Part shown: positions 1 through 64,000 of the stretch, piece by piece | Numbering within the stretch: position 1 is the first letter of the stretch | Layout of the letters: the number at the start of each line of letters is the position of its first letter | NCBI GenBank assembly: GCA_038087875.1 | Contig: CM075991.1 | Span: 13,206,001 to 13,270,000 of the forward strand | From: Malacoraja senta | Lineage: Eukaryota | Direction of reading: 5' to 3' | Length of the DNA: 64,000 nt | Notes under the pieces: generated by a model | What the model saw: only the letters and a program-made list of their open reading frames with translations | The model's database searches: none | Told to the model about the DNA's origin: nothing | Position numbers and translations under genes: made by a program

Positions 1-822
1 GGCTACGCTGCAAGATGCAAACCACTGGTTAGCTGCAAAAATAGGAATGGCCAGGTTACAGTTTGCCAAGATGTACTTAAAAGAGCAACCACAGTTCTGG
101 AAAAAGGCCTTGTGGACAGATGAGACGAAGATTAACTTATCATAGAGATGGAAAGAGCAAAGTATGGAGGAGAGAAGGAACTGCCCAAGATCCAAAGTAT
201 ACCACCTCATCTGTGAAACACAGTGGTGGGGGTGTTATGGCCTGGGCATGTATGGCTGCTGAAGGTACTGGCTCACTTATCTTCATTGATGGTAGTAGCA
301 TAATGAATTCTGAAGTGTATAGACACATCCTATCTGCTCAAGTTCAAACAAATGCCTCAAAACTCATTGGCCGGCGGTTCATTCTACAGCAAGACAATGA
401 TCCCAAACATACTGCTAAAGCAACAAATTAGTTTTTCAAAGCCAAAAAATTGTCAATTCTTGAGTAGCCAAGTCAATCGCCCTATCTGAACCCAAAAGAG
501 CATGCCTTTTATATGCTGAAGAGAAAACTGAAGGGGACTAGCCCCTAAAACAAGCATAAGCTAAGGATGGCTATAATACAGGCCTGGCTGAACATCACCA
601 GAGAAGACACCAGCAACTTGTGATATCAATGAATTGCAGACTTCAAGCAGTCATTGCATGCAAAGGATATGCAACAAAATACTAAACATGACTATTTTCA
701 TTTACATGACATTGCTGTGTCTCATACATTATGGCGCCCTGAAATGGGGGGACTATGTATAAACACTGCTGTAATTTCTACATAGTGAAACCAAAATGTA
801 TAAAAATGGCCTTTAATAAAAT
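1..822 (+). mobile_element. Tc1/mariner transposon remnant, 3' part (duplicate of 38966-39787)
   Basis: Broken transposase frames read WTDETKINL, SVKHSGGGVMAWAC, QQDNDPKH and ATKY*. The inner part of the right TIR lies at ~725-822. Frameshifts and stops are present. Confidence 0.9.
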
Positions 823-1027
823 GATGCGAGTTTACCCAAGAGCTCTCCCGAGTTTAAAACAAAATCAAGCTCGTGATATTCTACTAACTCCTACAACCTT
901 CCACGAGTATGTTCACGAGCTCCTACAAGTAAAAAGCAGCAATTTTTTTCATGACGAGTATTTTTCACTCTTGTTGAAAAAACTTCATAAGTAAAAAAAT
1001 ACTCGTGCTCTTGGGTAAACTCGCATC
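823..1027. mobile_element. MITE with perfect 21-bp terminal inverted repeats (second copy 39788-39992)
   Basis: gatgcgagtttacccaagagc at 823 and its reverse complement gctcttgggtaaactcgcatc ending at 1027. No credible coding sequence inside. Confidence 0.75.
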
Positions 1028-2674
1028 GTGATGTCCTCCAGTTAGTCTCCCTGTCCCCTTTGTTTTAAGTAGAATTGACTACGTCCTCACTTCTAATCTC
1101 ACAGAAAGATCACACTATTAAAGCACCTGAACATTGTTTGGCTTAGGACACGGCCCTACGAATATCCTAAACAATGACTTGGAGTTAAAATGAGTGACTT
1201 CCAACAATAGATGCTTCCTGCTCTCCATTGCTCTAGCCAGTGGACTATTTCCACCGAGCCAATAACAACTAGAGAAACGGTAGATTAAGTAGCACATGTA
1301 GAGGCAAAGGGATGGTTGGGACCCTGCATTAAGGGACAAAGGATGGTAGAGACCTTGCATTAAGGCGTGATGGAATAATGAAATAATCATAAATAATGCA
1401 CGGCTTATCAGCAACCATTCCTCCTGCACCCGCTCCAGACCCAATATCTGTAGTCTGGTGTTTCCATTGATTTTAGTTTTACCTCTCACACATTGTTACC
1501 TGTTTCCTCGCTGTTGAGGCATGTTGGTAGGCTAATTGGTAACTATCAATTATCCCTTGCTGTAGGTAAGGGAGAACTGAATCAAAGGAAAATTGATTGG
1601 TAAGTGTAAGAGAATAATTTGCAGAGAACAGGAATGCAACAAAATATGGAATGGTGCTGATGGGAGTACTTGGTTGGGAGCCAGCATGGATCTGATGGGC
1701 CAAATTGCCTCCTTTTGTGTTTGCAATAAATAAGGGAGAAGGGTAATGGTAAAAGACTGAAAACATTAGTTGTCAGAATGGGCAGACAGATGACGGTTGA
1801 AATTTAATACAGGGTAATGCAAATTATTACATTTTGGCTGAAAATAGAGGGAGAGACAGAGTCTCAGAGAGCTTCAGAATAAAGGATAGGCTGTTTGGCA
1901 CTGAGGAGAAATATAAGAGCTGGTGAATCTTTGGAATACTCTATCCCAGGTGACTGGAAGCTCCGTCATTATGTTCATTCAAAACAGATATTGAAAAATT
2001 TCTGGATGTTGGGATAATGCTGGAATGTGGTCATGGATATGGAAAGTCAACCTTATTCTTAACATCAGAGCAGGTGTAAAGATCTGGATAGCCTACTGTC
2101 GCTTATGTTCATATAGCACGGGTGGTTAGGTGTTATAAGGGGATTTGATCTAATTCTCGACAATCTGATTTCTAGAAAGCTCTGAGGGTGTTAATGATTT
2201 ACTAATATAGGACCAGGGACAAGGTTTCACCGGAGTGATTCTTCTTGATGGCGGATCCAGTAGAAGTGGATAGCATCATGAATAGTTTGAATTAAGGCAA
2301 GCTGTTCCTGGTGGCAGATGGAGAAGAATGTAGGAACATGAATTTTTGACGAGAAAATAGCATCTGGAGAGAGGTTTCTATCATGAAGACTAGTTCTAAT
2401 CTGGAACCTGCTGCCCTAACAATGGGGAATACAATCGGGGCTTTCAGAGGGGAATTTCTTGAGTGATTAAGAGCGCTAATTTTACATAGACAATTCAGAA
2501 AGTGCCCCTGAATAAGATTGAATACATTGCTCTATAAAGAGCCAGCATTGGCTTGATGGGCTGAATAGCCACCTATACCAAGATTCCACAGTGATCTGTT
2601 CTGAGAGAGAAGATGCTAATTCACAAGCACCAACATTTGGGGAATTGAGGCAAAGCCATTATTGGCGTATTAAA

Positions 2675-3645
2675 GGTACACAAAAATGCTGGAGAAACTC
2701 AGCGGGTGCAGCAGCATCTATGGAGCGAAGGAAATAGGTAACGTTTCGGGCCGAAACCCTTCTTCAGACTGATAGGGGGTGGGGAGAAGAAAGGAAAAAA
2801 GGAAAAGGAGGAGGAGGAGCCCGAGGGCTGGGGGAGGGGAGGAGACAACCAGATGGCTGATGAAGGGGAGGGGACAGCCAGGGCTAGCAGAATTGGGAGA
2901 ATTCAACGTTCAGGCCACCAGGATGTAGACTGCCCAAGCGGAATATGAGGTGCATTTCCTCCAATTTACGGTGTTGCTCGCTGTGGCCATGGAGGAGACC
3001 CAGGACAGAGAGGTCAGATACGGAATGGGAGGGGGAGTTGAAGTGCTGAGCCACCGGGAGTTCAGGTTGGTTATTGCGGACCGACCGGAGGTGTTCGGCG
3101 AAACGATCGCCAAGCCTCCGCTTGGTCTCACCGATGTAGATCAGCTGGCATCTAGAGCAGCGAATGCAATAGATGAGGTTGGAGGAGATGCAGGTGAACC
3201 TCTGTCGCACCTGGAACGACTGCTTGGGTCCTGGAATGGAGTGGAGGGGGGAAGTGAAGGGACAAGTGTTGCATCTCTTGCGGTTGCAAGGGAAAGTACC
3301 AGGGGAGGGGGTGGTATGGGAGGGAAGGGAAGAATTGACAAGGGAGTTACGGAGGGAGCGGTCTTTGCGGAAGGCAGACATAGGGGGAGATGGGAAGATG
3401 TGGCGAGTGGTGGGGTCACGTTGGAGGTGGCGAAACTGACGGAGGATCACTTGTTGTATGTGACGGCTGGTGGGGTGAAAGGTGAGGACTAGGGGGACTC
3501 TGCCTTTGTTGTGAGTGGGGGGATGGGGAGAGAGAGCAGTGTTGCGGGGTATGGCAGAGACCCTGGTGCGAGCCTCATCTATGGTGGAGGAGGGGAACCC
3601 CCGTTCCCTGAAGAATGAGGACATTTCAGATGCCCTGGTGTGGAA
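2675..3645 (-). mobile_element. 5'-truncated Penelope-like retroelement (GIY-YIG endonuclease end)
   Basis: ORF 2884-3624 has the CxxxxCxxC linker and NLIYCIRCSRCQLIYIGETKRRLGDRFAEH..HFN..GLN motifs. It is flanked by a 9-bp direct repeat cgtattaaa (2666-2674 and 3646-3654). Confidence 0.9.
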
Positions 3646-3981
3646 CGTATTAAATCCTGCTTCATTCTAATGCATTTAAAAAAATATTTCCCTGATAACA
3701 AGGTGGTCAGAACGTTGGGTGACTCTGGGTCAGAGTTTGTCACTGAGGTAGTGTGGGTGAGTCGGACAACTCCAATGATGGGGAACGTATACGACACTGC
3801 ATTGCTGCGCATCCTAACACCAGGTACATTATAGCCATTAAGAGTTAATGGAAGATTTCTGATTGCATTATGCACAGAGACGGACTTTAAGAAAGAAAAT
3901 GCTGGGAGCATAAATCCTGCACCAAAGTGTGAGCTTTAGACACAGCTCTGCATTTGGGTCATTTCAATTCTTAACAGGAGG

Positions 3982-4181
3982 NNNNNNNNNNNNNNNNNNN
4001 NNNNNNNNNNNNNNNNNNNNNNNNNNNNNNNNNNNNNNNNNNNNNNNNNNNNNNNNNNNNNNNNNNNNNNNNNNNNNNNNNNNNNNNNNNNNNNNNNNNN
4101 NNNNNNNNNNNNNNNNNNNNNNNNNNNNNNNNNNNNNNNNNNNNNNNNNNNNNNNNNNNNNNNNNNNNNNNNNNNNNNNNN
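3982..4181. other. Assembly gap (200 N)
   Basis: Run of N. Confidence 1.
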
Positions 4182-4370
4182 TGGAAGTTGAAGCTTTGTG
4201 GGAGTGAGTGTGCACAGAGTTCACGTTGCTTCCTGTGCAATTGGTGCCATGATGATGCTGCTGTGATTCTCTTAATACTTCCAACATCATGGTTTCTTTT
4301 GAATTCTTCCCTGTTAAATCGAAACACGGTGGTTTTTATTTTCAACTGTACTATTCATATTTTGCCTCAG

Positions 4371-4569
4371 GAAACAACTTGAAGAGTGGTTAGCTTCTAA
4401 AGGGAAGACCTACAAACGCCCTCCCATGCCAACCCCTTTGAAGAAAGTTTTCAAATCTGTAAAGAAGAATTTGGAGTGTTCTTTCTTGGAAGCACTGGAA
4501 GAAGAACAGAAGAGCCTGGCAGATCGGGTGCACCACATGTTGAATGACTGCATGAAGCTGCTAGAGAGG
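4371..4569 (+). CDS. CKAP2L: CKAP2-like protein, internal exon (5' part of the gene absent, beyond the gap)
   Basis: tttgcctcag|G..AGG|gtatgg. Translates (R)KQLEEWLASKGKTYKRPPMP...HMLNDCMKLLER, matching the CKAP2L RKQLEEWxxSKGKTYKRPPM motif. Confidence 0.92.
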
Positions 4570-4722
4570 GTATGGACATTTTACCAGGATTGACAGCGAG
4601 ATTAATGCTTCCCAAAAAAATTAATTGTCCCTGCTCCAGGATGAGTGCTGGAAGTGTTGTAGAGTATATTCAAATAGAGGTTTTGTTATGGGAAGCGCAT
4701 CTTGGAATCAATCAATCGATAA

Positions 4723-5520
4723 GAAGGTAGACACAAAATGCTGGAGTAACTCAGTGGGACAGGCAGCATCTCTGGAGAGAGGAATGGGTGACGTTTTGGG
4801 TCGAGACCCTTCTTCAGACTGATGTCAGGGGAGCGGGCAGGACAAAGATAGAATGTAGGCAGAGACAGTAAGACTAATGGGAGAACTGGGAAGGGGATGG
4901 AGAGAGAAAGTAAGGACTATCTGAAGTTAGAGAAGTCAATGTTCATACTGCTGGGGTGTAAGCTACCCAAGCTGTTCCTCCAATTTGCGCTGGGCCTCAC
5001 TCTGACAATGGAGGAGGCCCAGGACAGAAAGGTTTTTGGGAATGGGAGGGGGAGTTGAAGTGCTAGGCCACTGGGAGATCAGTTAGGTTTGCTGAGCCTG
5101 TGCTTGGTCTCCCTTCCACTCCCCCTCCCATTCCCAATCTGACCTTTCTGTCCTGGGCCTCTTCCATTGTCAGAGTGAGGCCCAGTGCAGATTGGAGGAA
5201 CAGCACCTCGTATTTCACTTGGGTATTTTACACCCGCGGTATGAACATTGACTACTATAACTTCAGATAGCCCTTGCTTTCCCCCTCTCCATCCCCTTCC
5301 CAGTTCTCCCACTAGTCTTACTGTCCCGCCTACATTCTATCTTTGTCCTGCCCCCTCCCCTGACATCAGTCTGAAGAAGGGGAGGGGCCAGGCCAGGAAG
5401 AAAAAGACCCAAAACATTGCCCATTCCTTCTCTCTAGAGGTGCTGCCTCACCCGCTGAGTTACTCCAGCATTTTGTGTCTACCTTTGATTTAAACCAGCA
5501 TCTGCAGTTCTTTCTTACAC
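4723..5520. mobile_element. Two Penelope-derived fragments in inverted orientation in a CKAP2L intron
   Basis: 4723-~5095 and ~5110-5520 are degenerate reverse complements of each other. Both resemble the 3' end of the Penelope element at 2675-3060. Confidence 0.75.
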
Positions 5521-5671
5521 AGTCAATCGTTAAGGTAGGTACTAACTGCATGCAGTGGAATTATTTTCTTTCTTTTCCCAAATGGCAATCCTTATGGTAT
5601 TTTCAAATAGCTGCAAAGTAGTTATTGCTTCGTTGTGTTATATTTTTTAAAGTTTACATTGTTACCTTTAG

Positions 5672-5830
5672 GGTTCCTCGCCTGAACAAGTGTCTGAAGC
5701 ATTGCGGAATGTTCCTGGCGGTGAGAAGTTTGCCAAGTACTGGATTTGCCGAGCACATCTGCTAGAATTAACTGGTACGATGGAGGCCATCGTTGCTCTG
5801 TTTGAGCAGGCTGTTCACAGTGGTGCAGAG
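5672..5830 (+). CDS. CKAP2L: CKAP2-like protein exon
   Basis: ctttag|GGT..GAG|gtaact, phase 0/0. GSSPEQVSEALRNVPGGEKFAKYWICRAHLLELTGTMEAIVALFEQAVHSGAE (CKAP2 C-terminal domain). Confidence 0.92.
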
Positions 5831-5949
5831 GTAACTATATTTGTAACAACAAACTAAAATTGCTGATTTAAATGTTTTAAGTTTTGATCTTTACCTAAAC
5901 ATTCCTCTCTGGTGAGTTGCTTTACAATGAGAAACTAACTCTTTCACAG

Positions 5950-6022
5950 CCTGTTGAAGAGCTGCGGTCTGCACTTGTGGAAACCATCATGAGGAATGCA
6001 AACTCTCACACATCCTGTACAG
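5950..6022 (+). CDS. CKAP2L: CKAP2-like protein exon
   Basis: ttcacag|CCT..ACAG|gtaaat. PVEELRSALVETIMRNANSHTSCT; phases fit the flanking exons. Confidence 0.9.
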
Positions 6023-6536
6023 GTAAATCTGCTGGCATTAAAAAATGGAGTTTCCTTTAGATTTGTAAATTTAAAATGGTGAAAAATATATATTTGCATT
6101 TGTGTAACTTCTTTGAGTGCTTTAGAACCAATGTTTTTATGTTGTATTGTCACTTTTCTTGACGGATATATGGTATCCAATTTGTGCTCACACCTAGGTT
6201 CCACAATCAATGTAATAATGGCTAGCTGATTTGCTTAATGTACATTGAGCCATAAATATCAGCCAAGATACCAAAGATGTCGCCCTGGAATCATCTTCAG
6301 CCATCTCCGTGGAGCATTAGTTCAATGTTCCGATAACCGGCATCTTTAGCATCAGTGGAACACTCTTGATTCGAATATTGTGCTCTGATCTTTGGAGGGA
6401 GGGTTGAACCCACAATTTCTGTCCGAGCATATGAATAGCCATCTGTGCAATGGATGACGTTGACATAGAGATGCTGTAGTTATGAATGATCACTGACCAT
6501 TTTTAAATTTGCCCCGTGTTTTTTATATTATGATAG

Positions 6537-6684
6537 AAAAGGAAGATGTTAAAACTGAAGGTTTTGAAGAATCAGCTGTTGCCACGCCTCGTACAACATT
6601 AGTGGAGTCTCTGTTCAGCAAAATAGATGGGCATGGTTCATCCGTGATTAAATACAGAGTGACCGCAACACCCCAAGTGCTCAG
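6537..6684 (+). CDS. CKAP2L: CKAP2-like protein exon
   Basis: tgatag|AA..CTCAG|gtaagg, phase 1/2. KEDVKTEGFEESAVATPRTT...GSSVIKYRVTATPQVL. Confidence 0.88.
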
Positions 6685-7162
6685 GTAAGGTTTTATCATC
6701 AACGCCTTTCCCCCTTCTCCCGCCAAGAAATGATGGCCATTGTACTTGTCTATATTAATCCCTTTAACTCAAATTTTTCCCATAACCCATGCCTTGACAA
6801 ATCGGATGATTCGGATTTTGATAGCTTGATATTTTCTAAGTACTTCAGGTGCCTCTGTTGTGGTTCAATGTTCTTAAACAGATAAAAACACAAATAAAAT
6901 CAGTGATCAAGCAGTACAATCTTTATTTCGCCATACAGAGTCGCTTGTTATTGGAAAAAGGTATATCAACATATTTGTTAGCCTTGTAAGAGCTTCCTGC
7001 TGACTTTGCAATTAATTATGAGAAAAGTAATAGCCTGTCTTTAATTTCAGCTGAATCCATTTTTGTACAGAATAAATCTTTTTAATTCAGGTGGCAACTG
7101 TACAGAATTAAATCAAAGAGGTGACACATTTTCAACATTTCAAAATCGATCTTTCTTTGCAG

Positions 7163-7379
7163 AACAAATGAGCTTCAAAGCAAAATCCGATCTCATGGGA
7201 AGCAAGATCTGAGGTTCCTCACCCCAGTCCGGCGCTCGGTTCGCATTGAGCATGTTTCTGCTTGGCACCCTGAGATGTTGAGAGAGCATGACTACTGTGT
7301 GGCCTCCCTAAATGAACTTTTAGCTGAGGATGAGGCTGAAACATTTGTTTACAGAGAAAACAAGGCTTTGCTGGAATAA
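7163..7379 (+). CDS. CKAP2L: CKAP2-like protein terminal exon
   Basis: tttgcag|A. Reads ...QDLRFLTPVRRSVRIEHVSAWHPEMLREHDYCVASLNELL...YRENKALLE*, with the conserved TPVRRS and PEMLxEHD motifs. Confidence 0.93.
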
Positions 7380-7467
7380 CAGAAATTACACTGATATCCT
7401 TTAAATGCATTTTACATACTATCCACATTAGCTATCAGCTTATTTGTATTGTTTTAAGAATGTATAT

Positions 7468-7473
7468 AATAAA
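7468..7473 (+). terminator. Probable CKAP2L polyadenylation signal
   Basis: AATAAA about 90 nt after the stop, followed by GT/T-rich sequence. Confidence 0.6.
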
Positions 7474-7892
7474 CTTGTTGTTTATTCGGTGCTTGGAACT
7501 GACTTTAAATAACACTCAGACACGGGAGTAAAACTAAGCAGCTTCTTTATTCCAGGAAGCCACCTTGTGTCTCTCCTGCGCATGCGTACCATTGCGCAAG
7601 ACATCACATATGTTAATTCTATTACATACACCACATGCCTCCCCTTTAACTTGGAGGCAGGTAACACCATTTCTATTACATACACAGCAAACTATTGTAT
7701 TCAGAAACTTCAAAAGCATAAAAATAGTATATATTTAATTGTGCTAACGTCTCCTTGTCAACTACCTTCTTTCTTCACAAACACCAATATTCTGCTGCTT
7801 GTTTTTACTTTGCTGTATCTCAAGGAATGAGGAAAGCAACACAACAAGGAATAACTAAGTTTGCCAATTATGAAGAACTTTGCTATTACAAA

Positions 7893-7962
7893 TCTCAGTG
7901 TGGAGTACAGAGGCAAATAAATAAATGATGGGTCTTTGTCTCAAACATTATGGAGGGCACTG
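7893..7962. mobile_element. Partial Tc1 TIR
   Basis: ...caaacattatggagggcactgta, the same terminus as at 53355. Confidence 0.8.
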
Positions 7963-8219
7963 TAGTACATTGGCAGAAAAACATTTCAGTTAATTCTGTC
8001 CTCTTTTCCAAGAATGGAAAATGTCAATCTAAAGTATTGCTTTTAAGTTAAATGCTGGGTTTAGGAAAAGAGGACATGCAATTAAACAGATTTTTTTTTA
8101 AAGTAAATATAATGCAGATAGCGCTTTATTTCACACAGTGATTAAACCTTGAATGAGGCAGAAAGTAGTTTGACCAACAGTTATATTCGGGGAGATTACT
8201 GGCCATCTTCCATCGTGGT

Positions 8220-8408
8220 TTAATCTATTTTTTGAATTTTAAAATATTTGGCTTCCATGTTATTTGTGTCATTGTCAACCGTCACCTTTTTATTTGCGTG
8301 GTGGATAAACCAACCTGCTGCCAGACATGACTCAAAATATATTCGCTCATCGGACTGCACCACCTTTTTAAAAAGGAAAGCCTCATTGGTCGGCTTTCCT
8401 TCGTTGGG
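8220..8408 (-). CDS. IL-1 family cytokine, terminal exon
   Basis: tttctttattccag|CCC..GAT TAA. PNEGKPTNEAFLFKKVVQSDERIYFESCLAAGWFIHHANKKVTVDNDTNNMEAKYFKIQKID* carries the IL-1 family FLF..FES.xx.GWFI pattern. Confidence 0.85.
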   Translation of the reverse strand, partial: PNEGKPTNEAFLFKKVVQSDERIYFESCLAAGWFIHHANKKVTVDNDTNNMEAKYFKIQKID

Positions 8409-8743
8409 CTGGAATAAAGAAAAACAAATTATGCACTTACTGTATTTGTAAAGCAAGCAGGCACACAATAGAAATACTGTAGCGGATCCCTTCCTGTCAC
8501 AGGTGGTTCTGCTGCTTTGAGGATCAAAAGCATTCGGTTTTTGGCTCTAGACATATGGAGAGAACGTACAAACTCCATACAGACAGCATCCGCCTGAACC
8601 TGATTCTCTGCCGCGGAAAAGCAGCAACCCTACCATTGTGCCGCCCTAGGTCTTGGATGGTGCAGAGAAAGTGAGGGTTGGGGAAGATATGGTCTAATTC
8701 GCACTAGACTGTTCAATAAGTGTACAACCAAAGAATTATTTAC

Positions 8744-8868
8744 CTGTAGTATGAGCTTTCGGCTGTTTCCCTGACCGATGCAGACCGATACCGATGAGTA
8801 TTTCCCGGAATCTTTGCTAAAATGCAGAGATACAATGTCATCTCCATGTGGGGTGATTTTTACCTTGG
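8744..8868 (-). CDS. IL-1 family cytokine, penultimate exon
   Basis: tgatttccag|CC..CTACAG|gtaaat, 125 nt, phase 1/0. (A)KVKITPHGDDIVSLHFSKDSGKYSSVSVCIGQGNSRKLILQ joins the terminal exon in frame. Confidence 0.82.
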
Positions 8869-8979
8869 CTGGAAATCAGATAAGAAAGAAGTGAGACACA
8901 GCCATTCATTTTCTGTTGCAATTGCTTGTTGGCAGCAGGGTTTGCACCTAATTGCTGCCCAGAAATACTTGCTACGGGT

Positions 8980-9205
8980 ACAATAGCAGTAGAGTTGCTG
9001 CCTCACGGCGCCAGAGACCTGGGTTCGATCTTGATCAAAGGTCCTGTCTGCACAGAATTTGTACATTCTCCCCGTGACTGAGTGGGTTTTCTCCAGGTGC
9101 TCCGGTTTCCACTCACACACCAAACACCTACAGATTTGTAGTTAATTGGCTTCTGTGTAATAGTGCTAGTGAACGGGGTGATTGCTAGTGCACACTGTAT
9201 CTCTA
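8980..9205 (+). mobile_element. tRNA-derived V-SINE (HE1-like); similar copies near 36500-36710(-), 47640-47890, 54175-54355, 60180-60435(-) and 61190-61460
   Basis: tRNA-like head (gtagagttgctgcctcac..gggttcgatc) plus the tttgtacattctccccgtgac..gggttttctcc.ggtgctccggtttcc core. Confidence 0.75.
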
Positions 9206-10374
9206 AAATCAAAAGTTAACTTTGCCCAGTTCAACACAGAATGAGAAATTACAGATTTTGATGCTAGTTTCTCATGGTTGCTGCATTCCAGTTTTTCTAA
9301 TGTAACTTCTGACACAGGAGACATGAACAATCCCACAGTCATCTAATGACTGCAACATTAATCACCACCAGTGTTGATTTAACCCATTGGTGTTGATCAC
9401 GATACTATATGATAGAACTTTATTTATCCAAGGAGGAAAATTGATCTGCCGTCATAAAAACACAAAATACATGAAACAGGAATTAAAGTGACAAGTGGAA
9501 AGGATTGGGGGATGTGCAAAGATTTGGGGGGGGGGGGAGTCGGTCTACCCCATGACAGAAGAGGGAGGAGTTCTACAGTTTGATAGCCACAGAGAAGGAT
9601 GTCCTGTAGCGTTCTGGAACCAGTTTGTTACTGAAAGTGCTCCTCAGGTTGATGGAGGGGGTGAGCTGTATTGTCCAGGATACTCCACAGTTTGAGGAGC
9701 ATCCTCTCCTCCAAGACCACCTCCCATGAGTCCAACTCCGCCCCCAGGATGGAGCCAGCCTTTCTGATGAGTTATTAATCTTATTGGCGTCAGCAGCTTT
9801 TGCCCTGCTGCCCCAGCACACGGCAGCCACTTTCTCACCAGTATGTTGTAATGGCTTATTTCTATGCTGGAGCCAATTCTGACCCCACTGCTCTTTAGAA
9901 TCATAGAACCCTTCTGGGTAGAATGGGGCCATTCTGCTCATGGTGCCTATGCCAGCTTTTTCCAACCAGTTTAGAGACTGCAGGTTTGCAAGCTGGTGCC
10001 ACTAGTGAGAACACAACAGCTCAAGAGTAGAACCGAGTTCAGGACAGGCCCAATGACCCAAATGTCAAGTGGAATGAGCCGATGTAAAACCTATGGAGAC
10101 TGAAGAGATATTCCTTCAATTGACCACCTACTCTCAGTTGGAATAATATTTAGTTAGCAAGTGCTAGAGACCGCCTGTATCCATTGAGAAAGCCTGGGGA
10201 AGAGCTGCAAATTTGACACTACAGGTAAAACTCATTAGTTTAATCAGGTACGCTAATTTATTTCAGATATTTTTGTTAAGAGTAGATCAGTTACCAGGTT
10301 CTGTGCACAGATTTCTTTGCCAGCTGGCACGTAGGTTTTCTTGAGATGATTGGTGCCAACAAACTAGGGCTTAC

Positions 10375-10501
10375 CATTGCGGTTAGAATTCATGGACTTC
10401 AGTATCACTTCGTTCGAAGATTCGTATATCCTCACGATTCTGTTATCTGAAGTGTAAATGTAATAGCTACGTTCATTGTCCATATTTCCGATGGTTTCTA
10501 C
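10375..10501 (-). CDS. IL-1 family cytokine, first exon of the beta-trefoil region
   Basis: tttttttcacccag|GTA..AATG|gtaagc. VETIGNMDNERSYYIYTSDNRIVRIYESSNEVILKSMNSNRN ends in phase 1, matching the next exon. An alternative acceptor 4 nt inside (exon start 10497) is possible. Confidence 0.78.
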
Positions 10502-10787
10502 CTGGGTGAAAAAAAAACATTTTAGGGTCATAGCCGAGAAGATGAAGTGACCATTTTATTTGCATTCACATAGTAATTCAAAGAAATCTAAAGCTGTAAT
10601 TAAACTACAATTGTAATGCTTATAATACTTATGACTGTAATGCTTATATTCCCTATATTTTAAATTCAAGTTACATAGTCTCCACTGTAATACAGTGCTG
10701 CCCCAACTACGCTGAAGTCACGAGCTGTGTAATACGTGCGTTTGACTGTCCAAAGGCTGAGACCAAGCCACTGAAGTGCATATTGGT

Positions 10788-13118
10788 CTGGTGTACACCA
10801 ACATTAAAGATGCATATAGAGCAGCCCCCCTCCCCCATATCGGCAACTCTGACCACCTAGCGGTTATGCTCACACCTGCATACAGACCCAGGGTGAAACA
10901 GGACAGGCCAACGGTCAAAGAAGTCAGAACATGGCCACAGGGAGCTACTGCAGCACTACAAGACTGTTTTGAAACCACACAGTGGGCTGTTTTCAGAGAG
11001 GCAGCAACAGATGACAGTAGCATCAACCTCCAAGAATACAGAATCCGTCATCGGATACATCAATAAATGCACTGATGATGTAACGGTGGTAAAAACCGTC
11101 AGGAGGCGTGCCAATCAGAAACCTTGGCTAACTGGGGAAGTGTGTTCCCTACTGAGAATCCGGAATGCTGCATTCAAATCTGGGGACAACGCAGCATACA
11201 AACTGGCAAGGAGTAACCTATCCCGGGGGATCAGGGAAGCGAAGAGGCTGTATGGACAAAAACTTAATAGCCACTTCGCAAATGACAAAGACACACGTCG
11301 CTTGTGGCAGGGATTTCATACCATCACTGACTACAAGCCCCCACCCGCTGCGGATATGCCAAAACGACCCCTCTCTACCAGATGAACTGAACGAGTTCTA
11401 CGCACGGTTTGAGGTTGAAAACACCACCCAGACACGTGCACTACTGCCATCTCCCAGTGACCAGTCGCTCAGGCTGTCCGCAGCCGGAGTTAAAAAGGCC
11501 TTTGCCAGCATCAACCCACGCAAAGCTGCAGGGCCGGACAACATTCCTGGATGCGTTTTAAGAGACTGCGCCGAGCAACTGAAAGATGTCTTCACAGACA
11601 TTTTTAACATCTCACTCAGCCAGGCAGTAGTGCCCAACTGTCTTAAGAGTGCCACCATCGTCCCTGTCCCGAAGAAACCAAACCCAGCCTGCCATAATGA
11701 CTTTCGACCAGTGGCTCTAACACCCATAGTAATGAAGTGTTTTGAGCGACTGGTTATGCAGCATATCAAAAATAGTCTACCTGCCGACCTAGACCCACTG
11801 CAGTTCGCCTACAGAGCCAACCGATCCACAGAGGACGCAGTCTCAACAACACTGAACCTCGTACTGTCACACCTTGATCGGAAAAATACTTATGCCAGGA
11901 TCCTCTTCATAGACTTCAGCTCTGCTTTTAATACAATCATTCCGCAGCAGCTGGTGGAGAAGTTGGAGCTATTGGGGGTTGATGCTGGCACATGTAACTG
12001 GGTCCTGAACTTTCTATTGCAACGGCAGCAGACAGTCAGGGTGGGCAGTAGGACATCAAAAACCATAGCCGTGAGCACTGGCTCGCCCCAAGGCTGTGTC
12101 CTAAGCCCCCTACTGTTTAGTCTGCTAACACACGACTGTACTGCTAGACTCAACAACAACTTCATCAACAAGTTCGCTGATGACACAACAGTGGTGGGTC
12201 TCATCAGTGACAATGATGAGTCGGCGTACAGGATGGAGGTGGAGCTGCTCACAGGATGGTGCAAATCCCACAACCTCATTCTCAACGTGGGAAAGACTAA
12301 GGAGATGGTGGTTGACTTCAGGATGGCGGGAAAACAACACCATACACCTCTGCACATCGATGGAGCTGATGTGGAAAGGGTCAACAGCGTGAAGTTCCTA
12401 GGACTCCACCTGTCAGATGACCTGACGTCCACGACCAACACCACAGCACTGGTCAAGAGAGCCCAGCAGCGACTACACCCTCTCCGAAGACTACGTAAAG
12501 CAGGTCTCTCCACTACACAACCACAAACTTTTTATAGGGGGACAATCGAGAGCACATTAACCTACGGCATCACTTCCTGGTTCGGGAGCTGCAAGGCGTA
12601 CGAACGGCACCAACTAGACAGGATTGTGAAGACTGCCAGCAGGATTATTGGTTCTCCACTCCCTTTCCTGCTGGACATATACAGGAAGAGATGTATCAGC
12701 AGAGCCATCTCCATCATCAAAGACCCCTACCACCCATCGCATCACATATTCTCCATCCTGCCATCTGGGAAGAGGTACAGGAGCATTAGGTGCAAAACCA
12801 GCAGGATGCTCCTCAGCTTCTTCCCGCAGGTTATAAGACTGATAAACGGACTTTGCCCCCTGCCAAAGTATCGTGCACCAACCACCAACCTGGACACACT
12901 GCAGCAGAGCCACTGTCGTGCCGCTGCCGATCGGAACGCCTGTTGATGTTTAGTAGAGAGTAGAGTGTTCATTTGTTCATGATATATGTATTTTTTACTT
13001 CTATTTATTTTTTACTGCACACTGAAATGGACACTGGTTGAGGAACGTTTTTTTGTTTCCTCTGGGTATGTGAATACTCAGGAAATGACAATAAAGATAT
13101 ACAATACAATACAATACA
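10788..13118 (+). mobile_element. Rex1/Babar-clade LINE, 5'-truncated, in an intron of the IL-1 family gene
   Basis: RT ORF 11165-12946 ([33 protein letters not shown]). The endonuclease tail (SDH) is frameshifted. (TACAA)n tail; TSD atattggt at 10780-10787 and 13119-13126. Confidence 0.9.
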
Positions 13119-13770
13119 ATATTGGTACGGCTGTAATTAGCTCCGGAGCAGCAGCGATGTTATGAAACTTTTCAAAGAGCAGAGAAGGGAGAGGTGATTC
13201 CAGTGCTAAGGATGGTGCCAATGGTGGAACAGTTAAGAACGGAGGAAGACTGCGATGTGTAAGGACGATGGGCTGCAGGAGATGCTGCGGCAGGGTGGGT
13301 CTGATCATGTGCAGGATCAAGTTAGATTGGATAGGGAGCCAGTTTGGGTAATACTAATAGAAAGTGATATTATATATGTTCCATCAATGGGAGCTAGCCA
13401 GGAGAGAATTAGAGTAGCCAGGAGAGAATTAGAGTAGCCAGGTTGAAAGCTAGATGGTATGAATCTCCCCAACTTTTACAGATGTTTAAGGAGATTCAGC
13501 ATCTCACCACTCCTTAGGCTCTTGGACAACCCTACCTTAGCAAACATCCGTCGTGGACTTTGCGCTATAACGCAAGATTAAAGCCACAGCAAGTAAGAGT
13601 TTAATTGTTCTGATCCCAGAGCAAATAACAAACACTTGATTCTTTATACTCTTGAACGATGAGCTCAGCGGGACTATGAGTGAAATAATCACCATTTTCC
13701 GAGCTGCAAGCGGGGAGGTGTTTTTTTCAGGAAATGTTAGCAAAGTAGCGAGGGTCTCATTTAAACTCAC

Positions 13771-13815
13771 ATCCTCCACTTCAGCCTCTTTATCCACACA
13801 GGTGCTGACCGGAGT
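13771..13815 (-). CDS. Candidate pro-domain exon of the IL-1 family gene
   Basis: cccttcttcag|ACT..GAGGAT|gtgagt reads TPVSTCVDKEAEVED, and phase 0 joins VETIG. Alternative acceptor gives a start at 13804. Upstream coding exons are unresolved. Confidence 0.45.
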
Positions 13816-14395
13816 CTGAAGAAGGGTCTCCACCTGAAACGTCACCCATTCATTCCCTCCAGAGATGCTGCCTGTCCCGCTGAGTTACGCCAGCATTTTT
13901 GCCTATCTTCGGTCCTGACCACTCCTCCCTGCAAAAGCTCCCGAGTTCGGCCACTCTCCCAACCCTCGGACACTCGCCCCTCCCCCAGTTCCGACCGGAC
14001 ACCCACGCACTTCCCCATTCCGTCGTGTCAGTGAAAGCGAGCGGACAGGACAAAGATCGCCAATTCTCAGATCAGGAATCATGTTTCAGTCTGAAGATGA
14101 GCCCGACCCGAAAAGTCACCCATCCACGTTCTCCAGAGTCGCTGCCTGACCCCTCCAACTGTGTCGTTATTTTAATCATGCCTCAGGTCGTGGACCCGAG
14201 GACAGGTGCCGGGGGTGGAGCGCCTACTGTTTCTCCTTGTGCAAGCGCTACCTCGGTCCTGGCTGGTGACATCTTGCATCTCCTTTCCCTGACAGTATTA
14301 TAGGGTTACCGGTTACGGTTAGGTACTATAGCGCCGTTTCACTTAATTCCCAAACATCTTAAGGACAATTATAACCAATACTAGAGATCTCTCTT

Positions 14396-16250
14396 CTTCT
14401 TCTTCTTGTAGGATTCCGGCAGTGTAGACGCTGCTAAGCGTATTACTGCCCTCCACAGGTCAAAGTTTGAACTAAATTCTTACATACAGTCCTGTAACTT
14501 GCAGGAATTGAAGAACAGCCCTGGATATCAGTTGATGTTTCTCATTGTGTCCAAACAAAGATAAAACAGAAAAAGCCTCAACTCCAAGTCCTGTCAGTCT
14601 AACAAACAATACTTTTCTTTCTACCCTATACTTTTTACATTCTAGGAAAACATGCTTAACTGTCTCATTACTCCCACATTCACACAAGCCAGAAACATGT
14701 TTCCCTACAATGCACAAATAGTAATTTAACCCAGTGTCCCAACCTCAATCTACACAGTTTAACTGAGTCCCTACGGGACAGAGATGTACAGAAACATATT
14801 TTCCTAACTTCAGATTGTATAGAAAAGTAGTGTCTACCCCTGACTTCCATTTCCCATCCTCTCTGCCATTCTTTTGTTAAGCCCTCTTTAATTATTTCTC
14901 TCAGTTCCACTCTCCCCAATGATACATGGATATCTATTTCTCTTCTTAAACTCTCCTTTGCTATGAGGTCCACCTGCTCATTCCCTCACCCCAGCATGCC
15001 CGGGAACCCAGCAAAAAGTGATGTTACACGCAAACCCAATTCTAGAAAACACACTCAAGATTTCATTTAGAATGTCAGGACGAGCTTTAGATTTCCCTAC
15101 TCTTAATGTTTCAAGAGCAGCTGCAGAATCAGAACAGATAATGACTTCTCTAAAACTGGCTTCCTCAATCCACCAGAGAGCCCATTGAATTGCCATTAAT
15201 TCAGTCGTGAGAACAGAACTTCCATCAGAAATGCGCCGGCCAATCTTCAACCCAAGCTGCTCCACATACACTCCAAACCCAGCTCTCCCACTAACTGGAT
15301 CTTTAGATCCATCTGTAAAAACAATCAAAGTACTCTCACTGATTGAATTAAGATATTCCACTATTCTTGGAGTCACCTCGCGCTTATCTTTTTCCTGAAG
15401 AAAAGCAAGCTCAATAAACAGTTCAGGAAGAACCCAATAGGGCACAGGTAGCCTTATTGTATGCTCTATAATACCCCCTTGTTCCAAACCCAGCTTCCTA
15501 GCCCACTGATTTATAATGACAAAAAATGTGTTATATTTGTTACCATCATCAACCTCTTGCAACAAACACCTTGCTGGGAAGGTATCATTACACCCACAAA
15601 GTTTAGCCCAGTAATGTAACCCTAGCTTAATGCGCCTTAACCATAAGGGCATTTCTCCCATTTCAACAATCAGGGCAGGGACTGGGGAAGTCCTGAAGGC
15701 TCCACAGCAAAGCCTCAAAGCTTTTGCCTGCAACACATCTAGCCTAGCCAGAACAGTTTTAGACGCAGACCCATACACAAAACACCCATAGTCAACAGAA
15801 GATCTGATCATGGCCTGATAAATTAGCAGCATTGTCTCCCTGTTGGCCCCCCACTCACACCCAACCAGACTTCTCATAACATTCAGAACTTTTTCACACT
15901 TCAACACAATTTTACCTACATGCCCAGCCCAAGTCATACGCTCTTCAAACCAAACACCCAAAAACTTAAAAACCTTTACCTTCTCCAATAGAGACCCATA
16001 CATATACAGCCCTAACTTAGATAACTTTCTTTTAAAACCAAATACCATATATTTAGTCTTAGAGGCAGAGATTTTAAAGCCCCATGTGTCCCCCCATTCC
16101 TCTACAGACACTAACACTCTTTGAATCTGTTTTAAAACAAACTCTACATTACAACCTCTTTTCCAGATGGCCCCGTCATCTGCAAACAAAGACAGACCAA
16201 ATCCTCTCTCTAATTTACAAAATATGTCATTTATCATGATATTAAATAAA
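14396..16250 (-). mobile_element. Nimb/I-group LINE fragment with RT end, RNase H and CCHC
   Basis: LFADD, VFTDGSKD, IICSDS, WVPGHAGV, RLRLGH, CECG..ETVKH motifs. (AAG)n tail; TSD actagagatctctct at 14380 and 16251. Confidence 0.88.
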
Positions 16251-18412
16251 ACTAGAGATCTCTCTTTGAATTAAACCATTTAAAAAGCCGTGTTCTTGTA
16301 CTAATCGCCACCCAATGACTGTCGCAGATAAATAGCAGCGAGTAGATGTGGCGCTGATTCTCTCTCAGCATCACCTGGTTGAATAGCCTTTCGGGCCAAG
16401 AGAACAAAACGCCTCGGGCCAGTGCCAAATGAGGAACCCTACTGCAGCAGGAAAATCTTTCACCACACACGCTTCCAGCCTGGTCTATTTTTGTTTTCGC
16501 TTCACAGCATCTGCAAAGTGTTCCTTTTGGACTATTGTGGAGGTTTTTAATCTCATAACCACCCACCCCCCCCCCCCCCCAAACTAATTGTTTGCATCAT
16601 CAGTGGTGCAGAAGTGGGAATGGCACTTCACATTCCTTGCTGTTAATATTACTAATGATCTGTCATGGAGCAACCATATTGATGCAACAGCTATGAACGC
16701 ACACCAATTTATCTATTTTCTGGAGAGAATGAAGACATTTGGCATGTTTCCAGTGTATAGTATATCTGATCTGTTGGGATGGCATGTAAAACAAAGCTTT
16801 TCACTGTACCTCGAAACGTGACAATAATAAACCTAAAGCTGATCCAACCTGATGCAAGAAAAGCCATGTGCCAGACAACATCCTACTGTCCCACTGAAAA
16901 AGTGTGCTCCTCAGCTAGCTGAGCCTCCAAACAAACCATTTCAGTACAGTTGGGAAATTGCCCTGGAATATCCTATTCTCTAAAAGCAGGAAAAATCCAA
17001 TCCACCTAATTACTATTCAGTCAGGCTATTGTCAATCATCATCAAAGTGACGAAAGCTGCAGTGTTATCAAGTGAAACTCACCAATAACTTATTCCCCAT
17101 CACCCAATTTGGGTTCAACTCCAGACATCATCACAAACGTTGTCCAACCAAAGACTAAAGGGCTGAATTGCAGAGGTAAGGTGAGAACGACTGCCCTTTA
17201 ATTCAAGGCTTGCTGGAGTTCGGAGTCGGTCACCAACCAGGTCAGCTCCCGATGTTACCATCCACAGGGCCCACGCCCGAAGTCTCACGTGTGTGTGTGA
17301 GCGGTCACCAAGAAATTGTGTCTCCCCGTGTTTTGATAGCGATTTCCGCCATTGCTCTACAAAACACAATCTGCATACTCTGGCAGCAGCTCTCAAATCC
17401 ACAATCTCAGCCATCAAGAGAGCTAATGACAATAGGTGTCTGCTATTTCTTTCTTGGTTCCACACCATCCTGACCCGGAAGTAGATTGCTTTTCCTTCAT
17501 TGCATCTAAGACTTGGAACTCTCTGCCAAACAGCCCTTTGAGGAACCTTCACCTGAAGGACTGCATGAAGATGGCCTTTACAGAGCAGTTAAGGGATAGG
17601 TAAGAAAACTCCTCACCCTGTCATCTCTGCAAACAACCCCCTCACCCACTCCCTCTGTGCACCCAGTTTGAGAGATCTACTCAGCTACTTATATTGTACT
17701 GCTGTATGAACAACTTTTAACCCTGAACAATCTTTGGAACCCTCTCATTCACAACTGAACGGTACTTCCATCAGCTAGAGTGCATTCCTGACCTCCCATC
17801 TTCCTGATCGGAGACCTAAATGTCGTCCCCTTTATCCTTTATCTGTACACCCTGCATTGCTTGTTTTGTCTTGTTTTCGTGGCTTGTTTTCTTTGACTGC
17901 ATAGCACACAAACTAAATGTTTTCACTGTACTTCAGTGTACATGACAATAATAAACTAAACTAAAGATCCTAGAATCCATTCTCAGATGATAAGTAGGTA
18001 AATAACAGCAAATATTCTTGCAATTGGAGCTAATATAAATAAATTCATTTCTTTTTTGCTAAATGAGTAGCAAATTCATCCAGTATATCTAACCCTTTGC
18101 TCTATATATTGTACTTGAGTTTGACTTGATTGCATTTACTTTTGAGTTCTCTGATCTGTTTAGATAGCATGCAATATGTACCTATCGGCACATTGACAAT
18201 AAACCTAATCCTAAACCAACATCAACAATCAAGAAGAAAAGTGCATTAATAATTTAATCTTACGTTCTAATCTTACGAACGATGATAAACAGATATTGCA
18301 AGGTCAAACCCCAAATTAAAATATATAGATGGAGAACTGTCCCCAGAAGTATGGATCAATAACATTATCCTAGTTTAGTGCAGCATTCCGCTTTGTACAA
18401 AGACATACTCAC

Positions 18413-18553
18413 TTAGCTTTCGAGGGTTTATTGAGCTTCGCCTCACTGATGCTCACCAGCTAATGCCTGGTACGTTCCTGGTTTCTCCCTCCTTTATATA
18501 GAAATAAAGGTGAGGCTTTCAACTACCAGTTGTCTGACTTCCTGTTGTGTAAT
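18413..18553 (-). promoter_or_regulatory. Putative promoter and non-coding exon 1 of the IL-1 family gene, proximal copy
   Basis: C/EBP-type TTGTGTAAT (18545-18553) abuts ETS/PU.1 CAGGAAGT (18537-18544). TATATAAA at 18493-18500. A gtgagt donor at 18407-18412 would close a ~55-nt exon with no ATG. Confidence 0.6.
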
Positions 18554-18665
18554 AATCAGATTTCATGAAAGTGATATGGCACCATATCAGGCATAACATA
18601 AGGTTCATAAGCATTTAACACATAGTTGTGTGAAACCAATGTTGTGCAATGTCAATGGCAAGTCT

Positions 18666-20120
18666 TTTTTTAATGTTTTTATTTTTTATTTTATTTTTTA
18701 GAAGTAAGTACAATAATGTGTTACCAAAGTACCTAATACTTATTGACATATTACATTTCATATACAACTTCTTATTTTTAATTTAATAATAAAGCAAAAA
18801 TAAGAAATGAAAGATTACAAAAGGAAAGATTGAGATGAAGTGTTGCGTGAGATAGCAAAATAGCCCTAGAAAAAAAATGAGGAGAAAAAAAGAAGAGAAT
18901 AAAGAAAAAAGAAACAAAAGAGAAGAGGAAAGGAGATTGAAAGCGATAAGTCTATTTCATAATCCTGTTTCTGAACCATTATATTTCTATGATTGTGTTG
19001 CACCATATGCTTGTAGAAAGTCGATAAAGGGAGACCATATCAATAAGGTCTACCTTACCTACTAGGAGTCGTATTTCTTCAAGATATGCCGTTTCTGACA
19101 TATTTGAAATCCACATTTTCAGTGTTGGTGTTGGCGAATCTTTCCAAAATTTAAGTATGAGTTTTTTTGCCATTATTAAACTGTAATTAAGTAAGGATTT
19201 TTGATACGTATTTAGCTTATTCCCGTCTTCCAGTGATCCAAAGATAATCATTTCTGTATTCGATTCCAGTCTTCTATTAATTAAATTTGTAAAAATTTCA
19301 TTCCAGAATTTATGAAGTTTTATACAGGAGACAAAAGAGTGTTATAGTGGCATTCTCAGCTAAGCATTTATCACATATTGGTGAGATATTTGGATAAAAT
19401 TTATACAATCTAGCTTTCGAGTAATATAGTCTATGTAAAATTTTAAGTTGGATTAAATTATGTTTTACATTAATCGAACATTTATGTATATATATCAGGT
19501 ATTTTTCCCATGCTTCTTTCGCAATTTTTATCTGTAATTCTTGTTCCCAATCTACTATAATTGCTTCTGTCGATGGAGGTTCTATATTTTAAATGATATT
19601 ATATGTATGATATTAAATTGCTTGAATCTGCTTTAATATTCATCGCTTCATCTAGTGAATCTAAAGTTATATATTGATATCCTTGTATGTGTTTTTTCAA
19701 ATAATCTCTAATTTGAAGGTATTTAAAGTATTGATTATTTTTCAAGTTGTATTTTAATTGTAGTTGTTGAAATTATTTAAAAAAATCCCATTTCATACAA
19801 ATCTCCAAAGCTTTTAATTCCTAATCTTTCCCAAAAGGTATACGCTTCATCAATAAGAGATGGCTTAAATGAGGGGTTATTTACTATTGGAGTTAAAAGC
19901 GATAAATTTCTTACTTTCAAAGTTAGTTTTATTTGTTTCCAAATTCGAATTGTGATGTGAATAATTGGGTTCTTCTTATATATTGTATTGTTTAATTTTA
20001 TTGGGGAGAAGAGGATCGCTCCTATATTAAAAGGAGAACAATCCTCTTTCTCCATTCTTATCCATTCTACCTGTTGGGCAGAGCTGTCCCACCAATTAAT
20101 TATGTTCTTAATATGTACTG
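18666..20120 (-). mobile_element. L1/Tx1-clade LINE, 5'-truncated and degenerate
   Basis: A-rich tail at ~18666-18700. ORF2 C-terminal remnants (NPIIHITIRIWKQI, QLKILHRLYYS, CDKC, AKKLILKFWK). Confidence 0.82.
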
Positions 20121-20349
20121 CCTATCGGCACATTGACAATAAACCTAATCCTAAACCATCAACAAACAAGAAGAAAAGTGCATTAATAATTTAATCTTAC
20201 GTTCTAATCTTACGAACGATGATAAACAGATATTGCAAGGTCAAACCCAAAATTAAAATATATAGATGGAGAACTGTCCCCAGAAGTATGGATCAATAAC
20301 ATTATCCTAGTTTAGTGCAGCATTCCGCTTTGTACAAAGACATACTCAC

Positions 20350-20490
20350 TTAGTTTTCGAGGGTTTATTGAGCTTCGCCTCACTGATGCTCACCAGCTAA
20401 TGCCTGGTACGTTCCTGGTTTCTCCCTCCTTTATATAGAAATAAAGGTGAGGCTTTCAACTACCAGTTGTCTGACTTCCTGTTGTGTAAT
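20350..20490 (-). promoter_or_regulatory. Putative promoter and non-coding exon 1, distal duplicate copy
   Basis: Near-identical to 18413-18553: donor 20344-20349, TATA 20430-20437, ETS 20474-20481, C/EBP 20482-20490. Confidence 0.6.
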
Positions 20491-21859
20491 AATCAGATTT
20501 CATGAAAGTGATATGGCACCTTATCAGACATAACATTAGGTTCATAAGCATTTAACACATAGTTGTGTGAAACCAATGTCAAGTCAAGTCTATTCTCATT
20601 TCCTTCTGAATATCCTGATCCAAGAAAAACAAAAATTGATTCATTTGTTAATCTATGTGAAATCTTTAGAGACTACGACCCGCACTTTGGCATTCGTGCC
20701 GGATGACTTAACTTGGGTTTTTATGTTAATACCTTGTTAATAAAGTGATATCTCAAATGTAGCCTTGTGTAAAAAAAATCACAAAACATTGTGAATGAGA
20801 TGTCAATATACAAAATGTTAATTGTAACATTAAAACAGAATATCTTTATTTGTTCTGTTGTGTGGTTAGCAATGGTGTACTTTTAACAATTCCATTTTAT
20901 GGCACTAATTTTCCCGAATGTGATTTCACTCTTGCCATCGGGTAGAAGGTACAGGAGTCTGAAAGATGTGAGCTCCAGGTTCAGGAACAGCTTCTTCCCA
21001 ACAACCATCTGGCTATTGAACACTACAAACACCAACTAAACTTCAAACTATGAACTGTATTAGTTGTATGAGGGATTTGGGCTTCGGTTGTGTTTTGAAC
21101 TATAGTGGGGGTTTTCATTTCTTGAACTTTTTTGTTTGCTTATTTTGTTATCTCTTCAGTACAGTGTTTGCAAAAGTATGGTGCTGCAAGCAAGAATGTT
21201 ATTGTTCTTTCGGTACATATGAAAATTAATCACTTAACTTCACTACTTTGAAAGGCTCACTGAGAAATTTGACAGTTAATAATAAATGAAGAATGGAATT
21301 AGTAATTGGCAAATGAGAAGTTCCACGTTTGATTAATTAGATCCTTCACAAGGCTGAAAGTGCCCAGGCCTGGTGGGGTACTTGATCTGACCGTACTCCT
21401 AAAACACATGCGCAACAACCGTCTGAAGGTTTTGCAGACATCTTCAGTCTCTCATTACTGAGGTTCCCTCCTGCCTTAAAAGGACTTCAATAATACCGGT
21501 GCCCAAGACAAGTATGGTGACATGTCTCAATGATCACTGACCAGTGACACTGATGTCTGTGGATGAAGTGCTTTGACACGTTGGTTATGACACATCATCT
21601 CCGGCCTTAGTAAGGGCTGGGCCCACTACTATTTCTCTACTGTGAAATTGGATCAACAATATTGATTACAATATTGTTTGCAATGGATGAAATACATTTG
21701 GAGGCTGGAGGCATAGATTTAAGACAAAATATGATGTATACTTGTTGGTACATGAAACCGTGTTGTTGAGATCAGACTATTTGACTGAACTGATTTCACA
21801 CTTGACTGGAGAGAGACAGTGGGTAACAAATAACACATCTAATTTGCGTATTGTTTCCG

Positions 21860-21995
21860 GTTTGGGGTGGGAGATTGCAACCTTCACGTGGTCCACCCTG
21901 TTTAGACGAATGCAATCAACCCGACATGCACAAACAAGCTCAAATAGAACAAGTTGACCTGCATCTTTAGGCTGTGCATGCCATACACAAGAATT
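21860..21995 (+). mobile_element. Short non-autonomous element sharing the Vingi 3' end
   Basis: Same ~135-bp sequence as 46969-47110, flanked by tttccgg repeats. The tail ctttaggctgtgcatgccatacacaagaa matches 62284-62323(-). Confidence 0.7.
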
Positions 21996-21999
21996 TCCG

Positions 22000-22750
22000 G
22001 AAGTGGCGGCGCTGCCAAGCAGCTCGCTTGCAGTCCGTCTGTCTTTTCCTTTTTTTGTTTTATTTTGTCTTGTTAGATGTACGTTTTAGACTAATTTTAG
22101 TTGTGTATATGTGGGTGGTGGGGGAAACTTTTTTTAACTCTTCCTTCAACAGGAATGCGACCTTTTCCTTGTCATATCTTTGTCTCCGTCTGCGCCGAGG
22201 CCTAATATCGTGGAGCTGGAGGCCTCCAACTGGAATCGACCTTGGGGGCTCCGGTGGCAGAGCCTGTAGACTCACCATCGCGGAGCTTGCTGACTCCGGC
22301 TGTGGTGGTGCTGTGGCTGCGACCCGACTTTGGAGCTTCGGCCGCGAGCCATGTGGACGGTAGCATCGGGTGCTCGCAGGTCCCTGGTTGGTGACCGATT
22401 CTCGGGAGCTCCCGCAACAGCAGCTTCATCCACCACGGGTCGCGGAGTTTGAATCAGCCCATTCGCGGAGCTTGGAATCGGCCGCGGGATTTACCATCAC
22501 CCTGCGAGGGCTTCAACATCGAGAGCCTTGATCGCCTCGACGCAGCGGGAGAACAAGCAAGGAAGAGATAAGACTTTTTGCCTTCCATCACAGTGAGGAG
22601 ATGCCTGGAGATTCACTGTGATGGATGTTTGTGTTAAATTCTGTTCATTGTGTGTATTATGTTGCTTTTTTTTCTGTCATGACTGCAAGCTACGCAATTT
22701 CTTTCTAACTATTGTTTGAATGACAATAAAGGAAATTCAATTCAATTCAA
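22000..22750 (+). mobile_element. Unclassified non-autonomous retroposon
   Basis: GC-rich body with no ORF, ending tgacaataaag..(ATTCA)n, like the tail of the Rex1-type element in this window. Confidence 0.45.
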
Positions 22751-23032
22751 GAAGAAGAAGGTTACCGGTTAGATGACTGAACTGGATCACATTTACATGA
22801 CATTCCCTATGGATTACTCATGGGATGGGACAGTTTTTATTTCCATAATGATCCCAGTTTTCCCATTTACACTTCTCATCCCTTTTATCTAGCCATGCAT
22901 CAACCTTTTCTTTTGATTAACATGTAATGAGCATCCCTGCCTTGTAACTCACTTCCAGTGAGCTGTACTGATGCTGTGCACACAGCATCAGGCCAACAGT
23001 CGATGATCTTTTCCTTTATTTTGATTTATTTA

Positions 23033-23400
23033 ATAGTAAGATTAAATGAGAACTTACCAGTTTGAAGTTTGATCTTTATTTTATGAGGGGTTACGTTGAG
23101 GGATTACGTGAAGAACCCGCCAGCACGCAAATCTTCAAAGCAGCGGTGTGAAATCACAGATGACAGTTGGTGAACTGAATATAGTAAGATTAGAGAACTA
23201 GCATACCAGCTGACCTTTATGATAGAGGGTTGGGAGTGGAGGGCACGTAATCCCACAACGTAACGCCTCATAAAATAAAGATCAAACTTCTAACGGGTAA
23301 GTTCTTGTTTAATCTTACTATTTTACTTCTGACTCACGTGAGTGACTACGTGAAGATTTCAAAGCTCTGTGATTTCATGCCGTGGAACGAGTCCATGCGT
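23033..23400. mobile_element. Palindromic element, DIRS-like terminal remnant
   Basis: ~75-bp inverted repeats (23033-23110 and 23245-23321), with internal partial copies of the terminal motifs (atagtaagatta, tacgtgaaga). Confidence 0.5.
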
Positions 23401-23489
23401 CACACACTGTAATAACTGACCAAGGAGGAGTAACTAGAATGCATTCAGACATGACATGGTTATTTGAACATGCTGATGCTTTATTAAGC

Positions 23490-23935
23490 GTCTGTCCCAA
23501 CTGTCATATGCTGAGAGAATGGAGCGGCTGGGCTTATATACTCTGGAGTTTAGAAGGTTGAGAGGGGATCTTATTGAAACACATAAGATTATTAAGGGTT
23601 TGGATACGCTAGAGGCAGGAAACATGTTCCCGATGTTGGGGGAGTCCAGAACCAGGGGCAACAGTTTAAGAATAAGGAGTAAGCCATTTAGAACAGAGAT
23701 GGGGAAACCCTTTTTCACAGAGTTGAGAGTCTGTGGAATTCTCTGCCTCAGAGGGCGGTGGAGGCCGGTTCTCTGGATACTTTCAAGAGAGAGATAGATA
23801 GGGCTCTTAAAGATAGCGGAGTCAAAGGATATGGGGAGAAGGCAGGAACGGGGTACTGATTGGGGATGATCAGCCATGATCACATTGAATGGCGGTGCTG
23901 GCTCGAAGGGCCGAATGGCCTCCTCCTGCACCTAT
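23490..23935 (+). mobile_element. CR1-clade LINE 3' fragment
   Basis: RLGLYTLEFRRLRGDLIETHKI..SRTRG, with the same 3' UTR as the element at 44042-46793. Confidence 0.88.
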
Positions 23936-24118
23936 TTTTTAATGTATCTGTGTACTTTCACCTCTCACCTTTCTCTGCCCTTTGATTTGTTTTAGGTTTG
24001 CAAACCAATGATAGCTGTTGAGTTGCTGGTGTTAAGCAAGTGGGTGAACGTGATTGAGTGTTCTGCTCAGCGATGCTCTTGACCAAAGATCACAGAGCTC
24101 ATATAATCTTTGCTCTTG

Positions 24119-24247
24119 TTCAAGAGGGAACTCCAGATGCTGGAAAATCGAAGGTAGACAAAATTGCTGGGGAAACCCAGCGGGTGCCGCAGCATCTATG
24201 GAGCGAAGGAAATAGGCGACGTTTCGGGCCGAAACCCTTCTTCAGAC
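24119..24247 (-). mobile_element. Penelope-derived mini-element with hammerhead-like motif, just upstream of PURB
   Basis: Matches 2675-2770. TSD taatc(t/a)ttgctcttg at 24104-24118 and 24248-24262. Confidence 0.8.
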
Positions 24248-24310
24248 TAATCATTGCTCTTGACTCTTCCCGCCAACGGTGCGGCCCATGCGCGCGCCCG
24301 CCTCTCTCGC

Positions 24311-24378
24311 GCCGTGCGTGACGTGCGCACCCACTGCCGTGCGTGACGTGCGCACCCACTGCCGTGCGTGACGTGCGC
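24311..24378 (+). repeat. 25-bp tandem repeat (2.7 copies) in the PURB CpG island
   Basis: gccgtgcgtgacgtgcgcacccact at 24311, 24336 and, partially, 24361. Confidence 0.95.
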
Positions 24379-24474
24379 GGCGCCCCCCCCCCCCCCAGCC
24401 GTGGGCTGGGGAGATCTCGCGAGGAGCGGCTCCGCTCGGACGGACGGTCGGAGAGGGAAGGCTGGTGGCTCAAG

Positions 24475-25353
24475 ATGGCGGAGGGCGACAGCGGGAGCGA
24501 GCGAGGCGGCGGTGGTGGAGGCGGCGGCGGCGGGGGAGGAGGAGGCGGCGGCGGGGGAGGCGGCCTCTTGCTGCAGCAACAGCAGCAGGAGACTCAGGAG
24601 CTGGCCTCCAAGCGGGTGGACATCCAGAACAAGCGCTTCTACCTGGACGTGAAGCAGAACGCCAAGGGCCGCTTCATCAAGATCGCCGAGGTGGGCGCGG
24701 GAGGCAACAAGAGCCGGCTCACGCTCTCCATGGCGGTGGCGGCCGAGTTCCGCGACTACCTGGGCGACTTCATCGAGCACTACGCGCAGCTCGGCCCGTC
24801 GGACACGGACTCGGCCGCCGGCCTGGGCTCAGACGAGCCGCGGCGAGCGCTCAAGAGCGAGTTCCTGGTGAGGGAGAACCGCAAGTACTACATGGACCTG
24901 AAGGAGAACCAGCGCGGCCGCTTCCTGCGCATCCGCCAGACCTTAAATCGAGGCCCCGGCTTAGGGGGGACGCAAGGCCAGACCATCGCCCTGCCGGCGC
25001 AAGGCCTGATCGAGTTCAGGGACGCGCTGGCCAAGCTGATCGACGACTACGGCGTGGACGACGAGCCGTGCGGCCAGGCCGAGCTGCCCGAGGGCACGTC
25101 CATCACTGTGGACAGCAAGCGCTTCTTCTTCGATGTGGGCTCCAACAAGTACGGCGTGTTCATGCGGGTGAGCGAGGTGAAGCCGTCGTACAGAAACTCC
25201 ATCACCATCCCGTACAAAGCCTGGTCCAAGTTTGGCAGCGCCTTCAGTAAGTACGCCGAGGAGATGAAGGAGATCCAGGACAAGCATCGGGACAAGATGC
25301 TCTTCGAGAGGCGAGCCGACGAATCGGATGGGGAAGATGTGGACGACGATTGA
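24475..25353 (+). CDS. PURB: Transcriptional regulator Pur-beta, intronless, 292 aa
   Basis: Three PUR repeats. PURB-type residues: [35 protein letters not shown] and the C-terminal [11 protein letters not shown]. 20-Gly tract. ATG in aagATGg context. Confidence 0.95.
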
Positions 25354-28300
25354 AGCTATTCAGTAAGAGAAGAAGAAACAAAAAAAAAAAGAAAATAAGA
25401 GCAAATTGTGTCGATTGAGAAGTTTAAAAAAATAACGAGTAAATTGGTGTGTCGATTGCAAAGAAAGACGTTTTAAAAATCTTTAAAAAGAACAAATTGG
25501 GTCGATTGCAAAGAAGATTTACAAAAATAAAACCTCGAGAAAATGTTTTGAATAGTATTTTTTGGGAAACGCAGTTACATAAGTGAAAATGCATCTTCTG
25601 AGGAGTGGAAACGACTTGCATTGGTATATGTATGCAAATTTGTGAAGGGAAAGAAATGGAGCAAGTTCTTCTGGAAGATGTTGGATGGACGATTCATTGC
25701 GAAATACACACTGTTATTTGTGGAAAAGCGTCGTATCACTGAACCATCAGCAATTCAGAAAAGAAAAGATTTGTTGGCACAACCAAAAGTTTTACAGGAA
25801 GAGAAAGAAGCTACAAACATCCACCTGGAGAGCCACCATCAAGGCACTGAAGCCAGCAACACTTCAAAAAAGTTCTTTTCGTATATTTAAAAAGTTCTTA
25901 TGGAAGTTTTTTTAATTATTTTAAATACTGGACAATCAAGAGTCATTTTTAAAATTTGTTTTCATTCTAAATATTTCAAATATATTTGATAAAACTGTCG
26001 TTTCTGATGTAGAAAATTAATGTTTTTAAATAGAAACAAATGAAGGCTTGACTTATTCAATAGCAGAATACAGTGCTAGTTTCACATGAAATCTACTGCC
26101 AGGGTTTGCATACAGATTGACTGCAACTCATCCATTTGAAAGTAATGTCCCATTTTGTTTTGTTTAGCTGTAGTGCATTCCCCCCCCCCCCCCAGTATTT
26201 TTGGCAGTGTTATGTGCATCCTGTAATCTCATTGCAGTATAAATCATCAGCAGAAATTCTGCCAGTGTGAACTTGTTACCCTGTAGTAGAGACTGCTTGT
26301 AACTAGCCCCGGTGCTATTATCGACAACAAATGACATGTCGAGCCTTGTTAAGAGATGCTCAATGGAGTGTTTCTGTTTTACTTTTATTTTAAGTCAGTT
26401 ATCCACGACGTACGATCTGACTTTTCCAGACTTGAGAATGTGCATTTGCTTTTAAGTAGAATAATTGTATAAAAAAATTCACAATGAACCACAATTTCCC
26501 AAGAAACATTATTTATGTACACAAAATTGTTAGCTATTGGGCAGAATAGATGAGAACTAAAATTATTAACCTAACAAACACCGGCACTAAGGAAAAGGGT
26601 CGTACAGCTCTGCTGTTTTTTTCCATTTAAGTCGTGCAGGAATTTAGGCTTTTAATGTTATTTTTTTAAGCTGTCTATTTATTTATTAGAAACAGTAATT
26701 ATATTTTGCAGTATTTTCCCCTCTAAAGGCTCCGGACTGTGCTATTAGAGCAAATAACAAGCATTTTCCTGCCGATTGACCCAAGTAGCCGGTGAGTCTG
26801 ATATAAACATTCAATACACATTTGAAAATTATTGAATTATATGTGCGTCCATTATAGACCACTCATTATTCTTTATCCACAATTTAATTTTATGCCGTTC
26901 AATATACCCCTACATGAGCTGTCAAAGTTGTGACGTGTTATTCAATTGTGTTTAAACTGAGTCGGGTGGGGAAGGGGATGGTGTTGGTGCATTAAAGGGG
27001 AGGAATTAAAGCCAGGATGTTCAGATATCACTTTTGCAATCAAACAGCTTTCAGTTTGAATGTATGCTGATGTAAACAATATCTGGACTGAAAAAAATAA
27101 GTAACGTCTTGTCAGCTAGCATTCAAGGATAACTGGGAGAAGCTGCTAGGCAAATATTGTTTGTGTGTATAGATATATAATTCTGGTGTGGATGGGAATA
27201 TCTCCACCAGATACGGTCCTTTACACTTTGCATATTTTGGTTTTGTGTGCTATTAAATTCATGGGTGAAGGAAAATGAGAAAGTAGATTGGAGTCTTCAT
27301 AACCTGGTTGTGGCTTGTAAATTACATGAGATAGTATGCAACTTCTAAGCTGTATAAAATGTCACCTGTGTTGAGCATAGCAATCCACACCTGTTTGGAG
27401 TTGTTTCAATGTGCTGTAAGAGTTGGCTGGTTCAAACATGATTAGTTGGGTCGATGAAATAGACTCTTGATGTAAGGAGGAAATTTAGCGGAGAGCTTTG
27501 GAATACAAAACATGCAGCTTGGTAATCTTTGTTCGAAGGAGAATTTTATAGCCAGTTTATTTGTTGAGTTTTCTGATTATCTGCTTATTCAGTGTGGTGT
27601 CTTTGTTTTAAAAACTTATTAGAAATTAAAATATACAAAGTGAAAGGTCCTGTTATTCTCCACAGTGAAGAAAATATTTCTGGAGGCATGGTGCAGTGCC
27701 TCAATAACTTTGAAATGGGTTTTGAGTGTTTCCATGTGACAGTAATGCTGCTGTTCCTTGCAGTCTTTATCACTTTGCTGTGATTGCAAATGTGAACAAA
27801 TATTTTAATTCTTCACTGTCGATAATTAATTTTAAAAAGGCTTTTGTTAATGTTGAGTTTTTAACTTCGTCCTGCTTTTGTACACACGTATAGGATATTT
27901 TTTACAAATTAATGTAGATTCATTTTAAGGTCTTTTGTAAATTAAGACTTGCTGACAATTGAGCCTTTTGGCTTTTTTCTCCATCGTGGCTAATGATTTG
28001 CAAGGCAATCAAGCCAGTTTGATAACATTCCATGTTTTTTTAGGCATTGCCATGTTATAGGTGCTGCAAGAACAGATACAGGCAAGCATGAGGTTTGAAA
28101 TCCTTGCTTGTTTTAGTCGATGCAACCAAAAACATTCGTTGTTCTATTTTTTTTAAAGCAAAGAGCACTAACTGGGGAAATGAAAGCTTGGAGATTTATG
28201 ACGGGGGGAACTGGAGCTTTCCTGGACATGGCAAGGGAATACAATCAGAATCCAGTTCTTGATCTTCGTTTTATAATCTTTAGTATACATTGGACTTTGT

Positions 28301-31300
28301 ACAAACCTCTTTCCCAATTCCCAGTGAGTGACCATTCAGGCCATGTCTGCAGAAGTAGTAGGAACTGTAATTCTAGCACAGATGGGGTTGATCTTTTTTT
28401 GGAAGTGCTGTTTTGACCTCAGGTCAACGTGGCTGCATAGAAATAGAATGGTTTGGGCTTATCTGCTTTCAGGTGAAACCTATTCAATTTGCTGACTCAC
28501 GGGCCATCAGGCAAAGCATTTAGTTTGAGAAGTTCAGTTTGAAGGATATTAAATTTACTATGATGCGAAGTAATTCCAGAAAGAAACCTTCTGGTTAGCT
28601 GTGGGACTTGCAGAGAGAAACTTGACTATTTCTCATTTGTCCCACTTCCAGTACAGACCAGTTCAGACGTCATGCACAGTTCAGAACATTAACTGAACTT
28701 CCATGGTCCAGATATTGCAAGTTAGCAATTAAATCTGATTAAGTCCTAAACTGTGTGGAAACAAAGCAGAATTAAGTTATGTCTCTCATTAGACAAACCT
28801 TTACAGAATCCCATTTATGATTTGAGGGAGGGTGGTGATGAGGTAGGTGGGGGGGGGGGGGGGGACTAATGAATCTTGTAGATATATGTACGTAAACCAA
28901 GTGAAGAGAGCTGCAGTTTAAATTACTGTATTTCAGTAATACTGTAGTCCTCGTACTGAGAAACTAATGTATAGAAAAGGCTTTTGTGGTTATTGATGTT
29001 TCCCAGTCTTGATGGGATAGCGTGCTTTCAATGTAAACTGAACTTATAAACAGAAAGAGGCCATTGCCTTTGGACACCAAAGTGGCCCCTGTTCAGTAAC
29101 TGGACTTGATGTAGAGCTCTCCAACCTGGTGCTTTGTTGTTTTGAATGCTCAAAATCTACAGCCATTTTATTATGTTAATGAAGATACATTTTCCATAGG
29201 TTGTTTAGAATAAAAGGAAGTTGAAGTTATTAATGCAAAATGTTGAAAATATAAAGTTGATTTGAAAGAAGCTAATCATTTCAGCTGTCCTTGCCAACAT
29301 GTACTTTGTGCATTTATGGTTTGGGCAGAGCACTGAAATGAGAATTCTTCTGATTAAGATTGCTTTCCATTTCCCGAAGTTATTTTATTTTAACTCCTGT
29401 GTAAGATTTTCTAGACAGGTTTTTGTATTTAAGTTCACTCGGTTTTGTGTGCTCATCAGGTTGTGATTTGACAGGGAGGAGCCTCTTTTAGTTGTAGTGG
29501 TATGGCCAATCTCATGACAGTAATGATATGACCTCTGGCCAATGCAGTATATTATTTCTCATTAAGACTGCATAGACATTCTTCCATACCTTTTGGGGAT
29601 GAGATTCTGTTTGCAGATGGCTGGTCTAGTGACTTGAACAAATAAATACACTCTAGTCGATACTAACACCAACTGGTGCTTCCATTCAATATTTGCCTCT
29701 GATAAACATTTGATTTCTTTTTGGGTGCTCTGCAAGAGAGCAGAGATTTAGAATTTACTCACACTGCTCTTAATGCCTCAACCATTTGGCATTATTACTA
29801 AGCAATGGCACAGGCAGTTTGTCGTGCTGTCCAGTGGTTTCTTTAATGAAGTAAGCTTTTACCCACATTCATTAAAATTGATTATGAAGTTCAAGCTTGT
29901 AATTTTATGCTGAATTTTGACATGTGGAAAGGCATCAGTATGTATAAGTGGATTCATAGCCTATCAATGAAAAATATAAACTATATTCTATAATTCAATT
30001 CTAGATTTTTTTTAATTAAAACTGATATTCTTTGTTTCAATTTATTATTCAACTAGTTTTTATGTTTTTTTCTTTTTCTATTTCAAGTATCTCATTGTTA
30101 ACTAGCTTAAACCCAATTAGCCCGTTCCTTCTGAAAATTTCCTCTAAACAGTTACAAGGTTTGATAGACCAGCTCCACTCTCTTTGGAATTTGTATCCAT
30201 CAGTTACATTTTGTTTGACCTTTGTTACTGAGGATTTGGTTAGAATCATATGTGTGGACCAATATGCTGCTGCACTGTGAGTGTATGGACAGATAGTGAT
30301 TGTGATATCTGGCATAGTCCCTGAAAGCCTTGTAGCTGGTACTCAATGGTTGATCATTGGAAGGATTTGTGTGAGCTAGTAACTGAAATCTCTTGCCCTG
30401 CAGTATTTTAATTTCAATCTGTACAAGGTGGCAATTCAGTATATTTGTTCACTGCCTTATTTAGGGTTAAGACTCTGGTGTCTGGTGATCTCAATTTTAG
30501 CCATCTACTCTTTGAGGATACTCATCCTTGGTGCTCCAATTCCTTCCCATTGCATTGGTCTGTCATAATCATGTTTTACAATAGAAAAAATAAATAACCC
30601 AGAGTCCAGAAGCCGCCTTGGTACTTTGGAGCACTTTCCCACTCATGGATTTCTAACAGCTCATTGTGTAAATTAGTTTCCCCTTTTCCCAGGATCATTC
30701 CCACATAGGCAATTGGTACAAACATCCAGTGCTCATTCTTACTCATAATATCGGGACAGCTCATTTAAATCATAACTTGCTTGTATATGGCATCAAAGTA
30801 AAACAAATTATATGTTAGCAGTCAGTAAATTGTTAAAAGAATTAAAGTCTTAGGAACAGCTGGGGACAGCGATCCTCGTTCTTGACGAACAGTAAATCTG
30901 CATAGTTAATGGTTATGTCTTAATTTTGTGATTAACACTGATAGGAAGGGGGGCACGTTAGTCATGGAAGCAGATGAGTAACAAACTTAACTGTTTTGCA
31001 TGGCATGGCCAGAAACCTTCTCAGCATTTGAAAGTAGTCAATACCGTTCAAATTTCGAGGTCTTCTATTGTCATGCTGGCATAGCACGATGTCCCGAGTT
31101 TTCTGGGGCCTACCCAGCTGAGATGGTTTTGTAAAGCTGTGTGCCTAGCTACCTCTCTGATTTCCTTACGTATTTCACTTGAACGAAATGTACAGTCGCA
31201 TCTGCTTGTATTGTTTTGCCACGTACATTAGACTCAGACTAATGCAGTTAAATTAGTGGCAAGATTTGTGAAAAGTCAATAGTTGCTTGGTGACAAAAAT

Positions 31301-32262
31301 GATGAATATCTGCATAATATAGTTAAATATATTTACTGTGAGTCTTTTATATATTTTTTGTTTAAATTGAGTTTGTAACCCACCTCTGATCATTACATGA
31401 TGTATTGATGGCCCATTTACTTAAAGGTCAAGGAAAGGGCAGATGCATATTTAACAAGTTAGGATGAAACACCAATGATTGAAAACCTTGCTTTGTAAGT
31501 GGAATAATATTGTCTGCTTTACTGACAATTTTGAAATGTTGATATTTAGAAAAAGGATAACATCATGGCCTTTTTAAAAATGAATTGCTAATTTTGACAA
31601 TCAGCAAGCCAAGCATATTTGTTTTTTTGGTACCTGTCCGCTACCCACTGGTACTCCAGGAGCAAGTGCGTCATTGTAGAAGGGCCACTAATGGTTGGCT
31701 GCCCTCTTACTCCAACTCTAGCTCTGCAAGTTGGTTGAATAACCAGAACCTGTCTTCATTCTCTAACAGCATAATGCCAGAGTGTCCAATCTTCCAGGAG
31801 GTTAACAAGCTCTGGGTTATCTGCTAGAAGTCATGTTCATTGGGTTTAATTGTCCACATCGGATTTCTTGCTGAACAAAGTGATTTCATCTATGGGAATA
31901 TTTTTGAATAAATAATGCCTAGGGCTTGAGAGGGTAGAATTCAGGTTGGGTTCCTATGTAAGTGAATATGGATGTCGGGAGAAGCCAATATTGGATTTTG
32001 GCTGGTGTTTATCTGAAAAACAGGAAATTGGGTAACTTACAGATGCTAAATCAAGAACCATAGAAACTGTGTTCCTGTCATATGGAAGGGAGAGGATTGA
32101 ATGCCCGGGAAAGACAGAATCTATAAATAGTTAGAACTCTAGCAATGTTCATGAAATTAATTATCTTTTAACTAAAAGTAACAATCTGCAATCACTTAAT
32201 TACTTGATTTTTGTTTCAGTAGATAAAGACCATAACATTTAAAGGAAACTCCTTTCACCGGG

Positions 32263-32301
<39 letters not shown>

Positions 32302-34350
32302 TGTGTGTGTTTTCTCACTATTAGATTTGTTGGAGAATCATGTTGCATATAAACTTCGATCAGTGAGTTTCAGTAGATTCATGTCCAACAATGGTTGTAT
32401 AAAATTCACTTGAGCTATTGGATTTGGATGGCTGGCCCAATTTTTAGGCTCTTATTTGCAAGACTTTTGTTTAAACATAAAGGAAAAAACTTTTACTTGA
32501 CCTTTAAAATGGGCATTTTATCACTTAATCTTTAAAACACTAGTAGCTATAAAATTCTGTTTGCAAATATTTCAAGAAAACTAAACTTTGTTTTAACAAA
32601 ATTGCCTTTTAAGTTCTAACCTACTCCATGTTTTGTTTGCTTGTAATGTTTGAAGTGCCTACTGTGCTGAATGGGAAATTAGGCTTCCATAAAGCTTGGA
32701 TGCATAGAGGAGTAATAGGGCATCTTTATTTCTGTCAATTGCTTAGTTCTTGCACCCACTTTAGCTTAATGTAAAGAGATTGCTGCATTGAATAAGTATT
32801 TCTGGATTTGCTGTTCATGGTGTGGTAACTTACTCTAGTATGATTGAAAGCATGTGCAGAACCTGTTGCAACACAGTTGTTGGGAGAGTTTGGGGAGGGG
32901 TGTGATATAGGAGAAGGTCTCGTGGAATTAACAGTTTTCCTCTCGTATTTGGCATAATACAAAGTATACCACTGTTTAAACTATAGCCTGTTTGAAGCGA
33001 TTAGTTAAATAACAAATGGAAAATTTCCGGACTCGTATATTCCATGCTAAATGCAATTTGATGTATTTTCAAATCGGTTGGACAGTGAACAAGGGCAAGT
33101 TGCACTGTTGCTGCCCATTATTTTCACATTTGAACTTCAAATTGTATTTACAAATTAATCTTTCACAAACTGCAAATCATTTCACCTGACAAAATTTACT
33201 CCCATACCCCAAATTGCCAGAATTAACAGGCTCCTCCTATCTGCAGGAACTTTTTTCAAACACTAATGTGACCATCCAGATGAAAGCAGCTATTCTCTGA
33301 CTTGCATTGAGCGCCTTGCACTTTAATATAGCTCGTTCTAGTGTTGCGTCCCTCCTACATGCCGCCTACCGCACGTCCTGCCATTGGCTGCAGGGTGTCT
33401 CAACTTGCGTTATGCCAATAAACGTATCTGTGCACAGACAAACAATAAGAGCACAAGAGGGCAGAATAAAATAAAATTGCCCCCTGGTAGGGTAACTCAG
33501 GTGTGCAAGTGAACAGGCATCGTTTATAATGGGAGAAAGAAGTCCTGACGTACGAGCCTGTCTTTCCAGACAAATCTTTATTTTTTTACATGGAACATTG
33601 TTGAATTTGTGCAAAGTAAAATATATTATATTCCATTTGAAATTTAAATGATTATAAAATATCACTGCATTTTGAGGCTGAGGGGTATTACCAGGTGGAT
33701 AAACTTACATGAGTACCCTCCGTCACAAAATTTAGCACAGTGCAGTGAACCACAGTCTTAATGCACGGGTCCAGTAGACCAGGGCACTTGAGAATTAGGA
33801 CCTGACCAAGTTTGGTGGGAGATGGCTCGGGTAGCTTGAGTGGTTTGGCCTTTGCAAAGATGCCCTTGTTTAACAAGTGCCACTTATTTAAACAAACCCA
33901 TATGGTTTTAAAAATTAAGAGTCCCATTTTATTCCTGCATTTGATTGAAGTGGGAATAAAATTGATGAGATCCCATATCGCTTTAGATTACAATTTTGTC
34001 CAATTGGTATCTAATATTAGGTGGTCTTTATTTTGTTACAAATGGGTTTAAAGTAAAGAGAGTGAGTGATACCAAATTAAGCCTGTGACTTTCCAAAAAA
34101 GAAACCTTGTGGTTTTGATGTGTTGCCTCATAAAAATAAATCCTAAATTGAGCAGTGACTTGCTGTTTGTAAAGTGTATCTGAAGCGTATTGTGCATGAT
34201 GTTGCATGGGGAGTGCACAGATATTAATTCTGGGCTTGCACGCTGGTGTAAATGAGTGCTGCCTGTTGAACAGTGTGCAGTATTTATTCTCTAACTCAAG
34301 TTTTTGTTAACAATGATTCAACTTTATTTGTTACTAATAAAACCGGCATT
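25354..34350 (+). other. PURB: Probable long 3' UTR of PURB
   Basis: AT/U-rich with no recognisable transposon for ~9 kb. AATAAA at 34336-34341; repeats resume soon after. Confidence 0.6.
32264..32310. repeat. (GT)n microsatellite
   Basis: Direct reading. Confidence 0.95.
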
Positions 34351-34617
34351 ACAAAGGAAGTGTTTCATTTACACGTGTTCTGCTGAAACAATTTCATTGG
34401 GCATGGTGGTCTTGCACACGTATGAATCACTGGTTTAGAACATGCATCTCAACTTGGCACGATAATTGGTGGAGTAGTGCTGAGATAATATCCAACATTA
34501 AGGTTTCTTAGTATTCACTGAGCCCATTATAGATGCCATATATTTGCCAGATTTCACTTGGGCTGGAGTGCACATTGTCAAGAATTGATATGTTTGTCAA
34601 TCTAAGCACTGCACTCC

Positions 34618-34644
34618 TATATATATATATATATATATATATAT
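34618..34644. repeat. (TA)n microsatellite
   Basis: Direct reading. Confidence 0.95.
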
Positions 34645-37600
34645 CCTTTCCACTCTCCTGTTTGACCTGAAACAAGTTCACTATGCTTCCCTTACTAATG
34701 GATGAATCAACAATTCAATATGAATGTAAGAGAATTTGTTTAATGTAGGTGGCTTGCAAGGCTTCACTATGTGGTGTATCCGTTGGTCTACATGGACAAT
34801 GTTCTATGGAGAGCCTTGCCAACATGTCTTCCTTCCACTACTAGTTTTTTTAATGTACTATCAAGTGATTTATTGCGGGAGTAGGTGTAAAAATCCCCTG
34901 GATTCTCCAAAAAGAAAAACCTAATCCCTTCCAATGGCTATTATTCTATCAAGTTTACAAACAAATTAGTCATGTGGCAATTTGTGTGAGGGCAATGAAG
35001 AAGCCAGCACCTAAAAGCAAAATAACAGCTCCTGTGCCCAGTTTTTTTTTAAAAGAAAAACTTCCAAAAACATAAGTACTGACCCCTGAAGACACAAGGA
35101 ACTGCAGATGATGTAATCTTGAGTGAAACAATGTGCTGGAGTAACTCAGCAGGTCGGCAGCATCTCTGGAGGACATGGACAGACAACATTCAGAGTTGAA
35201 ATGTTGCCCAGCCATGTCTTCTAGTGATGCTGCCTGTTGCGCTGACTTATTCCACTACTTTCTTTTAAAACAGTACTGACCTGGTTCTTTCTATCGTGCA
35301 AATTAAAATAATGGATGACTGACACCATCTCCCCAACCCATTTAAATCTAATACTTTGTAAGTTTGAAGAGAAGCTGTGATGTTGGTCCAGATTGTGCAA
35401 CGGTTTCCTCTGGTCTACACAGAACCATTGTAGTAATATGCCTCTGCAACTCATGACATCCTGTCTGCCATGTTTTAATGACTTAAGTGTGTACATGATG
35501 GATGAAAGCAGATTTCAGTTTGGTGTGATTTTTGCATAAAGTGATGACCTTCATTGTTGAGAGCCTATGGCTACCTGGGTAAGTTCCTGAAAGGCTGTTC
35601 CCATTTGGAGGCAATAACTATCAAGAGACGGCATGTTCCAGATGGCTTGAAACTGCTTTGACCACTATCAACAATTTCCCCACTGACTAGCACCTCTTAT
35701 TTATAGATAGATCCTCCTGAATCTTCTGATTATTGGCAATGAGTTCACATTGTTTGCTAATGGCATCTATCTCCCCTCCCTGTCACCGCCTTTCGTGTTA
35801 CTTGTCTGACATCCAGTGCTGGTGAGCTTTGTCCTTGAATCAAGCTTCAAGCACTCCTCAACCTAACTGACCTTTTCACATTTTAATTCCATATATATCC
35901 ACCAAACCTGACTGGATTGTATAAAATATACTTTGATTCAATACCTTTATCACTTCTTTCCAGTGTTGTTGATTATAGTGCTGCTTTCAATTCACTTAAA
36001 CCTACAAAATGTTCTCGCTTTTGTAGATTTTCATTCTACATTCTCTTTCAAAGTGGTCGACCCTATTTTTTCAATTCTATATCGGGGATGGAATTCTGAC
36101 TGACATATGACTTTAGTCTACTTCCTCCCACTTACACACACTAAGAAAACAATCTTTCCACCTCTCTTCCATTTGTTCTGACACGGCCATCCTTGGTCGC
36201 AGTGGCACAATGTGATCAGTGAAAGGAGCTGGCTGTGGGGAAAAATTGTTAGCTACCACATCTCCAAACTGGTATCAGGATAGGGTTGCCCTTGTCCACA
36301 TCTTCCACTTCAGATCCTTCCCCATTCAATGGATCATCTGGTTTGGAGGGGTGGTAGCAAATACTTCTATCGTATTCTGCATGCTGCCGCCACCAGACAC
36401 TTCACTTTTCAGAATGCTAAAGGAATTTCCCTCTCGAGAAGTAAGACTGAACTAATGTTAACCTTTCACCTACCGATGACAACTTCTTATGCATCTTAGG
36501 TCGGATACATGTGGAAATGGGCCCACTGAGTCTCCCCACATTCTTATCAATTTCCCCCAATCCCAGATTTTTTGAGATGTGAGAGTAATTTAGAGTTGGA
36601 GCACCCAGTGGAAAACCATGTGGTCACAGAAGGAACATGCAGACAGCATCTGAGGTTGGTATTGAACCTGGATTACTGGAGCAGTGAGGCAGCAGGACCT
36701 TTAACTGTGCCACTCATCTGGTCTTATGCAACTGCAACACCTGCCATTTTACTACCTTCCTTCGCCACGTACACACAAATGTCCAGGATTGTAATGCCTC
36801 AGATGAAGAAGCAAATTAAAATTCTAATAAAGCAAGTCTAACTTGCTGCTCATGCTGAGGTACCTAAATTGAGGAAACCAAATAGTAGTCTATCTCCTGC
36901 ACTACATCTGTGTATCTTAACACATGCTTCAAGAACATCCTATCTCCTGACTGGATACATCGTAGCCTTCTGGACTCATTACAGCATTAAAAAATAAATG
37001 TAATTATAGCTTTGTTGTCATTGCTGATCATTGTCCAGCTCCACTCAGCCTTCTTGCAGACTGCACTATTCAACTTTGTACTATCTCAAAATGTGATGTT
37101 CTTCCCATTTCCCTGTTTTGTCTCCTCCTGTTCCTAGATTTGATTGAAAGTTATCAACCTGAAAGGTACCTCCAGACCCGCTGAACATCTATTCCCCCTC
37201 TCAGCATTGGTTTTGAACCAGGACAGGTTGAGATGAGCTTTTTTACACCATTCAATTCTAGCTCCAGAAATCTCTTATGTTGCTCATCTGCTGAAACCCA
37301 GATCCATGCTTTAGCTATTCATTCCTGGGATTTGTGCATCATTAGCAGGGATAGATTTGATTCCCCTCTAATTAACCTTGAGATGGCAATGAGCTGCTGC
37401 TTTGAACTGCTGTAGTACTTTTGGTGAAAGTACTTATAGAATACTGTTGGCAAACATTCCTCGGACTTAGACCAGCGTGGGCAAGGAATTGGCACATTTC
37501 CAAGGTAGGATGGTGTATGACTTGGAAAATCTACAGGCGGTGGTGTTCCAGCTGTCCTTTCCTTTGGTGGCGGCAGAAGGTATGTGTCATTGCAGTGATA

Positions 37601-37735
37601 TACACAGTAGCCATATGTGGAAGAGAGGAATGCTAAAGAACAGGTGCCAGTCAAGGGAGATGCTTTGTCCTGGGTAATGCTACCTGCTTTGGCTTGTTCC
37701 TGGAACTGCACTCATCCTGACAAGTCAGGTTTAAG

Positions 37736-38290
37736 AGGCTGTCCCACTGCGGCGACCTAATCTGCAAGTTCAGACAAGTTTGCCCTCGACTCATACTCGC
37801 AGCATGGTGGACACGAGGTCCTCCATGCTCTGTAACGCTCGAGAGTAGTCCCTGCGTACTCGATGCCTCAGCTAGGTCGCGGCTTGTTTTTCAACATGGA
37901 AAAAAACGATACTTTTTTTACTCGTAGGTTTAGTCAAAGTAGGTCGTAGTGGGTCGGCATGTTATTCGTAGGTAATCGAGGGTAGTCGAAGGTAATCGTA
38001 GATAGTCTTCAACATAGTCGAAGGGAGGTCGAAGGAGATCAAAATAATTTCAAACAGCGCTCCTCCGCTTTCCCTGGCCCCCGCCTTTGCGATGTGTTTG
38101 TTTGTGTGTGTGGTCGGTCGATCCAGCTCGCGGTTTCAACACTGACGGTCGATCCAGCTTGAAGCTTTCCAGGCGAGTACCCTCGAGCTTGAAGGTCGAA
38201 GAACTCTTCTAAACTCGCTGATTAGGTCGCCCAAGTGGGACAGCACCTAAACTCTTCTAAACTCGCCAATTAGGTCGCCGCAGTGGGACA
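37736..38290. mobile_element. Non-autonomous DNA transposon (possibly Harbinger-like) with a duplicated right end
   Basis: Left end gctgtcccactgcggcgacctaat. Right end attaggtcgcc..agtgggaca occurs twice (~38221-38244 and ~38269-38290). Superfamily assignment is tentative. Confidence 0.65.
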
Positions 38291-38297
38291 TAATCTT

Positions 38298-39787
38298 TTG
38301 GACAAAGACCCATCATTTATTTATTTGCCTCTGTACTCCACAATTTGAGATTTGTAATAGAAAAAGTCACGTTAAAGTGCACATTGTCAGATTTTATTAA
38401 AGGGCATTTTTATACATTTTTGTTTCACCATGTAGAAATTACAGCTGTGTTTATACATAGTCCCCCCATTTCAGGGCACCATAATGTTTGGGACACATAG
38501 CTTCACGGGCGTTTGTAATTGCTCAGGTGTGTTTAATTGCCTCCTTAATGCAGGTATAAGAGAGCTCTCAACACCTAGTCTTTCCTCAAGTCTTTCCATC
38601 ACCTTTGGAACCTTTTGTTGCTGTTTATCAACACGAGGATCAAAGTTGTGCTAATGAAAGTCAAAGAAGCCATTATGAGACTGAGAAACAAGAGGAAAAC
38701 TGTTAGAGACATCAGCCAAACCTTAGGCTTACCAAAATCAACTGTTTGGAACATTAAGAAGAAAGAAAGCACTGGTGAGCTTACTAATCGCAAAGTAACT
38801 GGCAAGCCAAGGATGACCTCCACAGCTGATGACAGAAGAATTTTCTCTATAATAAAGAAAAATCCCCAAACACCTGTCTGTCAGATCAGAAGCAGTCTTC
38901 AGGAGTCAGGAGTGGATTTGTCAATGACCACTGTCCGCAGAATACTTCATTAACAGAAATACAGAGGCTACGCTGCAAGATGCAAACCACTGGTTAGCTG
39001 CAAAAATAGGAATGGCCAGGTTACAGTTTGCCAAGATGTACTTAAAAGAGCAACCACAGTTCTGGAAAAAGGCCTTGTGGACAGATGAGACGAAGATTAA
39101 CTTATCATAGAGATGGCAAGAGCAAAGTATGGAGGAGAGAAGGAACTGCCCAAGATCCAAAGTATACCACCTCATCTGTGAAACACAGTGGTGGGGGTGT
39201 TATGGCCTGGGCATGTATGGCTGCTGAAGGTACTGGCTCACTTATCTTCATTGATGGTAGTAGCATAATGAATTCTGAAGTGTATAGACACATCCTATCT
39301 GCTCAAGTTCAAACAAATGCCTCAAAACTCATTGGCCGGCGGTTCATTCTACAGCAAGACAATGATCCCAAACATACTGCTAAAGCAACAAATTAGTTTT
39401 TCAAAGCCAAAAAATTGTCAATTCTTGAGTAGCCAAGTCAATCGCCCTATCTGAACCCAAAAGAGCATGCCTTTTATATGCTGAAGAGAAAACTGAAGGG
39501 GACTAGCCCCTAAAACAAGCATAAGCTAAGGATGGCTATAATACAGGCCTGGCTGAACATCACCAGAGAAGACACCAGCAACTTGTGATATCAATGAATT
39601 GCAGACTTCAAGCAGTCATTGCATGCAAAGGATATGCAACAAAATACTAAACATGACTATTTTCATTTACATGACATTGCTGTGTCTCATACATTATGGC
39701 GCCCTGAAATGGGGGGACTATGTATAAACACTGCTGTAATTTCTACATAGTGAAACCAAAATGTATAAAAATGGCCTTTAATAAAAT
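38298..39787 (+). mobile_element. Near full-length defective Tc1 transposon (IR/DR-type long TIRs)
   Basis: ~200-bp TIRs with the internal repeat cataatgtttgggaca. Transposase ~38633-39650 (HTH, WTDETK, QQDNDPKH, ATKY*) with stops and frameshifts. Both outer ends are clipped. Confidence 0.9.
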
Positions 39788-42700
39788 GATGCGAGTTTAC
39801 CCAAGAGCTCTCCCGAGTTTAAAACAAAATCAAGCTCGTGATATTCTACTAACTCCTACAACCTTCCACGAGTATGTTCACGAGCTCCTACAAGTAAAAA
39901 GCAGCAATTTTTTTCATGACGAGTATTTTTCACTCTTGTTGAAAAAACTTCATAAGTAAAAAAATACTCGTGCTCTTGGGTAAACTCGCATCGTGATGTC
40001 CTCCAGTTAGTCTCCCTGTCCCTTTGTTTTAAGTAGAATTGACTACGTCCTCACTTCTAATCTCACAGAAAGATCACACTATTAAAGCACCTGAACATTG
40101 TTTGGCTTAGGACACGGCCCTACGAATATCCTAAACAATGACTTGGAGTTAAAATGAGTGACTTCCAACAATAGATGCTTCCTGCTCTCCATTGCTCTAG
40201 CCAGTGGACTATTTCCACCGAGCCAATAACAACTAGAGAAACGGTAGATTAAGTAGCACATGTAGAGGCAAAGGGATGGTTGGGACCCTGCATTAAGGGA
40301 CAAAGGATGGTAGAGACCTTGCATTAAGGCGTGATGGAATAATGAAATAATCATAAATAATGCACGGCTTATCAGCAACCATTCCTCCTGCACCTGCTCC
40401 AGACCCAATATCTGTAGTCTGGTGTTTCCATTGATTTTAGTTTTACCTCTCACACATTGTTACCTGTTTCCTCGCTGTTGAGGCATGTTGGTAGGCTAAT
40501 TGGTAACTATCAATTATCCCTTGCTGTAGGTAAGGGAGAACTGAATCAAAGGAAAATTGATTGGTAAGTGTAAGAGAATAATTTGCAGAGAACAGGAATG
40601 CAACAAAATATGGAATGGTGCTGATGGGAGTACTTGGTTGGGAGCCAGCATGGATCTGATGGGCCAAATTGCCTCCTTTTGTGTTTGCAATAAATAAGGG
40701 AGAAGGGTAATGGTAAAAGACTGAAAACATTAGTTGTCAGAATGGGCAGACAGATGACGGTTGAAATTTAATACAGGGTAATGCAAATTATTACATTTTG
40801 GCTGAAAATAGAGGGAGAGACAGAGTCTCAGAGAGCTTCAGAATAAAGGATAGGCTGTTTGGCACTGAGGAGAAATATAAGAGCTGGTGAATCTTTGGAA
40901 TACTCTATCCCAGGTGACTGGAAGCTCCGTCATTATGTTCATTCAAAACAGATATTGAAAAATTTCTGGATGTTGGGATAATGCTGGAATGTGGTCATGG
41001 ATATGGAAAGTCAACCTTATTCTTAACATCAGAGCAGGTGTAAAGATCTGGATAGCCTACTGTCGCTTATGTTCATATAGCACGGGTGGTTAGGTGTTAT
41101 AAGGGGATTTGATCTAATTCTCGACAATCTGATTTCTAGAAAGCTCTGAGGGTGTTAATGATTTACTAATATAGGACCAGGGACAAGGTTTCACCGGAGT
41201 GATTCTTCTTGATGGCGGATCCAGTAGAAGTGGATAGCATCATGAATAGTTTGAATTAAGGCAAGCTGTTCCTGGTGGCAGATGGAGAAGAATGTAGGAA
41301 CATGAATTTTTGACGAGAAAATAGCATCTGGAGAGAGGTTTCTATCATGAAGACTAGTTCTAATCTGGAACCTGCTGCCCTAACAATGGGGAATACAATC
41401 GGGGCTTTCAGAGGGGAATTTCTTGAGTGATTAAGAGCGCTAATTTTACATAGACAATTCAGAAAGTGCCCCTGAATAAGATTGAATACATTGCTCTATA
41501 AAGAGCCAGCATTGGCTTGATGGGCTGAATAGCCACCTATACCAAGATTCCACAGTGATCTGTTCTGAGAGAGAAGATGCTAATTCACAAGCACCAACAT
41601 TTGGGGAATTGAGGCAAAGCCATTATTGGCGTATTAAAGGTACACAAAAATGCTGGAGAAACTCAGCGGGTGCAGCAGCATCTATGGAGCGAAGGAAATA
41701 GGTAACGTTTCGGGCCGAAACCCTTCTTCAGACTGATAGGGGGTGGGGAGAAGAAAGGAAAAAAGGAAAAGGAGGAGGAGGAGCCCGAGGGCTGGGGGAG
41801 GGGAGGAGACAACCAGATGGCTGATGAAGGGGAGGGGACAGCCAGGGCTAGCAGAATTGGGAGAATTCAACGTTCAGGCCACCAGGATGTAGACTGCCCA
41901 AGCGGAATATGAGGTGCATTTCCTCCAATTTACGGTGTTGCTCGCTGTGGCCATGGAGGAGACCCAGGACAGAGAGGTCAGATACGGAATGGGAGGGGGA
42001 GTTGAAGTGCTGAGCCACCAGGAGTTCAGGTTGGTTATTGCGGACCGACCGGAGGTGTTCGGCGAAACGATCGCCAAGCCTCCGCTTGGTCTCACCGATG
42101 TAGATCAGCTGGCATCTAGAGCAGCGAATGCAATAGATGAGGTTGGAGGAGATGCAGGTGAACCTCTGTCGCACCTGGAACGACTGCTTGGGTCCTGGAA
42201 TGGAGTGGAGGGGGGAAGTGAAGGGACAAGTGTTGCATCTCTTGCGGTTGCAAGGGAAAGTACCAGGGGAGGGGGTGGTATGGGAGGGAAGGGAAGAATT
42301 GACAAGGGAGTTACGGAGGGAGCGGTCTTTGCGGAAGGCAGACATAGGGGGAGATGGGAAGATGTGGCGAGTGGTGGGGTCACGTTGGAGGTGGCGAAAC
42401 TGACGGAGGATCACTTGTTGTATGTGACGGCTGGTGGGGTGAAAGGTGAGGACTAGGGGGACTCTGCCTTTGTTGTGAGTGGGGGGATGGGGAGAGAGAG
42501 CAGTGTTGCGGGGTATGGCAGAGACCCTGGTGCGAGCCTCATCTATGGTGGAGGAGGGGAACCCCCGTTCCCTGAAGAATGAGGACATTTCAGATGCCCT
42601 GGTGTGGAACGTATTAAATCCTGCTTCATTCTAATGCATTTAAAAAAATATTTCCCTGATAACAAGGTGGTCAGAACGTTGGGTGACTCTGGGTCAGAGT

Positions 42701-42945
42701 TTGTCACTGAGGTAGTGTGGGTGAGTCGGACAACTCCAATGATGGGGAACGTATACGACACTGCATTGCTGCGCATCCTAACACCAGGTACATTATAGCC
42801 ATTAAGAGTTAATGGAAGATTTCTGATTGCATTATGCACAGAGACGGACTTTAAGAAAGAAAATGCTGGGAGCATAAATCCTGCACCAAAGTGTGAGCTT
42901 TAGACACAGCTCTGCATTTGGGTCATTTCAATTCTTAACAGGAGG
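38966..42945 (+). repeat. Near-identical copy of window bases 1-3981
   Basis: Offset 38965 (38964 after a 1-bp indel). About four differences were seen by eye. Confidence 0.97.
41639..42609 (-). mobile_element. Penelope-like element (copy of 2675-3645)
   Basis: ORF 41848-42588 with the GIY-YIG domain. Confidence 0.9.
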
Positions 42946-43851
42946 TCCACACTTCAAGTTGGCATTTTTGAGAAAACGACGTCTCACAGTAAGTCACTGC
43001 TGCACTCGTTCGCATCTCCAGCTCTTGTTCATGTTGATTTGATGAATGTTAAGCTCAGCCATTCATGAGCAGCTGAGAGAGTGGTGCTGCATTTTCTATA
43101 TTTAGCCCAGTTGCTATGACAGAAACGTGCAGCAGCCTGGTCTGCCTCCAGCAATGGCAGGGCTCGGCTACATTCTTCTGCTCAGAAGGAAAGACTGGCT
43201 AACATCTTAAATAAAACATTTGTTTTTAGAATCTACACAGTCAATACATTAGGACCAATAATGTTTTTAAGGAAACTCCCTTCTTTGCACAACATCCTTT
43301 CTTGGGCCAGTTCCACTGGCTGTAGGTGAGATTCCATGCAGTTTCCCATGGTTACCAGCTAGTTCCACGAGAGCCGTTTCTAGTTCTTAATATAGTTCTG
43401 CAGATAAAGAATGCCTATGATCACACAGTACAAGTTAACAGTCCTCACGAATGCTAGAGAAGTAGGCGATATTCCTAAAATAAAATGGAGGAAATTAATT
43501 CCTTAACACTGAAATGTTGTATATTGATTCCTTAATCAAGTTAGTGGTATTGAAATGTTTTAAATATATTTTGTCCTAAACCAGCAGTGTTTGTGAGCAT
43601 TTAGTGCAGGATGTTGGTTTGTTGGAAAGGCAACGGGTTGTAGAGGGGTGAAGAGGTGCTTATGATTTAACATTTTATTATCTATAATGGAGTTCCAGCT
43701 CAAAAACATTTGTCCTTTTTAAAAAGATCGTTTTATGGTCAGTTTTCTTCAGTCAGACTGTTCTCGTACATTGAACATATTTCAGTTTACCCAGAACAGT
43801 GAGGGGCGTCAATGTACGCAGCTAGTCACCTCACCCAGCTCTCTCTACATC

Positions 43852-43943
43852 TGAAGAAGGGTTTCGGCCCGAAACATTGCCTATTTCCTTCGCTCCATAG
43901 ATGCTGCTGCACCCGCTGAGTTTCTCCAGCATTTTTGTGTACC
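43852..43943 (+). mobile_element. Penelope-derived mini-element with hammerhead-like motif
   Basis: ctgaagaagggtttcggcccgaaac...tgtgtacc, flanked by TSD tctctctacatc (43840-43851 and 43944-43955). Confidence 0.8.
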
Positions 43944-44041
43944 TTCTCTCTACATCAATGTCCATCAGGCTTCAGTTAACAGAACTCATTGGCTTCGGGT
44001 TTTGGATAAGTAAATCTTCACTCGCAGTACTCCAAATGCTT

Positions 44042-46793
44042 ATAGAAACATAGAAACATAGAAATTAGGTGCAGGAGTAGGCCATTCGGCCCTTCGAGCC
44101 TGCACCGCCATTCAATATGATCATGGCTGATCATCCAACTCAGTATCCCGTACCTGCCTTCTCTCCATACCCTCTGATCCCTTTAGCCACAAGGGCCACA
44201 TCTAGCTCCCTCTTAAATATAGCCAATGAACTGGCCTCGACTACCCTCTGTGGCAGAGAGTTCCAGAGATTCACCACTCTCTGTGTGAAAAAAGTTCTTC
44301 TCATCTCGGTTTTAAAGGATTTCCCCCTTATCCTTAAGCTGTGACCCCTTGTCCTGGACTTCCCCAACATCGGGAGCAATCTTCCTGCATCTAGCCTGTC
44401 CAACCCCTTAAGAATTTTGTAAGTTTCTATAAGATCCCCTCTCAATCTCCTAAATTCTAGAGAGTATAAACCAAGTCTATCCAGTCTTTCTTCATAAGAC
44501 AGTCCTGACATCCCAGGAATCAGTCTGGTGAACCTTCTCTGCACTCCCTCTATGGCAATAATGTCCTTCCTCAGATTTGGAGACCAAAACTGTACGCAAT
44601 ACTCCAGGTGTGGTCTCACCAAGACCCTGTACAACTGCAGGAGAACCTCGTTGCTCCTATACTCAAATCCTTTTGCTATGAAAGCTAACATACCATTCGC
44701 TTTCTTCACTGCCTGCTGCACCTGCATGCCTACTTTCAATGACTGGTGTACCATGACACCCAGGTCTCGCTGCATCTCCCCTTTTCCTAGTCGGCCACCA
44801 TTTAGAAAATAGTCTGCTTTCCTGTTTTTGCCACCAAAATGGATAACCTCACATTTATCCACATTATACTGCATCTGCCATGCATTTGCCCACTCACTCA
44901 GCCTATCCAAGTCACCTTGCAGTCTCCTAGCATCCTCCTCACAGCTAACACTGCCCCCCAGCTTAGTGTCATCCGCAAACTTGGAGATATTGCCTTCAAT
45001 TCCCTCATCCAGGTCATTAATATATATTGTAAATAGCTGGGGTCCCAGCACTGAGCCTTGCGGTACCCCACTAGTCACTGCCTGCCATTGTGAAAAGGAC
45101 CCGTTTACTCCTACTCTTTGCTTCCTGTTTGCCAGCCAGTTCTCTATCCACATCAATACTGAACCCCCAATGCCATGTGCTTTAAGTTTGTATACTAATC
45201 TCTTATGTGGGACCTTGTCGAAAGCCTTCTGGAAGTCCAGATACACCACATCCACTGGTTCTCCCCTATCCACGCTACTAGTTACATCCTCGAAAAATTC
45301 TATAAGATTCGTCAGACATGATTTACCTTTCGTAAATCCATGCTGACTTTGTCCAATGATTTCACCACTTTCCAAATGTGCTGCTATCCCATCTTTAATA
45401 ACTGACTCTAGCAGTTTCCCCACTACCGATGTTAGACTAACTGGTCTGTAATTCCCCGTTTTCTCTCTCCCTCCCTTCTTAAAAAGTGGGGTTACGTTTG
45501 CTACCCGCCAATCCTCAGGAACTACTCCAGAATCTAAAGAATTTTGAAAGATTATTACTAATGCATCCACTATTTCTGGAGCTACTTCCTTAAGTACTCT
45601 GGGATGCAGCCTATCTGGCCCTGGGGATTTATCGGCCTTTAATCCATTCAATTTACCCAAAACCACTTCCCGACTAACCTGGATTTCACTCAATTCCTCC
45701 AACTCCTTTGACCCGCAGTCCCCTGCTATTTCCGGCAGATTATTTATGTCTTCCTTAGTGAAGACGGAACCAAAGTAGTTATTCAATTGGTCCGCCATAT
45801 CCTTGTTCCCCATGATCAACTCACCTGTTTCTGACTGCAAGGGACCTACATTTGTTTTAACTAATCTCTTTCTTTTTACATATTTATAAAAACTTTTGCA
45901 GTCAGTTTTTATGTTCCCTGCCAGTTTTCTTTCATAATCTATTTTTCCTTTCCTAATTAAGCCCTTTGTCCTCCTCTGCTGGTCTCTGAATTTCTCCCAG
46001 TCCTCTGGTATGCTGTTTTTTCTGGCTAATTTGTACGCATCATCTTTCGCTTTGATACCATCCCTGATTTCCCTTGTTATCCACGGATGCACTACCTTCC
46101 CTGATTTATTCTTTTGCCAAACTGGGATGAACAATTTTTGTAGTTCATCCATGCAGTCTTTAAATGTCTTCCATTGCATGTCCACCGTCAACCCTTTTAG
46201 AATTAATTGCCAGTCAATCATGGCCAATTCATGTCTCATACCCTCAAAGTTACCTTTCTTTAAGTTCAGAACCATTGTTTCTGAATTAACAATGTCACTC
46301 TCCATCCTAATGAAGAACTCAACCATATTATGGTCACTCTTGCCCAAGGGGGCACGTACAACAAGACTGCTAACTAACCCTTCCTCATTACTCAATACCC
46401 AGTCTAAAATAGCCTGCTCTCTCGTTGGTTCCTCTACATGTTGATTTAGATAACTATCCCGCATACATTCCAAGAAATCCTCTTCCTCAGCACCCCTGCC
46501 AATTTGATTCACCCAATCTATATGTAGATTGAAGTCACCCATTATAACTGTTTTGCCTTTGTCGCACGCATTTCTAATTTCCTGTTTGATGCCATCCTCA
46601 ACTTCACTACTACTGCTAGGTGGCCTGTACACAACACCCACCAGCGTTTTCTGCCCCTTAGTGTTTCGCAGCTCTACCCATACCGATTCCACATCCTCCA
46701 AGCTAATGTCCTTCCTTTCCACTGCGTTAATCTCCTCTCTAACCAGCAACGCTACCCCACCTCCTTTTCCTTTCTCTCTATCCCTCCTGAATA
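44042..46793 (-). mobile_element. Young CR1-clade LINE, truncated within the endonuclease
   Basis: Uninterrupted 869-aa ORF 44140-46749 (GDFN, SDH, YLDFQKAFDKVPH, PQGSVLGP, KFADD). (TTTCTATG)n tail. Confidence 0.95.
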
Positions 46794-46968
46794 TGGTGCA
46801 GTCACTAATGTGGTGCAGTCACTAATCCTCATTAGTTCCCTGAAAGCTCCATTATATATCAAATGCATTTCAAATATATCAATCCATTCATTTTAAAGGT
46901 AGTTTGACAACAAATACCTCCCCTTTCTGACCCCCTTAACATACGACCCTGTGCCCCATCTGGATTCA

Positions 46969-47110
46969 TGTGGTGGGAGATTGCAACCTTCACGTGGTCC
47001 ACCCTGTTCGACGAATGCAATCAAGCCGGCGTGCACAATCAAATAAGATCAAATAGAACATGTTGTCCTACAACTTTAGGCTGTGCGCGCCATATGCAAG
47101 AAGAAGAAGA
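46969..47110 (+). mobile_element. Short non-autonomous element sharing the Vingi 3' end
   Basis: Ends ctacaactttaggctgtgcgcgccatatgcaa(gaa)n. Flanking repeat atctgga(t/c)tcat. Confidence 0.75.
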
Positions 47111-48172
47111 TCTGGACTCATACACGTTCCCATCCCCCCCCCCCCATTCTTCGTTCCCCTTCGTCCCCCGACTTCACAATTGGCACTCCTATCCTTATCA
47201 CATTTTGTCTCTTCGTCTCTGGCCTTTGTCCAAACGTTTCATATAAAAGACCCTCACGTATCCACCTATCATTTCCCCACCTCTCTTCCAGCTTTCTCTC
47301 TCACACCCCCTCACCACACCACAATCAATATGAAGAAGGGTCCCAACCTGAAATGTCACCTATCCATGTTCTCCAGCGATATTGCCTGACCCACTGAGTT
47401 ACTCCAGCACTTTGTCTTTTATCTTAAACAAATACAAATGAAGGCAAGCATCCACCGCACCTTTCCAGGTCTGACGTACCGTCAGCATTCCAAGTTGGCT
47501 GGAATTGATGCTCACAATTGTTGGCATTCGCCCCTTCAGAGAAAGAAAACTGGTTTGTCATGTAACTCCTTGCCCTGTTGCTCTCCTCCTATTCTAGATT
47601 ACATGTGGACAAAGGCTGAAGCATTTTTAGCCAGCACTAGACGCACCAGGCACAATGTTGCAGCGGTAGAGCTACGGTAGAGCACCTGACTACGGCTGCT
47701 GTCTATGTGGAGTTTGCACGTTCCCCTTGTGACTGTGTGGGTTTTCTCTGGGTGCTCCGGTTTCCTCCCACATTCCGAAGACATGCAGGTTTGTAGGTTA
47801 ATTGGCTTAGGTAAATTGTCACTAGTCTGTAGGATGGAACTAGCGTACTTGGTGGGCTGAAAGGCCTGTTTCCACGCGGTATGTCTAAATTAAACCATAT
47901 CAAATTGATTAAAGACTTCTATTGTGGAAATCCATAACATAGACGATGATGAAAATTAGAACTAATCAGTACGGAGTGAATCTGAGAAACGCGTTTGACA
48001 TATAGGGGAGCAGAAAAGTGGCATACTGCTCTCAAAGTGCTGTGGAAGCTGGATAACTGAGATTTTCAAGACCAACGTCAGTGTACAGTTGTGAGGGGAT
48101 GGTACCAAGAGTTAGAGGCAGTGAAGAACTTAGATCATTTTGAAACTTTATAAATCATTAACGTTCTCTGAG

Positions 48173-48299
48173 GTACACAAAAATGCTGGAGAAACTCAGC
48201 GGGTGCAGCAGCATCTATGGAGCGAAGGAAATAGGCACCCGCTGAGTTTCTCCAGCATTTTTGTGTACCTTCGATTTTGCAGCATCTGCAGTTCCTTCT
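48173..48299. mobile_element. Hairpin Penelope-derived mini-element
   Basis: ~36-bp perfect inverted arms. TSD ttaacgttctctgag at 48158-48172 and 48300-48314. Confidence 0.8.
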
Positions 48300-51200
48300 T
48301 TAACGTTCTCTGAGAGTTGTACCTGCCTGGGGGCAGAATGTTGGCATATATGACATGAGATGATATATATGAATTGCCACATGAGAGAGAACAAATATTA
48401 GACTGCTTTTCTTGAGAAAGGGATGATCAAGAGGTGACTCGGGTCATTCACTCTGGCAATTAATTCAACAACCAGAATTCTTCATTTCCCCTCCAACCGT
48501 CTCCTTATTTCTTTGTCTACTCCGCACTCTCTGTTTTAACCCTTCTACAAGGGAAATAACTTTCACTGTTCCAAATCTCTGCAATCTTTAAGTCCCAGTA
48601 ACATCCTCGTTAATCTCTGCCGCAGAGCTTTCACATTTCCCTGACCATTTGGTGATATTTCAGCATAATTTCCTAGATCCTATTTTTATGCCTTGTCTAA
48701 TAAAAGAAAGCCACCTGTGTGTGGGAAGAAGCCGCAGATGCTGGTTTAAACCAAAGATGGACACACATTGCTGGAGTAACTCAGCAGGACAAGCAGCCTC
48801 TCTGGAGAGAGGGAATGGGTGATATTTCAAGTCAAGACTCTTCTTTGGTCCGAAATGTCACCCATTCATTCTCTCCAGAGAAGCTGCCTGTCCCGCTGAG
48901 TTACTGCTACATTTTGTGTCTAAAGCCATCTGTGTGCCTTTTTAACCACTTATAGACCTGTCCTGCAACCATTAAGTATCTGTGGGCAAGTCCATATCTG
49001 TTCCTCTGCACCTCCTGATATCTCTTTATTGTACCTCCCCAAATGCATTATTTCACACTTTACAGTCGTACAGTTAGGAAACAGGCCTTTCTTTGGGATG
49101 TGTATAGATGAGTATTCAATGCCGTGTCGATGCATGGCATTGAATACCCATCTATACGCAGCCCGTGGCATCTCTGCTTATTGCAGCTCGATTACATGGC
49201 TTGATCCAGGCCACTAAATTCACCAGAAATTCTAAACTTCTTGGCCGAGGAGGAGTTCATTTCTTAATGTGAACAACGGACAGGTCTTCCTATACCGGTC
49301 GGTTCCTTATTTCGGTTTAAAAAGATTCCACCCATGAAACATGTCAATCCACATTGTGTTCTCTAAGATAACTGTTAATTTTTATTTTGTGGTTTATCTT
49401 TGGTTGAGGAGAAGAAAATCAATGGAGCCTGCCATTATAGATGAGCATAAGAGAGTGAAATTAGGATAGGAAAGTGTTTCGGAAGGATGCTGTTTGCAAA
49501 TTAATCTAATTAAATGAAAGTTTTACTATGTCCCAGATGCAGTTAACACTTTGCTCAAGCCAGGCGTTACAGAATCTGTCAGATGCTGCAGGAGATTTAG
49601 TACATTATTAATGTGGTAATTGGAAGTAACTTCCTATTCAATGGTAAAAGTAACTGAAAAACAATCCCATTTTGTGAAAAGATTGAGAATAAGAACATAG
49701 AATAGCTGTGACCATTCAGCCCATCAAGTCTATGCCAGCTCCTAGCAGCGTAATCCCATTAGTTCTGTGAATCACTTGTTCCTCGCGGCTTTGCACATCC
49801 ATTCGTGCATTTGTTTTACCCACAATGTTAATTCTGCATCCCAAGTCCTCAAGCCATCCACAAGTAGGAACAGCTTCTCTCTATCTCCCCTCTCCAAACC
49901 TGTCATGATCTAGTCCACTTCCATCCAATGTCCAAGGTGGATCATGTTCCATCCAATGTCCCCTCAACCTTTGCTCCAAGAACAGTTGCAACTCCAATCT
50001 ATCCAAGCAGCTGAAATCCTTCATCCCTCGAATCATTCCAGTAAATCGTTTCTGCACAATTGACAAGCCCCACAGTTGTGCCGACCAGTGTTGGCCACAA
50101 TACTCCAGTTGAGGCCCTGCCAGTGTTTTGAACAGGTTCAATATTGCCTCACAATGCACAAATAGTTTTTGTGCTCTGTACTTCTGCTTACGAATGCCAT
50201 GATCCATTTACCTGCCGTGTTCAAGGGGCACCTGTATGAGTGGATGCCATCAGACTCCACTGAAGCTCATTACGGAAGATTTGTCCATGATTTCTAGCTG
50301 GAGAAGTACAAGCAGTAACTGACTCTGATTAAATAAATATTGATTCGTGCTAATTATACTGAGAATCCAACAGCCTTTTCTATACTGTTTCCTCTTCCAA
50401 GTCTTGAAATAAACCACAATTGTCAGTCTGATAACCTCCATACATATTAAATGCAAGATAATTCACCACACAGGAACTGCAGGATTGCAAACACAAAACC
50501 GAAACTGTCGCACAAACATAAAAACTACAGATGGGTATTCCTGAGAGTCATTTTTGAGACTATTTCTGGTGTGGGAAATCTCACATGCCTACAAATTAAA
50601 TGAAAACGTTTTTAAAATCTAAACGTGATTTTATTTGTCAACCCAAATACTCAGTGTTCATTAGTTCATAGTCCTTGCCAATGGTGCCCTGTGTAAGCAT
50701 TCTCAGCTCGTCACTCAGTGCAACATAACATAGGTCTGATCTTCAGGTGGGCCATGATCACCTCTTTCTCAGCCTCAGTGCCAGTCAAACATCTGTTGGA
50801 GCTCCCTTTAGGCTGCCTTGTCAAACTGACAGGGACAGCTATGGATTAGACCATGTAATTAATTCACAGACCAAGTAAAGACTCAATGGTTGATTGTTTT
50901 CCCCTTTCAAATAAACATTCTAAGTACAGTTCAGCCGATCGCAATGGTCTACCCTTTCCACACTGTCCCTGATACTTGATCCAACTTCCTACGGTGCTTA
51001 TAACTTCACTACCGCCTGTGGCTACATGCCACACTCCGTACACTTGCTGTGTAGAAACATTCTCCTTATCTCACTTCTGGCTCTTTTGCCAATTCCCTTT
51101 ACTCTGCGGTTCTTGGACCGTCCACCTTGTCTATACCTTTCCTCTATTTAAACTCCTCCATCAGACCCCTTAATTCCCTCCTGGTCCAAGATGCAGAACA

Positions 51201-52590
51201 ATCATTCCTCCACTTTATCCACATCGCTGGAATCCTGCTACCTCATCAGGTACGCCAGAGCAGGTACAGCCTTAGACACAGAATGAGGCTCTCCCCATGA
51301 CATCATCCTATTCGTCATTAAGCTGCCATCCCACAGCAACATTAGCTGAAACCACAATGGTAGTTTGGCCAGTACCCCAATGACAACTAACTCTACCTCA
51401 CCACATAGTTTGCTAACCCCTGAGTGGATGAGTGGAAATTTCTTCCCACATAAATATTGGAAAGGCTGAAAATAAGTCCCCCTTGCATCCTCTCCAGTAT
51501 AATTGCACCTTTCTTGTAATGCAGCAACCAGCTGGGTACCGACTTTATTGGCCTGTCCTGCTACCCTTGAAGTTATCTGGATATTTGCACCCTCTGTTCC
51601 TCCAACCACTCCATATCCCCCCCATTTATTATACATTCCCTAACCACGTTGTTCCTTCCAAATGTACAGTGCCCTCCATAATGTTTGGGACAAAGACCCA
51701 TCATTTATTTATTTGCCTCTGTACTCCACAATTTTGGTTAAAGTGCACATTGTCAGATTTTATTAAAGGGTATTTTTATACATTTTGGTTTCACCATGTA
51801 GAAATGACAGCTGTGTTTATACATAGTCCCCCCATTTCAGGGGAGTGGGTGCAGAGGGTGTGGGTATGTGCGGGGTGGGGAGAGGGGAGTAGGTGCAGCC
51901 TTGCATTGAAGCAGGCAGCTCCACACTGCTTGTGGCACAAGCTGGTTCAGCAGCAACCCTTGATACCAGCATTTTCCTCCTGAATCTCTGCTCATCATCG
52001 CACCCGTTATCCTCATCAGTCCCCATGCTTCCGATAGTTGGAAAAAGTCTCAGAAAACGTCCTGGAGAAACCTCAGATAAAAATGCTGAGAACTGAAAAC
52101 ATGAACTGAGGAATTTTATTGAATGCCTAAAAGCCACTCCTTTCTGTTAATGTTTAGCTGATAAGATTGAACTCTGACTTGCAAACAATCCTTACAGCTC
52201 CTGGTCCGTGAATCTCATTCATTCATCCAACTCCTGGGCCAACTTGGCATAGAGTTAATAGACTGGTTCTAAAACCAGGCAACGCAAGGGAGTGGAGAGG
52301 AGCAGGTACAGAGGTGCCACACTCCGTTGCCTCTCTCTAATACTGCCCATGGCTAGCTGATGCCCGTACAGCAGGAGCCCTGTGAATGAAAATACCAAGA
52401 AAGAAGCAGGTGATAAAAATGTTTTATATATGTGATAGAAGCACATAGGGCCATTTGGCCCATCAAGCTTACTGTGCCATTCAATCATGGCTGATCTATC
52501 TCTCCCTCCTAACCCCGTTCTCCTGCCTTCTCCCCATAACCCCTGACACCCGTACTAATCAAGAATCTATGTATCTCTGCCTTAAAAATA

Positions 52591-53355
52591 CAGTGCCCTC
52601 CATAATGTTTGGGACAAAGACCCATCATTTATTTATTTGTCTCTGTACTCCACAATTTGAGATTTGTAATAGTAAAAATCGCATGTGGTTAAAGTGCACC
52701 TTGTTTAATTTTAATAAAGGCCATTTTTATACATTTTGGTTTCACCATACATAAATGACAGCAGTGTTTATACATAGTCCCCCCATTTCAGGTTTGAGAC
52801 ACAGCAATGTCATGTAAATGAAAGTAGTCATGTTTAGTATTTTGTTACATAAATTTGCATGCAATGACAGCTTGAAGTCTGCGATTCATGGGCATCACCA
52901 GTTGCTGGATGTCTTCTCTGGTGATGCTCTGCCAGGCCTATATTGTCTTGCTGTAGAATGAGTTTTGAGGCATTTGTTTGAACTTGAGCAGATAAGATGT
53001 GTCATACACTTCAGAATTCATTATGCTACTACCATCAGGTGATGGAAAGACTAGGTGCTGAGAGCTCTCTTATACCTGTATTAAGGAGGCATTTAAACAC
53101 ACCTGAGCAATAACAAACACCTGTGAAGCCATGTGTCCCAAACATTACGGTGCCCTGAAATGGGGGGACTATGTATAAATACGGCTGTAATTTCTACATG
53201 GTGAAATTAAAATGTATAAAAATAGTCTTTAATAAAATCTGACAATGTGCACTTTAACCACGTGCGATTTTTTTAATTACAAATCTCAAATTGTGGAGTA
53301 GAGAGGCAAATAAATAAATGATGTGTCTTTGCCCCAAACATTATGGAGGGCACTG
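52591..53355 (-). mobile_element. Internally deleted Tc1 with both TIRs, nested in a CR1 3' fragment; solo TIRs also at ~51667-51841 and ~54877-55051
   Basis: ta|cagtgccctccataatg...cattatggagggcactg|ta. The internal pieces are reverse complements of parts of 38298-39787. Confidence 0.9.
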
Positions 53356-56300
53356 TATCCATTGACTTGGCCTCCACAGCCTGTAACAATGATAGGTCAG
53401 CAGATGAAGAATTTCACCGGTTAACGGATGTAGAGAATGTGAGGGATGTTGCTATGAGAGAGACAGCAAACGCTCAAAATGTACTCCAGGTCAGGAGGCT
53501 GATCCCTCTGGACTCAGGGAATAGGCTGGCTGTGGGAACAGAGGGAACTTTCTTTAGCAACGGGAAGAAGCAGTCGGCTGCTGTCAGGATTGCAGTGTCG
53601 TCAGAAATCTGCAGCAGCTGTCACATGCACTGCAGTTGTGACAAGCCTTGATGAGAATCAAAGAATGTAAAGACGAGGGAAGGGCGGAAATTGCAAAGTC
53701 TCTGAGCATTGTTTTCCAATGCTCCCTGGCTGCAGGAGCGGAAAGCTGCTAGTGAGGAAGAGATAAACTGATAATGACAGTGGCAGGCATTCTGTTGGAA
53801 TCCATTCGGAGGTTTTTATAAATCATTGTGTAGAAAGGCACACATTGATCAGGGAGAATCAGCAAGGATTTGTTAGAGGGAGGTATTTGGATTAAACGCT
53901 CCCATAATGACTGTACCACCACTGCTAGGCACACCTCCAATTTCTTGATGTATACCGTGCCCAATATTACAGCTACTATTTAGTTGACTATAAATAGCTC
54001 CTACCAATGCCTTTGCCCTTTGTTCCTTGGCCAAAACTGATTCTAATTCTACATCATTATCATTGACAAGCTAAGATCATTCCTCACCATTACACTGATG
54101 ATTCCTTACAGCACAGAGGGAAGGAGAGATCATATCCCTGGCAGTTTTCTGTGGAGAATCCCGATTAGCCGGTGGTGGGCGGCATAGTGGCAAAGCAGTA
54201 AAGTTGCTGCCTCACAACGCCAGAGACCCAGGTATGATCCTGACTACGGGTGCTGTCCGTGCGGAGTTTGTACGTTCTCCCCGTAACCATGTGGGTTTTC
54301 CCCAGGTGCTCTGGTTTTTTCCCACATCCGAAGATGTACAGGTTTTTGGTTAATTGGTTAATCCAGGATATAGGATACGATAAAACTTATTCATCCCCGA
54401 AGGGAAATTGGTCTGCGACAGTTACAACAACTTGAAATTAAAAGTGAAAACAAAAATAAGACAAGCGACTGTTGGCTGGCTGCCGTGTGCACAGCGCCTT
54501 CACTGGAACGAACGCAGACTTATCCCCTGGGCAGAGGAACTAGAGTGCACCCCCACACCGGATCCCCCTTTCTTCTCCCACCGGTTCCCCATGCCAGGTC
54601 CCCATTGTCATTGTTCATCGACTGCGAAGCCCCACCGCCACCGAGGCTCCGGCTACTGCCGAGGCTCCCATCGCCGCCACCTAGGCTCTGAGGCTCCTTC
54701 GGCTCACAGGCCTCGCCACCCGGCTTCACCGCAGTCCCCTGGGAGGCCTATGGGGCAAGTTGGGCCTACCGGGGCTCGTTCCGGTCTTCGTTCTGGTCGT
54801 TCGGTGCGGTTGTTTGGCGGGTGGATCGGGCCCGTGTGGCTCCCCGGGACATCGGCTCCATTTCATTCGAGGCATACAGTGCCCTCCATAATGTTTGGGA
54901 CAAACACCCATCATTTATTTATTTGCCTCTGTACTCCACAATTTGAGATTTGTAATAGAAATAAATCACATGTGGTTAAAGTGCACATTGTCAGATTTTA
55001 TTAAAGGCCATTTTTATACATTTTGGTTTCACCATGTAGAAATTACAGCTGTTGCCATGAGCAAGTGGTTCAAGATGTGGTAGAGGCGGGGGAGGGAGAG
55101 GCTGGCAGATACAGGAGATGTGGTTCTGTAGAGAGTACGTATCATCTGCCTGTGGAAATAGTTAATTAGGGATTTCAAAATTGGACAGACACTTGAGGAA
55201 ATCTAATTTACAGGGCTCTGCAGAAAGAGTAGGGATCAAGGCTGAGGGGATTACAATGGGGAACAGTCTGTTGCAAACTTAGGCACTGGGTCATGGCTTG
55301 TACATGTGCATCATAAATACACAGGAAGGAAGTCGTCAGAATAATATGGCCTATATTGGTTGAGTGAATGGAGTTACTATGCTGCACTCTGGGAAGATCC
55401 AGTGGCCAAGGAAGTCAGAGCCCGTCTCTGGAGGGAGCGTTGTGCCTCTGCTGACTTTACCCAGTCAGAGTAACATTTCATGGCCAGAACTCTTCTCCCT
55501 GCCTGAGTACATCTTCAACGACAGACTTGTCTTTGACCATCTCCTCCAGGTCCTAATCAGCCTGAACGCCCAGTAGAAACACGGCCAAATTCTCAAGGCC
55601 ACAGGGAACGAGTAAGGGAATGGGTTTGTGCAATAAGGAGCTAACATGAACTTGGCAGGCCAAATGGCATCTCTTATTGCTTTGTAGAAAGAGGCTTTGC
55701 CTCACAGCTGTGCTGAAATCGCCAGTGATGGTGGCCGTATGTGCTGAGCCAACGTGTGTGGATTGTCGCATTAAACAACACAGGTGCTGGGTTTCTCCCC
55801 TTGCTGCCTGACCTGCTTTCCATGCGCTTTAGTGCACACGAGTATCAGATGTGCATTGACGTGATCCCTGCTTCAGGTGCTTGCAGGTAATGCATGTGCT
55901 TCATTTTGCCAAGGGAGTGCACGTTAGATTTTACACACAGCTCAGTTCCAGAGCATTTTAAAAATGCTACGTTGTTCAATCGTGAATTGACAGACTGTGC
56001 AGAAACGAGGTTAACAGAATTCAAGCACTCTGATCCACATCTCATACAAGATTCATTCATGTCGATTTGATTTCGCAACAAGTGAAACAGGATCACCTTA
56101 ATCAGGCAAAGGGGTAACGTTTTTGCATTGGCAGGGCTTTTTGATATATATTTCTCCTCTTTGCTGTCGATCCTTTGATTCGAGGGTGATCTCCACGAGG
56201 GTTGTGAAACATTGATCCTGAAACCACTACGTTGTTGTAGAGATACAGAGGTCCCCTGGCATGTAAGATGGCTACAGTCTGGAAAAGCTCCCTGTTCCTT

Positions 56301-57989
56301 ATTTACACAAAGTATCCTCTGCCAAAGTGCCCATTGTCCTGCTCCTCCCAGCTTGCTCACTGTTTCCGTTTCACTGGGTCTCTGCAGACCATCACATGAT
56401 CTCCAACCATGGGGGAGGTGTGAGTAGAAAGTAGTTGATGGTGATCAGGCATCTTCACGCAGGCAAGCGAGTCTCAGGATCAAAGTTTTCCCCCTGGTCA
56501 CGAGGGCTTCAATCAACCTACTGCTGTTGGTGCGGCCTCCACCACGTCCACCCATCTCTATCTCCCCCACCTGACTCATCTGCAATCACCCCCTCCCCTC
56601 CTGAATCTACCTATCCCTTGTCAGTTCTTGTCCCACCTCTTCCCCTCACCTCTCCCTCTACCAATCTCCCCTCTACTCAATCACTGAAGGGTCCACACGC
56701 AAAATATTGTCTGTCCATTTTCTTCCACAGATGTTGGCCCACTGTGTTCCTCCAGCACTTTGTGTTATGTTCAGGATTCGAGCACCTGCAGTCTCTTGTG
56801 TCCCTCTGGATACGCTGTCGGTTTCTAGCAATATTAGAAACAGCTCACACGAATCTCCCCAACCAATACCCTACGTATTGCTGACTATTTGCGTAATGTC
56901 AAATTCCTGCGATTATCTCCTTGTCATTCCCAGAACAGTGACAGTGTAGTGTAATCAGGACTTTGCACCGATCCGCCCCAAAACTTGCTGAATTCGTACT
57001 TTTCAAAAGCAGCCGAGGTGATTAAGTGTTGACTGTGATCATTTGCTCACTTTCTCCTTCAAGTTGCCAAACCGGACGACTGGGTTTGGTGCTGAGAATG
57101 AGCTGAAGGTGTACTTGGCAGCAGGAGTGCAATAAATCGGTAAGGAATTCAGAAGGTTGCATTCCTGAGGTCTGCACTCACCTCTCAGCAATATCTTTCA
57201 GATAAGGATACACCTTTGAATGGCTTTGTTGGGCAGGATCCAATGAGGCTTGGGAAGGAGTAAGAATTAATTACTGATTTTTGACCAGTTAACAGAAAGT
57301 TGAGAAGGCTAATGTGGTTGATGATGTGTTTGTGGACATACAAAAAGCATTTGTTGAAGTGCAAAACTGAAGCGCATTAGAAAGAATGGAAACCTGGATA
57401 TAGAATGGACTTGGAGACAGAAGGCTGCAACAAGGTGTATAGTTACTTATTGGAGGAAGATATGAGCCCACTCTCAGCACTCATCGTGGTCTGGGGTAAA
57501 TTAATTCCTGCACCATACCTCACACCACCTGCCTGCTTTCCTTGCTGCTCACTTTGAATAAAAGTATTTTTTTGCTTTGGCAATTGGCCTATATTTGTGC
57601 AAAGGAATAGCAGCATAGGTAGGCGATTGGGCAGCTCTGGGCCGTACGTTGTTAATGTGAAGCTTCTCTTGATGTTACTCAACAGTTTAGACCATGTCGT
57701 TATGACCAATGCATATCCCTTAATTATACTGTCATTTCACACTGCTGTTTTATGACCCAACCATCACAGACATTGTGGACTGAATGGTCTGTTCCTGTGC
57801 TGTATCATGTTGTTGCGTTCCACAAAAGCTGGTACTAAAGTTGCTGCTTCTTTCAATGTTTATATTAAGGACCTGGAGCTACTTCAAAGTTTGCAGATAA
57901 CACCAAGTATGGTTAGCAGTGCAGAAGATGGTGAATGAGGTCACAGGATAGGGAGCAGCTGGTAGTACGACAGACGTGTTACTCCTGCC

Positions 57990-60025
57990 AAGATGCTCTT
58001 GGCTTCACTACCAGAAGAGCTGGGAATGACCAGGATATTGAGGGGCTGTCAGGCGTATGAATAAGCTGATGGGCAGGTCGACAACCCCAGCACAGTGTCC
58101 CATTACTGCAAATTCCATCGCGTCGCTACTGCTGAGCAACGGCCGCTTCCCCAACGCAGACAAGGACTTCACCAGAACAACATCAGCGAGAGTCCACGGG
58201 CTGCACAGGGCCCCGAGCTGCGACTCCAACCTATCCCACGATTTCACAACACATGAAATCGAGCAGGCCATCCGACGGCTGAAAACCGGCAAGGCACCAG
58301 GCACCGACGGCATCCACCTGGAATACATAAAACACCAAGGCAAGAAGGCAAATGACTGGTTGTGCTCCTTCCTCTCCACGTGTTTCCGCTGCCTGAAGCA
58401 ACCAAAGATCTGGCGCCATGCCAATGTGATCGCTCTGCCGAAGCCAAACAAGCCTAGCGATGACCCCAAGGGATACCGACCCATCTCACTGCTGTGCGTT
58501 CCATACAAACTCCTGGAACGTCTCCTCCACACACGTCTCAATCCAGTGATCGACCCCCAGCTGCCTAAAGAACAGGCTGGCTTCCGAAGCGGTAGGTCAA
58601 CGGCGGACCAGGTGACCCTCCTGTGCCAAGACATAGAGGACAGCTTCCAGGCAGGGGAGAAGGCTGGCGCTGTCTTCTTGGACCTCACAGCTGCATATGA
58701 TACTGTCTGGCTGCGTGGACTACACTTGAAGCTTCTGGAAACCATCCCAGACAAGCACATGGTGAGCTTCATCATCGAGATGCTGAGCAACCGCAGCTTC
58801 AGGCTGTACACCAACAACGGGCAATGCAGCAGGGTGAGGAAACTTAAGAACGGCATCCCACAGGGCTCAGTGTTGGCACCAATGCTGTTCAATATCTACA
58901 TCCATGACCTGCCTGGAACCCAGTCAAAGAAGTATGGCTATGCTGATGACCTGGCCATCCTACTTAGTAAGCCATCCAGGGAAGCAGCAGAAGAGGGCCT
59001 CTCTGAAGACATGAACATCCTGTCTTCATACCTGAGGAACTGGCGCCTCAAGCTCAGCATGGGTAAGACAACATCTTCAATGTTCCACCTCAACAACAGG
59101 GAAGCGACCCGCGAGATGAATGTCATGGTGGATAACGCCCGATTACGGTCCCAGCCCGTCCCCACGTACCTCGGTGTGAAGCTCGACAGAACGTTGTCAT
59201 TCAAACAACACCTGGAAGGTGCCAAGGCAAAGACAAGCGCCCGTGCCGCACTGATACGCCGCCTAGCCGGCACCACATGGGGAGCCACGACAAAGACATT
59301 GCGCATGTCCACAGTGGCCCTGGTGTTCTCAGCCGCCGAGTACTGCGCCCCGGTCTGGTGCCGTAGCCCTCACGCCAAGAAGCTGGATGCTGCCCTCAAC
59401 AGCGCCTTGCGGACTGTCTCCGGATGCCTACGAGCCACCCCAGTAAACCAACTGCCCGTCCTCGCTGGCATCTCCCCAGCCAACATCAGACAAGAAGCAG
59501 CCACGCTGGCCCTCTCTCGAAAGGCACAGACCAGTGAATCCCATCTCCTCCATCAGATCGTCACAGAGACACCATGACGAGTGCGCCTCAAGTCACGGCA
59601 CCCCTTTGCCACGCAAGCGCAAGAGCTGCTCTGCACAACACCGGCTGACGCTTCTAAGGCTGCCTGGGTCAAGACGAGATGGAGAGACCAGTGGAAGTCA
59701 GCGGAACCATCTAGGCTACACCAGTACATCAATGACCCCAGGGACATCCCTGGCCAGGACCTGCCCCGAAAGCAATGGACAACCCTCAACCGCTTGAGGA
59801 CAGGCATCGGACGCTATGGAGTAGTGATGAAGAGGTAGGGCCTCGTGGACAGCGCCTCCTGCGAGTGTGGGGACCCAACACAGACAGTGGAGCACATAGT
59901 CACCAGTTGCCCCAAACACCGGCCACCGAATGGTGAACGAGGTCTGATTGACCTGGACGATGACACGTTGGCCCTTGCTCGCCTCAACGGAGCTGCAGGT
60001 CTAAAAGACACACAGAAGAAGAAGA
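57990..60025 (+). mobile_element. Ingi/Vingi-clade LINE, 5'-truncated
   Basis: RT ORF 58057-59577 (EQAGFRSGRS, FLDLTAAYDTVW, YGYADD, RRLAGTTWGA). C-terminal RLRTG and CECG..HIVTSCP with two in-frame stops. (GAA)n tail; no RNase H. Confidence 0.85.
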
Positions 60026-62283
60026 TGGGGATGATTAACCACAGATGTTAGGCATTTCAGGTTATAAGCCCATTCGTCCCACCAGTTTTGCAGGCACCTA
60101 AACACAGAGGTCCAACTGAAGACCTAGGAACTAAGGAAGGAGCACAGGAGGCTCAGAAACGTACTGTGAGCCATGATCCTTTTAGTTTAGTTTAGAGATA
60201 CAATGCGGAAACATGGCCTTCAGCGCACCGAGTCCACACTGACCAACAATCACCCATACACAAGCACTATCCTACACACTAGGGACAATGTACAGAAGCC
60301 AATTAACCTACAAACTTGCACGTCTTTGGGATTTGGAAGAAGATCTGAGCACTCGGAGAAAACCCACGTGGTCACGGGGAGAAAATCCATACAGACAATA
60401 CCCAAGGTCAGGATAGAACCAGGGTCTCTGGCGCCTCTGATTCCATCCCGCAACAACCTGTTCGGTCCAACCTTACCGCAATTCTTGACGAATTCAAAGG
60501 CATAACGAGGAGTCAGGAGCAAACGGTGGCTTGTCGACCATGACCTGGAAGCACATGGAAGGAGTGGACCTCCTCACAAACTACACACCCTGCCCCACCC
60601 GTGAGAGGCTGCCAGTCTTACATCATCTCACCAGCCACCTCTGACTCTACAGACCCAGAGGAAGCAAGCCAAGATGAGTTTATTGTCATCTTTACAAGGA
60701 CGGTGAGGTATTGGTACAATGAAAACCAATCCCAAGGGCTTGCCTTAAATGGACAATCTCATCAGCCTCAATTTTGAAAACCAGCCATTGATGAGGCTTT
60801 ACCTGAAAATCCACATAAAATCCATGTGCTCTCCATTTCCTTCTTTGTAACCTCATCAAATAATTTATTCAGAGAAATCAAACAGAATTTGCCTTTGACA
60901 AATCTCCGCTGGTTTTCCTTCATCAGCTGAAAATTCTTCATTAACATTTTCCCTCATTAATATTTCTAAACATTTCCTTACCATAAAGGTTAAACACTGT
61001 TGTGTTGTTGGTGAGCATGTCCTTACACTCCTTTTGAACAGGGGTATCATCTTTGCAAATCTCCTTTCCCATTGCATCTCCCCTGGACCTCGGGGAGAAG
61101 AGGAAGATGCTGGCAAACCATTCTGTAATCATCGTCCCTCCTCTCCCGGCAGCCCAGAATGAAAGGTGCCTGGACTGGGTACAATCCCGACCACTGGTGC
61201 TGTGTGGTGTTTGTACATTCTCCCTGTGACTGCTTTGGTTTCCCCAGCTGCTCCGCTTTCCTCCCACACCTCAAAGATATGTGGATTGGTAAGTTAATTG
61301 GCCGTTGTACAGAACTCTGAGTGTGTAAGGAAGTGGTAGAAACGGCCAATCAAAGTTCTGCAGGTAGAATAAAAAGTGGAATGAATGTAGGATTACTGTG
61401 TCTGAGTGGCTGCTGGTCAGCACACGTTCAGTGGGCTGAAGGGCCTGTTTCTATGTTTCATGACTCAATAATTCTATTTTCATTTATACCTTCCCTACTG
61501 CTGAGATTTTAGCAGCTTTGTCTTCCTTGCTAGCAGTCTATGCAAAGTACTAATCAAATATTTCACTCGTGTCTCCACCCAACTGCTGGCACCCATGTTG
61601 CAGTTAACTCTAGCTGCATGGATTTCCTCCATGACCCCTCCCTTTCCAATGAAAAGCATTCACCTTAATCAATGCTGCTGCAGCATCCACTTTCTTTCCT
61701 GCCCTATCTTTGGTGAACACTTTGTATCTTGTGATATCTGGTACCCAATACTTTACTGCTCCGAGCTACATCACAGCACGATGCTCCCATTTGTGCCTTC
61801 AGCTCCACACACTGTGTGTTAACGTGCTGCACTACCAGAGCTGGACATATTCCCTTTTAATGTGAATAAACCAGACATCCTCTTTAAGTATCGGCCACAC
61901 TCTCGCCAACAGTCCAGTTCAGAGGTTACACACCAGACATTGGATGTTATACTCCAGGTGTTGTCCTTTGAATATAGTACTCCTGCTTTTACATTGCCAC
62001 AATGCAAAGGAGTTGAATTATTTTGCTAAGTTAAAGGAACTGCAGGCACATTGCTGTGATTGGTGGAGGCCAGAGGATGACGTAATTGACCAATCCTAAA
62101 GCACAGCAGCCAGGTGTGGCAGGAACAGGTGACAAGGCTGTGACCGGACTTTTGGCCCTTTGCCTTTTCTCCTCCCCACCCCCAGCTGAAAAGTGATACC
62201 AGACGAAACCTATCGCAGCAAATGTATAAAGGTTGGGGGACTGTGTGATAGTTCACAACTCTGAGGAATTTTGAGGCTGAGAA

Positions 62284-64000
62284 TCTTCTTCATGCGTATG
62301 GCGTGCGCAGCCTAAAGTTGTAGATCAAGGGTAGACATCCAAGCCAGGACACCATCAGTTACTGGGTGGATGGCTTTGATGCCCCCAGGGAAAAGCCTCA
62401 GTGGGCAGTCTCTCAGTGACCAGATGTGTGGTCTGGTCTGAATGTCCGCAGTCGCAAGCAGGGCTGTCTGTCATTCCCCACTTATGCAGGTGAAGGGCTG
62501 TTCTTGCATTGATGGTGTGGACTCTGTTCAGGGTTAGCCATTGCTTGTCAAAACCCAGTGGTTTCACTGTGGCGTCTGTAATGACCTCCCCGTTGTTGGT
62601 GTTGCCATCTTTCCAGGCTCTGCGCCACTCAGTCTTGGAGTCAAAGTCTTCCAGGGATTTAACGGAAGACCAGAAGGGTTTGCGTGACTTCAGGCGCATG
62701 TTGGGCAGATTGTTCAAGTCAGCATGGATGGGAAGGTCAGGGTTAGCCTCGATGGTGCACCAATCTTTCAACATCCTCTCCCTTCTGCGTATGCTGGGAG
62801 CGGCGATATGAGAGAGGACAGGGAGCCACTGCAAAGGTGTTCACTTAAGCGTCCCTGTGATGACCCGCATTGCAGAGTTAAGGACAGTGTCAACTCGTTT
62901 GGTGTGGCAGCTATTAGCTCAAGCTGCTGAGCAAAACTCGGCCTAAGCTTGCGGTACGGAGGGTGTGTGCATTGGATCCCCAGCTGTTGCCTGCAAGTTT
63001 CCTGATGATGTTGACCCTTGCTTTCAGTTTATCAGCCACCCTCTTCAGGTGTTCATGATAGGTGAGGGTACGATCCGGGGTGACTCCAAGGTACTTGGGG
63101 AATTCTTCATTCTTCATCGGTTATCACGAAAGGACACTCTGAGCTTTGCATTGGCGAGCCGATTGCTGAGGTGAAAGGCAGTGACAGTTGTCTTAGATGG
63201 GTTAGGGCTAAGTCGCCAGAAGGTGAAGTACTCCTCCATCCCCTTCAAGTCTTGGGTTAGTACTCTGCTGATATCCTCAAAGGCAGCTCCCTGGTAGGCA
63301 ACAGCAAGGTCATCTACATATGCAAACTTCCTGGACGAGGTAGTTGGCATGTCACTCACATAAATGTTGAAGAGTACGGGAGCTAGGACAGAGCCCTGGG
63401 GGAGACCATCATTCAGGGTCCTGACAGAGCTGGTCTGGTTCCCAAGCGAGACCCTGAATCTACGGTTGCTGAGGATGGATGAGAGGGCACGCATGGTGAT
63501 TTGGCACTTCAAGATTCTGGAAGCTTCCAGCAACAGACCATGTCTCCACACAGTGTCATAAGCTGATGACAGATCGATGAGAGCAACACCAGTTTTCAGG
63601 GCACGTTGGAAGCCAGCCTCTATATTGGTAGTGAGGGCAAGTACTTGATCTGCGCAGCTTCTACCAGGTCTAAAGCCAGCTTGCTCTCTGGGCAGAACAG
63701 GTTCTACCAATGGAGAAATCCTGGCAAGCAGGAGCCGCTCAAACAGCTTGTAGGATATGCACAAGAGGGAGATGGGTCGGTAACTAGCAGGATCATCAGC
63801 AGATTTCCCAGGCTCGAGGATGGCGATGACTTTAGACTCTCCCCAGGCCTTAGGGATAATTCCACTACAATGAACATGGGTGAAAAAAGCAGCTGGCCAG
63901 TTGCGTCCATGGGGGCCAAGGTGCTTCAGAAATTCCAGGTAGATCCCATCAACTCCTGCTGCTTTCCCAGCTTTAGTAGAGGACAGGCCTTTGTCTACAT
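62284..64000 (-). mobile_element. Second Ingi/Vingi-clade LINE family, frameshifted, running off the window
   Basis: EQAGFRPGRS, IDLSSAYDTVW, RKLAGNSWGS and CDCGH motifs. (GAA)n tail. Confidence 0.85.

Follow-up and report, generated by a model that had tools for sequence, protein, structure and literature searches.

Which gene occupies the slot between CKAP2L and PURB in skates? The original prediction was made from the letters of the window (the whole stretch of 64,000 nucleotides analysed here, from contig CM075991.1 of Malacoraja senta). It placed in this slot a hidden and highly divergent IL-1-family gene, whose three exons join in frame into about 146 amino acids. The three exons are:

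10375..10501, minus strand: exon A, with 18 nt of 5' UTR and then 109 coding nt (36 codons and 1 nt) that open with the ATG at 10483-10481, followed by a phase 1 intron
8744..8868, minus strand: exon B, 125 nt, encoding the hypervariable middle of the protein and followed by a phase 0 intron
8220..8408, minus strand: last exon as far as it is coding, with 62 codons, the stop codon TAA (8222-8220) and the FES-C-x4-GWFI motif

At these exons the acceptors are polypyrimidine-AG and the donors are GTAAG or GTAAA. With sizes of 127 nt (109 coding), 125 nt and 189 nt, they join in frame into 441 nt, or 146 codons plus TAA, and the introns computed from the coding exons have phase 1 and then phase 0, as predicted. 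The last exon is the sole coding exon within an ORF of 60 aa or more (8220..8468, 82 aa), which had also been stated; exon A lies within a 55-aa ORF.

RNA contigs of related skate species fell on exactly the three predicted coding exons. In X3 record 15 (depth 67.7 in one RNA run), the joint 10375|8868 was seen directly, with GT..AG ends on the minus strand. A second joint in this record connected 8744 with the last exon; the initial 18 bases of that exon were too diverged to align. In these contigs the exons are linked precisely where predicted. Adjacent pieces of X1 record 1 covered all three exons, with nothing unique on the introns, and three Logan transcripts (L002-L004) had an exon structure identical to that of the window gene.

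The locus of Rhinoraja longicauda is collinear with that of the window and holds an orthologue of 140 aa with 68% identity (XP_078285085.1 / XP_078285086.1, LOC144610339). XP_078285085.1 has the same three coding exons, of 109, 119 and 195 nt, and is convergent with the CKAP2_C gene. Another orthologue, P0003, also of 140 aa, came from Logan transcripts. A search of 5.8 billion sequences gave two protein clusters only, both from skates, and the gene is confined to skates in current databases. It had been proposed as a possible chondrichthyan IL-1 paralogue that might bear on the origin of IL-1alpha/IL-33-type ligands, and as possibly undescribed. The latter holds for its name and family, as LOC144610339 is an automatic gene model ("uncharacterized protein") with no name, no family and no Pfam match on record. 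However, the gene is not wholly undescribed, because NCBI already models the Rhinoraja longicauda orthologue, the sole public record found.

The non-coding parts of the mRNA, with two candidate copies of one 5' exon, are:

18413..18542, minus strand: non-coding 5' exon, proximal copy; L003 positions 235-365 align at 92% and run straight into exon A
20350..20479, minus strand: second copy of the 5' exon and core promoter; L003 aligns at 93%
13771..13912, minus strand: alternative, repeat-derived non-coding 5' exon; L002 positions 321-463 and L004 positions 6-62 align, followed by exon A
7530..8219, minus strand: 3' UTR, about 690 nt long; the L002 alignment extends as far as 7529

The proximal 5' exon has a TATATAA box (18500-18494), and its donor, GTGAGT, begins at 18412. 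C/EBP-like and ETS consensus matches accompany the TATA box. The second 5' exon is carried by a 470-bp duplication, the copies of which (20110-20579 vs 18173-18642) are 97.5% identical and stand on either side of an L1-like insertion; in Rhinoraja the 5' exon region is in single copy. The 13771..13912 stretch matches many repeat copies within the window. In the 3' UTR there is an ATTTATTTA element near 7926, and AATAAA at 7551-7546 is the poly(A) signal; L002 terminates just past it.

The two kinds of 5' exon were found across three transcript contigs, all with an in-frame stop ahead of the ATG. The TAA that ends the proximal 5' exon is in frame with the ORF, and in all isoforms a stop lies directly upstream of VETIGN or within it. 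Since every isoform has this stop, the ORF begins at 10483-10481, where the start codon has A at -3 and G at +4, and encodes 140 aa. The predicted exons, splice sites and frame thus hold, whereas the length of 146 aa does not, as the first six codons (VETIGN) are 5' UTR. Gene structure, transcription and ORF limits are established for the skate gene by these data. We know of no IL-1 trefoil as short as 140 aa.

Because this ORF has no upstream coding exons, the protein has no prodomain. No Pfam match to IL1_propep was found in the ORF, and by reading of the sequence the N-terminus is hydrophilic, with no signal peptide. The absence of the prodomain was not seen in the original prediction. Only a few residues of the ORF precede strand 1, which is the architecture of the prodomain-less IL-1 ligands and does not imply orthology. 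With neither pro-piece nor signal peptide, the protein would be "mature" from synthesis onwards, as are IL-36Ra, intracellular IL-1Ra and IL-38.

The neighbours of the gene are:

4187..7475, plus strand: CKAP2L 3' exons, convergent with the gene; CKAP2_C Pfam match at 5690-5854, E 1e-9
24475..25353, plus strand: PURB, single coding exon; PurA Pfam match, E 2.7e-104

These matches confirm both flanking genes. The CKAP2L stretch and the CKAP2_C gene at the Rhinoraja locus (L001) are collinear, and the CKAP2_C exons of the window lie about 50 bp past the mRNA 3' end and about 750 bp past the stop codon. PURB, which is 92% identical in nucleotides to a Heptranchias PURB-like gene, is head-to-head with the promoter of the gene and lies upstream, 4-6 kb from the 5' exon. 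CKAP2L, PURB and H2AFV are all found at the type II IL-1beta locus of teleosts (PMC7144542), and IL-1beta is "tethered" by CKAP2L across vertebrates (PMC4090809; PMC5861070). The skate gene thus has the position that IL-1beta takes in ray-finned fishes, and neither the window nor Rhinoraja has any other IL-1-like gene in the interval from CKAP2L to PURB. The orientation differs from that in human. In the skate the 3' ends of CKAP2L and the gene face each other; the human IL1A/IL1B side is instead turned towards the CKAP2L 5' end.

Among 24,736 Pfam models, IL1 (PF00340) was the top family for the last exon of the window gene and for P0001 and P0003. The E-values were 0.018 for the last exon and 0.047 and 0.011 for the two orthologues. 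The matches extend over profile positions 63-98 only, where the FES-C-x4-GWFI motif falls, and score 13.8-15.8 bits, below the gathering cut-off of 25. The profile check proposed for the gene thus agreed in rank and fell short in score. If the family predicted by synteny is tested alone, these E-values would equal p of about 4e-7 to 2e-6. A profile search built from the orthologues found no IL-1 chain among PDB sequences.

In the ESM-Atlas, the nearest feature neighbours of both orthologues were IL-18 clusters (0.93-0.94, 185-187 of 256 features), followed by IL-33 (0.90) and IL-1 (0.87), which bears out the IL-33/IL-18-like look noted by eye. Other beta-trefoils scored lower, with lectin and inhibitor trefoils also among the neighbours, at 0.87-0.89. 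Atlas "recognition" values were 2220-2252, slightly below the level attained by 91% of known-family proteins. The language-model neighbours of the window's last exon alone were beta-trefoil families only.

Two AlphaFold2 models were all-beta with 11 strands and were unreliable (pLDDT 37 and 35, pTM below 0.3). When the unreliable model 1 (pLDDT 37) was submitted to Foldseek, the best 22 PDB and best 30 Swiss-Prot matches were all IL-1 family. The leaders were IL-1Ra, IL-1beta and IL-36Ra only, and query residues 1-140 covered exactly the mature domain (IL-1beta 121-267, IL-36Ra 3-155). With model 2 (pLDDT 35), IL-1Ra was again first in PDB. In the wide search of model 2 against 2.3 million AFDB clusters, no IL-1 match was among the top 30, and F-box, VWD and unnamed matches were returned. 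As all TM-scores were about 0.25, the IL-1 matches rest on local structure letters and residues, not on fold. The structural check thus placed the IL-1 family first for model 1, but at pLDDT 35-37 it did not confirm the beta-trefoil fold, which we infer. Together, Pfam, Atlas neighbours and Foldseek make the IL-1 family the best-supported assignment of this very divergent protein, as originally predicted, and membership is probable, not proven.

We consider it probable that this is a functional four-exon skate gene for a leaderless, bare IL-1-family trefoil core, derived from the IL-1 gene of the locus by prodomain loss. It has a single non-coding 5' exon, for which there are alternatives, followed by three coding exons, and lies in the conserved CKAP2L-PURB slot; its 140-residue leaderless product would be the beta-trefoil core and nothing more. 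In its origin, the prodomain exons of the locus gene were most likely lost, leaving a start codon inside the equivalent of the first trefoil exon.

The gene could instead be the skate IL-1beta orthologue, that is, the fish il1b gene, extremely diverged and with its pro-piece lost, which we think possible but unlikely. Like fish IL-1beta and IL1B, the gene encodes a leaderless protein beside CKAP2L and PURB, where it is the sole IL-1-like gene at the teleost type II il1b position in both skates, and Pfam IL1 is matched, below threshold, by the region of its F-E-S...W-[FY]-I motif. The IL1B trefoil is encoded by three terminal exons, with phases 1 and 0 for the last two introns, and the skate gene agrees with this, and the human counterpart of exon B is 131 nt, compared with 125 nt here. 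Lumpfish IL-1beta2 is reportedly a truncated IL-1beta in which only the three C-terminal exons are conserved (PMC7144542). On the other hand, canonical cartilaginous-fish IL-1beta has been described as a pro-protein of the normal kind, within reach of ordinary searches, whereas the skate protein is under the Pfam threshold, lacks IL1_propep and has IL-18, not IL-1, as its nearest feature neighbours. IL-1beta also has about 250-280 aa and prodomain exons, and the N-terminal pro-piece of its precursors (about 100 aa), whose removal gives activity, is absent from the skate ORF. A canonical IL1B might lie elsewhere in the skate genome, for example beyond CKAP2L, which is the tetrapod arrangement. 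If the gene were this orthologue, skates would lack a canonical IL-1beta at the CKAP2L-PURB locus, and perhaps any.

Maturation of IL-36Ra is the removal of Met1 only (PMC4090809). IL-36Ra, intracellular IL-1Ra and IL-38 share with the skate protein a start a few residues before the first strand, and IL-1Ra and IL-36Ra are its best Foldseek matches, at just 13-22% identity and with unreliable models. As judged by eye, IL-36Ra and IL-1Ra presumably share its GWF motif and the Asp that it has at residue 13. However, the genes of these ligands are known from tetrapods only. Like IL-18, the skate protein has no Pro before the G-[WY]-F motif, and IL-18 clusters are nearest in feature space, the only property that favours IL-18. 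The skate gene is at CKAP2L-PURB and not at the conserved IL18 locus, and it lacks the short, caspase-cleaved IL-18 pro-piece. IL-37, which is regarded as mammalian, shows that the IL-1 cluster can harbour an IL-18-like ligand. nIL-1F / IL-1anc of fishes is also a divergent non-tetrapod IL-1 ligand found in cartilaginous fishes; it differs in having an N-terminal PDZ domain, about 350 aa, seven coding exons and another syntenic region. 

It is distinctly unlikely that the gene is no recent skate oddity but the survivor of an ancient lineage of its own, made up of "born-mature" IL-1 ligands (IL-18/IL-37- or IL-1Ra/IL-36Ra-like), which held the CKAP2L-PURB slot in the jawed-vertebrate ancestor. 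If it were, IL-1 modulators with no prodomain would be older than tetrapods, and in other cartilaginous fishes there would be orthologues so diverged that sequence searches miss them.

A lineage-specific small beta-rich protein outside the IL-1 family, such as a lectin-like or inhibitor-like trefoil or an orphan, would make the IL-1 likeness and the location coincidental, and we find this very improbable. Every IL-1 signal is below its formal threshold, and the F-box, VWD and unnamed Foldseek matches and the lectin and inhibitor neighbours in the Atlas would suit such a protein. However, independent weak signals converge on one family, the one that exactly this position would predict, and the gene has the intron phases that a member should have. 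The protein also has 153-187 features in common with IL-1-family clusters, compared with about 100-116 for other trefoils.

Between the window and Rhinoraja, 16.3% of coding sites differ, compared with 12.7% in introns and flanks; in the aligned 3' UTR piece the value is 5.9% (introns 12.7%). The introns have 15 indels, of which 10 are not multiples of three, whereas the coding sequence has two 6-nt gaps only. About 4.6 frameshifts and 2.7 stops are expected under neutrality, and none has arisen (P of about 7e-4 for an intact ORF). Changes cluster in residues 52-90. In the most variable stretch 27 of 38 columns differ, and invariant blocks of up to 11 residues are found elsewhere (permutation p = 5e-5). 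Pairwise dN/dS is 1.4-2.7 in exon B and 0.8-1.3 overall, a value near 1 that alone would equally fit relaxed constraint. Coding divergence faster than that of introns, with no frameshift or stop, fits diversifying selection rather than decay. The skate gene evolves fast and preserves its ORF. A decaying relic, in which a pseudogenised copy of IL-1 is still transcribed and its frame is open by chance, is hardly credible: the overall dN/dS, the very weak family similarity and the restriction to skates would suit a relic, but the ORF has 140 aa in three species, none of the roughly seven disabling events expected from intron indel and substitution rates is present, substitutions are strongly clustered beside long invariant blocks, coding changes outpace introns, which is impossible under neutral decay, and splice sites, start context and poly(A) signal are kept in a gene with a contig depth of 67.7 in one RNA run.

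As a bare trefoil core produced by prodomain loss, the protein would be released non-classically or upon cell damage. Its predicted target is a member of the IL-1 receptor family, to which it may bind. We lean slightly towards action as an antagonist or modulator rather than an agonist. The central segment (residues 52-90, approximately) would be under diversifying selection, as expected of a surface that contacts a receptor or decoy.

The minus-strand gene between CKAP2L and PURB has three coding exons with pyrimidine-rich AG acceptors and GTAAG/GTAAA donors. Joined, they form 441 nt in a single frame, with introns of phase 1 and then phase 0. An ORF list of default length catches only the last of the three, as originally noted. 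The other features of the gene were located by mapping three Logan transcript contigs from a related skate (L002-L004) onto the window.

Features of the gene
20479-20350, minus strand, second copy of the non-coding first exon
~18542-18413, minus strand, non-coding first exon
13912-13771, minus strand, alternative repeat-derived 5' exon
10501-10375, minus strand, coding-gene exon A
8868-8744, minus strand, coding-gene exon B
8408-8220, minus strand, last coding-gene exon
3' UTR of ~690 nt, minus strand, ending near 7530, just past an AATAAA at 7551

Contigs of three runs from related organisms, whose RNA type is the tool's guess, were aligned to 8000-10700. All three exons and the 3' UTR were covered, with no unique coverage of the introns. 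One 759-nt contig (depth 67.7) carries the joint 10375|8868 (GT..AG, minus strand) and a second joint from 8744 to the last exon, the first 18 bases of which are too diverged for alignment. An 866-nt contig aligns to all three exons as adjoining pieces. A DNA-like run from the organism of the window covered exons and introns equally and had none of those joints. Since the related-organism contigs cover the exons and carry splice joints, the exon pattern is not due to chance, and the splice sites and these contigs together confirm the three spliced exons of the original prediction.

The predicted product of 146 aa starting at "VETIGN" had to be replaced. Every isoform has an in-frame stop directly upstream of, or within, "VETIGN", so the start codon is the ATG at 10483 (A at -3, G at +4). 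The product has 140 residues, the same length as both orthologues described below. There are no upstream coding exons and therefore no prodomain; the N-terminus is hydrophilic and there is therefore no signal peptide.

Upstream of the first exon lies a TATATAA box and, ~45 bp further upstream, a C/EBP-like plus ETS consensus (ATTACACAACAGGAAGT); all of these elements are consensus matches only. The core promoter, first exon and start of intron 1 are doubled in the window (18173-18642 and 20110-20579; 473 aligned bp, 97.5% identical), with ~1.47 kb of AT-rich L1-like sequence between the copies. In Rhinoraja longicauda there is a single copy. At this length, the repeat greatly exceeds a normal LINE target-site duplication. 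The fragment at 13771-13912 belongs to a repeat family with many copies in the window; in L002 and L004 it is used as an alternative non-coding 5' exon. The first 234 nt of L003 are GC-rich, match nothing in the window or in the loci of Rhinoraja and sharks, and join at window position 18542 just after CAG, upstream of the TATA box. This stretch could be an additional exon further upstream, perhaps served by a CpG-island promoter near PURB, or it could be a chimera produced in assembly.

At the other end of the gene, 5.9% of sites in a piece of the 3' UTR (8022-8180) differ from Rhinoraja, compared with 12.7% in neighbouring introns, and a ATTTATTTA element lies nearby at ~7926. The two hint at post-transcriptional control of the kind found in many cytokine mRNAs.

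The translated last exon has one true relative among 1.84 billion representative proteins searched with phmmer, with 79% identity over the matched part. This protein, P0001, is XP_078285085.1/XP_078285086.1 of Rhinoraja longicauda, a 140-aa "uncharacterized protein LOC144610339" for which no Pfam domain is recorded. When 5.8 billion proteins were searched by word index, the sole addition was P0003, likewise of 140 aa and encoded on L002-L004, making two proteins in all. Identity with the window protein is 76% for P0003 and 68% for P0001. Literature searches found no description of the gene. It had been proposed as undescribed; what is new is its recognition as a probable family member, and an unnamed automatic model of it already exists as LOC144610339.

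Pairwise dN/dS was 0.8-1.3 for the coding sequence as a whole and reached 1.4-2.7 in exon B. Between the window and Rhinoraja, 16.3% of coding sites differ versus 12.7% in introns and flanks, so the coding sequence evolves faster than neutral DNA. A dN/dS near 1 could fit a decaying pseudogene, a reading rejected by tests of ORF maintenance and clustering. In the introns, 147 substitutions are accompanied by 15 indels, of which 10 have lengths not divisible by three. The coding sequence shows 68 substitutions, only two gaps, both of 6 nt, and no stops, where ~4.6 frameshifts and 2.7 stops were expected (P ~7e-4 for an intact ORF). Amino-acid changes are clustered: in the most variable stretch (~residues 52-90), 27 of 38 columns differ (p = 5e-5), and blocks with as many as 11 invariant residues lie next to it. 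This pattern is typical of a maintained protein whose surface is diversifying, as is common in immune ligands.

IL1 (PF00340) was the best Pfam family for the last exon of the window (E 0.018), for P0001 (0.047) and for P0003 (0.011). In each case the match fell at profile positions 63-98, the F-E-S...G-W-F-I region, with scores of 14-16 bits, under the 25-bit cut-off. We infer single-test p values of ~4e-7 to 2e-6 (E-values divided by 24,736 models), IL1 being the family that synteny predicts in advance. When language-model features were compared, IL-18 clusters were nearest to both orthologues (0.93-0.94, 185-187 shared features), followed by IL-33 (0.90), IL-1 (0.87) and then lectin/inhibitor trefoils with ~100-116 shared features. 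The neighbours of the last exon alone were all beta-trefoil families (AbfB, fascin, ricin-type, FRG1/FGF).

Two AlphaFold2 predictions were made on 5-row alignments, with P0003 first and then P0001 first. Both were poor (pLDDT 37 and 35), because the orthologues are too few and too similar; all Foldseek TM-scores were ~0.25, and the matches obtained with such models are weak hints only. For the first model, the best 22 PDB matches were all IL-1 family chains (best E 6.7e-4), the best 30 Swiss-Prot matches were all IL-1Ra, IL-1beta, IL-36Ra or IL-36gamma, and the 140 residues covered exactly the mature domain in the alignments. The second model gave a weaker and mixed PDB list, and no IL-1 family among its best 30 matches in 2.3 million AFDB clusters. 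A search of PDB sequences with the orthologue profile returned no IL-1 chain, only a nanobody at E 0.47.

IL-1-family membership is the best explanation. The top Pfam family and the IL-18, IL-33 and IL-1 feature neighbours support the original assignment, while the Pfam scores lie under the cut-off and the AlphaFold2 models are poor; we regard the product as very probably, but not demonstrably, a family member.

The predicted CKAP2L-PURB neighbourhood was borne out by Pfam matches on both sides of the gene.

Neighbouring genes
5690-5854, plus strand, CKAP2_C match
24475-25353, plus strand, PURB

In Rhinoraja, a relative of the skate from which the window comes, a CKAP2_C-domain gene lies 3.3 kb downstream of the orthologue in convergent orientation, and collinearity with the window extends from the promoter through the CKAP2L exons. 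Teleost type II il1b groups with CKAP2L, PURB and H2AFV (PMC7144542), and IL-1beta is accompanied by CKAP2L across vertebrates (PMC4090809; PMC5861070). By position, the gene is in the fish IL-1beta slot. A family HMM run on six-frame translations of the window and of the Rhinoraja, Heptranchias and Callorhinchus loci found only the gene itself, and neither the window nor the Rhinoraja locus holds a second IL-1-like gene. No IL1-domain gene or related exon was found within 10 kb of the Pur genes of Scyliorhinus (catshark), Chiloscyllium (bamboo shark), Heptranchias (sevengill) and Callorhinchus (elephant shark), which says little given the larger genomes, in which distances may be greater, and the chance that these genes are PURA.

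In architecture, the product differs from every IL-1beta; its resemblance is to the IL-1 ligands that lack a prodomain. By eye, it seems to share Asp at position 13 and the GWF motif with IL-36Ra and IL-1Ra. In feature space it is closest to IL-18, and IL-37 is a mammalian precedent for an IL-18-like ligand within the IL-1 cluster. For IL-36Ra, removing Met1 is all that is needed (PMC4090809). Identity with nIL-1F/IL-1anc was rejected, as that ligand has a PDZ domain and a different locus (PMC7144542). Remodelling of this type does happen, since a truncated lumpfish IL-1beta2 retaining just the three C-terminal exons has been described (PMC7144542). If the gene is the IL-1beta orthologue, skates would have remodelled a central inflammatory cytokine so that proteolytic activation is no longer needed, with direct bearing on the evolution of inflammasome-dependent maturation.

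Family members that lack a pro-piece (IL-1Ra, IL-36Ra, IL-38) are considered to have been added in tetrapods or mammals. To our knowledge, the only IL-1 ligands of fishes are IL-1beta, IL-18 and nIL-1F/IL-1anc, the last of which carries a PDZ domain. If the assignment is true, a minimal IL-1-like gene that is transcribed and under positive selection occupies the ancestral IL-1beta slot of skates, and the ligands of a basal jawed vertebrate would include a fourth kind. Structural work would gain a compact natural "core trefoil", and fast-evolving cytokines of this type would be seen to escape automatic annotation and Pfam.

Positions 1-3981 of the window recur at 38966-42945 with 99.9% identity, and the copy at 1-3981 ends exactly at a 200-N gap (3982-4181) inside the CKAP2L region. 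Either this is a segmental duplication of very recent origin or a contig was misplaced or duplicated in the assembly; upstream CKAP2L exons assigned to 1-3981 would need checking. The exact PURB protein of the window is not on record in databases. Its coding sequence is 92% nucleotide-identical between this skate (24577-25288) and the sevengill shark Heptranchias (10013-10718 of its locus, L005), far above anything else in the locus.

Intron 1 (~8 kb) is packed with LINE reverse-transcriptase remnants. Long reverse-transcriptase ORFs occur at 11165-12946 (plus, 593 aa), 14978-16237 (minus, 419 aa), 44140-46749 (minus, 869 aa) and 58057-59577 (plus, 506 aa). On checking, RVT_1 domains were found in the first two, and RNase H also in the second. 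These ORFs represent several LINE-type elements, two of them within intron 1, and some may have been recently active.

Follow-up and report, generated by a model that had tools for sequence, protein, structure and literature searches.

The window, that is the whole 64-kb stretch of Malacoraja senta DNA that was analysed, carries an IL-1-like gene on its reverse strand and, upstream of it, two near-identical direct repeats (R1 and R2) that flank a truncated L1-type retrotransposon (Table 1). The gene sits in the IL1B-CKAP2L-PUR cluster; in teleosts, IL1B is reported to lie near CKAP2L and PURB (PMC7144542).

Table 1. Features of the locus, in window coordinates.
Feature	Position	Strand	Remarks
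IL-1-like gene, last coding exon, IL-1 signature region	8220..8408	-	
IL-1-like gene, middle coding exon	8744..8868	-	
IL-1-like gene, first coding exon	10375..10501	-	ATG at 10483
Rival or additional upstream exon	13765..13830 (13827-13771)	-	donor 13770; SINE edge; used in a relative's transcript
Host side of microhomology	18173..18182	.	9-mer AATATGTAC + CC; at the left edge of R1, within the tail of an older repeat
R1, proximal copy of duplicated target	18181..18665	.	485 nt; joined to native left flank; retains ancestral 10-nt stretch
Predicted non-coding exon, R1	18407..18470	-	~58 nt; donor GTGAGT (18412); start deduced from TATA spacing
TATA box motif TATATAAA, R1	18493..18500	-	motif match
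Adjacent C/EBP-like TTACACAA and ETS core AGGAAGT, R1	18537..18552	-	C/EBP-like at 18552, ETS at 18543; motif match
Second C/EBP-like motif TTGCACAA, R1 only	18642..18650	.	18649-18642; present in organism C with one change; R2 has lost it
5'-truncated L1-type element	18666..20122	-	1457 nt; 3' UTR; A-rich tail adjoins R1
Broken ORF2 C-terminal remnant in L1	~20121-19048	-	part of the 18666..20122 element
L1 side of microhomology	20110..20122	.	9-mer AATATGTAC, 3 extra L1 letters, breakpoint within common CC
R2, distal copy	20121..20591	.	471 nt; joined to native right flank; lacks 3 nt + 10 nt
Predicted non-coding exon, R2	20344..20407	-	donor GTGAGT (20349); sequence prediction
TATA box motif TATATAAA, R2	20430..20437	-	motif match; retained in organism C
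Adjacent C/EBP-like TTACACAA and ETS core AGGAAGT, R2	20474..20489	-	C/EBP-like at 20489, ETS at 20480; motif match

Sequence comparisons indicate that the gene is likely an unnamed IL-1 paralogue of 140 residues without a pro-domain. The protein has this length here and in three of its four relatives, the fourth (P0007) having 167 aa, and IL-1beta orthologues carry a long pro-domain and comprise around 300 residues. An identification as IL1B was rejected, since the product has 140 aa and the true IL1B is a separate, nearby gene of the cluster; IL-1anc/nIL-1F was also discarded, given the lack of a PDZ match and the location of the gene in the IL1B cluster. The last exon and the four relatives score 13.8-16.2 bits against Pfam PF00340 (E 0.009-0.047), below the cut-off of 25. 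HHalign against IL-1beta gives a probability of 50% and an E of 1.6e-4 over 60 columns, the pairwise score against IL-1beta is matched by 0-1 of 1000 shuffles, and three real proteins score above all 3000 shuffles with an IL-1beta profile. The intron phases (1 followed by 0) equal those of the neighbouring IL1B, and in the pairwise alignments the columns of both introns coincide; in a MAFFT alignment, agreement with IL1B is present at the last intron only. Sequence searches of the PDB returned no IL-1 match. The predicted models are all-beta, but their AlphaFold pLDDT values of 35 and 40 are too low for a beta-trefoil to be recognised, and the second model included 15 IL-1beta rows and is hence biased. 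IL-1Ra structures came first in both fold searches, with a best E of 0.003 for the IL-1beta-biased model and 0.68 without those rows, nothing being found at E <= 0.001. IL-1Ra, IL-36 and IL-38 are short proteins without a long pro-domain. The skate gene resembles them in its ~140 residues, its last introns, which match those of IL1B, and its place in the IL1B cluster; its fold matches to them are not significant, and orthology or an antagonist function would be putative. Relatives of the product were identified only in Rhinoraja and in contigs of assembly runs, and phmmer over cluster representatives retrieved the Rhinoraja protein only, its four other matches being rejected as repeat-driven noise. 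No description of this pro-domain-less skate gene turned up in the literature searched, and supplementary gene lists (e.g. PMC13736523, PMC5861070) may contain it.

R1 and R2 share 97.5% identity over 473 columns. Their aligned body differs by six substitutions (a divergence of ~1.3%, 6/~460) and one 3-nt indel, and further differences of 10 nt and 1 nt are present at the right end. A preliminary description of this DNA had noted that the two repeats exactly bracket a 5'-truncated L1, and this arrangement recurs in each of the two assembled copies and agrees with the contigs of X2, a run from the same species. Searched against the genome, R1 gives four matches only, corresponding to the R1/R2 pair and to the same pair 48.8 kb away, which is that of the region's second assembled copy and displays the same R1/R2 differences bar one site. 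The two assembled copies differ at 32 of 18008 positions (0.18%). The 39-kb block involved (4182-42945) is repeated across a gap of 200 N and its edges are contig ends; we read it as an uncollapsed haplotype and not as a second gene cluster. In X2, the contig over 20192-20579 has a depth of 39.6 against 20.1 for a unique-flank contig, a value that does not equal copy number according to the tool's own warning. At the right end of the repeat the X2 contigs branch into both forms, with a loose contig end at 20579 continuing the right end of R1 into a T run. X2 contigs do not cover the L1/R2 joint, coverage being nil at ~20146-20191, and R1, the A-rich tail and the left-flank joints are based on the two assembled copies and this one loose end.

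The inserted element corresponds to residues 898-1260 of a related intact ORF2 of 1273 aa (60-72%). The latter matches Exo_endo_phos and RVT_1 above cut-off, the insert itself representing the C-terminal part only, and the assignment to the L1 type relies on these domains of the related element together with the A-rich 3' tail and the 5' truncation. The 331-aa ORF1 of the related element has weak matches to coiled-coil families only, with no L1 ORF1 family among them. In 21 of 28 other loci of the family, the alignment reaches precisely position 20122 and is followed by more L1 sequence, and five AATAAA hexamers are present on the gene-sense strand of the L1 stretch between R1 and R2. No short target duplication was found at the L1's own ends (locus L013). 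Canonical insertion by TPRT creates a target duplication of ~5-30 bp; the duplication here measures 485 nt and both of its ends meet the L1 ends exactly, as in large target-site duplications. In a survey of sister insertions (48 loci, representing 42 distinct sites), 26 loci with an inferred 5' end were counted and 22 of the 48 were left out as duplicates or because their 5' end lay beyond the retrieved flank. With one mismatch allowed, 16 of the 26 harbor duplications of 9-19 nt (one of them within a 48-nt satellite) and ten have none, and a long unique duplication was found at 0 of 26. An apparent 565-nt duplication at L019 was rejected, as it corresponds to the 48-nt satellite. Three groups of L1 loci in the assembly are near-identical repeats.

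A single-copy state devoid of L1, which the preliminary description had suggested looking for in relatives, is present in one related species, organism C. There, an unbroken contig of 851 nt spans R2 and its flank; the match ends at 20121 and the contig runs 59 letters past this point. The organism C run does contain contigs of the same L1 family. Polarised against this sequence, 7 of 8 R1/R2 changes fall on R2, which is not significant (P = 0.07), and the figure becomes 5 of 6 (P = 0.22) when three changes beside the nick are counted as one. The additional 10 bp with a second C/EBP-type site are, as first described, placed in R1 only, but they were not gained by this copy: because organism C has the longer form, the sequence comparison indicates that the 10-nt stretch is ancestral and was deleted from R2 rather than inserted in R1. 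R2 is altered beside the inferred nick.

Both left junctions carry the 9-mer AATATGTAC, as had been pointed out earlier, and it occurs at 18173 and 20110 only within the window. Of the 21 family loci extending across this point, 20 have the same 13 letters (20110..20122). By sequence, the 9-mer belongs to the L1 at R2 and to host DNA at R1, and is a microhomology marking the site where the L1 end was attached; a comparable match was obtained in 188 of 200000 random pairs of L1 end and target.

Exact bracketing, the empty single-copy state of organism C and the microhomology at the 5' joint all support the earlier proposal of one L1-linked event, and we give a probability of roughly 0.7 to the reading that the L1 insertion itself made the second copy of the 485-base stretch. 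The L1 endonuclease would have cut one strand within a short T-run where the stretch ends on the right, a site that the comparison of R1, R2 and organism C places in a TTTT run and not in a clean TTTT/AA. Reverse transcription, primed on the A tail, would have halted after ~1.46 kb, and the cDNA end would have paired with a host strand 485 bases leftward through the 9-base match and two further bases at the breakpoint, leaving a 3-base bulge, this pairing site replacing the usual second nick ~15 bases away. Host synthesis would then have recopied the stretch and reconnected the upstream DNA, using the same chromatid or its sister. The 10 bases missing from R2, with their C/EBP-like site, lie beside the nick and are possibly a repair scar.

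An unlikely alternative is a history in two steps, in which a longer L1 with a short duplication inserted first; later, in a heterozygote, the interior of this L1 would have undergone a microhomology-guided exchange with the empty homologue, by which the L1 lost its 5' part and the second 485-base copy was imported. Two rare events at one site would be required for a final sequence that is expected to be the same, 9-mer included; neither the two assembled copies nor X2 show an intermediate, and L1 insertions are reported to end normally by 5' truncation with microhomology (PMC11702581). The 9-base match does, however, exceed the 1-5 bp given for L1 5' joints in PMC7058536, and the 1.3% between R1 and R2, larger than the 0.18% between the assembled copies, could partly reflect an old allelic difference. 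It is very improbable that a tandem duplication arose first through ordinary repair and that an L1 then hit its joint: although the left edge of R1/R2 lies within an old repeat tail and other local duplications are present in the genome, the L1 would have had to strike the joint to the base, to leave no short duplication of its own and to have the 9-mer in common with the left edge of the repeat by chance only, at the above rate. Finally, the assembly appears to hold false duplications (the 4182-42945 block and the three groups of near-identical L1 loci), but an artefactual R1/R2 pair is extremely unlikely, as the pair is found with the same diagnostic differences on both contigs, R1 and R2 differ at polarisable sites and X2 contigs branch into both right-end forms.

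The locus is a new germline instance of a large target duplication, a kind of event that is already known. Engineered human L1 elements reportedly produced large target-site duplications in the cultured cells of Gilbert 2002/2005 and Symer 2002. In HeLa cells, up to 10% of L1 insertions are reported to have duplications >100 bp, which are common in cells deficient in NER, and large duplications can double functional regions, while recombination may remove them again (PMC5223499). The skate insertion resembles the engineered human insertions reported there in its 5' truncation, its A tail and a duplication of hundreds of bases, and differs from them in being found in the skate germline, with copies ~1.3% diverged, a microhomology that can be read and a relative in which the site is empty. 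L1-associated tandem duplications reported in cancers and cell clones are similar in that the L1 bridges a direct duplication with microhomology at its 5' joint, and cDNA invasion or break-induced replication has been proposed for them (PMC7058536; 10.1101/2024.12.14.628481), the former source describing invasion of the sister chromatid and the latter classing small tandem duplications, via break-induced replication, as large TSDs. These cases are somatic and range from 1 kb to many Mb, and their reported microhomology is 1-5 bp, whereas the skate joint has 2 bp at the break and a bulged 9-mer.

The TATA, ETS, C/EBP and donor motifs previously described in each repeat were located at the positions of Table 1, and all of them are retained in organism C. 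None of 411 background TATA sites had their TATA/ETS/C/EBP-like arrangement, and it arose in none of 20000 resamples, with patterns chosen after the sequence had been seen. The ETS and C/EBP motifs of R2 lie inside a 45-nt block with 0/45 differences to organism C (P ~0.08, weak), and the TATA-proximal part has 5/51 differences, that is no conservation above background. The human IL1B promoter is reported to combine a PU.1 anchor, C/EBP-beta and TATA (PMC3731334); the skate repeat is similar, as regards motifs alone, in its TATA with adjacent ETS and C/EBP-like motifs and its predicted short non-coding exon, and differs in that a pattern search of the repeat identified no NF-kappaB motif. The comparison made earlier with mammalian IL1B holds as an analogy only, as the host is a skate whose true IL1B lies elsewhere in the cluster, with upstream DNA lacking homology to the repeat (no promoter similarity between R1 and the 18 kb around it, best E 1.1).

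These motifs suggest that the duplicated module may well serve as a promoter of the IL-1-like gene, and it is rather doubtful that both copies are active as such. R1 would offer the complete ancestral motif set and, as originally proposed, is separated from its native upstream DNA, ~195 nt of which are left above the predicted start. R2 would have its upstream DNA intact and most of the later changes, and splicing from it would have to cross 1.46 kb of sense-strand L1. A competing possibility, to which we give slightly less than even odds, is that transcription starts in the CpG-rich region at 13.6-14.4 kb, and that the module is not the main promoter but acts as an enhancer or a minor upstream start or does nothing; the duplication would therefore have little effect. 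P0007, a transcript-derived protein of a relative found on one contig, has an N-terminal extension that maps to 13827-13771 and is spliced to exon 2 at 10501; this is the only 5' transcript evidence for the gene, and it uses the 13.8-kb exon, not the repeat exon. CpG observed/expected is 0.65-0.83 across 13600-14400 versus 0.29-0.51 over R1. This exon has AG acceptor candidates, however, and could be internal. No upstream exon ending that accounts for the first two residues of P0007 was found in 13830-24300. The retention of all the motifs in organism C and the rarity of their arrangement against background also argue against this possibility, and the same 140-aa protein is present in two Rhinoraja accessions, which fits alternative untranslated exons. 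X13 and X19 (other species, presumed RNA) have 0 records on 20050-20750 and carry no weight on expression either way.

Should the module be a promoter, one diagnostic base (18417 in R1, 20354 in R2) would tell the transcripts of the two copies apart. It is quite unlikely that these are two working tandem promoters with split inputs (the proximal one with two C/EBP sites and L1 DNA upstream, the distal one with native upstream DNA) driving a hitherto undescribed IL-1 that lacks a pro-domain and is the independent counterpart, in cartilaginous fish, of IL-1Ra/IL-36; were this true, long LINE duplications would repeatedly give rise to duplicated promoters in the genomes of sharks and skates. Our literature search, judged by titles and abstract openings, retrieved no case of promoter duplication by LINE insertion. 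Most known large target duplications come from cultured cells and tumours, and the present one is in the germline; its ancestral site is available in the empty state, the differences between its copies are polarised and its joint is readable, and it therefore shows how such an event can finish and that it can last. For comparative immunologists, the presence in the skate IL1B cluster of an IL-1-like gene that lacks a pro-domain may matter more than the duplication.

The two direct repeats on either side of the truncated L1 element, R1 (proximal) and R2 (distal), are 97.5% identical over 473 columns. Their coordinates agree with the preliminary description, which had proposed an L1-linked doubling of a cytokine promoter and first exon, and every motif that it named was recovered by pattern search. 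The intervening element aligns to the C-terminal portion of ORF2 from a related element in which this frame is intact (endonuclease and reverse-transcriptase domains). A genome search scored 40 out of 10371 candidates, and the top other copies are 90-95% identical to it. In 21 of the 28 other family loci the alignment reaches exactly 20122 and then continues as further L1 sequence, so the element was cut at 20122, where R2 begins. The 9-mer at the left joints is L1 sequence in R2, with the same 13 letters present in 20 of the 21 crossing loci, and host DNA in R1; it is shifted by three letters and the breakpoint falls within a shared CC. A match of at least nine letters at an offset of at most five was found in 188 of 200000 random pairs. 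In the proposed mechanism, the cDNA end would have annealed to the host strand at a distance of 485 bases from the nick, and host synthesis would then have re-copied this 485-base stretch. A two-step route via the empty homologue, which would lead to identical sequence, appears improbable, and a duplication preceding the L1 insertion is unlikely because the L1 carries no short duplication of its own.

Features of the window
Feature	Position	Strand	Remark
R1, proximal repeat	18181-18665		
R2, distal repeat	20121-20591		
L1 between R1 and R2		minus	1457 nt
IL-1-like gene, exons	10501-10375, 8868-8744, 8408-8220	minus	open 140-residue frame
Exon on SINE 3' edge	13827-13765	minus	adds 27 residues in frame in P0007
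Retroelement insertion	10761-12946	plus	
Retroelement insertion	14400-16270	minus	
DNA transposon fragments, presumably Tc1-like	51664-55080		nested and inverted, several with near-identical ends

Such a long duplication made during insertion is not usual for this L1 family among the sister loci examined, which are the best-scoring matches and not a random sample. The 48 loci represent 42 distinct sites, and the 5' end could be inferred for 26, with duplications of 9-19 nt in 16 and none in 10. The single long sister duplication (locus L019) was rejected, as it is a family L1 within a 48-nt satellite array that mimics a long target duplication. Elsewhere in the window, the transposon family at 51664-55080 is taken to be Tc1-like from transposase fragments at 38579-39396.

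The comparison with related species suggested in the preliminary description returned a single-copy, L1-free site in one species, organism C, where a single 851-nt contig of run X4 spans 20121-20750 with 40 differences and stops short of the L1; contigs of this L1 family are present in that run too. Organism C agrees with R1 at a 3-nt indel, at 20166, 20249 and 20521 and in having the 11 additional letters of the right end; it sides with R2 at 20354 only, and two further R1/R2 sites lie within a deletion of organism C. Because its right end is of the longer form, the 10 bases carrying a second C/EBP-like motif, previously viewed as a gain of the proximal copy, are ancestral and were lost from R2.

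A 39-kb block (4182-42945) is repeated just upstream at 99.3-99.7% identity (around 13161374-13209981 of assembly contig G000:C15). Its edges are contig ends at a 200-N gap, and it likely represents an uncollapsed haplotype, through which the IL-1-like and PUR genes appear twice in the assembly. Both block copies harbor the repeat-L1-repeat arrangement, with one difference between them in R1, none in R2 and four in the L1. In X2, a same-species run that may or may not come from the assembled animal, most of the repeat lies in one contig of depth 39.6 with R1 and R2 letters mixed, next to a flank contig of depth 20.1, and the right end of the repeat splits into two branches, one of which has the R1 form and runs into a stretch of T, while the other has the R2 form and continues into the flank. 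The X2 contigs leave a gap at the L1/R2 joint. R1 and R2 differ at 1.3% of sites, the two assembled copies at 0.18%, and the distance to organism C is 6.3%, a relative dating suggesting that the event likely predates the split of the two alleles and is much younger than the species split from organism C. The upstream block copy alone contains another L1 (L010 3800-7621, L081 419-1414), whose ORF1 (331 aa) and ORF2 (1273 aa) are both intact and which has a 16-nt duplication, at a site equivalent to 22166-22181 of the window. As assembled, 1.24 kb of inverted local DNA lies between its two ORFs and 21518-24069 is tandemly doubled; this layout may be either a real rearrangement or a misassembly.

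The protein of the IL-1-like gene shares 107 of 140 residues with an assembly-run protein and 97 of 142 with Rhinoraja LOC144610339 ("uncharacterized"), and in the searches made its relatives were only the latter and assembly-run contigs. Its identification as IL1B was rejected, the true IL1B lying beyond a CKAP2-like gene on the opposite strand, with a last exon 97% identical to that of Amblyraja radiata and 96% to that of Rhinoraja longicauda, which places the host among the skates; a PUR gene lies head to head (24.4 kb). The Pfam IL1 match is weak and under the cut-off, HHalign against IL-1beta gives an E of 1.6e-4 and a probability of 50%, the protein ranks above all 3000 shuffles, and intron phases and positions match IL1B in pairwise alignments, a second alignment agreeing in part. 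Together with the location, this indicates that the gene is likely a pro-domain-less IL-1 paralogue of the skate IL1B-CKAP2L-PUR cluster. Structure models of the protein are all-beta but of low confidence (pLDDT 35 and 40), and in fold searches IL-1 structures ranked first, with no match at an E of 0.001 or below. A short architecture is characteristic of IL-1Ra, IL-36 and IL-38. Pro-domain and PDZ domain are both absent from the protein, which therefore fits neither IL-1beta nor the definition of IL-1anc given in PMC13736523; sections of PMC7144542 and PMC5861070 provide the synteny context of the IL1B region. Two further IL-1 family matches, one above the Pfam cut-off, occur on assembly contig G000:C12 (25560929-25561084 and 25514667-25514816; L075 and L078).

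R1 and R2 are predicted to be candidate promoters of this gene: each contains a TATA, a consensus donor that follows 88 nt below the TATA, and a pair of ETS and C/EBP-like sites some 40-50 nt above. This motif set, whose patterns were picked after seeing the sequence, was absent from all 411 background TATA sites and from all 20000 resamples, and organism C retains all four motifs. Speaking against a promoter role, conservation of the promoter part with respect to that species is not clearly above background. The role earlier ascribed to PU.1 and C/EBP-beta at IL1B is backed for the human gene by an excerpt of PMC3731334. In P0007, a transcript-derived protein known from one contig of one relative, an exon at 13827-13771, within a CpG-rich stretch, is joined to exon 2, the first coding exon, which also speaks against the repeat as the promoter; the 13.8-kb exon and the one predicted in the repeat are nevertheless compatible and can be alternative or successive. 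Two other retroelements have inserted between exon 2 and the repeat; one codes for a reverse transcriptase (596-aa frame) and the other for a reverse transcriptase and RNase H, and both lengthen the predicted first intron. If R2 fires, its transcript would cross R1 and need splicing over the sense-strand L1, which holds five AATAAA hexamers. An excess of changes in R2, not significant (P 0.07-0.22), hints that R1 may be the constrained copy.

In excerpts of PMC5223499, no more than 10% of HeLa insertions have duplications longer than 100 bp, as do most insertions in NER-deficient cells, and such duplications can double functional regions. Tandem duplications bridged by L1, and microhomology where the 5' end is truncated, are described in passages of PMC7058536, PMC11702581 and 10.1101/2024.12.14.628481 (2026 version). 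The locus is a well-resolved germline case of this rare and already known outcome of L1 insertion, in which the duplicated DNA is a predicted promoter of an unnamed gene, likely of the IL-1 family. The diagnostic base that differs between the copies (18417 in R1, 20354 in R2) offers a ready test, and the gene itself adds to the interest of the locus.
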